DNA of 45,179 nt from Armatimonadota bacterium. Its GTDB lineage: Bacteria > Armatimonadota > Zipacnadia > JAUWAU01 > JBHIEF01. Made by a program: the position numbers and the translations under genes. The stretch is from assembly GCA_046760465.1 (NCBI GenBank), contig JBHIEF010000002.1, forward strand, positions 1-45,179, read 5' to 3'. Positions 1 through 45,179 of the stretch are shown piece after piece; position 1 is the stretch's first letter; each line of letters opens with the position of its first letter. The notes below the pieces were generated by a model. It was not told the origin of the DNA. It saw only the letters and a program-made list of their open reading frames with translations, and searched no databases.

Positions 1-360
1 CGTCTCAAGGGGGTGGGCTCCCACCGTGTACCAGCTGCCGCCATCCTCGTCGAATACGACGACGGCCAGCCGCGGGGCGTCGCCTCGCGTGAGCTGCACG
101 CCGTACTGCACGGCCACGGCCCGGGCGCCGCTGAGGTCGCCCTGGGGCCGGGCTTCGATGGCGAGAAGCCGGCGCTCCTCGCCACTCTTGGCAAACGCCA
201 CCCTCACGGCTGCCGGGCCCGCAGCGCCCCGTAGCTCCGCTTTCAGCCCGCCGGCGCTGGCCAGCGCGAACTTCCGCAGCGGCACGTTGACCTGCGCGTG
301 CGCGCTCACCAGGGAGACCGCGAGGCCGGCAGCGGCGGCGATGCAGACAGCTCTTCCCAT
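1..360 (-). CDS. Hypothetical secreted protein, N-terminal fragment (gene runs off the left window edge)
   Basis: Absent from the ORF track because no stop lies in-window. My reverse-complement translation from ATG (360..358) reads MGRAVCIAAAAGLAVSLVSAHAQVNVPLRKFALASAGGLKAELRG...VVFDEDGGSWYTVGAHPLET and stays open for 120 codons to base 1. The N-terminus looks like a signal peptide. The competing + strand ORFs 13..234 and 26..397 are Arg/Pro/Ser-rich shadow frames. Confidence 0.55.
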   Translation of the reverse strand, partial: MGRAVCIAAAAGLAVSLVSAHAQVNVPLRKFALASAGGLKAELRGAAGPAAVRVAFAKSGEERRLLAIEARPQGDLSGARAVAVQYGVQLTRGDAPRLAVVVFDEDGGSWYTVGAHPLET

Positions 361-393
361 GAGCACCAACCCACCCACGCGCGACGGGCCCGT

Positions 394-3114
394 CTAGTCT
401 GCGGCGTTCGTAATGCGCAAGTTGTCCAGGTAGTACACCGTTCGGTCAGTCGCGGTGCTGCTGAAGCCGAGCCAGGTGAGCGCTTTCCATTCTGGACTGC
501 CGTTCTGTAGTCCGGCGAATCGCCGCGGCTCCTGGCCGGGGAGGGTCACCGCGAGCTCCCACGTGCCGGTTGATTTCCCGCCGAGGCCGGCCACCACCTC
601 GAAGTGCACCCATTCGCCCACGGGCAGCGTCAGCAGCTCTCTGCCGCGGAACCACAGCTTCCCCGCACGCACGGAGAGGCTGGGGCCGACGCGGTACGGG
701 TTGGCGTTGTCGCGCCACTCGTGGAACATGACCACACCAGCCTCGATGCGCATGTCGAAGCTGCATCGTGAGGTCCCGTCTGCGTGACTGGGCGAGTAGA
801 AGAAGTGCGGGTTGTAGGCATGCTCCAGGCCGGGGGCGTCCACGATCTTCAGGCTCTGCCTGCCCGTCGCAGCAGTCTCGTCAGTGACGCCGAGGAAGTC
901 GCCCCTGTTCTCCACGTAGACGCGTGCCTCGGCGGGCTGTGCGCCCAAGGGCGCCCCTTCGAAGTCGTCGCTGACCGTCAGTGGCGGCGGTGGAGGGGGC
1001 GGCGGGGCGAACTCGACCGGCGAATACTCGAGGCGACGGGCGACGTTGACCCACTCCGCATCGCCGTAAAGGCCAGCCTTGGTGTAGTCGAAAGGCTTGA
1101 AGCCGATCTCGGAGGCCGGCGAGCCAGGACGCAAACGGAAGTCGAAGCTCGCCGCATCCTCGAAGAGCGGATCGGCCACGCGGGAGCCAGCGTCCTTGCC
1201 CAGCTTCTGCCATTCCTCGAAGGGCATCCCCTCGAACTGGATCGGCTGCTGCGACGCGTCCCAGTAGAGGTTGCTCTCAAGCCTGACCTTCTCGTCCTTC
1301 CAGGTGCCGTGGAACAGCCGGCCGCCATCCCAGTAGACGATGTTGTTCTGGAACGTGAACGACAGGTGATCCTCCACCCTCGACCGCTGGAGCTGGCCGT
1401 CCATGCTGAAGGCGAAGATGTTGTTGCGGATGACGTTCTCCCTGCCGAAGTGCTGATGGTAGCCGCCGGTCTTAGTGTTGTAGACCAGGTTGTTCTCCAT
1501 CACGATGTTCGAGCTGCCCGCGTCGTTGTAGAGCCCCCAGCCGCCCCGGCCGTACAGGTCGTAGGAGTACACGTCGTGGATGACGTTGTTGCTGACCGTG
1601 GTACCGGGCGAGGGTCCCAGCGTGTAGACCCCACCCATGTCGCTCATGACGCCCCAGCCGAGGTGGTGGATGTGGTTGAAGTCAATGGTGTTGCGCACCG
1701 CCAGGCTCTGGGCATAGCCCCAGCGCCATCCCACGGAGACGCCCGTGTAGAAGAGGTCGGAGATGTCGTTGTGCGTCACCTGGTTGTCGCCGCTGTGACC
1801 GATCCAGACACCCACGCAGCCGGGGAAGATGCGGCCGCCGGAGCGGATGATGTTGTTGTCAACGACGATGTGGCCGGTCCGGTTGGCTCGGGCGCGCCGG
1901 ATGACGGTCTCGCCGATGCGCACGCCGCCAGCGCCGAGGTCGTGGAAGTGAGTCTGGACGACGCGGCAGTCGCGGCAGCCCCGCCTAAACCACAGCCCGT
2001 AGGTGCCTATGTGCGCCACCTCGCAGCGCTCGATGGCGATGTTGCGGGCGCCGTCGGCCATGATCATGGCCGGTATGGTGACCGCCGCTTGTGGATCGGA
2101 GTGGCCCTCCTCCGGGAGCAGGTACTGGCCATGGCGGAAGGCCAGGCCCCGCAGCGTAATGTGCTCGACGGGAAGGCCCAGCTCGGGCTCGCCCACAAAG
2201 CGCACGAACTGCTCCAGCACGGGGGCGATGACCTCGGCTGTGGCCATGTCCTCGCCCGGCAGCGGCTTGTATAAGAGCGTCCCCTGGCGGTCGAGGAACC
2301 ACTCGCCCGGCGCGTCCAGGGCCTCCCTGAAGTTCTCCACGTGATAGCGCTGGTTAGGCCCCCACCGGTTGAAGGTCCACAGCGTGGGGCCGGTAGTGTA
2401 GACCGTGTTAGTCTCCTCATCCACAGCAGCCAGCCGCAGTCGCGCCGCCTCCCAGGAATGGTAGGCCACCAGCGTGACGTCGGTCAGGTTGGGCCAGGCC
2501 CTCACGTCGCCGGGTCGGGCGCGGAAGGCGCGGCTCTCCAGGTTGGCGGGCTGGCCGGTCAGCGGGTCGGTGCCATAGTGGACCTTGCCGAGCACGTAGT
2601 AGTAGAACCTGTTCGGAGAGCGGGCACGTGTAGCCCGACGGCCATTGACGAAGAGCTGTTCGAAATACCACTCGCCGGTCCTCACCGCGGGCACTTGAGC
2701 GCTCCAGATGCCGTCGGCGCCACGCCTGAAGCCGGAGATGGGTCGCCCGCCGGTGAAGACGGGAGTGGCCCCCGGCGCCGCCTCGTAGGCGATGGGGCAG
2801 TCAGCCGTGCCGCTGTCAGTCGGAGTCAGAACCAGGGGTTCAGTGAGTGTGTAGGTCCCATCGGCAACCAGGACCCGGACGGGCTCGGTCAACGGCCCCC
2901 GCTTCTTCAGGGCGCGGACGGCGTCACGCGCACCGGTGAGGGAGGCCAGCGGTCCGTCCGTCTTCCCCAGGTTGGGGCTCGCAAGTCGCCCGGACCAGGC
3001 GTCATGGCCATTCGGGGCGACGTAGAGCGTAACTGCGTGGGCAGTCGGGATGTAAACCAGACAGGCTGCCGCGAACCACAGCGGCCCGCACAGCCTGGTT
3101 CCAAGCACAGCCAT
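394..3114 (-). CDS. Secreted right-handed parallel beta-helix protein (pectate-lyase fold, DUF1565-like N-terminus) with a C-terminal LamG/ConA-like beta-sandwich
   Basis: 906-aa ORF with a signal-like N-terminus ([16 protein letters not shown]). The '[14 protein letters not shown]' opening is typical of beta-helix proteins. Helix-turn repeats recur ([44 protein letters not shown]). A P8 linker precedes a beta-rich C-terminal module. Confidence 0.8.
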
Positions 3115-3255
3115 AGTCCATACTCCCCCATCTGCACGCGACGGCGCCCGAGGGCAGGTCGTCCGTCGGCCTCAGGACGCTCATTCGAGAGCGTCGCCCG
3201 CCAGTCCTCTTGAGGGAATGGACCGGCCATCCGCAGCAGGCGGGCGCCCGACGCG

Positions 3256-4590
3256 CTACGCTTGCACGTCGAACAGGTCGTAGTCCGGCCAACTCTCGAC
3301 GGCGTTGGCGGCGCGGTGCAGGGCCGGGTCTATATCCCCGTAAGAGAGGCCGGAGGCATCGCGGCGCTGGTTGAACAACACCGCCCAGTTGAGGCCGTCG
3401 TGCCGTCGCACCAGCAGCGACGACGTGCCCGACATGCCGCCAGCGTGCCAGTGGTTGGCCTTGCCATCGCCCGTGGGGCGCACCAGCCAGCCGAGCCCAT
3501 AGTAGGCCGCTTTGGGCGTGCCGTCCGGCTCGAAGCCGGCCTGGCCCTCCGGTCGAGCGAACATCTCCTCAACCGTGTCTGGCTTCAGCAGGGGGCAATG
3601 CTCAGGGTCGTCGAACGCGCACGCGAAGCGCACCAGGTCCGCCGCCGACCCAATCCAGCCGCCGTGGGCGTCCATGGCCTCGAGGTGGAAGCCGCCATAT
3701 GGCTTCGGCACCTTGCCGCCGTCGCCGGGCGTCATCACGTTCTCGGCCACCTCGGGGTCGTAGTAGCGGACCTCTCCGGGCGCGCGATGCTGCGGCAGCG
3801 TCCGACCCAGACGCATGCGGCGGATGCCTATGGGCCTCAACACCTCGTCCTTCACGAACTGCTCGTAGGTCTTGCCCGACACCTTCTCGATGAGCCGCCC
3901 CAGAACGCAGTAGCCGAAGTTGGAGTATGCGTAGGTCGAGCCCGGATCGTGGTCCAACGGACGTCCCAGCATATAGCGGATGATGGCCTCGGGGCCCGCG
4001 GGCGGTTGCAGGCCGAGCTCGCGGGCGATGCTTATGGGGCGAAACATCGGATCGAAGGAGGCCTCCCGATCGAAGCCCGCCGTGTGCTGGAGAAGATGCC
4101 GAATCGTGATCTGCTGGAGTCGAGGGTCGGGCTCGGCATCTGGCGCCAGGTGGGGCTCATAGGCCAGCATCGCAAATGCAGGCGTATCCAGCGTGAGCCG
4201 GCCGTCGGAGTCCTCGATCAGCCGCAGTACCGCCACGGCCGTGATGGGCTTCGAGATGCTGGCGATGCGAAACAGGGAACTGGGCGAGACGGGCTGCTCG
4301 GCTTCCTTGTCGGCCCACCCGTATCCCCGGGCCAGGACCAGTCGGCCGCGGCGACTGACCGCCAGGGCGCCGCCGGGGATGCTCCGGGCATGCATGAAGG
4401 AGGCCACCTCGTCGTCGAAGGGCTTGAGGGCCGGGCACTCTCGGGTGACAGTGATGGGGAGGGCCTCCGCTTCCTTCTCCGCCTGCTCATCGGCGCTCGC
4501 AGACGAGGTGCTCGCCAGTAGAACGACTACCGCCAGGAGGCGCAATGGCAGTGCCTCCGGCCAGTGGCATGGAGATGTCGGTGTGAGCAT
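3256..4590 (-). CDS. Beta-lactamase-related serine hydrolase (class C / esterase EstB-like family), secreted
   Basis: SxxK motif (ASISKPI), YxN motif (YSNFGY) and an HGG box replacing KTG. I chose the start at internal ATG 4590 (MLTPTSPCHWPEALPLRLLAVVVLLASTSSASA, signal-like). The track's longest ORF begins at TTG 4641 with an Arg-rich extension. Confidence 0.75.
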   Translation of the reverse strand: MLTPTSPCHWPEALPLRLLAVVVLLASTSSASADEQAEKEAEALPITVTRECPALKPFDDEVASFMHARSIPGGALAVSRRGRLVLARGYGWADKEAEQPVSPSSLFRIASISKPITAVAVLRLIEDSDGRLTLDTPAFAMLAYEPHLAPDAEPDPRLQQITIRHLLQHTAGFDREASFDPMFRPISIARELGLQPPAGPEAIIRYMLGRPLDHDPGSTYAYSNFGYCVLGRLIEKVSGKTYEQFVKDEVLRPIGIRRMRLGRTLPQHRAPGEVRYYDPEVAENVMTPGDGGKVPKPYGGFHLEAMDAHGGWIGSAADLVRFACAFDDPEHCPLLKPDTVEEMFARPEGQAGFEPDGTPKAAYYGLGWLVRPTGDGKANHWHAGGMSGTSSLLVRRHDGLNWAVLFNQRRDASGLSYGDIDPALHRAANAVESWPDYDLFDVQA

Positions 4591-4754
4591 CACAGCTTGA
4601 CCGTCTGTTCCACGCGCACGTGCACGCGGCCTGCGCCGCAACAGGTCCGGCCGCCTCGGCCAGGGAAGCTAAGCGAGAGCACAGCGAGAGAGGGCCTCCG
4701 CGCGACGGCGCTGTTGCCGTCTCGGTCGGGCGGGGGCCGGATGAGGGAGGCAGA

Positions 4755-6932
4755 ATGCTGAGGCGACGACTACCGTTTCTCAACCACACAAGCTGCGCGT
4801 GCCTGCTACTCGTGCTGCTGGGCCTGGGAGGTGTCCTCTTGCGGCAAAGCGATGGTCGCTCACAGGTGCGGGCGGAGGAGGCCGTGATTGTGCAGACCGG
4901 CTTCGAGGAGGGCCTGCAAGGCTGGACCCGGCAGGGCGAGGCGGAATTCGCCCTGGACAGGGAGCAGCCCTACAGCGGCCGCCAATGCGCGCGGATCATC
5001 GTCGCGCCGGGCACGGAGCTATCGTGGCAGCAGCTCACCCGCGAGTTCGGCCCCGTGGCTCGCGGTGACGAGTTCCGGGTGACAGTGTGGCTGCGGGCGG
5101 ACAGCGCGGACGGGACGGGAGCCTACTGCGCGCTGCAATTCCTGGACGCGGGCGCGCGCCGCGTCGGCATCTTCCACAGCAAGATCGGCCGGGACAACGG
5201 AAGGGCCGGATGGGAACGACTGCTGATCGAGGGCAGGGCACCAAAGGGCACGGCCAAGGCGCGCGTGGACCTGATCCTCCACGCACACGGCACGGCATGG
5301 TTCGACGACGTGGAGGTCGTCCGCACCGCGCAACTGACCCCATGGCCCGACCTGGGCGACGCCGAACGCACCATCACCATACGCACGGACGACGTAGTCC
5401 ACCCCAGGTTTGGGGGCGTGGGGTTCCACGTGCTTCATCACGTCTTCCCCACCACCGAGGCGCATCTCAACGAGGTCATCGCCAAGCGGTGGCGCGAGCT
5501 GAACCCCTCCTTTGCTCGGCTGAATGACAGTTGGGAGTGGGACCATGACAAGCTCGACGAGGTGGCCGCCCACCTGCTCCGGCTGAAGGAGACGGGCACT
5601 GAGGTCTACATGACCACCTGGGGCCCAAAGGACACCCAGCCCGGCGAGGAGCGGGCCGCGTACGCGAAGCGCGTAGTTGACAACCTGGAGTACCTGGTGC
5701 GCGAGAAGGGCGCCGCCAACATCAGGTACTACTGCATGACCAACGAGCTATCGCTCAAGGGGTGGGGAGAGCTGATCAACGACCTGCCCAAGTTCCAGGA
5801 CTACCACCAGGAGCTGTTCGACGAGCTCAAGGCCCGCGACCTGGACATCAAGCTCCTGGCGACGGATGCATCCCCGCTGGAGAGATGGGACAGCATCGAA
5901 TGGGCGACCGAGAACATGGACGACATCACCGGCGTATACGGCGGGCACCACTACATCAACAACCACGATCTGGACGACGAGCGGTTCTACCCGTGGTTTC
6001 TGTCCAAGCTGAGCTGGGCGGCGGGACTTGCCCGGCAGAAGGGCAAGGACTTCATCATCGGCGAGTTCGGCGCCAAGCAGGACGGCCGGGTCGTGGATGG
6101 CGTCAAGAGGGACGTGTGCATCTACTGGGACACCCCGCAGGAGCCCATGGTGGGCATACAACTGGCCGAGGCGGTCATCGCCGCGCTCAACGCGGGCGTC
6201 TACGCGCTGGGCACGTGGACGTTCATGGACTTCCCCGACGACTATGCGCGCAACTACATCAACAAGTGGGGCACCTTCAAGCGGAGCGGCACGGACTACT
6301 CGACGCGGGCGCACTACTACGCCTACGGGCTGCTGACCAAGTTCTTCCGGGGCCCGGCGACTGTGTTTGGGGTCGAGTGCAGCGATCCCTACCTGCGCGC
6401 AACGGCCGTTCAGCACCAGGGCAGCAACACATACTCCGTCGCCGTCGTAAGCCGCTACCGGGACGAGGTTCGCGTCGTCGTCTCCCTTGACAAGCGGAAG
6501 CCCGCCGCTGCCTTCCGCAAGTACGTCTACGACCCCACTAACGTGCCGCAGCACCCCTTCGGCGACCTACAGGCTCCGACGGCCAAGATGGCCATGCAGA
6601 ACGGACGGCTCACCGACACGCTGGCGCCCAATACGCTGACGGTATACACGACGGCCTACGATGAGGAGCCACCCGCGCCCGTGCGGGGTCTGCGGATCGG
6701 CAAGACCACGGACGGGAGCCCTCGTCTACAGTGGCAGGCCAACGCCGAGGCCGATCTGTGCTACTACCGCGTGTTCCGGGGCGACAGGGCCGACTTCGCC
6801 CTCACCGTGCAGAACCAGATCGGCTCGACCATCGCCGCCGAGTTCGTTGACGAGACGCCCGAGGCCGGTCGCGACCACCACTACAAGGTCCTGGCGGTGG
6901 ATCAGTCCGGGAACGCGAGCAAGGCGGAGTGA
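4755..6932 (+). CDS. Secreted glycoside hydrolase, clan GH-A TIM barrel (GH5-like), with N-terminal CBM-like beta-sandwich and C-terminal Fn3 domain
   Basis: ATG 4755 is preceded by GAGGGAGG and followed by a signal peptide (MLRRRLPFLNHTSCACLLLVLLGLGG). The N-terminal module GFEEGLQGWTRQGEAEF resembles CBM4/9. The putative acid/base is in YYCMTNELS and the nucleophile in FIIGEFGAK. The C-terminus HHYKVLAVDQSGNAS is Fn3-like. Residues 4620..4754 of the track ORF are a spurious extension. Confidence 0.75.
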   Translation: MLRRRLPFLNHTSCACLLLVLLGLGGVLLRQSDGRSQVRAEEAVIVQTGFEEGLQGWTRQGEAEFALDREQPYSGRQCARIIVAPGTELSWQQLTREFGPVARGDEFRVTVWLRADSADGTGAYCALQFLDAGARRVGIFHSKIGRDNGRAGWERLLIEGRAPKGTAKARVDLILHAHGTAWFDDVEVVRTAQLTPWPDLGDAERTITIRTDDVVHPRFGGVGFHVLHHVFPTTEAHLNEVIAKRWRELNPSFARLNDSWEWDHDKLDEVAAHLLRLKETGTEVYMTTWGPKDTQPGEERAAYAKRVVDNLEYLVREKGAANIRYYCMTNELSLKGWGELINDLPKFQDYHQELFDELKARDLDIKLLATDASPLERWDSIEWATENMDDITGVYGGHHYINNHDLDDERFYPWFLSKLSWAAGLARQKGKDFIIGEFGAKQDGRVVDGVKRDVCIYWDTPQEPMVGIQLAEAVIAALNAGVYALGTWTFMDFPDDYARNYINKWGTFKRSGTDYSTRAHYYAYGLLTKFFRGPATVFGVECSDPYLRATAVQHQGSNTYSVAVVSRYRDEVRVVVSLDKRKPAAAFRKYVYDPTNVPQHPFGDLQAPTAKMAMQNGRLTDTLAPNTLTVYTTAYDEEPPAPVRGLRIGKTTDGSPRLQWQANAEADLCYYRVFRGDRADFALTVQNQIGSTIAAEFVDETPEAGRDHHYKVLAVDQSGNASKAE

Positions 6933-6958
6933 GACCTGAGCAGGCTCCGCCCGGCGCG

Positions 6959-8443
6959 CTACGGCGTGGCGCGGTGTGCCTCGATACCGAGGGATCTGGC
7001 CAGCATGTCGAGGCGCGCGGCCTGGTGTCCCGTTCCCAGGGCGAAGTGGTGGGTGGGGCCGGCCAACGACCAGCGCTCGACGAAGGTGGCGACGTCCGGC
7101 GCGAACCTGGCGCGCGTGTTGGTGTTGCCCGTGGCCGGGATTGGGCCGGGCAGGGACTCGCCCTCCGCGATCACCATCTCGAAGCGGCCGTCGTGGGTCT
7201 GCGTCAGGCCGAGAATGGTGAGGGGGCCGCGCTTGATCTTGAACTCCACCGAGGCCCCGGCGCCGCGCTTGCCGTGGTACAGGCTCAGGCCCCGCAGAAT
7301 GGGGCGCTGGTCGCTGATGGCGATGTGAGCGGGGCCATCGTGCCCGACCAGGACGAAATCCTCGACGAAGTCCACCGGGTGAAGCTCGGCGAACGAGCCG
7401 CCCGCGCCGAGGCGATCCATGATGAGCATGGCCACGCAGTTCTTCAGGTCCAGCTCCCCCGCCACGGGCACGCCGCGTCCGGTCAGGAGCGAATTCCCCA
7501 CGATCATGGCTGCCGCCAGCTGCTCGTACTCGTTGTTCTCCAGGCCCCGGTAGTAGTACGCCAGGCCGGTGAGGCCGAAGTCCTCTACCAGCCGGTCCAG
7601 TCCCACGGCGACGCACGCTGACCGCTCCAGGGCCTCCGCGGTGACCGGTCCGGCGATGGGGTCGGCTCCCGGCTGGGGGAAGGTGAACACGCGCCTGATC
7701 TCCTCGACCTTGGCGGCTACCTCGTCCCGGGTTACCTTGTCCACGCGCGCGGCCAGGTCGCACATCTCCAGGACCTCAACGTGCATGCCGAAGTGGGCGG
7801 TGAACATGGTAGGGTCGGAGTGCATGTCTAACATGCCCTCATAGACGTGCCCCATGCAGCCGATGCGCGCGTTCTTCAGATCGTGAAGCACCGGGGCCAG
7901 GCGCGCCCAGTCCAAGACCCTCGACCAGGCACGCTCGTCGTCCCGAAGCTGCCCCACGATCACGTCCGCCGGCTGAATGCCGCAACGCCTCAGCGCCCCG
8001 GCGATCTCGGGCAGGCTGGTCACGTTGTCGTTCTCAAGCTGCCTTTCGGTGGTGGCGCGAGCGTAGTCCATGCGAGCCTGCGGCTGCAGCCCCACCAGGA
8101 CGAAGGGCACACCTGCGCGCTGCGCCGCGATCACGGCGGTCGAGGCCGGGGCATAGGTGGCCACGTAGCATAGCACCAGGTCCACCTCCTCGCGCCGGAA
8201 CAGGCTCCCCACCTCGAACGCACGATGCGAGCTGTCCGAGAGGCCGCCCGAGACGACCGTGACCCCCGCGTTCGTCAGGCGCTCCTCGAACTCGTGAATG
8301 TGGCCCATCAGCCTGGGCTTCAACTCGGGAAACTGGGGCCAGTACGTATCGAGGCCGACCGCAAAGAAGCCCACGCGCCCCGAGCGCGTGCGGCCCAGCG
8401 GATCGTACTCAGACCCCAACCCGAGGTCGTCTGAATCAGCCAT
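6959..8443 (-). CDS. L-arabinose isomerase family sugar isomerase (AraA-like), cytoplasmic
   Basis: 494 aa. By eye, the C-terminal half aligns with E. coli AraA around the four metal ligands: AGELD~AGEGD, SFAELH~SFMEDY, LVGHDGP~LGSHMLE, GPTHHF~GGAHHT. There is no signal peptide. Confidence 0.7.
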   Translation of the reverse strand: MADSDDLGLGSEYDPLGRTRSGRVGFFAVGLDTYWPQFPELKPRLMGHIHEFEERLTNAGVTVVSGGLSDSSHRAFEVGSLFRREEVDLVLCYVATYAPASTAVIAAQRAGVPFVLVGLQPQARMDYARATTERQLENDNVTSLPEIAGALRRCGIQPADVIVGQLRDDERAWSRVLDWARLAPVLHDLKNARIGCMGHVYEGMLDMHSDPTMFTAHFGMHVEVLEMCDLAARVDKVTRDEVAAKVEEIRRVFTFPQPGADPIAGPVTAEALERSACVAVGLDRLVEDFGLTGLAYYYRGLENNEYEQLAAAMIVGNSLLTGRGVPVAGELDLKNCVAMLIMDRLGAGGSFAELHPVDFVEDFVLVGHDGPAHIAISDQRPILRGLSLYHGKRGAGASVEFKIKRGPLTILGLTQTHDGRFEMVIAEGESLPGPIPATGNTNTRARFAPDVATFVERWSLAGPTHHFALGTGHQAARLDMLARSLGIEAHRATP

Positions 8444-8496
8444 GGTCGGCTCCTTGCTCGCCGCGAAGGGCGCACCAGTGGCGCCAGCCTATCCCA

Positions 8497-10962
8497 TCAC
8501 CAGGTCACCGTGAGGTCTCCCGTCACGCGGGTCATGGTAAGGCACTCGCCCTGCTTGTCGTAACTCACGGCCGGATCGCCTGCCCCGTCCACCGCCACCG
8601 TCTCGGACGCTATCGCTCCAGCGGAGGGATACAGCGTCACCTCGGCATCGGCAAGCCCGGAGATCAACAGCCTCCGGCTGGTGCCGGTGGGATGCTGCTG
8701 CTCCTTGCAGCCCAGCAGCGTGTCGGCGCGCTGCTCGACGAACACCCGGCACTCGTGTTGATAGGAACGGTCCAGGGCATACTCAGCCAAGCCGTTGCGA
8801 AGCCGCGTCTCGCGCTCGGTGATGAGCGGCGCCCCCTGTGGAAAGCGCACGAGCAAACGCGCGGTCGCATCTGGCTTGTGGCCGGTGAACACGTACGCGT
8901 TGTCCTTGCGCGAGACGAACGTGTACAGGCACCGGGCGGCTGGGTCGTGCCGGCGCTGCACGAACGCCCAGCCCAGCTCGGCCAGGAGGTACCTCAGCCA
9001 CACGCTGGTGTCCAACTTGGAGACATTGTCCGCCCAAATCGGGTTGGTCGAGCCGGGGCGGAAGTGCAGAGGCAGCGACCCCCTAAGCCAGGCGATGGCG
9101 CCGCCGTCCCATGACGGCTCCCTCCTGATGAGCGCCAGCGCACGCTGCTCGCCGGCCTGGCGAGCCGTCGCCACAACCTCCTCGCCTTGGGCGGACTCCA
9201 CGATGGGACCGCCAGAGAGGGCGCTGCGGTGCACCACGCGCGAGGGTGGTTGCCCGTCCTCCCACTCATCCGTCCGCAGGGACGTCTGGACGATCAACTC
9301 TCCCTCGATCGGGTCGGCCAGTGACACTCCCAGCAGCTCTCGCACCTCGTCGCCGGCGGCTGCCAGGGGCCCGAACAGCATGGCCGTGCCGCCGGAGCGT
9401 ACCCAGTCGCGGATCTGCCCGCCGCAGGCCCAGCCCTGGCGCGGCACGGGGGCCAGAAGGACGGTGTCGGCCAAAGCGGACGCGCGCGACTCCAAGACTG
9501 CGGTCAGGTTGTCGGTCGAGACCACCGTGTTGAGTGGGAGGCCATTCTGGACGGCGCAGCGCAGGAAGAGATCGGCGAAGTAGGCTTGGCCGATCTGCTC
9601 GGGATGCTCCCGTGCCAGCTCGTGGTACTCCCTGAACGGGTACACGAGCGTGAGTGGGCCGGGCGCATCGGGAGCCATGGCGACGGCCCTGCGCATGTGC
9701 GGGATGGTCTCTAGGGCGGTGTTCTCGTTCAGCTCGCCGCGCTCAGTGTCAATGGTGAGCAGCTCCATGAAGCGTGCTGGTTCGGCCTCGCCCCGGCGGT
9801 TGATGCGTGCACAGACCCACGGGCAGTAGATGTCGAAGGGCTCGCGGTTGTAGTAGTCCCACCACGGGTTGGCGTAGAACCACGGGTCGTTGAGGTAGTG
9901 CCGGACGGCGTAGGTTCCGCGCGGAGGGAGGTGGGCAATGCGCGAGAGATGCGCCATTACCTCCATCCCCAGGTCCCGCGAGCCCCAGGGCGGATTCACG
10001 GGAGGGTTGACGATCGGAGCGAGCCGGTAGATGTCCTCAAAGGAGACGCAGTCCGCGGCCAGGTCCACCCCCATGGGGAAGTTGGTGCCGCGCAGCTCCA
10101 AGGGTATGTCGGACACCTCGGCAGCGAGATCTCGCCAGAAGGAGAGCACTCGCTCGCGCTCCTGGGCATAGTCCACACAGCCGAAATCCTGCCCGTCGAA
10201 GTTCTCGCCAACGAGGTACCAGGCGTAGTGCGAGAAGCCCATGCCGTTCGACAGCCACAGGTAGTCGAAGCCCAGGGCGGCCAGGAAGCTCCGGCACTGC
10301 CTACCCAGGAAGGTGCCGAAGCTAGTGCCTTGGGGAATCCCCTCCGGGAATCCAGCGTAGGGGCGCTCGTCTCGGTCGAGGGACGCGTATGCGCAGATGA
10401 ACCCGACGGTGCGGGGTCGCCCCGAGTCGGGTCCGGCACGGAAGATCTCGCGATGGCGCTCGTACTTGAAGTACGACTCCACGAACTCCGGCCCGGGGTC
10501 CACCGTTGCCCCTATGGTCACGTCCAGGCCGAACTCCCGCTGTCCCACTTCCTTGAAGCCGGTGGTGATGGTGCGAAGCGTCTCGTAGGTCATGGACGGC
10601 GGCTCGTCCATGTAGTCGCGCCGGGGTTGCGGGCTGCTCGCGTCCCAGGGGTACATTCCCCTCTCGGCGTTGCAGAAGCCGATGGAGAGGGCCCACGGCA
10701 GCGGATCATCGAGGCGGCCGCGCCACTCGAAGATCTCGGTGCCGTCTCCGGTCCAGAGCATCACCGCGACGCGGTCGCAGACGTCAATCAACGGCTGCCA
10801 CTGCCGGAACACCTCGCGGCACGTGGCAGTCACCGCCTCCGGCTCGATGCTCCTGAAGGGCTTGAGGCTGGTCTCAAGAGTCACGCGCTCCAGCAGCTTA
10901 CGCCCGGGTGCGGGTGCCCCGGGGCCGAAGTGCTCGGGTGCATGACCCGGCGCAAGGCTCAT
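8497..10962 (-). CDS. Large cytoplasmic protein of unknown function (about 820 aa); possible glycoside-hydrolase-like multidomain protein
   Basis: Long ORF with protein-like composition. I chose the start at ATG 10962 (MSLAPGH...), which forms an ATGA overlap with the stop of the upstream esterase gene. I recognise no family motif. The central segment (VLLAPVPRQGWACGGQIRDWVRSGGTAMLFGPL) is reminiscent of the GATase-like middle domain of GH42-type enzymes, which is weak evidence. Confidence 0.6.
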   Translation of the reverse strand: MSLAPGHAPEHFGPGAPAPGRKLLERVTLETSLKPFRSIEPEAVTATCREVFRQWQPLIDVCDRVAVMLWTGDGTEIFEWRGRLDDPLPWALSIGFCNAERGMYPWDASSPQPRRDYMDEPPSMTYETLRTITTGFKEVGQREFGLDVTIGATVDPGPEFVESYFKYERHREIFRAGPDSGRPRTVGFICAYASLDRDERPYAGFPEGIPQGTSFGTFLGRQCRSFLAALGFDYLWLSNGMGFSHYAWYLVGENFDGQDFGCVDYAQERERVLSFWRDLAAEVSDIPLELRGTNFPMGVDLAADCVSFEDIYRLAPIVNPPVNPPWGSRDLGMEVMAHLSRIAHLPPRGTYAVRHYLNDPWFYANPWWDYYNREPFDIYCPWVCARINRRGEAEPARFMELLTIDTERGELNENTALETIPHMRRAVAMAPDAPGPLTLVYPFREYHELAREHPEQIGQAYFADLFLRCAVQNGLPLNTVVSTDNLTAVLESRASALADTVLLAPVPRQGWACGGQIRDWVRSGGTAMLFGPLAAAGDEVRELLGVSLADPIEGELIVQTSLRTDEWEDGQPPSRVVHRSALSGGPIVESAQGEEVVATARQAGEQRALALIRREPSWDGGAIAWLRGSLPLHFRPGSTNPIWADNVSKLDTSVWLRYLLAELGWAFVQRRHDPAARCLYTFVSRKDNAYVFTGHKPDATARLLVRFPQGAPLITERETRLRNGLAEYALDRSYQHECRVFVEQRADTLLGCKEQQHPTGTSRRLLISGLADAEVTLYPSAGAIASETVAVDGAGDPAVSYDKQGECLTMTRVTGDLTVTW

Positions 10963-12152
10963 TGCCCATCGCCCCGCTCGACGCCTGCGCTGGCACGCTT
11001 CAGGCAATGCTCGAAGAAGAGGTAGATCTGCTCATTCGACTCAGCGGTGGGAGAGTGCTGGGGGCGATTCGTCATGGCGACACGGTCAGCGTACCCCAGC
11101 AGCCTGTTGACGGCCACGGCGTGGTTGAGGGCCCGCCAGCGCTCGGGCGGATCCTCGGACCCGCCCGAGACGAGGAATGGCCTGGGTGCCATCAGGGCGT
11201 GCAGTTCGTGCAGGTCGTACCCTTCGTCGAACAGCCTCTGGTACGCGCCCGTGCGGGGATTGTCATCGCTGGGGACTCCCTTCTCGCGCTGTCGGCCACG
11301 TTCGTACCCCAGGTACCAGGGCTCCCAGTAGTTCACGTTCGGGCGCGTCTCATCGAAGACGACGCCTCCATCCGACCACGCCGCGCAGGCGAACTTCTCG
11401 TACAGGCAGGAGGCGAACATGGCCCACTTCCCGCCATAGGAATGCCCGACGATGCCTATCCTCTGAGGGTCCACCTCAGGGAGGTTTGCCAGCGCGTTGC
11501 ACAAGTTGGCGGCAACGTATGCCATCATCGAGAGCGGCTGTAGTTGCGCCTCCTCCTCGCTCGGGTAGTACCTACAGCTCGGTGTTCCGACCGAAAGCGC
11601 GACGAAGCCTCGCTTGGCCAACTGGTAGCCGAAGTCGCGCAGTTCCCTGCCCAGCCCTATGCCGGTCTCGGCGTCGTAGTAGACCACTACTACGGCAGGG
11701 AGCGGCTCCTCGCCGTCTGGCACGAGCAAGTAGCCGTCCACCGTGCGCTGCTTCGGTGCGACCTCGATGCGCACGCGGTGCTGGGTGAAGTCCTCGCGGC
11801 GTTCGTGGGCCAGATACTCGATCTGCGGACCGTCTATGATCGGGGGCCAGGGGCCCATGATCTCGTGCCACCTGGCCAGGATCTCCTGCCTGCGCCTGAG
11901 CCAGTCAGCCGGTGTCCTCACGGCGCTGCCGTCGTAGAACCGCAGGGGCGACCTATAGTCGCCATAGTCGTTGGCGAGCTCTGGCGGCGGGCTGAAGAAG
12001 GGCGCGAGCAACCGGGGGATTGCCCCGCCGTTCTCGCCGCCATTCTGGCCTGTGGGGAGTTGTGCCAGAGAGGCGGCGCCAGCCGCCGCCGAGAGAGTCA
12101 GCATGGCGACGATGAGACGCAACGCGGTCACTCCCCTTCGTCTTCCGGGCAA
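10959..12152 (-). CDS. Secreted alpha/beta-hydrolase (serine esterase; dienelactone hydrolase / acetyl-xylan-esterase-like)
   Basis: Nucleophile elbow GHSYGG and an N-terminal signal (LRLIVAMLTLSAAAGAASLA). The track start 12152 is TTG. TTG at 12122, preceded by GGGGAG at an 8-nt spacing, is an equally good start. Confidence 0.75.
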   Translation of the reverse strand: MPGRRRGVTALRLIVAMLTLSAAAGAASLAQLPTGQNGGENGGAIPRLLAPFFSPPPELANDYGDYRSPLRFYDGSAVRTPADWLRRRQEILARWHEIMGPWPPIIDGPQIEYLAHERREDFTQHRVRIEVAPKQRTVDGYLLVPDGEEPLPAVVVVYYDAETGIGLGRELRDFGYQLAKRGFVALSVGTPSCRYYPSEEEAQLQPLSMMAYVAANLCNALANLPEVDPQRIGIVGHSYGGKWAMFASCLYEKFACAAWSDGGVVFDETRPNVNYWEPWYLGYERGRQREKGVPSDDNPRTGAYQRLFDEGYDLHELHALMAPRPFLVSGGSEDPPERWRALNHAVAVNRLLGYADRVAMTNRPQHSPTAESNEQIYLFFEHCLKRASAGVERGDGQ

Positions 12153-12230
12153 GCGAGGTAGTCACGGTCCCGCACGGCCGAGTGGGCGCACTTGCCTGGC
12201 TCCAGGGAGCCAACCTCCGGCGAACAGGCA

Positions 12231-13250
12231 TCAGCGCGGGAACTTGGCCTCTGCCCTCGCCTTGGCCATCACGGTCTGCACCGAGACGGGCTTCCCGCCC
12301 TGCCGCTTGCTCTCGTCGGCCGCCTCCATGAAGGCGTAGATCTCCAGGGTCTCCTCGGCCGGGACCGGCGGCACACCGGTGCGGAAGAACCTCACCACAT
12401 CCACCATGAGCGGGCGGTATCCGGCGGAGGGCCCGACGGGGGCTATTCCCTCCGTGCCGAAGGCCGTCCCTCCAAACTCGCTCTTGCCCTGACGAATCCC
12501 ACGGTAGGTGCCGATCCTGCCGTCCTCCCAGACGCCCACCACGAGGTCGGTGCCCGAGGTGCTGGCGCGGGTGACGGTTTCACAGCCCGTGCCCATCACC
12601 GTGAATAGGGCTTCCACGCCGTGGATGCCGTACCAGAACAGATCGGGATGCGTCTTCTCCAGGGAGCACGGACCGTAGGTGTCGCACCCGACGATCCGGC
12701 CGATCCTGCCGGCTCGTGCCTGCTGAGCTCCCTCGGCGTAGCGCAGCGAGGAGGAGGAGAACACGGGGACCTGGTAGTGCTCAGACGCCTGGAAGATGGC
12801 GACGGCGTCGGCCAGCGAGCCGGCGATGGGCTTGTCCACGAAGACGGGCTTACCTGCCTTGAGGACCGGCAGCACCTGTGCCAGGTGCGGGCGGCCGTCG
12901 TTGGTCTCCAGCAGCACCACATCCACCCTCTCCAGCAACTCCGCGATAGAAGCGACGATCTCCACCCCCATCTCCTGGATCTGCTCCGTGTACCGTGGCA
13001 CGCGACTGACGCTGGACTCGATATCCGGGCTGCCCTTTGGGTACGCGGCGACGACGCGGCATCCGCTCACGTCATCGGCCGCATTCACGTCGTTGAGGAT
13101 CCGAGTGAAGGCGATGACGTGGGAGGTGTCCAGTCCGATGATCCCCGCGCGGAGCTCCCTCTTCTCGCCGTCGGCGGGGCAGGAGCTTTGGGACGGGGCG
13201 AGCAACAGCAAGGCGCCAACGGCGATGGTGCCGGCTGTCTGGCGTAGCAT
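12231..13250 (-). CDS. Gfo/Idh/MocA family oxidoreductase with N-terminal signal peptide
   Basis: Rossmann N-terminus LRAGIIGLDTSHVIAF after the signal MLRQTAGTIAVGALLLLAPSQS. The true start is ATG 13250. The track ORF's additional 173 N-terminal residues (to 13769) are Arg/Pro/Ser/Cys-rich and run into the divergent neighbour. Confidence 0.8.
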   Translation of the reverse strand: MLRQTAGTIAVGALLLLAPSQSSCPADGEKRELRAGIIGLDTSHVIAFTRILNDVNAADDVSGCRVVAAYPKGSPDIESSVSRVPRYTEQIQEMGVEIVASIAELLERVDVVLLETNDGRPHLAQVLPVLKAGKPVFVDKPIAGSLADAVAIFQASEHYQVPVFSSSSLRYAEGAQQARAGRIGRIVGCDTYGPCSLEKTHPDLFWYGIHGVEALFTVMGTGCETVTRASTSGTDLVVGVWEDGRIGTYRGIRQGKSEFGGTAFGTEGIAPVGPSAGYRPLMVDVVRFFRTGVPPVPAEETLEIYAFMEAADESKRQGGKPVSVQTVMAKARAEAKFPR

Positions 13251-13518
13251 GGCATCTGCCTCCCGTTCCGACGTACGCTCACGAGGCTGCATTCCCCGGG
13301 GCGCGGCCCCATCCTTCCCCGGGAAGCGCGCTGCCCCTGCCCGCGACACCCTCAGTGGGCCGGGGTCGGCGCAAGCCCGCCGAGCGGCTGCGGCCAGGGA
13401 CGGATTGGGCACCTCCCGGTTACCCGAGAGCGCCGCACAAGGAGGGAGGACGACGCCGCCAGTTGAAGGAGAGCGCGGCAGCAGAGCGCGCCTGTTCTCC
13501 CCAGGCTGGAAGACGGAG

Positions 13519-15000
13519 GTGTTGCAGTTGAAGCGTCTCGACAGCGGGGCCGCGTTGCTGGTGGTGGCGTGCAGCCTCATCCCAACGGCGGGGATCGCGC
13601 AGTCCCTGGCGGAGCTGTGGCAGCTGCAAGAGGGCCGGTCGCGAAGGGTCAGCAGCGTCAACGCCGATCCAAGCAGCAACCGGGACTTCCTCACCCTACA
13701 GCCCGGCGACACGGGCGACCTGGCGGACCTCGAGGGGCCAGGCATCATCCGGCACATCTGGTTCACCATTGACGCGGAGGACAGCCACTACCCGCGACAC
13801 CTGATCCTGCGCGCGTGGTGGGACGACGAGGCCACGCCGAGCATCGAGGTGCCGCTGGGCGACTTCTTCGCCGTGGGGAACGGGATGCGCGCGAATGTGA
13901 ACTCGCTGGCCGTGCAGACGTCGTCCGAGGGCCGAGCGCTGAACTGCTTTTGGCCAATGCCCTTTGCGCGTCGCGCCAGGCTGACCTTGGAGAACCAGAG
14001 CAGCGGCGTGGTCTGGGCGCTCTACTACTACATAGACTACGATACGGTTCCCGAGCTGCCCCAGCCGCTGGCGACCTTCCACGCGCAGTACCGCCAGGCG
14101 TATCCGGTGGTGGACGGCCAAGACTACGTCTTCGCAGAGATTCAGGGGCGCGGGCACTACGTCGGCACCGTGCTCTCCTGGTGGGATGTGGAGCGGGGAT
14201 GGCCGGGCGAGGGAGACGACCGCTTCTACGTGGACGGCGAGGCCCAAGCCAGCATCCAGGGCACGGGCACGGAGGACTACTTCTCCGACGCCTGGGGCTT
14301 TCGTAAGTTCACGGAACTTGAGCACGGGGTGACGGTCTGGGAGGGCACCGAGGAAGGCTCGCGCTGCACGGCCTACCGGTGGCACCTGCGCGACCCGATC
14401 CGCTTTGCCAGCAGCCTGCGGGCCACCATCGAACACCGCGGCTGGGCCATCCGCGAGGGCAAGTGGGACGGCTTCGCGCACCGGGCCGACCGCTTCTCCA
14501 GTGCGGCCTTCTGGTACCAGGTCGAGCCGCACGCGGGGTTTCCGCCGCTGCCTCCGGCCGGGCAGCGGATGCCGTACGAGGAGGAGCGGACGGAGCTGGA
14601 GACGCTGCTGGAGCGGATCGAGGCGGGCAGCGAGGAGCGCACGCCCTCCCGCCAGGCGGGCCGCCTGTGGTCACGCGGCGCTCAGGTGTTCTACTCGCCG
14701 CAGACTGAGGAGGAGGCCTGGCTGCGCATCCCCTTCCAGGTGCAAGAGGGCGGTCGGTGGCTCATCTACGGGCTGCTGACCTCTTCCTATGACTACGGCG
14801 TCTGGCAGTTCGTTCTGGACGGCGAGCCGCTGGGCGCCCCACGCGACATGTACAGCGCGAACACGCAACTGGATGACGTGTTGCTCGGTGTACGAGAACT
14901 GGCCGCCGGCGAGCACGTGCTCGACGTCCAGACGGTGGGCAAGAACCCTCAGTCCACGGGCGTATACATGGGGCTCGACGCTCTGGCGCTGAGGCGGTAG
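13519..15000 (+). CDS. DUF2961 / GH172 family glycoside hydrolase, secreted
   Basis: Family-typical blocks are present: GPGIIRHIWFT, LILRAWWDDEATPSIEVPLGDFF, LNCFWPMPF, RLTLEN, YYYIDYD, GTGTEDYF. There is no in-frame ATG near the N-terminus. Candidate starts are GTG 13519, TTG 13522 and TTG 13528, after GGAGG at 13515..13519. A signal-like KRLDSGAALLVVACSLIPTAGIAQS follows. Track ORF residues 12796..13518 are antisense to the Gfo gene and spurious. Confidence 0.8.
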   Translation: MLQLKRLDSGAALLVVACSLIPTAGIAQSLAELWQLQEGRSRRVSSVNADPSSNRDFLTLQPGDTGDLADLEGPGIIRHIWFTIDAEDSHYPRHLILRAWWDDEATPSIEVPLGDFFAVGNGMRANVNSLAVQTSSEGRALNCFWPMPFARRARLTLENQSSGVVWALYYYIDYDTVPELPQPLATFHAQYRQAYPVVDGQDYVFAEIQGRGHYVGTVLSWWDVERGWPGEGDDRFYVDGEAQASIQGTGTEDYFSDAWGFRKFTELEHGVTVWEGTEEGSRCTAYRWHLRDPIRFASSLRATIEHRGWAIREGKWDGFAHRADRFSSAAFWYQVEPHAGFPPLPPAGQRMPYEEERTELETLLERIEAGSEERTPSRQAGRLWSRGAQVFYSPQTEEEAWLRIPFQVQEGGRWLIYGLLTSSYDYGVWQFVLDGEPLGAPRDMYSANTQLDDVLLGVRELAAGEHVLDVQTVGKNPQSTGVYMGLDALALRR

Positions 15001-15022
15001 CCGAGCACAAGCCGGACCGAGT

Positions 15023-16417
15023 ATGGCGAGCAGCCCTATGCGAGCATCCATCTGTCACGCAGTCATCTCATGTGCGCTCCTCGCGGCAGCCGTCGCGAGC
15101 CCCTCGGCCCAGCCCGACGAAGGTGCACCCATGACCCAAGCAGAGAGTGTCGCCAGACTCCTCGACCAGGAGATCCGTCGGACCAAGCCGGACTACATCG
15201 TCTACAGGCCGCGCAGCGTAGACGGCTCCACCTTCGATACCGGAAACGAGCACTTCCTGGTCTTCGACGGGCCGGACGGGTCGCTGATGGCCGTGTGGAC
15301 GCAGAGCAGCTACGAGGGCGCGGGCGACCACCGCATCGTCTTCTCGCGTTCCGATGACGAGGGCGTGACCTGGAGGCCACCCCTGCGACTGGTGGGGCCA
15401 GGCCGGCCCGGCGAGGGCCGGATGGCGAGCTGGGGATTCCCCCTCGTCTCCCAGTCGGGGCGCATCTACGTCGTGTACAACCAGTACCAGGGCATAGACG
15501 ACGTGATGCACCAGATCACCGGCACCATGGACTGCGTCTACTCGGACGACATGGGCCAGACCTGGTCTCAGCCGCAGACAATCCCCATGAGGCGGAGCCC
15601 GCACGACCACCCGGACCCCAAGGTGCCCTCCAACTGGATCGTGTGGCAGAAGCCCATCCGCGATCTGAAGGGGCGATGGTTCACGGGCTTCAGCCGATGG
15701 GTCAGCAAGGCCGTGCGCACGCCACCGCACAACAACTCCTGGACGGCTTGGGAGTCGGTGGTGGAGTTTATGCGGTTTGAGAACACCGATGACGACCCCG
15801 AGCCCAAGGACCTCCGCATCACGTATTCGGCCTGGGGCCAGGATGCGCTGCGAGTGCCGCATTATGCCAATCCGAGGTTGAGCATCGCCCAGGAGCCGAG
15901 CCTGGTCCGGCTGCCCGACGGGCGGCTGTTCTGCACCATGCGCACCATGAGCGGGTACATCTGGTACAGCGTCTCTGACGACGACGGAGAGACGTGGTGC
16001 GCGCCGCGTCCTCTGCTGCGGCGGGACCACGGCGATCCCGTACTCCAGCCTCTGTGCTGCTGCCCGATATACGAGTACTCCCAAGGGCGCTACCTCTTGC
16101 TCCACCACAACAACGACGGGCGCTTCGAGGGCTGCCAGCCCGAGGACACTCACCGCAACCGTCGGCCGGCGTTCATCGCGCTCGGCGAGTCCCGCCCGCA
16201 GGCGGAGCAACCCATCTGGTTCAGCAGCTCGAAGGTGCTCATGGACAACGACGGGGTCGGCATCGGTCCACTGAAGCGGATTGACATCGGGGTCTACCCC
16301 AGCGTCACCAAGCGCGAGGGCAACTTCGTGCTCTGGCACCCCGACCGCAAGTTCTTCCTGCTCGGCAAGCGGATAACGCCCGAATGGCTGGCCGATCTGG
16401 AGGTGCCTGCGGAATAG
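15023..16417 (+). CDS. BNR/Asp-box repeat beta-propeller protein (sialidase-fold glycosidase-like), secreted
   Basis: Three Asp-boxes of the SxDxGxTW type: SDDEGVTW, SDDMGQTW, SDDDGETW. The signal is MASSPMRASICHAVISCALLAAAVASPSA. I found no (F/Y)RIP motif. Confidence 0.8.
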   Translation: MASSPMRASICHAVISCALLAAAVASPSAQPDEGAPMTQAESVARLLDQEIRRTKPDYIVYRPRSVDGSTFDTGNEHFLVFDGPDGSLMAVWTQSSYEGAGDHRIVFSRSDDEGVTWRPPLRLVGPGRPGEGRMASWGFPLVSQSGRIYVVYNQYQGIDDVMHQITGTMDCVYSDDMGQTWSQPQTIPMRRSPHDHPDPKVPSNWIVWQKPIRDLKGRWFTGFSRWVSKAVRTPPHNNSWTAWESVVEFMRFENTDDDPEPKDLRITYSAWGQDALRVPHYANPRLSIAQEPSLVRLPDGRLFCTMRTMSGYIWYSVSDDDGETWCAPRPLLRRDHGDPVLQPLCCCPIYEYSQGRYLLLHHNNDGRFEGCQPEDTHRNRRPAFIALGESRPQAEQPIWFSSSKVLMDNDGVGIGPLKRIDIGVYPSVTKREGNFVLWHPDRKFFLLGKRITPEWLADLEVPAE

Positions 16418-16450
16418 GCGGCACCCTTGCCCGCGCGGAGGTAGGCAACC

Positions 16451-17509
16451 ATGACGTCCCGGGAACGCGTCCTGCTGGCCCTGAACCGCGAGCCCGCTGA
16501 CCGTGTGGCCATCCACGATAGCCCGTGGAGCACCGCCGAAGCGCGCTGGCGCACAGAGGGGCTGCCAGAGGGCCAATCCCCGGCCGACTACTTCGGCTTC
16601 GAGTTCCGTGGCTGCTGGGTAGACAACTCGCTCCAATTGCCCGCGGAGACGATCGAGGAGACAGACGAGCACACGATCAGGACGACAGGCGACGGCAACA
16701 CCTGGAAGAACTGGAAGCACTCCACCTCCACGCCCGAGCTGATTGACTTCCACATCACCAGCAGGGAGCTGTGGGAAGAACACAAGCCGCGAATGGTGAT
16801 GAACGACTCGCGGGTGGACTGGGAGGGGCAACTACGGGGCAATCGGGACGCTCAGGAGCGGGGCCTGTTCTACAGCTTCAACTGCGGCCCGGGCTTCACC
16901 AAGGTGTGCAACATGGTGGGGCCGGAGCGCACCCTGATGGCCATGATCGAGGACCCCGAATGGGTCAAGGACATGTTCATGACCGACGCGCAGCTCTGCG
17001 TTGACATTGCCGAGGCGATGATGGATAGGGGGTTCCACTTCGATGCGGGCTGGGTCTTCGATGACCTGGGGTTCAAGCACCGGCCCTTCTTCTCGCCGGG
17101 CATGTATCGCGAGCTGCTCCTGCCGGCGCACAGGCTGATATGCGACTGCTTCAGGAGCCGCGGCAAGCCGATGCTCATCCACACCTGCGGCAACGTGATG
17201 CAGCTCATCGGCTTGCTCATAGAGGCGGGTTTCGACTGCATCCAGCCGCTCGAGGTCAAGGCCGGCAATGACCTGCTGGCGCTTAAGCACGAGTACGGCG
17301 AGCGGCTCTGCTTCATGGGCGGCATTGACGTGCGGGCCATGGCCTCCGATGACCCCGAGGACATCGTCCGCGAGATTTCGTCCAAGATCCCGCCCGCCAA
17401 GCAGGGCGGTGGCTACATCTACCACTCGGACCATTCGGTTCCCGACAACGTCAGCTTCCACCAGTATAAACGCGTTATGGAGTTGGTGGCGGAGCACGGC
17501 AGCTTCTGA
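16451..17509 (+). CDS. Uroporphyrinogen decarboxylase (URO-D) superfamily protein, MtaA/CmuA-like methyltransferase branch
   Basis: 352 aa. The N-terminus MTSRERVLLALNREPADRVAIHD is typical of the family. An H-x-C motif (LIHTCGN) plus a downstream Cys (ERLCFMGGID) matches the Zn-ligand pattern of MtaA-type enzymes. SD GGAGGT lies upstream. Confidence 0.75.
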   Translation: MTSRERVLLALNREPADRVAIHDSPWSTAEARWRTEGLPEGQSPADYFGFEFRGCWVDNSLQLPAETIEETDEHTIRTTGDGNTWKNWKHSTSTPELIDFHITSRELWEEHKPRMVMNDSRVDWEGQLRGNRDAQERGLFYSFNCGPGFTKVCNMVGPERTLMAMIEDPEWVKDMFMTDAQLCVDIAEAMMDRGFHFDAGWVFDDLGFKHRPFFSPGMYRELLLPAHRLICDCFRSRGKPMLIHTCGNVMQLIGLLIEAGFDCIQPLEVKAGNDLLALKHEYGERLCFMGGIDVRAMASDDPEDIVREISSKIPPAKQGGGYIYHSDHSVPDNVSFHQYKRVMELVAEHGSF

Positions 17510-17639
17510 GGGGCGGGCCGGTGCAGAGGGGGCCAGACGAAGACCGGACAGGGCGACCGCCAGTCCGGCCCTCCGTTCCGGCTGAGCACACCGCCATGCA
17601 GCCCCCGCGTGAGGCGAGCACACGCCGCGCCAGTCCAGG

Positions 17640-22562
<4,923 letters not shown>

Positions 22563-22592
22563 CGTGCGGCTTGCCAGTGACGCGCCGCCGGG

Positions 22593-24050
22593 CTAGGCCT
22601 CGCCCTTGGTCTGTTCCCGCCACTGCCTGTCAATGTCCGCCCGCCACGCCTCAGCCGCGGCCTTCAGCTCGGCCGTCACCTCGGGCCGCTCGTCCCTCAG
22701 GTTGGTGCGCTCGCCCATGTCGGCCTCCAGGTCGGCCAGGAACACCTCGTCCTCCGGCGGCGCGCCCTCGACGAGCTGGCCGTTGAGGACCAGCTTCCAC
22801 TTCCCGCGGCGCATCGCCGTCTGCTTGCCCTGCTCCCAGAAGATCTCCTCGTGAGGAGTCTTGGCCTTCTGTGTCACCATCGGCAATACGTCCAGCCCGT
22901 CGAGCCTGTACTGCCCCGGATCGCCGCCAGCCGCCTTGAGGAACGTCGGGAAGATGTCCATGGTCGCGCCGACTTCCGCGATGACCTGTCCGGCGGGGAT
23001 GCGGCCCGGCCAGCTCATCAGGGCCGGCATGCGGATGCCCCCCTCGTAGAGGCTGAACTTGTGTCCCTTGAGCTTGCCGGTGGTGCCGCCGTAGTAGGGG
23101 TCGGGCGTCCCGTCGAGCCAGTTGCGCGTCTCGCGCGACGGCCCGTTGTCGCTGGAGAAGAAGATGCAGGTGTTGTCGCGCAGCCCGTGCCGCTCCAGCG
23201 TGGCGATTATCTCAGCGACGCTGTCGTCCACCGCGCTCAGCATGGCGGCCATGATCTGCCGGTCCCAGGGCAAGTCGGCGAAGCGGTCCAGGTACTCCTG
23301 CGGCGCGTGCATCGGGTAGTGCGGGGCGTTGTACGGCACGTAGAGGAAGAAGGGTGAACCACCGTCGCCGGCGGCGACTCGGTCCAGGTACGCGACGGCG
23401 CGCTCGGTGATCATCTCGGTGAAGTAGCGTCCGTTGTCCCATATCTCCCTGCCGTTCTCCCACAGATCGTGCACGGGGTCGTGGCGGCCGGCCATCCCCC
23501 AGTAGAAGATGTGCGAGTAGTAGTCAATGCATCCGGCCAGGAAGCCGAACCACTCGTCGAAGCCGTGGTGGTGCGGCCGGTAGTCCTCCTGGACGCCCAG
23601 GTGCCACTTGCCGAACATGGCCGTGCGGTAGCCCTCGCGCTTGAGCGCCGTTGCCAGCGTGGGCGTCTCCCGCGGCAGCCCCGTCGTCTTGCGGTGGCCA
23701 GCCAGGATCGAGCGCACCCCGGCCCGGACGGGGTAGCGCCCGGTCAGCAGAGCCGCTCGCGAGGGCGAGCACACCGGGGAGTTCGAGTACCAGTCCGTGA
23801 AGCGCGCTCCCGAGGCCGCCAGCGCGTCCAGGTGAGGGGTGCGTACGTGGGTCTCGCCCATGCACGAAAGGTCCCCGTACCCCTGGTCGTCGGTGTAGAA
23901 CACGATGAAGTTGGGACGTTCGGCGGGACTCATGCCTTCCCTACCCCTTTCGTCTGGTTGTGCTGCCGTTGGCACCGCGGATCGGTGTGCCACGTAGCCG
24001 ACCGCCGCCGCGCCAGCCCTCAGAAACTGACGTCGCGATTGACCCGGCAC
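22593..24050 (-). CDS. Sulfatase (Cys-type) with Tat signal
   Basis: PVCSPSRAALLTGRYP motif. GTG start at 24050 is followed by SRRQFLRAGAAAVGY. Confidence 0.9.
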   Translation of the reverse strand: MPGQSRRQFLRAGAAAVGYVAHRSAVPTAAQPDERGREGMSPAERPNFIVFYTDDQGYGDLSCMGETHVRTPHLDALAASGARFTDWYSNSPVCSPSRAALLTGRYPVRAGVRSILAGHRKTTGLPRETPTLATALKREGYRTAMFGKWHLGVQEDYRPHHHGFDEWFGFLAGCIDYYSHIFYWGMAGRHDPVHDLWENGREIWDNGRYFTEMITERAVAYLDRVAAGDGGSPFFLYVPYNAPHYPMHAPQEYLDRFADLPWDRQIMAAMLSAVDDSVAEIIATLERHGLRDNTCIFFSSDNGPSRETRNWLDGTPDPYYGGTTGKLKGHKFSLYEGGIRMPALMSWPGRIPAGQVIAEVGATMDIFPTFLKAAGGDPGQYRLDGLDVLPMVTQKAKTPHEEIFWEQGKQTAMRRGKWKLVLNGQLVEGAPPEDEVFLADLEADMGERTNLRDERPEVTAELKAAAEAWRADIDRQWREQTKGEA

Positions 24051-24383
24051 TGCTCAAACACCTACTCGAGGCGGACCGGCGGCCGCCCGGTCTGATGGAG
24101 GAGCTCTCGGTAGCCCACAGCGACGGCCACGATACCGGCCTTCGACGCCTGCTCACGGCCATCCTCTAGACAGGGGCAAACGGGCTGGGCTGAAGCGGGA
24201 AGCGGACAGCGCGACATGCGTCAGGCGGGGCGTTACCTGCCGTGCGATGGGAAGGGAGGCAGCCGTGGCGGCACACTGCCCGAGCGCCGCTCACGTGTCG
24301 GCTCGATCGGCGCACGAAGATGGGCCGACCTGCCGGCGCTCTCTTCTGCGTCAGAGACGGCCGCTGTGCACCTAGCGTACTTT

Positions 24384-25688
24384 CTAGTCCCTCGGAGTCG
24401 GCGTGGCCGGCGCGGTCTTGGTGCCGGGCCTGCGCATGCCCCCGTAGAAGAACACGTCGGGGGCCGCTCCGCCTCCGCCCATGGGGGCGACCATCCCTCC
24501 CGGCGCGCGGCGAGGCTCGATGCCCGGTATGGGCGGCGTCTCATTCGCCTGTGTGGTGGTGTCCTCCGGGACTCCCAAGGTCAGCATTACCGCGACCGCA
24601 CACGACTCAGCGGCCGTCTCGAGCCCAAAGGCCTGCGGCGCAACGGCCATCCGGCGTCTCGCGCCCCGCTCAGCAAGCTGGTACAACGCGTCCACGGCAG
24701 CCGTCTGGCCCTCGGGCTGAGGCCGCCAGATCAACAGCGTGCGCTGACCGGCGGCGAGGGGCACGGAGGTGGTCAGGACCGTCTTGATCAGCACCGGCGG
24801 ACCGACGAGGGTGTGGATGGTGTCGTCGTACTTGCCTCCGCCGAGGGTGTTCCGGGTCAGCGTCACGTCCACCGTTGGGCCCTCAACCGGGCCGCTCGGA
24901 GCCAGAGCAACCGTGTAGCCCTCCTTGTCGGCCAACTCAACGCGCCGGTACAAATCCTCCTCTACCCGTTCCAGGTAGTAGCGGGGCCGATCCTCGGGCC
25001 AGGCGAACTCGAAATCCCGCTGGGGCCAAGTCTGGGCGTTGCCCTCGATCACCGGCCGAAGGTAAGCCACTTGCTGCCGAGCGGCGCCCTGGCGCATTTG
25101 GCCGATGGTGTCCAACTGCGGCGCCAGGATAGTGGTCAGCCCAGCCACGGCGTCGCGCGTGGTCTTGGCTCCCGTCGGGTTCAGGCCGAGAGGCCCGGGC
25201 GGCAGCCAGAGCAGATTCGCAGTCGGCGGCGCGACTACTCCGCCCTCCTCGACCTGGGGCAAGGCCCCACGTGTCTCGGGCGGCTCCCGGGTCGGCAGTG
25301 TCGGAAGCCTCAGCGCGCGCGCCGCCATGGCAGCGTTGTTGTACTCGAGAGACAGCCAGGCCGCAGTGGCCGGGTCGCCAAGCGTGAAGACCGCAGGCCC
25401 GCCCCAGGGCGTGCCGCTGAGCAAGGCCACCTCGACCGTGATGGTGTCCGGCTCGTAGGCGGGCGCCGTATCCTCGGGCGCGACCGGCGTATCGGCGGGC
25501 CGCCCGGCCCCCCATTCGAAGTAGAACCCGGCCGCCGGCGGCGCCTGGGCTGGCTCGTCAGCGACGGGTCCCTCGCCCGCTGCTGCCGGCTGCGCGGCGG
25601 CCGCTGCCGGCAATGCGGCCAGCATGGCGGCGGCCAACAGCTCGGCGAAACACCAGCGCCTCTGGCGCAGTTGAGATGAAGTTGACAT
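24384..25688 (-). CDS. Secreted protein of unknown function, third gene of the ECF sigma operon
   Basis: ATG 25688 is preceded by GGAGGAGGGAG. The signal is MSTSSQLRQRRWCFAELLAAAMLAALPAAAAAQ. A Pro/Ala-rich linker, then a globular region, then a Gly/Met/Pro-rich tail follow. I recognise no family motif. The antisense 487-aa ORF 24216..25679 is Arg/Gly-rich and rejected. Confidence 0.65.
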   Translation of the reverse strand: MSTSSQLRQRRWCFAELLAAAMLAALPAAAAAQPAAAGEGPVADEPAQAPPAAGFYFEWGAGRPADTPVAPEDTAPAYEPDTITVEVALLSGTPWGGPAVFTLGDPATAAWLSLEYNNAAMAARALRLPTLPTREPPETRGALPQVEEGGVVAPPTANLLWLPPGPLGLNPTGAKTTRDAVAGLTTILAPQLDTIGQMRQGAARQQVAYLRPVIEGNAQTWPQRDFEFAWPEDRPRYYLERVEEDLYRRVELADKEGYTVALAPSGPVEGPTVDVTLTRNTLGGGKYDDTIHTLVGPPVLIKTVLTTSVPLAAGQRTLLIWRPQPEGQTAAVDALYQLAERGARRRMAVAPQAFGLETAAESCAVAVMLTLGVPEDTTTQANETPPIPGIEPRRAPGGMVAPMGGGGAAPDVFFYGGMRRPGTKTAPATPTPRD

Positions 25689-25740
25689 GGGTTCTCCCTC
25701 CTCCATCTACGTTTCCCGTGACCTGCACAGGCTCCCGGCC

Positions 25741-26361
25741 CTAGCCCTCCGGCTGGGCCGCGAGTCTGGCCGGCCGGACCTCGCGCACCAACTTGGGGGC
25801 CACAGGCGGCGGCGAGGCGTTCAGGTGAATAACCACCGGCTCCAGCTTCACCGGCGGCGGCTTGGCCTCGGGGCTACTGCCTTCACGGTCGCGCTCCACG
25901 TAGACGTAGCGCGTCTTGAAGACCGGCACCTCTTTCTCCACCACGCGCTCCACGGGCACCTCGACCGTCCTCTCGATCACCTTGGGCACGGTCACTACCT
26001 CGGTAACCGTCAACTCCCTGGGCCACGCCCAGCGCCCCACTCCCACGCCAGCGAGGAACATGACCAACGAGGCGGCGGCAAACGCGGGCACCAACTTCCG
26101 CCACACTGGGCGGATCGGCTGCCGACCAGGCGCCTGCACGGACGATGTAACCCCGGCGGCGATGCGCTCCAGGGCCTGGTCAGGGACGTCGCGCTGCACC
26201 ACGGCTCCCACCGCGTCCTGCGCCCGCTCCAGCGCCCACAGCTCCTGCCGACAGGCGGCGCACTCCGCCAAGTGTTGGTCAAGGTCGGCGTCGCCACAGA
26301 CGTCGCCGTCAATGAGCTCGTGAATCAACCTGCGTGCTTGTCTGCACCTCACGTGGCTCAT
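25741..26361 (-). CDS. Anti-sigma factor, zf-HC2 type, single-pass membrane protein
   Basis: The N-terminus MSHVRCRQARRLIHELIDGD...HLAECAACRQ contains the H-x3-C-x2-C motif. One TM segment is present (LVPAFAAASLVMFLAGVGVG). The extracytoplasmic part is Val/Glu/Pro-rich. ATG 26361 is directly preceded by GAGGAGG. It lies immediately downstream of, and overlapping, the ECF sigma gene. Confidence 0.8.
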   Translation of the reverse strand: MSHVRCRQARRLIHELIDGDVCGDADLDQHLAECAACRQELWALERAQDAVGAVVQRDVPDQALERIAAGVTSSVQAPGRQPIRPVWRKLVPAFAAASLVMFLAGVGVGRWAWPRELTVTEVVTVPKVIERTVEVPVERVVEKEVPVFKTRYVYVERDREGSSPEAKPPPVKLEPVVIHLNASPPPVAPKLVREVRPARLAAQPEG

Positions 26362-26941
26362 CCTCCTCGAGGTAGTCCGCCAGCAACTCCCGCAGCTTCC
26401 GCCGGGCGCGATGCAGGTGGGCCTTGGCCGTGCCCACCGCACACCCCATCGCCTCGGCCGTGCTAACCAGGTCCATGTCCTCCAGTGCGAAGAGCGTTAT
26501 AGCCGCCCGCTGGCGCGGCGGCAAGGCCCGCAGGGCCTTGCGCACCTCTGTCTCCAGGTGATTTGCCTCCGCATACTGGGCAGGTCCGTCGGCGGCGGGC
26601 CGCGGGGCGACGGTGGCCGCCGAGCTGGTCCTGCGGGCATCTCGCCTGTGTCTGCGCAGGCTGGACAGGGCGCAGTTGACGGTGATCCGCCGCATCCAGT
26701 CCACGAAGCGATGCCTGCCGTCGAAGCTGTCCATCGCCCGGTAGGCCCGCACGAACGCCTCTTGCGCGGCGTCCTCGGCCTCCTCGCCGTCGCCGAGGAT
26801 CGCGTAGGCCACGCGATAGACTCCTCGGCGATGGCGCCGCAGAAGCTGCGCGAAGGCACCTGCGTCGCCTCGTCGGCACCGGCCGGCCAGCCTGCTGTCC
26901 TCATCGAGCACGGAGCCGCGGCCCGCACTGGGAGCGCTCAT
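26309..26941 (-). CDS. ECF (group 4) sigma-70 family RNA polymerase sigma factor
   Basis: Region 2 reads GDAGAFAQLLRRHRRGVYRVAYAILGDGEEAEDAAQEAFVRAY...FVDWMRRITVN. Region 4 reads LPPRQRAAITLFALEDMDLVSTAEAMGCAVGTAKAHLHRARRKL. Confidence 0.9.
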   Translation of the reverse strand: MSAPSAGRGSVLDEDSRLAGRCRRGDAGAFAQLLRRHRRGVYRVAYAILGDGEEAEDAAQEAFVRAYRAMDSFDGRHRFVDWMRRITVNCALSSLRRHRRDARRTSSAATVAPRPAADGPAQYAEANHLETEVRKALRALPPRQRAAITLFALEDMDLVSTAEAMGCAVGTAKAHLHRARRKLRELLADYLEEDEPREVQTSTQVDSRAH

Positions 26942-26954
26942 GTTCCCTACTATA

Positions 26955-26981
26955 TACGTCAGGCTGGCCGATTGGGTTTAC
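26955..26981 (-). promoter_or_regulatory. Candidate ECF-type autoregulated promoter (GTAAAC-N17-CGTA) just upstream of the sigma gene
   Basis: The minus strand reads ...tcaGTAAACccaatcggccagcctgaCGTAtatagtagggaacATG. The AAC/CGT spacing resembles the sigW/sigX-class consensus. The same stretch also contains TATATA, a possible sigma70 -10. Either way the leader would be only a few nt long. Confidence 0.3.
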
Positions 26982-27102
26982 TGAGGCGGCAGTGTCGGCC
27001 GCCACCTGGCGGCAGGGAAGCCCAGGACCCAACGAGAAGGGCGCACTCAACGCAAGTGGCGCAGCGGTGTGCCATCTCGGTCGGCGTACAGGAGAGAGAG
27101 CA

Positions 27103-30100
27103 ATGCCGCGAAGACTGCGGGAGTGTGCGCTGGCTGCCGCCGTCCTGCTCTGTGCAACGGAGCTAAGCGCCGCGCCCAACCTGGTTGGCAACAGCGGCTT
27201 CGGGGACGGGTTAACCGGCTGGGAGGTTGAGCTGCGGGGGGAATGGGGCAAGCAGGCCGACCAGTCCAAGATCGTAGCTGTGGCCGCCGATGCTGACGCC
27301 GGCAGGCCTGCCTTGAGGGTGGACACCACGCCGCTGAACCCGGGGCGGCAGATCACCGACGAGCTGCGGGTCTGGCAGCCACCGAAGTACACCGTTCTGG
27401 TGACCCAGAAGGTGCCCGGCGTCGAGCCCCGCTCGTGGTATCTGGCCAAGTTCCACACCAAGTCGCCCGGTGTGGCCATAGATGAGGGGCTGGAGCTGCT
27501 CTGCGACATCCAGCCCTGGCCGCTTCGCACCTATGGCGAGAGCGAGGAGGAGTCGCACTGGAAGGCCATTCACCCGTGGGAGCGGCGGCTGTTCCTCCCG
27601 CAGGCCCTCATCGCCGACGGTCAATACCACGAGTACGTGCTTCTCAAGCAGACCTACTCCAAGACGGACACGCTGGAGGTCGGTGTACGCATTCGCGCGC
27701 CCTGGACGGGCGTGCTCATGCTCGGCCACGTCGAGTTGACCAAGGTGGACCCCGACGACGACATGACCAAGATGGAGAAGCTGCTGGCGATGCGCGGGGC
27801 AAAGCCGATTAGGAAGGTCCGCGAGCTCAGTCGCGAGACCATGCTGGTCGACAACGGGCAGCCCGCCGGCGCCATCTTGATCCCAGAGTTGGCCGACTAC
27901 AGACCCCTGGGCACGAAGATCCAGGCGAGGATCGAGGAGCTTACCGGAGCCAGGCTGCCCGTCGTGACGAGCCTCGAGGAGGTGCCGAAGGGGGGCTCGA
28001 TCATCGCCCTCGGCTCCATGATGAAGAACGACCTGGTGGCGCGGCTGCACTTCAACCGCTACGTGAGGGTAGACGCTGCCTCGCCGGGGCCCGGCGGGTA
28101 CGTCATCTGGACCGTGGCCGAGCCGTACGGTCTCGAGCTGGGGCAGAACGTGGTCGTCGTCGCGGGCAGCGACCCGGCGGGGAAGTCGGCAGCAGTCGAG
28201 GCCTTCTGCCGCTTGCTTAAGGCGGACGGCAGGACCATCGAGCTGCCGTACCTACATACGGTCTTCCCCAAGCGGACCATAAAGCCCGAGGACCGCGAGG
28301 TGCCCAGGGGCGAGTGGGGCTTCGACATAGACCGCAACAGGTGGGCGGGCTTCTCCAAGTGGTACCTGCCCAAGTGGCTGGAGACCGGCGATCTCGAGGT
28401 GGCCGAGCTGGCCCGCAAAGAGGTACTGATGGTCGCCGACCGCTACCTGGAGGACCCGTACTTCCAGACGGCCTGGGATACCTACGAGGTTGGCTGGGCC
28501 TGGGATTCCCTGGAGGAGGCGCCGGTCTTCTCGGACGCAGATCGCCTCAAGATCACCAACGCGCTGCTGGCGTATCTGCACATGCGCCCACAAGAGACCA
28601 GCGACTGGAGCCGTATGGTGCCGCGGCTCGCGCAGAACCCGACCTGGAACCACCAGGCCAAGGGGCTGTCAGGCGTCTACACGACGGGCAGGTATTTCAG
28701 GCGCTTCTATCCGGAGGAAGACGCCCGCTACGACTACTACCTCAGCGCAGCGCGCAACGCCTTCGAGCAGCAGGCGCTCTACTCCAAGCCGCAGGAGAAC
28801 TCCGGCAACTACTGGCTGATCACCATGCGCTTCGCCCTCTCCTACTACCTGGGAGAGTGGGACATGACCTTCTTCGAGAACGGGGCCCTACGCCGCTATG
28901 CCCAGTACTTCGCGACCGTCTGCAACAACAAGGGATGGCTATCCGGCTTCGGCGACACCTACTACTGCTATCACGGTGCGGCGCCGAGGGTGATCTCGGG
29001 CACGGGGATAGGGGACCCCTCGCTGGCCTTCTGGTACTACAAGGACGGCCGCATCCTGTGGTGGCTGGAGCACTGCAACTTCGAGCGATACGAGCCGCTG
29101 TACCATCAGGACGTCGAGCCCATCGAGTGGCGGGAGTTGCTGGGCGTGAAGGTGACGCCCCTGGAGCGTGGGCTCTACGATAGGCGCACCCGCCTGGCAC
29201 TGTGGGGGTCCGGCGGCAGCGCCACCGACAGCCCGGTGGGGGAGGTGGCGTATGAGGAGACCTTCGACAAGATCTCCTTCCGCGACTCCTGGGACCCCGA
29301 GGGGCAGTACATGCTGCTGGAGGGCAACGGGCGAGGCATACACTCCGGAAACGCCACCAACCAGATCTGCAAGCTGAGCCTACTGGGAGAGGATCTGCTG
29401 ATCGGAAGCTGCTACAGTCAGAACAACATACGCCGCAACGACAGCGTTGTGGTGGTCAAGGACGCGCACATTGATGACCCGGAGGTGAAGGGCCAGGCGC
29501 CGTGGCCCTTCGCCCAGTGGGCGTCGCTGAGGCGCAAGTACCCCTGCTACGCGGCGCTTGAGGCCCTGGCCGACCTGCCCCGCACGGGGTTCTCGCGCAC
29601 GTCGCTTCGCGACTATCAGGGCACCGACTGGCACCGGAACATCTTCTGGCTCAAGGGGCAGTACTTCGCGCTCATAGACGAGGTGGTGGCGAGAGAGCCA
29701 GGCACCTACTACGTAGAGTCGAACTTCAAGACGTGCCCGAAGGCCAAGCAGAACTATCCGAAGCTAACGCCGCGGAGGTGGCGGCTGCTCGAGGGCGACC
29801 GTGGCGTGGCGGTGTCGCTGGACACCACGCCCGGACCAACGAACCTCTACATCCTGACGGACGGTTCCGCCAAGATCGTGACGGATACGGCGTCGCACCA
29901 GTACATCACGGCCGAGATGATCCGACAGGTGCACGAGCGTCGGCAGCTGGCGCCGGGGGAGCAGGTCAGCTATATCAACCTCTTCTACGGCGATCGGCCC
30001 GCCGCAAGGGCCAACTACCGCATCGAGCGGCTTGGGGCTAGCGAGGCGCTCGTCTATCAGAACGACCAGCCGACTGCATATCTGGGGTGCGGCCAAGGCC

Positions 30101-30303
30101 CACAGAGCGCGGCCATTCTGCCCGTCGCGGCGAAGATGTTCCTGTTGACAAAGGGCATGCTGGCGGTCGTGGACGGCACTTCCGCAGGGGACTTCTTTAG
30201 CAGCACGGAGCCGGTCTCGCGGGAGATCGAGCTGCCGACTGAACGAGTTGACGGCATTCTCGCCAAGCTCAGTGGCGCCCTTGAGGCCAAGGCGCGCCCC
30301 TGA
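27103..30303 (+). CDS. Large secreted multidomain protein of unknown function (CBM-like N-terminus, GH20b/GH67N-like alpha/beta domain, possible heparinase II/III-like toroid and sandwich)
   Basis: ATG 27103 follows GGAGAGAGAG. The signal is MPRRLRECALAAAVLLCATELSAAP. The module NLVGNSGFGDGLTGWE is CBM4/9-like. The segment AGAILIPELADYRPLGTKIQARIEELTGARLPVV...IIALGS...GGYVIWTV...VVVVAGSDPAGKSAAVEAFCRLL matches the small alpha/beta domain found at the N-termini of GH20, GH67 and DUF4838 proteins. My assignment of the C-terminal part is weak. Confidence 0.7.
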   Translation: MPRRLRECALAAAVLLCATELSAAPNLVGNSGFGDGLTGWEVELRGEWGKQADQSKIVAVAADADAGRPALRVDTTPLNPGRQITDELRVWQPPKYTVLVTQKVPGVEPRSWYLAKFHTKSPGVAIDEGLELLCDIQPWPLRTYGESEEESHWKAIHPWERRLFLPQALIADGQYHEYVLLKQTYSKTDTLEVGVRIRAPWTGVLMLGHVELTKVDPDDDMTKMEKLLAMRGAKPIRKVRELSRETMLVDNGQPAGAILIPELADYRPLGTKIQARIEELTGARLPVVTSLEEVPKGGSIIALGSMMKNDLVARLHFNRYVRVDAASPGPGGYVIWTVAEPYGLELGQNVVVVAGSDPAGKSAAVEAFCRLLKADGRTIELPYLHTVFPKRTIKPEDREVPRGEWGFDIDRNRWAGFSKWYLPKWLETGDLEVAELARKEVLMVADRYLEDPYFQTAWDTYEVGWAWDSLEEAPVFSDADRLKITNALLAYLHMRPQETSDWSRMVPRLAQNPTWNHQAKGLSGVYTTGRYFRRFYPEEDARYDYYLSAARNAFEQQALYSKPQENSGNYWLITMRFALSYYLGEWDMTFFENGALRRYAQYFATVCNNKGWLSGFGDTYYCYHGAAPRVISGTGIGDPSLAFWYYKDGRILWWLEHCNFERYEPLYHQDVEPIEWRELLGVKVTPLERGLYDRRTRLALWGSGGSATDSPVGEVAYEETFDKISFRDSWDPEGQYMLLEGNGRGIHSGNATNQICKLSLLGEDLLIGSCYSQNNIRRNDSVVVVKDAHIDDPEVKGQAPWPFAQWASLRRKYPCYAALEALADLPRTGFSRTSLRDYQGTDWHRNIFWLKGQYFALIDEVVAREPGTYYVESNFKTCPKAKQNYPKLTPRRWRLLEGDRGVAVSLDTTPGPTNLYILTDGSAKIVTDTASHQYITAEMIRQVHERRQLAPGEQVSYINLFYGDRPAARANYRIERLGASEALVYQNDQPTAYLGCGQGPQSAAILPVAAKMFLLTKGMLAVVDGTSAGDFFSSTEPVSREIELPTERVDGILAKLSGALEAKARP

Positions 30304-30373
30304 CCGGAAGGGGCGCCGCCGGACACTGTGACAGGGCGGCGTAGCCCGCCCTCTTTGGCAGGCAGGGAAGGGA

Positions 30374-31690
30374 GTGAAGGACATGGCCGAGCACGGCCCA
30401 TTCTGCTGCGTGGTCCTGCTGTCGGTCTTGCTCGTGCTCAGTGCTGAAGCCCAGCCGTCCGGCGCCAACTACGACGAGAGCAAGGTGCCCTCCTATACGC
30501 TGCCGGATCCGCTCGTGCTCGAGAACGGCGAACGCGTGGCCGATGCGCAGACCTGGTGGGGGAAGCGCAGGCCGGAGATCCTGCGGCTGTTCGAGACATA
30601 TGTGTACGGTCGAGCACCGGGGCGCCCGGAGGCAATGACCTTCGAGGTCACCTCGGTCGACGAGAAGGCCCTCGACGGCCTGGCCACGCGCAAGGAGGTA
30701 GCCATCTGCCCAACCGGTGATCGCGCCGACCTGAGCTTCGACCTGCTCGTGTACCTCCCCAATGATGCCCCGCGACCAGTGCCCGTGTTCCTCGGCCTCA
30801 ACTTCTACGGCAACCACTCCATCCACCCGGACCCAGGGATCACGCTCTCGCAGCGATGGATGCGAAACAACGAGGAGCTGGGCGTGGTCGAAAACCGCGC
30901 CACCGAGAAGGCGCGGGGCGTCAGGGCATCGCGCTGGGCCGTCGAGACCATCCTCAAGCGCGGCTACGGCCTGGCGACTATCTACTACGGTGACATTGAC
31001 CCTGATTTCGACGACGGCTTCCAGAACGGCGTGCACCCGTTGTTCTACAGCGAAGGCCAGACGCGTCCCGAAGCCGACCAGTGGGGCTCCATCGGCGCTT
31101 GGGCATGGGGCCTGAGCCGGGCAGTGGACTACTTCGAGACCGATGCGGATGTAGATCACGAGCGAGTGGCGGTGATGGGGCACTCCCGCCTGGGCAAGAC
31201 CGCGCTGTGGGCGGGAGCCCAGGACCAGCGCTTCGCCATCGTGATCAGCAACGACTCCGGCTGCGGCGGAGCGGCGCTCTCCCGCCGGCGCTTCGGCGAG
31301 ACCGTCAGGCGCATCAACACCTCGTTCCCGCACTGGTTCTGCGGCAACTTCAAGCAGTTCAACGACCGCGAGGACGACCTGCCCGTGGACCAGCACATGC
31401 TCGTCGCCCTGATCGCCCCACGGCCGGCCTACATTGCCAGCGCCGAGAAGGACCTGTGGGCCGACCCGCGTGGCGAATTCCTCGCCGCCAAGCACGCCAG
31501 CCCCGTCTACCGCCTGCTGGGCACCGAGGGGCTGCCCGCCGATGACATGCCGCCGCTCAACCAACCCGTTCACGGGACGGTCGGCTACCACATCCGCTCA
31601 GGCAAGCACGACGTCACGGACTACGACTGGCAATGCTACCTCGACTTCGCCGACAAGCACTTCGCGCGCCCACGGCGCGGCCCGGAGTAG
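30374..31690 (+). CDS. Glucuronoyl esterase, carbohydrate esterase family 15, secreted
   Basis: CE15 nucleophile box [15 protein letters not shown], a C-terminal catalytic-His region [15 protein letters not shown], and signal [17 protein letters not shown]. The track start 30374 is GTG. ATG 30383 is an alternative start. Confidence 0.8.
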
Positions 31691-31873
31691 TCAAGGCCGC
31701 TGGACGGAGGCCGCGCCGGCTGGCTGTGGGGACCGTCCACGACAGATGAGAGGAGCCCCACACTCCGGCTGAGCCGGCAGGGCAGACCCAAGGCAGAACT
31801 GCATTCAGCGGCGGATCGGGTCCCGTGTCGCCAGTGGCCTGGTCGGCACGAGTGATCCAAGGAGGAGCGATCG

Positions 31874-32299
31874 GTGAACTGCCGACTCGAACATGCCAAT
31901 ATCACGGTGCTGGACATTGACCGGGCCGTGGAGTTCCTGACCACAGCCTTCCCGCACTTCAGAGTGCGCGGTGGCGGCCAGAGCGATCACGGCACCTGGC
32001 GGCGGAAGTGGCTCCACGTGGGAACGGACTCCACGTACGTGGCCCTGGAGCAGACGACCATCGCCGCCAAGGCCGAGCGCAGGCCGGAGCGGGAGACGGG
32101 CATCAACCACGCGGGCTTCGAGGTGGATGACGTAGCTGACATCCTGCGCAAGATGGAGGCGGCCGGATACAAGGGCACCATGGCAGAGCCGCACCCGTTC
32201 CGCAAGAGGCTGTACGTTACCGACGCGGATGGGATCACGTGGGAGTTCGTCGAGTACCTCTCCGACGATCCGGCCGAGCGCAACGACTACTCACTCTGA
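31874..32299 (+). CDS. VOC / glyoxalase-bleomycin-resistance family protein
   Basis: 141 aa. LEHANITVLDIDRAVEFL and INHAGFEVDDVADILRKMEAAGY match the paired beta-alpha-beta-beta-beta modules of this family. GTG start follows AAGGAGGAG. Confidence 0.75.
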   Translation: MNCRLEHANITVLDIDRAVEFLTTAFPHFRVRGGGQSDHGTWRRKWLHVGTDSTYVALEQTTIAAKAERRPERETGINHAGFEVDDVADILRKMEAAGYKGTMAEPHPFRKRLYVTDADGITWEFVEYLSDDPAERNDYSL

Positions 32300-32352
32300 C
32301 GGCGGCCGGGCCGAGACCGGAGGGGTAGCCAGGGCTGGGGTGGTGGCGCCGG

Positions 32353-33168
32353 TCACGCTACCTCGGAGCCGACGCCTCGCCGCACGCCCTGCCGCTCCAG
32401 GCGGTCAATCACCTGCCCTGCGCAGATCAGCAGGGCTGCCTGATGTCCCGTCGGGGCAGATAGCGAGACCCAAGCCGCGCCCTCTCCCAGGGTCTCCATG
32501 ACCCTCACCACTACTGGCTGAGGCGGCTCCAGGCCCTGCAACGTTGTCTTGAGCTCGTCGGCGTCCAGCCAGTTCTCTGGTCTCGCGGACGGTGAGCGGA
32601 TGTCAACTGAGCGTGGGGAGATGGTGCAGGAGAGCCAGCCGTCGAGGGCAGATACGGTCACGGGCTCCTCGGAAGCGGCGCGGGCGGCCATCGCTTCCTG
32701 TGCGAGGGCAGAGGGGGCCTTCTGAGACCCGGCCATCTGGCCGTGGGACCTTGGCGAGAGGACCGAGAGCGCCCGTCTCCATAGGCTGGGCGCGGGGGCC
32801 TCGTCGGCCGGCGGCTCGACGGGTTCGTGCTCCAACTCCTCCGGCTGCTCCTGGACCCGCAGCTCAAGCCAGGTACGCCCGACGCGGATCCTGTCCCCCG
32901 GCCTGACGACGGTGGGCTCAGTCAACCGCTGCTGGCCCAAGTAGGTGCCGTTGGTGCTGCCCAGGTCCTCCAGGACCCACCCGTCACCGTCTTGCTGGAG
33001 GCGAGCATGATCCCTGGAGACACAAGCGTCCCACGACAGGCACACGTCGTTGGTGCAGCGGCGGCCAATGCTGACCACCGGTGCGGCCAGCGACACCTCG
33101 CCACCGGCCATCTCGTGATCTAGCACCACCAGCGTGCATTCAACTGGAGAACGCCTCGGCCCCCCCAT
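32353..33168 (-). CDS. FHA-domain protein with an unassigned C-terminal domain shared with the upstream phosphatase
   Basis: FHA core is VVSIGRRCTNDVCLSWDACVSRDHARLQQDGDGWVLEDLGSTNGTYLGQQRL...GDRIRVG. I chose the start at ATG 33168, which follows GGAGAAGG at a 4-nt spacing. The track start is GTG 33249, which has no SD. Confidence 0.8.
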   Translation of the reverse strand: MGGPRRSPVECTLVVLDHEMAGGEVSLAAPVVSIGRRCTNDVCLSWDACVSRDHARLQQDGDGWVLEDLGSTNGTYLGQQRLTEPTVVRPGDRIRVGRTWLELRVQEQPEELEHEPVEPPADEAPAPSLWRRALSVLSPRSHGQMAGSQKAPSALAQEAMAARAASEEPVTVSALDGWLSCTISPRSVDIRSPSARPENWLDADELKTTLQGLEPPQPVVVRVMETLGEGAAWVSLSAPTGHQAALLICAGQVIDRLERQGVRRGVGSEVA

Positions 33169-33255
33169 TGGACCTTCTCCTGCACGGCGCCGCTCGCGGG
33201 CGCCATGCCCGCGGTCGGGCATTTGCCGGCCGCGCCCCGGCGCCGTCACACGCGT

Positions 33256-34209
33256 CTACAGACCAGACAGCAGCACTTCCTCGTACACGCCGCCTCGCAC
33301 GAGGAGGTCCACTATCTGGCCCGTGGCGATCAACAGGCCGGCCTGCTTGCCGGGCGGGCAGGCGACCGTGATCCACGCCTCGGTCTCCTCGCCCAAGGTC
33401 TCCGTGAGCGTCACCGTCACTTCGTTGTCGGCCCGGAAGGTCCTCAAGGCGCCCTTCAGATCCTCGACCTTGGGGCCGCCTCCCGGAGCCGAGGGCAGCG
33501 ACCGCACGTCCACGGCCGACCCGTTGTCGCCCCACCTGAGATAACCTGTCGCGCGCTCTCTCGCCATCTTGGCCGTCCCTTCTTTCCGCAGCCACGTCTC
33601 CTGCTGCGCGGCGGGAGTCAACTCCGAATCACCGATTCTCGTGTCCGCTTCCTGTGCTGCATCACCGTCGTCGCCCGCGCTCGGCGCAGCCACCGAGCGG
33701 ACGGCGGCCTGCGCGGCCGCCCAGGCGAACACCGCCTCCACCTGCTCTTCGCTCTCGATCGAGCCGGGACGCTGCCGCCGCACCAGCGAGATGGCCTCCC
33801 GCGGGTCCGTGCCCTGGCTGACGAGGTAACAGGCTATGACGGTCCCGGTGCGGCCGAACCCGCCTATGCAGTGGACTGCGACCTTGCCGCCCCGGCGTAG
33901 CTCGGCCTCCACGGCCGACACGAACTTCCGTATCTGCTGCCGGCTGGGCGCGGACATGTAGTCAACCGGCAGGTGCAGGTGCCGCATGTCGGCCCGCTCG
34001 ACCTCGTCCAGGTCAGGAAGCTCCGGCACGACCGAGACTAGAAGCGTGACCCCCGCCTCACGCAGCCTGCGCAAGTCCCGTGCCGAAGGCAGGGCGGTGG
34101 CTGCGATCAGATCGGGGACGATCCAGTTCACGGTTGCTCGACGTGGGAAGAGTAACACTGACCTGTGCTCCACCGAGATGATAGTGCGAAGCGGGCCGCA
34201 CGGCCCCAA
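33256..34209 (-). CDS. Cys-based dual-specificity / PTP-type protein phosphatase with an unassigned C-terminal domain shared with the downstream FHA protein
   Basis: The P-loop VAVHCIGGFGRTGTVIACYL fits HCxxGxxR(S/T) within a DSP-like core of about 150 aa. The start is uncertain: the track gives TTG 34209, while GTG 34158 has GGAG 9 nt upstream. Confidence 0.8.
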   Translation of the reverse strand: MGPCGPLRTIISVEHRSVLLFPRRATVNWIVPDLIAATALPSARDLRRLREAGVTLLVSVVPELPDLDEVERADMRHLHLPVDYMSAPSRQQIRKFVSAVEAELRRGGKVAVHCIGGFGRTGTVIACYLVSQGTDPREAISLVRRQRPGSIESEEQVEAVFAWAAAQAAVRSVAAPSAGDDGDAAQEADTRIGDSELTPAAQQETWLRKEGTAKMARERATGYLRWGDNGSAVDVRSLPSAPGGGPKVEDLKGALRTFRADNEVTVTLTETLGEETEAWITVACPPGKQAGLLIATGQIVDLLVRGGVYEEVLLSGL

Positions 34210-34625
34210 CTGCGTCCCGCGCCCACATCCGGCCTTGAGAGGGGGCGCATTCGGGTTCTACCACGTCAGCGCCCGCAGCCCTACGGCGACGACCGCGCGT
34301 CTGGACGCTCGGGGCTCCGCAGGCCGAAGCCCCACGGAGCCGACGGGCAGACCCGGGCTGACGACCCGCCCCGCAGGCGCCGCCAGACGCGGATGGCGTG
34401 TGCGTCCCAACCGATGCTGCCGGGATCCTACGTCCGCTGGGGTGAATGCTGCCTCGTGGGATACTGCTGCCGCAGCGACGTGGCGTGGTTACTGGTCCAG
34501 CGTTTTGGCTACTTCGCCGCGGGCCCCGGCCTTCCTGCCTAGGGACGGTGACGAATCGGATGGCCCCTTGGCAGTGGCCCGCTCTCCACCGGGGAGGATG
34601 CCACGCCCGCCCGCAGAAGTCAAGG

Positions 34626-34659
34626 GCAGAGGCGAGCGGACGCGGCCCCTCGCCTCTGC
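34626..34659 (+). promoter_or_regulatory. Perfect 11-bp stem hairpin abutting the SD of the downstream oxidoreductase gene
   Basis: GCAGAGGCGAG (34626..34636) pairs perfectly with CTCGCCTCTGC (34649..34659) across a 12-nt loop. AGGAGG starts at 34661 and the ATG is at 34673. Confidence 0.35.
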
Positions 34660-34672
34660 TAGGAGGACCGAC

Positions 34673-35779
34673 ATGAGCATCAGCGTGGGCATCGTGGGTC
34701 TGGGGCAGTTCGGCACGCACTTCGTCAAGCTCTTCAGGGACCACCCGGACGTTGGTCGCCTGGCGCTGTGCGACCTGCGCGCCGACCGGGTGGCAGCATG
34801 CGCAGAGGAGTTCGGCATCGAGGAGGCCTACGGCAGCCTCGACGAGGCCTGCGCCGCAGACCTCGATGCCCTGGCCATCATCACGCAGCCGTGGCACCAC
34901 GCGGCACACGCCATACAGGCACTGGAGGCCGGCAAGCACGTCTACTGCGCGGTGCCGCCGGCCACGGCAGCCACGGGCGAGGAAGCGTTGGAGCAGTGCG
35001 ATCACCTGGTGAACACAGTCGAGCGTACCGGACAAACCTATATGCTGGGGGAGACGACCTTCTTCCGGCGCGAGACCATCTACTGCCGGGCGCGAGCGGC
35101 CGCGGGCGACTTCGGGGAGTTCGTGTATGCAGAGGGCGAGTACTTCCACGACATGTCACACGGGCTGTACGAGGTGGCGGAGAAGCGGTGGGGGGAGCAG
35201 TGGTCGCGGCACAAATCGGGCGGCGCACCCATGCACTACCCCACCCACTCCACCTCGGGCGTCGTCTCGGTAATGGGCGCGCATATGACGGAGGTCTCCG
35301 CGCAGGGCTATATCCACCCGAACGACGACTGGTTCCGCGCCGACACGGTCTCGGGCAACCTCTTCAGCAACGAGGTCGCGCTGTACCGCATGAGCAACGG
35401 CGCCCTGGCGCGAATATGCGAGTTTCGACGCATCGGCCACCCCGGCCGCGAGGGCTTTCGCATCTACGGAACCGAGGGGTCGTTCGAGAACGACGTTTCC
35501 GGCGCGAAGTGGGCCACCAAGAGCGGCTGGGAGCCGGTGGACCTCAGCAGCGTCTGCGAGCCGCTGCCACCGGCGTTGGCCGCCGACCTCGGCGGCCACG
35601 GTGGGTCACACGCCTACCTAGTGCACGAGTTCGTGGACGCGTGCACCCGCCCGCGGCTCCCGCGCATCAACGTGTGGGAGGCGATGCGGTACCTGGCGCC
35701 CGGCATCGCGGCCCACCAGTCGGCTCTGCGGGATGGAGAGGTCGTCAAGGTCGCCGACTGGGGCGACGCGCCCGAGTAG
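34673..35779 (+). CDS. Gfo/Idh/MocA family oxidoreductase, cytoplasmic
   Basis: ATG 34673 follows AGGAGG at a 6-nt spacing. The Rossmann N-terminus is MSISVGIVGLGQFGTHFVKLF. Track ORF residues 33986..34672 are Arg/Pro-rich and antisense to the phosphatase, so spurious. Confidence 0.85.
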   Translation: MSISVGIVGLGQFGTHFVKLFRDHPDVGRLALCDLRADRVAACAEEFGIEEAYGSLDEACAADLDALAIITQPWHHAAHAIQALEAGKHVYCAVPPATAATGEEALEQCDHLVNTVERTGQTYMLGETTFFRRETIYCRARAAAGDFGEFVYAEGEYFHDMSHGLYEVAEKRWGEQWSRHKSGGAPMHYPTHSTSGVVSVMGAHMTEVSAQGYIHPNDDWFRADTVSGNLFSNEVALYRMSNGALARICEFRRIGHPGREGFRIYGTEGSFENDVSGAKWATKSGWEPVDLSSVCEPLPPALAADLGGHGGSHAYLVHEFVDACTRPRLPRINVWEAMRYLAPGIAAHQSALRDGEVVKVADWGDAPE

Positions 35780-35871
35780 CGGCCCCGCCGCAGACTTCGC
35801 GCCCCTGGCCGCAGGCTGGGCCAACCACACGTTCCTCAGTTCGAGCAGGTGAAGGCCCGTGAGCCGTCCGC

Positions 35872-35900
35872 TTGACAGGGGAGACAACATGCGCTAGTAT
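35872..35900 (+). promoter_or_regulatory. Near-consensus sigma70-type promoter of the marR-efflux operon (TTGACA-N17-TAGTAT)
   Basis: TTGACA lies at 35872..35877 and TAGTAT at 35895..35900, separated by exactly 17 nt. It opens a strikingly AT-rich island in an otherwise GC-rich window. A second -10-like TATAAAT at 35932..35938 would give a nearly leaderless marR transcript. Confidence 0.55.
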
Positions 35901-35935
35901 ATTTCGGAGTACCAAATATTCGAATACCGAATATA
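35898..35935. promoter_or_regulatory. Candidate MarR operator: nested inverted repeats
   Basis: TATATTTCGG (35898..35907) faces CCGAATATA (35927..35935), an inverted repeat with one extra T. A perfect 10-bp palindrome TATTCGAATA lies at 35917..35926. The site sits between or over the -10 elements and before the marR ATG at 35950. Confidence 0.5.
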
Positions 35936-35949
35936 AATGGCAGCCCATC

Positions 35950-36438
35950 ATGGGTACGTCGCGGGGACAGCTCGTTGAGGAGATCGCCGACCTGCTGCCG
36001 GCGATCATGCGCTGCCTGTTTGCGGGGAGGGGCGAGTCGGCGCCGCATCTAGATATCACCGTCGGTGAGCTCCGCTGCCTGGCCACTATCGGCCACCTGG
36101 GGAAGCCCTCCATGACGGACCTCTCCGACCGGCTGTACCTTCAGCCCAGCACGGTCACCGGACTGGTGGACGCCCTGGTAGACCGAGGCCTTGTGGACCG
36201 GTATGCCGACCCCGAGGATCGGCGCGTGGTGCGGGTGGGGCTGACGCCCGAGGGCAGGCGGCGCCGAGCGCAGCATCGGACGGCGAAACGCCGGCGACTG
36301 ATGGCCGCGCTGGCAGATGTCAACAGCGACGAGCTACGCAGCATCCGCGCCGCTCTACACACGCTGCACGCAGCGGCTCTGCGCGCTGCCGAGACCCGAG
36401 AGCGCGCGGACGGGCCTGCCGAGGAGGAGAACGAATGA
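35950..36438 (+). CDS. MarR family transcriptional regulator
   Basis: Winged-helix region is LTVGELRCLATIGHLGKPSMTDLSDRLYLQPSTVTGLVDALVDRGLVDRYADPEDRRVVRVGLTPEGRR. The first in-frame ATG is at 35950. The track ORF start, TTG 35872, is the -35 hexamer itself. Confidence 0.85.
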   Translation: MGTSRGQLVEEIADLLPAIMRCLFAGRGESAPHLDITVGELRCLATIGHLGKPSMTDLSDRLYLQPSTVTGLVDALVDRGLVDRYADPEDRRVVRVGLTPEGRRRRAQHRTAKRRRLMAALADVNSDELRSIRAALHTLHAAALRAAETRERADGPAEEENE

Positions 36439-37829
36439 GTCGAAGCAGTCGCTGGGGATGGGCACAGGGCGCACCTGGCCTGGTTCTGCTGGTCTCGGCG
36501 ATGATGGCCGCGGCTCCGCTGCCCGCCCAGGAAGACGGCCGGCCTCCGTCGCTGCCCGAGGCGTTCTCAGACGGCCCTCTGACCATTGACGAGGCCGTGG
36601 CCATCGGCCTGGCCCGCCACCCGGTGGTGTCAATGGCCCGGCACGGCGTGAAGGCAGCGCGCGGCGGCACTATGCAGACGCGCAGCCAATTCCTGCCCTC
36701 TCTGGGCTTCCGCTCCGACTACACTCGATCCATGAGCACCGGCGTGGCCATCGTGGGGGGCGTGCCGGTGGGGGGAACGACCAGGCGGACGGCCACTCAG
36801 TACGCAACGAGCTTCCAGGCACAGCAGTTGCTGTTTGACTTCGGCCGCACCAGCGACGAGTACCGCCAGAGCCGCCTGGTGGAGAGGGCGACGGTCCACC
36901 AGCTCGCGCAGACCGAGGACGACGTCAGGGACAACGTTCGGCAAGCCTTCGTCGCGCTGCTGGCCAACAAGGAGCTGCTGGAGGTGGCGCGCTACGGGGA
37001 ACGGCTTCAGGAGGAGACCCTGGCGCTGACCATGGGGCAGTTCGAGGGAGGCCTGGTGCCGGAGGCCGACGTGGCCAAGGCCGCCAGCGCTCTGGCCGCG
37101 GCGCGGCTGGAGGTGACCGCTGCGGAGAACGCCGTGGCGCAGACGCAGGTGGCCCTCAACGAGACGATGGGCCTTGACATCCGTACTCAGTACGAGGTCG
37201 CGGCCCCCCCGGCGCTAGAGCAGCCGCCGCCGGCCCTCGACGAACTGCTGGCCGTCGCCATGGCGCGGCGGCCCGAGATCCTGGCGGCGCAGGCCGACGC
37301 CCAGGCGGCCGCGGCGGGCCTGCGGGCGGCCAAAAAGGGCCATGCGCCCGGCCTCAGCGTGGCCGCGTCGTACGGGTGGCGCGAACCGGAGTTCCCGCCA
37401 TCGCTGACGCAGTGGAACGTCGGGGTGGCACTCAACCTGAACGTCTTCGACGGCGCCTTCACCGAGGGGCGCAGGAAGCAGGCACAGGCCGACCGCAACG
37501 CGGCGCGAGACGCGCTGTACATGACTCAGCAGCTCGTGGCGGAGGAGACTGCCCAGAGCCTGCTCGACCTGCGGACGGCGGAGGAGCAGATCACTGCCGC
37601 TGAGGCCAGCGTTGCCAGCGCCGAGGAGGACCTGCGCCTGGCCCAGGGACGCTACCTCGCCCAGGTGGGGATACTGCTGGAGATACTGGACGCGCAGGCG
37701 GCGCTGATCGCAGCTCGGACCGCGCTGGCACAGGCTCGTTTCGCGTACGCATCAGCCCGCTACGCGCTCGAGCGCGCCATCGGCGCCCCCCTGGCGGAGG
37801 TCGGCGCGGCAACCGAGGAGGCGCCGTAG
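36435..37829 (+). CDS. TolC-family outer membrane efflux protein
   Basis: 464 aa with a signal peptide (GLVLLVSAMMAAAPLPAQE). It has the two-repeat OEP architecture with long Ala/Leu/Gln/Glu helices. An ATGA overlap links it to the marR stop, and GAGGAGGAGA lies upstream. Confidence 0.8.
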   Translation: MSRSSRWGWAQGAPGLVLLVSAMMAAAPLPAQEDGRPPSLPEAFSDGPLTIDEAVAIGLARHPVVSMARHGVKAARGGTMQTRSQFLPSLGFRSDYTRSMSTGVAIVGGVPVGGTTRRTATQYATSFQAQQLLFDFGRTSDEYRQSRLVERATVHQLAQTEDDVRDNVRQAFVALLANKELLEVARYGERLQEETLALTMGQFEGGLVPEADVAKAASALAAARLEVTAAENAVAQTQVALNETMGLDIRTQYEVAAPPALEQPPPALDELLAVAMARRPEILAAQADAQAAAAGLRAAKKGHAPGLSVAASYGWREPEFPPSLTQWNVGVALNLNVFDGAFTEGRRKQAQADRNAARDALYMTQQLVAEETAQSLLDLRTAEEQITAAEASVASAEEDLRLAQGRYLAQVGILLEILDAQAALIAARTALAQARFAYASARYALERAIGAPLAEVGAATEEAP

Positions 37830-37916
37830 CGCGACAAAGGCCACCCTCCGTCGGCCAACCGGCGGGGCGGCTACAGTCGTCACCCGCAGCGCGGGTAGGT
37901 ACTAGAGGAGCGTCCT

Positions 37917-39800
37917 ATGAGAAGGCGACTGAGACGCGTGCGTTGGCTGCTGCCGGTCGTGGTGGTGGCAGGAGTGGTCGCATTCTACTTCTGGCGGCGC
38001 GCAGCGGGCGACGAGGCCGTGCCGCTGAGGACGGCCAAGGTAGAGCGGCGCGACGTGGTGGTCGCGGTGTCGGCGGTCGGCGTGCTGGAGCCCCTCACCA
38101 CGGTGGAGGTCAAGGCCAACGTGGCCGGCGAGATCGTAGAGCTGGCGGTGGACCGCGGCGACTGGGTCGCCGCGCAAGACCTCATCGCGCGGGTTGACCC
38201 CACGGAGACCCGCAGTGCCTATGACCAAGCGCAGGCAGATGTGGCGGCGGCCCTCGCCCGCGTGCAGGAGAGCATGGCGGAGCTGGAGCGACAGGAGAGG
38301 CTGACGCCCGCCCAGATCCGCGCCGCCGAGGACGCGCTGGAGGCGGCCTCCGCCCGCACCAAGCAGGCGGAAAGCACGCTGGCCTACCAGCGCAAGACCA
38401 CGGCGGCCGACATACGACGGGCCCAGGAAGCCTTGGCAGCGGCGGAGGCCAGACTCCACCAAGCCGAAGCCCTGGCCAAGGCCCAGCCGGAGCTGACGCA
38501 GGCGGCCATCGAGCAGGCGACCGCCGAACTCCGAGCCGCAGAGGAGGCCCGCAAGCGGCTCGTGAACGCCACGCAGCCGCAGGAGCGAGCGACGGCCAAG
38601 TCCCAGATCGAAGCCGCCAGGATAGCCCGAGACAACGATGCCAAGGCCCTGAAGCGACTGCGCGACCTCCACGCCCAGGGATTCGTTGCCCAGCAACAGG
38701 TCGAGGACGCCGAGAAGGCCCTGGCCGACTCTGACGACCGCTTCGAGAGCGCCAAGGCAGCGTACGACACCCTCGACCAGAAGCACGCCACGGAGCGCAA
38801 GGAGGCGGAGGCCACGGTGGAGCGGGCCCAGGCGGCCCTGAGCTCGGCGCGCACGGGCGAGGTGGAGGACCAGGTTGCCCAACAAGAGCTGGAAGCGGCG
38901 AAGGCGGCGGTCCGCGAGGCGGAGGCGGCCCTGGCCGCCGCAGAGGCCAGCAAGCAGCAAGATGAGGTGAGGTTGCAGGAATTGCGGGCCGCCAAGGCCG
39001 CGGCCGACGAGGCGCGCTCGCAGCTCGCCGTGGCCAAGGCTGGCGCGCTCCAGGCCCAAGTCTCCGCCCATCAGGTCGCGCAGGCGAGGGCCCAGACCCG
39101 CCGCTCAGCGGCCCAGTTGGAGAACGCCCGTAAGAACCTGGCCTACACCACCATCCGCGCGCCGCGCAGCGGCCTGGTCATAGACCGGTTCGTGGAAGAG
39201 GGCACGGTCATCACCTCCGGCCGCTCCGCCATCACGCAGGGGACCAGCATCGTCACCCTGGCAGACGTCAGCCGCATGTTCGTCCTGGCCGAGGTAGATG
39301 AGGCAGATATCGGCCAGGTGGCGCTGGGGCAGCTCGTGGCCATCGAGGTCGAGACCTTCGAGGATGAGGTCTTCCCCGGCAAGGTAACGCAGATCTACCC
39401 GCGCGGCGAGGAGATCGAGAACGTGACCATCTTCCGGGTCCGCATAGAGCTGGACGATCCGGACCCCAGGCTGCGTCCCGGCATGACGGCGGAGGCCTCC
39501 ATCATGATCGAGCGGAGCGACGACGTCCTGGCCGCGCCCAACGAGGCCTTCTACCAGCAGCAGGGGAAGACGTTCGCGGAGGTCGTCGAGGATGGGGAGA
39601 TAGAGGAGGTCGAGGTGGAGACGGGCATAGCCAGCTTCGAATGGACCGAAGTCAAGGCCGGGCTGGAGGAGGGCCAGGAGGTAGTCATCGGCAGCGCCGG
39701 GCCCTGGATGGGGCAGGAGCAGCCGCCCGGTGGCGGGGGTTCCGAGGACCGGCGGCGACAGCAGCGCCGCATGATGTTCATGGGCGGAAGGAGGCGCTGA
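37917..39800 (+). CDS. HlyD/MacA-family periplasmic adaptor (membrane fusion protein) with a greatly extended coiled-coil hairpin
   Basis: N-terminal TM segment is WLLPVVVVAGVVAFYF. The split lipoyl halves are VEVKANVAGEIVELAVDRGDWV and TIRAPRSGLVIDRFVEEGTVI. About 300 residues of Ala/Glu/Gln/Arg heptad-like sequence separate them. Beta-barrel and MP domains and a basic Gly/Arg tail follow. Confidence 0.85.
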   Translation: MRRRLRRVRWLLPVVVVAGVVAFYFWRRAAGDEAVPLRTAKVERRDVVVAVSAVGVLEPLTTVEVKANVAGEIVELAVDRGDWVAAQDLIARVDPTETRSAYDQAQADVAAALARVQESMAELERQERLTPAQIRAAEDALEAASARTKQAESTLAYQRKTTAADIRRAQEALAAAEARLHQAEALAKAQPELTQAAIEQATAELRAAEEARKRLVNATQPQERATAKSQIEAARIARDNDAKALKRLRDLHAQGFVAQQQVEDAEKALADSDDRFESAKAAYDTLDQKHATERKEAEATVERAQAALSSARTGEVEDQVAQQELEAAKAAVREAEAALAAAEASKQQDEVRLQELRAAKAAADEARSQLAVAKAGALQAQVSAHQVAQARAQTRRSAAQLENARKNLAYTTIRAPRSGLVIDRFVEEGTVITSGRSAITQGTSIVTLADVSRMFVLAEVDEADIGQVALGQLVAIEVETFEDEVFPGKVTQIYPRGEEIENVTIFRVRIELDDPDPRLRPGMTAEASIMIERSDDVLAAPNEAFYQQQGKTFAEVVEDGEIEEVEVETGIASFEWTEVKAGLEEGQEVVIGSAGPWMGQEQPPGGGGSEDRRRQQRRMMFMGGRRR

Positions 39801-39803
39801 GGG

Positions 39804-40529
39804 GTGGCGCTCATTGAGGTAAGCGACGTAGAGAAGGTGTTCCGCACGGGGACCATCCAGGTGGCAGCGCTGCGCGGCGTGAACCTGACGGTGGAGGAAG
39901 GCGAATTCGTCAGCATCATGGGGCCCTCGGGGTCCGGCAAATCCACTCTCATGCACATCCTCGGGTGCCTGGACCGGACCACCAGCGGCCGCTACGTCCT
40001 GGACGGCATTGACGTCGCTGAGCTCGACGATGACGATCTGGCAAACGTGCGCAACGAGAAGCTGGGATTCGTCTTCCAGGCCTACAACCTGCTGCCCCGG
40101 ACGACCGCCCTGGCCAACACGGAGCTGCCGCTGCTCTATGGTCGCCGGCGGGGGGAGCGGCGCCAACGTGCCCTCCAGGCGCTCCAGCGGGTAGGTTTGC
40201 AGGAGCGTCTGCAACACGTGCCCTCAGAGCTCTCCGGGGGCGAACAGCAGCGTGTGGCCATCGCGCGTGCCCTGGTCAATGACCCACGCATACTCCTGGC
40301 AGACGAGCCGACTGGGAACCTGGACAGCCGGACGGGCGAGGAGATACTGGGACTGCTACAGGACCTCAACGGCCGAGGCACGACCGTGGTGATGGTCACC
40401 CACGACGAACACGTCGCTGCGCATACGCAGCGCATCGTCCGGCTCTTGGACGGGAAGGTCGAGCGCGACGAGCTGGTCGCGGAGCCCATCGGGGCCGGAC
40501 CGGCGAGCGAGGAGGGGGAAGTCCCTTGA
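39804..40529 (+). CDS. ABC transporter ATP-binding protein (MacB/LolD-type, COG1136-like)
   Basis: Walker A is GPSGSGKST, the signature is LSGGEQQRVAIARAL, and Walker B is ILLADEPTGNLD. GTG start lies 3 nt after the adaptor stop. Confidence 0.9.
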   Translation: MALIEVSDVEKVFRTGTIQVAALRGVNLTVEEGEFVSIMGPSGSGKSTLMHILGCLDRTTSGRYVLDGIDVAELDDDDLANVRNEKLGFVFQAYNLLPRTTALANTELPLLYGRRRGERRQRALQALQRVGLQERLQHVPSELSGGEQQRVAIARALVNDPRILLADEPTGNLDSRTGEEILGLLQDLNGRGTTVVMVTHDEHVAAHTQRIVRLLDGKVERDELVAEPIGAGPASEEGEVP

Positions 40530-41743
40530 ACCCACTGGAAGCCGTCCGAGTGGCGCTGATCGCTCTGAGGGCCAACAAGCTGCGGTCTGGCTTGACCATG
40601 TTGGGCATCATCATTGGCGTTGGCTCAGTCATCACCATGATCGCCATCGGCCGCGGCGCCAGCGTTGACGTGCAGGAACGCATCCAGGCGATGGGCACCA
40701 GGCTGCTCACCGTCTGGCCGGGCCAGGCGCGCCGTGGCCGTCTCTGGGGCGGCGTGGGCAGCCAGGACACGCTGGAGCTTCAGGATGCCGACGCCATCTC
40801 GCGCAAGGTGGAGGGCGCGCTGCGGGTGGCGCCGCACGTGACCGGGTCGGCCCAGGTCAAGTGGGGCAACCGCAACACGAACACCTCCATCATCGGGTCC
40901 ACGCCCGACTACGTCACGGTCAACAACCACAAGGTAGAGAGCGGGCGCTTCTTCACGGAGACGGAGCTGCGCGGCTCTCGGCCCATCTGCGTCGTGGGCA
41001 CCACCTTGGTGGACAACCTCTTCGGGCGCACCGACCCCGTGGGCCAGCGCATCCGCATCAAGAACATCCCCTTCGAGGTCATTGGCGTGCTTCGCGAGAA
41101 GGGCGGGGCCAGCCACTGGCGCGATCCCGACGACCTCATTGTGGTCCCCGTGTCGGTGGCCATGCGCCGTCTGTTTGGGAAGGACCACGTGGACCGCATC
41201 TACGTCGCCGCCATCGAGGGACGCCCGCTGTGGGAGACGGCCGACGATATCACCAAGCTGATCAGGCGCCGCCACCGCATCCGCTCGGACGACGAGGACG
41301 ACTTCAACGTGCGCACCCAGACCGAGATTCTGGAGACCTTCACGCAGACCTCTCGCACCTTCACCATCCTGCTGGCGAGCATAGCCGCCGTCTCGCTGAT
41401 GGTGGGCGGCATCGGCGTGATGAACATCATGCTCGTCTCCGTGACCGAGCGGACCAGGGAGATCGGCATCCGCAAGGCGGTCGGAGCCAAGAGGCGGGAT
41501 ATTCTGGCGCAGTTCCTCATCGAATCGCTGGCCCTGTGCCTGATAGGCGGGCTCATTGGCGCCGCCCTGGGCGCCGGCGGCGCCGCGCTCCTGTCCAACA
41601 TGGCCGGGTGGCGCACCATCGTCACTCCCGATTCGATCATACTGGCCTTCTCCTTCTCGGCCGCCGTCGGCATCGGCTTCGGCATATACCCCGCCCAGAA
41701 GGCGGCCAAGCTGGACCCCATCGAGGCACTGAGGTACGAGTAG
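40526..41743 (+). CDS. ABC transporter permease, MacB-type (MacB periplasmic core domain plus FtsX four-TM domain)
   Basis: The N-terminus ALRANKLRSGLTMLGIIIGVGSVI is followed by a large periplasmic domain. The FtsX block is REIGIRKAVGAKRRDILAQFLIESLALCLIGGLIG and the C-terminus is PAQKAAKLDPIEALRYE. The TTG start overlaps the ATPase stop (TTGA). Confidence 0.85.
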   Translation: MNPLEAVRVALIALRANKLRSGLTMLGIIIGVGSVITMIAIGRGASVDVQERIQAMGTRLLTVWPGQARRGRLWGGVGSQDTLELQDADAISRKVEGALRVAPHVTGSAQVKWGNRNTNTSIIGSTPDYVTVNNHKVESGRFFTETELRGSRPICVVGTTLVDNLFGRTDPVGQRIRIKNIPFEVIGVLREKGGASHWRDPDDLIVVPVSVAMRRLFGKDHVDRIYVAAIEGRPLWETADDITKLIRRRHRIRSDDEDDFNVRTQTEILETFTQTSRTFTILLASIAAVSLMVGGIGVMNIMLVSVTERTREIGIRKAVGAKRRDILAQFLIESLALCLIGGLIGAALGAGGAALLSNMAGWRTIVTPDSIILAFSFSAAVGIGFGIYPAQKAAKLDPIEALRYE

Positions 41744-41851
41744 TGGTTCCTGCAAGATGAAGGACGCGCCGACGCCGCGCCAGGGGCCGTGAGGGCGCCT
41801 CACTGACGACGCTCCTCATCTTGCCGCCGACTGCGAGGCGACTGCGATAGC

Positions 41852-43351
41852 ATGGCGGGGCGGCCGAACATCGTGTGGATCATGACCGACCAGCAGCGCG
41901 CGGACGCGCTTGGGTCGGTGAGCCCCTGGATGCACACGCCGAACATGGACCGGCTGGCCGCGCAGGGCGCGCAACTGGATCGGATGTTTGCGCAGAGCCC
42001 AGTGTGCGTGCCCTCGCGGGTCAACTTCATCACCGGTCGCTACCCTCACAGTCACGGCAGCCGGGAGAACAACGCCCCGGTGGGCGCGGGCGAGCCACAC
42101 ATCTTCCGCGTGCTGCGCGCCGCCGGCTATCGCGTGGCCTTGATCGGCAAGAACCACACCTTCTACCAAGAGGACCTGGGCAAGCTGGATTTCGCCTTCA
42201 CGGAGCCGCTCAACCTGGTGTCCGGCTCGGCCCAGGCCCAGGCCTTCGGCGAGCACCTGAACGGCTGCCGCCAGGGGATGCGCCAGGTGGCGTGTTGGGC
42301 GGGGGCCGCCTTCCATGGCTTCCCGGAGGAGCTGACCAGCACCCACCGGATCGCCTCCGCTGCCGTTGACTACCTCAGGAGTGCCGACCGCGGCGACCCC
42401 TTCTTCCTCTGGGTGTCCTTCCCCGACCCCCACGCACCGCACACGGCGCCGGCGCGCCTGGCGGAGCTCTACCCGCTCGACCTGGTGCCCATGCCCGAGG
42501 GAGCCTTGTCCTCCGAGGAAGATGCGGAGGTCCGTGCGAAGGCCTCGCGCCAGGCGGTCAAACGGAAGGCACAGGGAATGGTCTCGCCGCCGGAGGAGGG
42601 GGTGCGCCGCTACATCGCCGTCTACAGCGCCATGGTGAGCTTCGTTGACGAGCACCTGGGCCGGATTCTGGACGAAGTGGAGAGGCAGGGACTTGCCGAG
42701 GACACTATTCTCGTCTACACCTCGGACCACGGCGACTTCCGGGGCGAGCACGGGATGGTGAAGAAGGACCTGGTGCTGTATGACTGCCTGCTCAATATCC
42801 CCTGCATCATGCGCTATCCTGGGACGATCTCGCCCCGGCGGTTCCGCAGCGCGCTGGCCCAGCAGATAGACCTGTACCCAACGCTCCTCGACTACGCCGG
42901 CGTCCAACCGCCCCGGGGCCTGCAAGGGCGGTCGCTCCGGCGCCTCCTGGAGGGGCAAGATGACCTTTTCCGCGAGGAGGTATACGCAGAAGTCTGCCCG
43001 CCGGACTTCCGCAACCCGTACCGAAGCGCTGAGGAGTTCCTGGCCGAATGGCGGCGGGCGCAGAACGTAGAGGGGCACCCTCTGCGCTGGACGGCGCCCT
43101 TCAACGTGCCGGGCGACTTCGTGAAGACGATCCGCACCGTGGACCGCAAGTACGTCTGGTACGGCAGCGGTGAGAGCGAGCTCTATGACCTGGAAGCCGA
43201 CCCGGGAGAGAGGCTGAACGTGGCGGGCGATCCGGCCTACGCGCAGGACCTCGACGCCCTGCGGGCCAGGCTGTTCGAGTGGCACGTGCTGACCGAGGAC
43301 CCGCTCGACTCGTCAGACGCCCGGCGCTTCGAGCAGGACTACCCGTGGTAA
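41852..43351 (+). CDS. Sulfatase (Cys-type) without a recognisable signal peptide
   Basis: PVCVPSRVNFITGRYPHSHG motif. The protein starts directly with the conserved core (MAGRPNIVWIMTDQQRAD). The antisense 489-aa ORF 41816..43285 is rejected. Confidence 0.9.
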   Translation: MAGRPNIVWIMTDQQRADALGSVSPWMHTPNMDRLAAQGAQLDRMFAQSPVCVPSRVNFITGRYPHSHGSRENNAPVGAGEPHIFRVLRAAGYRVALIGKNHTFYQEDLGKLDFAFTEPLNLVSGSAQAQAFGEHLNGCRQGMRQVACWAGAAFHGFPEELTSTHRIASAAVDYLRSADRGDPFFLWVSFPDPHAPHTAPARLAELYPLDLVPMPEGALSSEEDAEVRAKASRQAVKRKAQGMVSPPEEGVRRYIAVYSAMVSFVDEHLGRILDEVERQGLAEDTILVYTSDHGDFRGEHGMVKKDLVLYDCLLNIPCIMRYPGTISPRRFRSALAQQIDLYPTLLDYAGVQPPRGLQGRSLRRLLEGQDDLFREEVYAEVCPPDFRNPYRSAEEFLAEWRRAQNVEGHPLRWTAPFNVPGDFVKTIRTVDRKYVWYGSGESELYDLEADPGERLNVAGDPAYAQDLDALRARLFEWHVLTEDPLDSSDARRFEQDYPW

Positions 43352-43387
43352 CGTCGGCAGGGGATGCGGGGCGGTCGGAGAGGCAAG

Positions 43388-44713
43388 CTAGGCCTCGCGC
43401 CAGTCTGCCAGCAGCTTCCGCAACTCCGTGGCCTTGTCCGGCATCGCCGCCGAGAGGTCCTTCGTCTCGCCCACGTCGTTCGCCACGTCGTATAGCTCAA
43501 CTTCCCCCGTGTCGTAGAACTCGATGAGCTTGAAGGCGCCCTGGCGCACTGCGCCTGCGGACCGGCCGCCCAGGAAGTGCGGCTTGTCGAGCGGGTAGTG
43601 CCAGAAGATGGCGTCGCGCTTCAGGCCGCCCGTCTGGGTCAGGACAGGGACGAGGCTCTCGCCGTCGAGCTGCGGTGGCGGCTCTGCCACGGCACCCGCC
43701 ATCTCCAGGATTGTGGGGAGGAAGTCCACGCTGGTGACCGGCACCCCAGAGCTACTGCCGGCCTCGACGACGCCGGGCCAACGCACGATGAGGGGCACGC
43801 GGATTCCGCCCTCGTAGAGCTGGGACTTGCCTCCGCGGAGCGGTGCGTTGGAGGTGACTTTGTGTTCCCCGCCGTTGTCCGAGGTGAAGATCAGGATCGT
43901 GTTGTCGGCGATCCCCGCTTCCTCCAGCCGAGCCATGACCATGCTCACCCCCTCATCAATGCTCTCCAGCATGGCCGCCAGCGCGGGGTTGTTCTCGCGC
44001 TCCCCCGCTCCAGGTTTGCGGCTGTACTTCTCCACGAGTTCCCGCTTGCCGACCAGGCGCGTGTGAACGGCGTAGTGGGAGAGGTACAGGAAGAAGGGCT
44101 CGTCCTTGTGGCGGGTGATGAAGTCAACGGCCTCGAGGTTCAGCCGGTCGGTCAGGTACTCATCCTCGAGACGCGCCTCGAGCCCGGGCAGATGATCGTA
44201 GGGATGGAAGTAGTACCCCGGGCCGATGTACCTGTCCTCGGAGCAGATGACCTCCTCGAATCCGTGCAGCTTGGGGTCGCCCCTGCGCTTGCGGTAGTCG
44301 CCCATGAGGTGCCACTTGCCGATCAAGCCCGAGACGTATCCGTGCGGTCCCAGCAACTTCGGCATCGTGGCGAGAGCGGGCGAGAGGTACAGCGCGTCGT
44401 CCGCCCTGAGGTAGTCGGTGATGCCCACCCGGAGCGGATAGCGTCCAGTCAGAAGTGCGGCCCGCGTCGGCGAGCAAACGGGGGCGGCCGCGTAGGCATC
44501 CGTGAACCGCATCCCCTGGTCGGCCAGGCGATCCGTGTTCGGCGTCTCGCAGAAGGTGCTGCCGTAACAGCCGAGATCGCTCCAGCCCAGGTCATCAACC
44601 AAGATGAGGATGACGTTGGGCTTGGCGGTGGCCTGTGCCCCTGCGCTCATCTGGTCCCAGGCCATGGCCACGGCGCTCGCCCCGGCGATCTTCGCGAACT
44701 GGCGGCGGTCCAC
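43388..44713 (-). CDS. Sulfatase (Cys-type) with Tat-like signal
   Basis: PVCSPTRAALLTGRYP motif. GTG start at 44713 follows GAGAGGAG at a 7-nt spacing. The signal is MDRRQFAKIAGASAVAMAWDQMSAGAQA. Confidence 0.9.
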   Translation of the reverse strand: MDRRQFAKIAGASAVAMAWDQMSAGAQATAKPNVILILVDDLGWSDLGCYGSTFCETPNTDRLADQGMRFTDAYAAAPVCSPTRAALLTGRYPLRVGITDYLRADDALYLSPALATMPKLLGPHGYVSGLIGKWHLMGDYRKRRGDPKLHGFEEVICSEDRYIGPGYYFHPYDHLPGLEARLEDEYLTDRLNLEAVDFITRHKDEPFFLYLSHYAVHTRLVGKRELVEKYSRKPGAGERENNPALAAMLESIDEGVSMVMARLEEAGIADNTILIFTSDNGGEHKVTSNAPLRGGKSQLYEGGIRVPLIVRWPGVVEAGSSSGVPVTSVDFLPTILEMAGAVAEPPPQLDGESLVPVLTQTGGLKRDAIFWHYPLDKPHFLGGRSAGAVRQGAFKLIEFYDTGEVELYDVANDVGETKDLSAAMPDKATELRKLLADWREA

Positions 44714-44734
44714 ATGTGGGCTCCTCTCTAGCCC

Positions 44735-45179
44735 TCACCCGCAGATCTCGTGCACTAGGTCTATGTAGTGCTTGAAGTTGGCGAAGGGCACGTCGGGGGG
44801 AACGGCGTGGTCCACGAAGGGCGAATAGCCGCCCTGCTCCACCAGGGGCGGCACCTTGGACCTCACCTCGTGCTCGACGGTGGCTCGGTCGCAGGTGTCT
44901 CGCAGGGCACGCTTGTCAATGCCGCCGATCATCAGCAGCTCCGGGCCGAACTGCTCCCGGTAGCGCAGCACGTCGCAGTCGGCCGCCACCTCCATGGGGT
45001 AGACCAGGTTGACGTTCGCCTCCAGCCACAGCGGGATCAGCTCGTCAACGTTGCCGTCGCAGTCCACCATGATGATGTCAATGCCGGCTTGGTTGAGCAC
45101 CTTGGTCACCCGCTTGAGCGGCTCCAGCATGAACTCGCGGAATAGCTGTGGCGAGACCAGCGGCCCCGTCTTCATGGCC
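44735..45179 (-). CDS. URO-D superfamily protein, C-terminal part (gene continues beyond the right window edge)
   Basis: It aligns with residues from about 215 onward of the paralog at 16451..17509: SPQLFREFMLEPL~SPGMYRELLLPAH, and GGIDKRAL~GGIDVRAM. The frame stays open past the in-window ATG to base 45179. The stop lies 21 nt before the sulfatase start. Confidence 0.75.
   Translation of the reverse strand, partial: AMKTGPLVSPQLFREFMLEPLKRVTKVLNQAGIDIIMVDCDGNVDELIPLWLEANVNLVYPMEVAADCDVLRYREQFGPELLMIGGIDKRALRDTCDRATVEHEVRSKVPPLVEQGGYSPFVDHAVPPDVPFANFKHYIDLVHEICG

Follow-up and report, generated by a model that had tools for sequence, protein, structure and literature searches.

A previously undescribed alpha/beta domain at the C termini of a neighbouring Cys-phosphatase and FHA protein in Armatimonadota

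Phosphothreonine (pThr)-reading FHA domains and phosphatases have been linked in several ways. In the Arabidopsis kinase-associated protein phosphatase (KAPP), an FHA-targeted enzyme, the FHA and PP2C domains are part of one polypeptide, and bacterial FHA and PP2C genes form operons such as FhaA-FhaB-PstP of Mycobacterium tuberculosis and Fha1-PppA of Pseudomonas aeruginosa. Other signaling assemblies are built on paralogous domains. The stressosome proteins RsbR and RsbS are encoded by neighboring genes and co-assemble, sharing C-terminal STAS domains behind N-terminal heads that vary, with one subunit consisting of STAS only, while the PB1 domains of eukaryotic signaling scaffolds (ubiquitin-like beta-grasp) heterodimerize as type A and type B paralogues. 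Bacterial isoforms produced by internal initiation are also known, among them CheA-S, ClpB-79, and IF2-beta. Here, we describe a gene pair that shares some features with each of these systems, found in a stretch of 45,179 nucleotides (the window) from contig JBHIEF010000002.1 of an Armatimonadota bacterium. In the literature, nothing was found on operons of FHA and dual-specificity phosphatase (DSP) genes, nor on the C-terminal domain that the two proteins of the window have in common.

The two genes and their common C-terminal domain

The features of the pair are collected in Table 1. The first gene had been read from its P-loop as a phosphatase of the DSP/PTP type, an assignment that Pfam supports with PTP-SAK (PF22784; 2.8e-25, 89.6 bits for a cut-off of 27) and DSPc (PF00782; 6e-14, 52.4 bits for a cut-off of 33.5), the models Tc-R-P and PTP-NADK being also among the top matches. 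Among solved structures, the catalytic domain is closest to the bacterial DSP 25xa (1e-27), Tk-PTP (5z59), and DUSP23 (4erc), over a range of 1e-27 to 3e-22. The true start of this gene is uncertain, with GTG 34131 as an alternative. The second gene encodes an FHA protein, as had been proposed, with a complete match to Pfam FHA (PF00498; positions 1-67 of 67, 1.8e-19, 70.3 bits for a cut-off of 20.7) and, in NCBIfam, to the FhaB/FipA-like FHA domain (2.5e-25). A near-identical FHA protein of 271 aa (P0002) is present in an independent assembly. The 87-nt spacer reported for the two neighbors holds if the FHA gene begins at ATG 33168, which has the Shine-Dalgarno (SD) run GGAGAAGG upstream. An Rfam scan of positions 32000-35000 gave only a sub-threshold snoRNA match, a promoter and terminator scan found no sites, and no conserved element emerged from an alignment of the long non-coding stretches that precede four phosphatase-A genes.

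Table 1. Positions of the gene pair and its features in the window
Feature	Position	Strand	Basis and remarks
Phosphatase gene with A-type C-terminal domain	33256..34209	-	Longest ORF, 317 aa, TTG start
DSP/PTP catalytic domain	33721..34134	-	ORF residues 26-163; Pfam match and alignment to Tk-PTP and 25xa
P-loop HCIGGFGRTG, C(X)5R(S/T) motif	33844..33873	-	Read from the sequence; invariant in four full-length orthologues
SD-like GAAGGGA	33576..33582	-	Within the part that encodes the linker; 8 nt before the internal ATG
Internal in-frame ATG (Met-Ala...)	33565..33567	-	Seven codons before the A domain; Met invariant in A-type
A-type shared C-terminal domain (GYLRW...LLSGL, 96 aa)	33259..33546	-	BLASTP against the B copy; family profile; AF2
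Intergenic spacer, 87 nt, phosphatase stop to FHA start	33169..33255	-	GGAGAAGG before ATG 33168
FHA gene with B-type C-terminal domain	32353..33168	-	271 aa from ATG 33168; ORF as listed 32353..33249
FHA domain with canonical GR, SRxH, and NGT residues	32878..33075	-	Pfam FHA; NCBIfam; residues read
Short, conserved amphipathic motif SLWRRALSVLS in the FHA linker	32755..32787	-	Recurs in orthologous FHA-B proteins
B-type shared C-terminal domain (GWLSC...SEVA, 95 aa)	32356..32640	-	BLASTP, Smith-Waterman, family profile, NJ tree

The residues by which FHA domains bind pThr (Gly-Arg in the b3-b4 loop, Ser-x-x-His in b4-b5, and Asn-Gly in b6-b7) are intact in the window protein (SIGRR, VSRDHARL, and STNGT in the translation) and the same in all B-type orthologues, from which the domain is predicted to read pThr. 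The motif in its linker recurs as S[LI]WRRA[LA]SxL, GLLRRALSSL, or GMLMQALSAL in the FHA-B proteins P0013, P0017, P0018, and P0024. On the phosphatase side, the H-C-X5-R-(S/T) loop is preserved, as HCIGGFGRTG in the window and HCVGG[ILF]GRTG in the orthologues. The canonical general-acid Asp, which in Tk-PTP and 25xa belongs to a “P-D-F” loop ca. 30 residues before the Cys, was not found, and an invariant Tyr stands there instead (loop PVDYM in the window). The residue preceding this Tyr is D (window), E, A, or M across four orthologues, and the Asp of the window is therefore not a conserved one. Because the canonical general acid has been replaced in the clade, a role as eraser is less secure than had been assumed, and the substrate may not be a phosphoprotein; the enzyme may nonetheless act as a protein phosphatase.

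The reading of the sequence alone that preceded this work (the sequence-only reading) had noticed by hand alignment that the two proteins end in a similar module. This similarity is real. BLASTP aligned the two C termini with 33 of 87 positions identical (38%) and one gap (E=2e-13 with composition-based statistics), and the Smith-Waterman score of 139 was reached by none of 5000 shuffles, which averaged 26.5 +/- 4.9 (z=23). Both copies also matched the family profile, at 3e-35 for that of the phosphatase (A) and 3e-34 for that of the FHA protein (B). The module had been described as private to the pair, which it is not: an exhaustive HMMER profile search of 1.84 billion representative proteins recovered about 30 clusters (at 50% identity) carrying the domain. 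The exhaustive search was needed to see the family, since a word-indexed search with a two-sequence profile gave one fragment (P0001); further loci were retrieved from genome contigs with a degenerate DNA pattern. In all of the ca. 30 clusters, the domain sits at the C terminus behind a low-complexity linker, and its only partners are FHA, DSP, and a Cys/His-rich domain, together with stand-alone or truncated forms. The carriers belong to a few uncultured lineages, and those with a name are all Armatimonadota of the class Zipacnadia.

As anticipated, the module corresponds to no named family, with no match in Pfam, NCBIfam, PADLOC, or the PDB. A Pfam scan of 30 members detected no recurrent family (ACT_7 appeared in one member, with E 0.11), and a PDB search with the 30-sequence profile had a best E of 0.14. 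Pfam, the PDB sequence search, and Foldseek were likewise negative for the promiscuous domains ACT, STAS, PilZ, and PII. Matches to HIV capsid structures in the PDB, obtained with the two-sequence profile (E ~0.005, through the strings GHQAA and ETL.E.AAW), were gone with the 30-sequence profile and are therefore attributed to chance. The AF2 model of the A-type domain (pLDDT 90.9, pTM 0.83) has the order ββαββαβ, and Foldseek found no match to it in the PDB or BFVD with E <0.008 (TM <=0.55). The top, non-significant neighbors were 1yz7 (prob 0.96, TMq 0.45) and then Prp, PII, and SUI1. The ββαββαβ plait folds of eIF1/SUI1, the aIF2alpha C-terminal domain, Prp/YsxB, and PII do have the same secondary-structure order as the module, but all these matches have E >0.008, and there is neither sequence signal nor any shared functional residue. 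We conclude that the module is a previously undescribed alpha/beta domain of ~95 residues.

The residues common to the A and B types are an ETLG turn, G-x-Q, LL, and G. They could equally mark the site of a common ligand or target, or the core of the fold.

A and B types and the pairing of their genes

In an NJ tree, the copies of the domain grouped by fusion partner and not by genome, and the B copy of the window fell with the other FHA-linked copies. A-type copies, on both DSP and Cys-rich proteins, are mutually 50-65% identical, while the FHA copies constitute separate B clades. Since the copies cluster by partner, the duplication must be old, with both types kept. The partner of the A-type domain is the Cys-phosphatase or, in other lineages, a novel Cys/His-rich domain, and that of the B-type is FHA.

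A phosphatase-A gene with an FHA-B gene behind it on the same strand was found in six lineages, that of the window and five others (window/L003, L002, L010, L011, L012, and L019), with spacers of 18-187 nt in the orthologous pairs and unrelated genes on the flanks. Recurrence of the FHA/DSP pair was one of the points at which the sequence-only reading could have failed, and with the pair conserved, the alignment significant, and no promiscuous domain matched, it has therefore withstood its own tests. A second arrangement, in which a Cys-A gene is followed by a conserved small protein and then by FHA-B, was detected in L004, L016/L017, L018, and L025, and these three-gene modules contain no phosphatase. 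Pfam, NCBIfam, and PADLOC had nothing for the Cys-rich domain or the small protein, and a Foldseek search of the PDB with a model of the Cys-rich domain gave nothing significant.

Every FHA-B gene with readable upstream DNA (9/9) is preceded on its strand by an A-type gene, so that two paralogous types forming separate clades are co-inherited as neighbors, although the lineages are few and non-independent and these statistics are indicative only. A-type genes without a nearby FHA-B were found in two lineages (L007/L026 and L013-15), and the A type must therefore have some function independent of B. This asymmetry, with FHA-B always accompanied by an upstream A and A sometimes alone, fits a docking of B onto A.

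What had been proposed for the two genes was a reader/eraser module. The conserved association of phosphatase and FHA agrees with that proposal, but the third partner, the Cys/His-rich domain, and the three-gene modules lacking a phosphatase do not, and they point to a general logic of “FHA plus effector” rather than specifically “reader plus eraser.” That the window contains no kinase was corroborated by a scan of six-frame ORFs for Hanks-kinase motifs (a motif check only), which was also negative in L004, L007, L011, L013, and L016. Neither a linked kinase nor an obvious substrate gene was found in any locus.

A predicted internal start in A-type genes

All 14 A-type genes have an in-frame ATG at -6 to -8 codons from the domain, with an SD-like purine run 6-12 nt upstream of it, even though the residues encoded there differ. 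A conserved start codon with a putative ribosome-binding site is thus found inside the ORF in 14/14 cases. The SD duplex energies of these genes lie between -5.4 and -12.1 kcal/mol, and the median of their ranks within the respective gene is 0.035; for the phosphatase gene of the window, the anti-SD duplex has -7.5 kcal/mol, which places it among the top 7% of that gene's codon positions. The B-type genes, used as a control, have no such internal ATG/SD signal. From these signals we predict a free A-domain isoform of ~11 kDa, with 103 aa in the window.

A database entry of 100 aa (P0008, MAQGTRGYLSW...) that resembles the short form is a gene call only. The SD/ATG signal could also be left over from an ancestral gene that stood alone, but its retention across very diverged linkers argues against this.

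Possible roles and comparison with known systems

The recurrence of the gene pair in several uncultured bacteria makes it probable that the domain keeps the two products together. In more specific terms, we consider the chances about even that A and B bind each other, as paralogous domains for docking or assembly, and so join an FHA reader with an effector. The effector, here the DUSP23/Tk-PTP-like Cys-phosphatase and elsewhere the novel Cys/His-rich domain, would bear the A-type tail, and the FHA protein, whose gene follows closely in the operon, would bear the B-type tail. As both tails are attached through flexible linkers, the effector and the pThr-reading FHA domain could act as one complex, which in the window would be the non-covalent equivalent of an FHA-targeted phosphatase. 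The internal SD and ATG would yield a free, head-less A domain that may compete for B or co-assemble with it, setting the stoichiometry of the complex.

A more elaborate version, which we put forward tentatively, is that of a lineage-specific hub and not a simple reader/eraser pair. FHA-B would dock on any A effector, and the free A domain from the nested start would titrate or cap the assembly; the phosphatase, devoid of its general acid, would be a slow substrate trap or would act on a non-protein phosphoanhydride or phosphoramidate.

Somewhat improbable in our estimate is a different arrangement, in which there is no binding between A and B, and both instead attach to one and the same third partner (a protein, a cellular structure, or a small-molecule signal), so that FHA and effector are co-recruited or co-regulated. 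The polar set E-T-L-G and G-x-Q is nearly invariant in both types, the weak Foldseek neighbors of this small alpha/beta sandwich include ligand-binding PII/GlnK and ACT-like domains, and in two lineages the A-type protein is seen without B, all of which would suit a common ligand or target. However, no structural or sequence match is significant (best E ~0.01, TM <=0.45), and distinct A and B types inherited as neighbors are a pattern seen more typically in complementary partners than in copies with one and the same binding job.

It is less probable still that the domain associates with itself, or folds over the N-terminal head of its own protein, for example to gate the phosphatase site or the pThr pocket of FHA, the adjacency of the genes reflecting only shared ancestry and co-regulation. 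A C-terminal position behind a long flexible linker is a common layout of autoinhibitory and oligomerization tails, and the predicted free A isoform could act in trans on its full-length protein. Nevertheless, a head-specific fold-back is at odds with the presence of the same A-type domain on two unrelated heads (DSP and Cys-rich), and self-association leaves the constant A-type gene upstream of FHA-B unexplained.

We regard it as very unlikely that the module is part of a conflict, toxin, or defense system and not of housekeeping phospho-signaling. The top Pfam models of the phosphatase (PTP-SAK, Tc-R-P, and PTP-NADK) were defined in polymorphic-toxin and nucleotide-centered conflict contexts, a missing general acid fits a non-protein phosphoanhydride substrate, and the family is small, patchy, and lineage-restricted. 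Yet neither the proteins of the window nor their partners had a significant match in PADLOC, and the flanks, which consist of glycan-catabolic or housekeeping genes and differ between loci, are free of genes for mobile elements, immunity, or toxin delivery; in sequence, moreover, DUSP23 and the archaeal Tk-PTP are the nearest to the catalytic domain. Finally, the notion that the two modules resemble each other through composition or by chance, or because of a recent local duplication of no functional meaning, for which a genome of ~68% G+C and low-complexity linkers in both proteins might speak, is already refuted by the alignment statistics given above (z=23 against shuffles, E=2e-13 with composition-based statistics), the separate conservation of A and B types in other lineages, and the confident predicted fold.

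These results add an undescribed domain family, with a novel Cys/His-rich domain and a conserved small protein traveling with it. They also suggest a new wiring of bacterial Ser/Thr/Tyr phospho-signaling, in which FHA and a Cys-phosphatase would be connected via paralogous C-terminal domains and not by fusion, a Hanks kinase, or PP2C. The family is confined to uncultured glycan-degrading lineages and its reach is therefore narrow. The domain-only isoform inside a longer gene, if true, would be a clean case of isoform-level regulation in bacteria. The parts of the module are small and soluble-looking, and if A:B binding is specific, the pair could serve as an orthogonal heterodimerization tag.

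Among known proteins, DUSP23/VHZ, Tk-PTP (5z59), and 25xa share with the window phosphatase the C(X)5R(S/T) loop and an atypical-DSP core of ~150 aa, from which the window clade departs by the Tyr in place of the general-acid Asp, a long linker, and the extra C-terminal domain. KAPP, FhaA-FhaB-PstP, and Fha1-PppA likewise couple a pThr-reading FHA domain to a phosphatase, the bacterial examples in one operon like the window pair; among FHA domains, that of the window is most similar to the FhaB/FipA type. In contrast to them, the phosphatase here is Cys-based and DUSP23/Tk-PTP-like instead of PP2C and lacks the canonical general acid, and there are separate polypeptides sharing a paralogous C-terminal domain, with no linked Hanks kinase; FHA and PP2C are not joined in one polypeptide as in KAPP, and the resemblance to it is one of functional analogy only. 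RsbR/RsbS provide the parallel of adjacent genes with paralogous C-terminal domains and variable heads, with a head-less form that is here predicted, although our domain has no sequence or structural similarity to STAS and its head-less form would arise by internal initiation instead of having a gene of its own. Like PB1, an alpha/beta domain of small size that exists in two complementary types could join unrelated signaling proteins, but the fold topology is different, there is no homology, and the binding of A to B is in our case inferred only. As in CheA-S, ClpB-79, and IF2-beta, an in-frame internal SD and ATG would give a shorter C-terminal isoform; that of the A domain, predicted from sequence signals alone, would differ from these in corresponding to exactly one autonomous domain.

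The gene pair and its shared C-terminal domain

The phosphatase and FHA genes described by the sequence-only reading were recovered as two minus-strand ORFs with matching Pfam domains (see the table) and, for the phosphatase, the P-loop HCIGGFGRTG. The most probable start of the FHA gene is the ATG at 33168, behind GGAGAAGG; with this start, the spacer to the phosphatase gene comes to the 87 nt claimed earlier and the product to 271 aa. The called protein of an independent assembly (P0002), near-identical to the FHA protein of the window, also has 271 aa. A scan of six-frame ORFs for Hanks-kinase motifs was negative in the window, in agreement with the earlier statement that it holds no kinase, and in longer related loci.

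One side of the pair is flanked by a glucuronoyl esterase and a glyoxalase-fold gene, and the other by a GFO/IDH/MocA oxidoreductase and a MarR-TolC-HlyD-ABC efflux cluster. This tripartite cluster is of an ordinary type, and its adjacency to the module was not kept in other loci. About 470 nt between the phosphatase gene and the divergent oxidoreductase (34210-34678) hold no convincing gene; upstream gaps of 220 to 400 nt also occur at orthologous phosphatase genes, and no Rfam family, consensus promoter or terminator, or conserved noncoding block was detected. The three ORFs upstream of the esterase gave no Pfam match at E ≤ 1e-5; the 1,103-aa protein, with its signal-peptide-like N terminus, is a candidate for a glycan-active enzyme not yet described.

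The C termini of the phosphatase and the FHA protein were identical at 33 of 87 positions, with one gap (BLASTP, E = 2e-13), and their local alignment score of 139 compares with 26.5 ± 4.9 in 5,000 shuffles (z = 23). The shared module proposed from a hand alignment is thus significant, and similarity as an artefact is excluded. No family in Pfam, NCBIfam, or PADLOC covers this domain, and a profile run against all PDB sequences gave a best E value of only 0.14, which upholds its placement outside named families. The AF2 model, built from a 30-sequence alignment, was confident (pLDDT 90.9, pTM 0.83; order β-β-α-β-β-α-β), and Foldseek against the PDB and BFVD returned nothing significant, the top neighbors being generic α/β plaits (aIF2α C-terminal domain, PII, Prp/YsxB, and SUI1; all E ≥ 0.008 and TM ≤ 0.55). 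Given the lack of any significant sequence or fold match, the domain is a new small family and none of the promiscuous regulatory domains listed in the sequence-only reading.

Coordinates of the features in the window and in related loci (L numbers)
Feature	Location	Strand	Remarks
Phosphatase ORF	window 33256..34209	minus	Pfam PTP-SAK (2.8e-25), Tc-R-P, DSPc
General-acid loop LHLPVDYMSAP	window 33940-33960	minus	Tyr where DSP 'PDF' loop has Asp
Internal start signal	window GAAGGGA 33576-33582; ATG 33565-33567	minus	SD-like run and in-frame start
FHA ORF	window 32353..33249	minus	Pfam FHA (1.8e-19)
Amphipathic motif SLWRRALSVLS	window 32755-32787	minus	FHA linker; kept in FHA-B proteins P0013, P0017, P0018, P0024
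Efflux cluster	window 35872-41743	+	MarR regulator, then TolC-like OEP, HlyD-family adaptor, ABC ATPase, permease
ORFs of 1103, 487, 259 aa	window 26992-30303, 24216-25679, 25687-26466	+	upstream of glucuronoyl esterase
Cys/His-rich head, A-type proteins	L004:1910-2587, L007:1387-2160, L013:3922-4608, L016:7338-8057, L018:4-729		outside the window
Small protein, ca. 100 aa	L004:2580-3029, L007:2221-2652, L013:4907-5209, L016:8191-8493, L018:749-1177, L025:349-648, L026:1213-1641

Two domain types and their gene order

Searched exhaustively with HMMER, 1.84 billion representative proteins gave just 35 hits, ca. 30 of which were judged genuine. All of these carry the domain at the extreme C terminus, after a linker of low complexity that is acidic or rich in Pro/Ala, and their N-terminal partners are of only three kinds: FHA (ca. 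15 clusters), DSP phosphatase, and a Cys/His-rich domain of ca. 85 residues; a few short or truncated entries had no partner. In a neighbor-joining tree of all copies, grouping followed the fusion partner and not the genome, with the phosphatase-linked and Cys-rich-linked copies in one group (A-type; GYLxW..., 50 to 65% identity) and the FHA-linked copies (B-type) in separate clades.

Phosphatase-A followed by FHA-B on one strand, with spacers of 18 to 187 nt, was found in the window, in L003 (nearly identical to the window), in L002 (whose contig stops within the FHA gene), in L010, in L011 (a 19-kb contig of an NCBI MAG), in L012, and in L019 (whose contig has the A gene just as its final 11 codons, NIYDEVLLSNR and stop), confirming that such pairs are conserved in relatives. 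The surrounding genes vary by locus (GH127, sulfatases, β-lactamase-like, and others), which indicates that the two genes travel as one unit. In other lineages (L004, i.e., Candidatus Zipacnadum vermilionense of the Armatimonadota, L016/L017, L018, and L025), the order is Cys-A, a strongly conserved protein of ca. 100 aa, and FHA-B. In each of the nine cases in which the DNA upstream of an FHA-B gene could be read, an A-type gene lies there. In two lineages (L007/L026 and L013-15), A-type genes stand without an FHA-B partner. At L001 (3-215 and 524-1036), the genes after an A-type fragment (P0001) encode a response regulator and a PAS-domain protein instead of FHA; this contig, of just 2 kb, is too short to show the N-terminal head of P0001.

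The Cys/His-rich head (CxxC..FPDHxGxHY..W..LPxC..CWLCE) had no Pfam or NCBIfam match, and its AF2 model (pLDDT 90.3) matched nothing in the PDB at E < 1 by Foldseek. The small protein (GKRYRT..LLASD..GRNTFLFRT..W.RE.D.L.PLARDEA..AFPGI.IEDA; 58 to 91% identity between lineages) always comes after the Cys-A gene and had no Pfam, NCBIfam, or PADLOC match; neither was found in the window. These two parts and the domain family are undescribed in the libraries searched, and the literature search turned up no operon that pairs FHA with a DSP in this way. The FHA-B proteins paired with Cys-A have another conserved linker motif, ELV.SDLDGLETQ; either this or SLWRRALSVLS might serve as a helix for docking or for membrane binding.

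An internal start signal in A-type genes

All 14 A-type genes available as DNA have an in-frame ATG 6 to 8 codons (usually 7) ahead of the domain, with Ala usually as the next codon, and the Met is also invariant in A-type representatives known as protein only. An SD-like purine-rich run (GGAGG, GGGGGGA, GAAGGGA, GAGGGGA, or similar) lies 6 to 12 nt upstream, with anti-SD duplex energies of −5.4 to −12.1 kcal/mol that rank in the top 0.7 to 8% of the same gene's codon positions in 13 of 14 cases (median, 0.035); the residues encoded by this run vary (KEGTAK, EEGTIT, RGEKK, QEARL, EEDRP, and others). B-type genes have neither an ATG nor a conserved SD at the equivalent place. Since the upstream head and the A domain form a single ORF in every lineage, despite linkers very unlike in length and sequence, the fusion is real, and the start signal predicts an additional, free A-domain isoform of ca. 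103 aa. The nested start signal is a new observation, and the isoform predicted from it is unusual.

Catalytic residues and possible roles

The canonical FHA residues (Gly-Arg, Ser-x-x-His, and Asn-Gly) are in place, and the FHA domain of the window is most like FhaB/FipA-type domains. The nearest relatives of the phosphatase are a bacterial DSP (25xa, 1e-27), the archaeal Tk-PTP (5z59), and human DUSP23 (4erc). The phosphatase retains an intact C(X)5R loop. Where these relatives have the general-acid Asp of the 'P-D-F' loop, all four phosphatase-A orthologues have an invariant Tyr, preceded by Asp in the window and by Glu, Ala, or Met elsewhere, so that, judging from these alignments, a classical general acid is not a conserved feature of the clade. 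Without a general acid, PTP hydrolysis of pTyr, pSer, and pThr is slower, and Asp-to-Ala mutants are standard substrate traps; good leaving groups make it dispensable, as in RNA triphosphatases of the PTP superfamily. The label of "eraser" is therefore provisional.

The best-supported reading, to which we give roughly even chances, makes A and B paralogues that serve for docking or assembly: the B domain of the FHA protein would bind the A domain of the effector, coupling a pThr reader to that effector, and free A isoform would act as a competitor or join the assembly, tuning stoichiometry. This reading draws on the long separation of the two types, their strict co-inheritance in one operon, and the dependence of FHA-B on A but not the reverse. 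The main rival, in which A and B both bind one common ligand or target, fits the polar ETLG/G-x-Q motif conserved in both types, and we hold it possible, if rather doubtful. Homo-oligomerization or autoinhibition by the domain is unlikely, and a role in a conflict system quite improbable.

The finding holds up, is conserved, and can be tested. It occurs in just a few uncultured lineages, and its key mechanistic step is one that we infer. Coupling FHA to a phosphatase is a known logic and the parts here are new. If A and B dock, the pair would be like KAPP-type FHA-directed phosphatases in function, and in architecture like PB1 type A/B pairs or like RsbR/RsbS, in which heads vary on a common C-terminal assembly domain and one subunit has no head, with homology to none of them.
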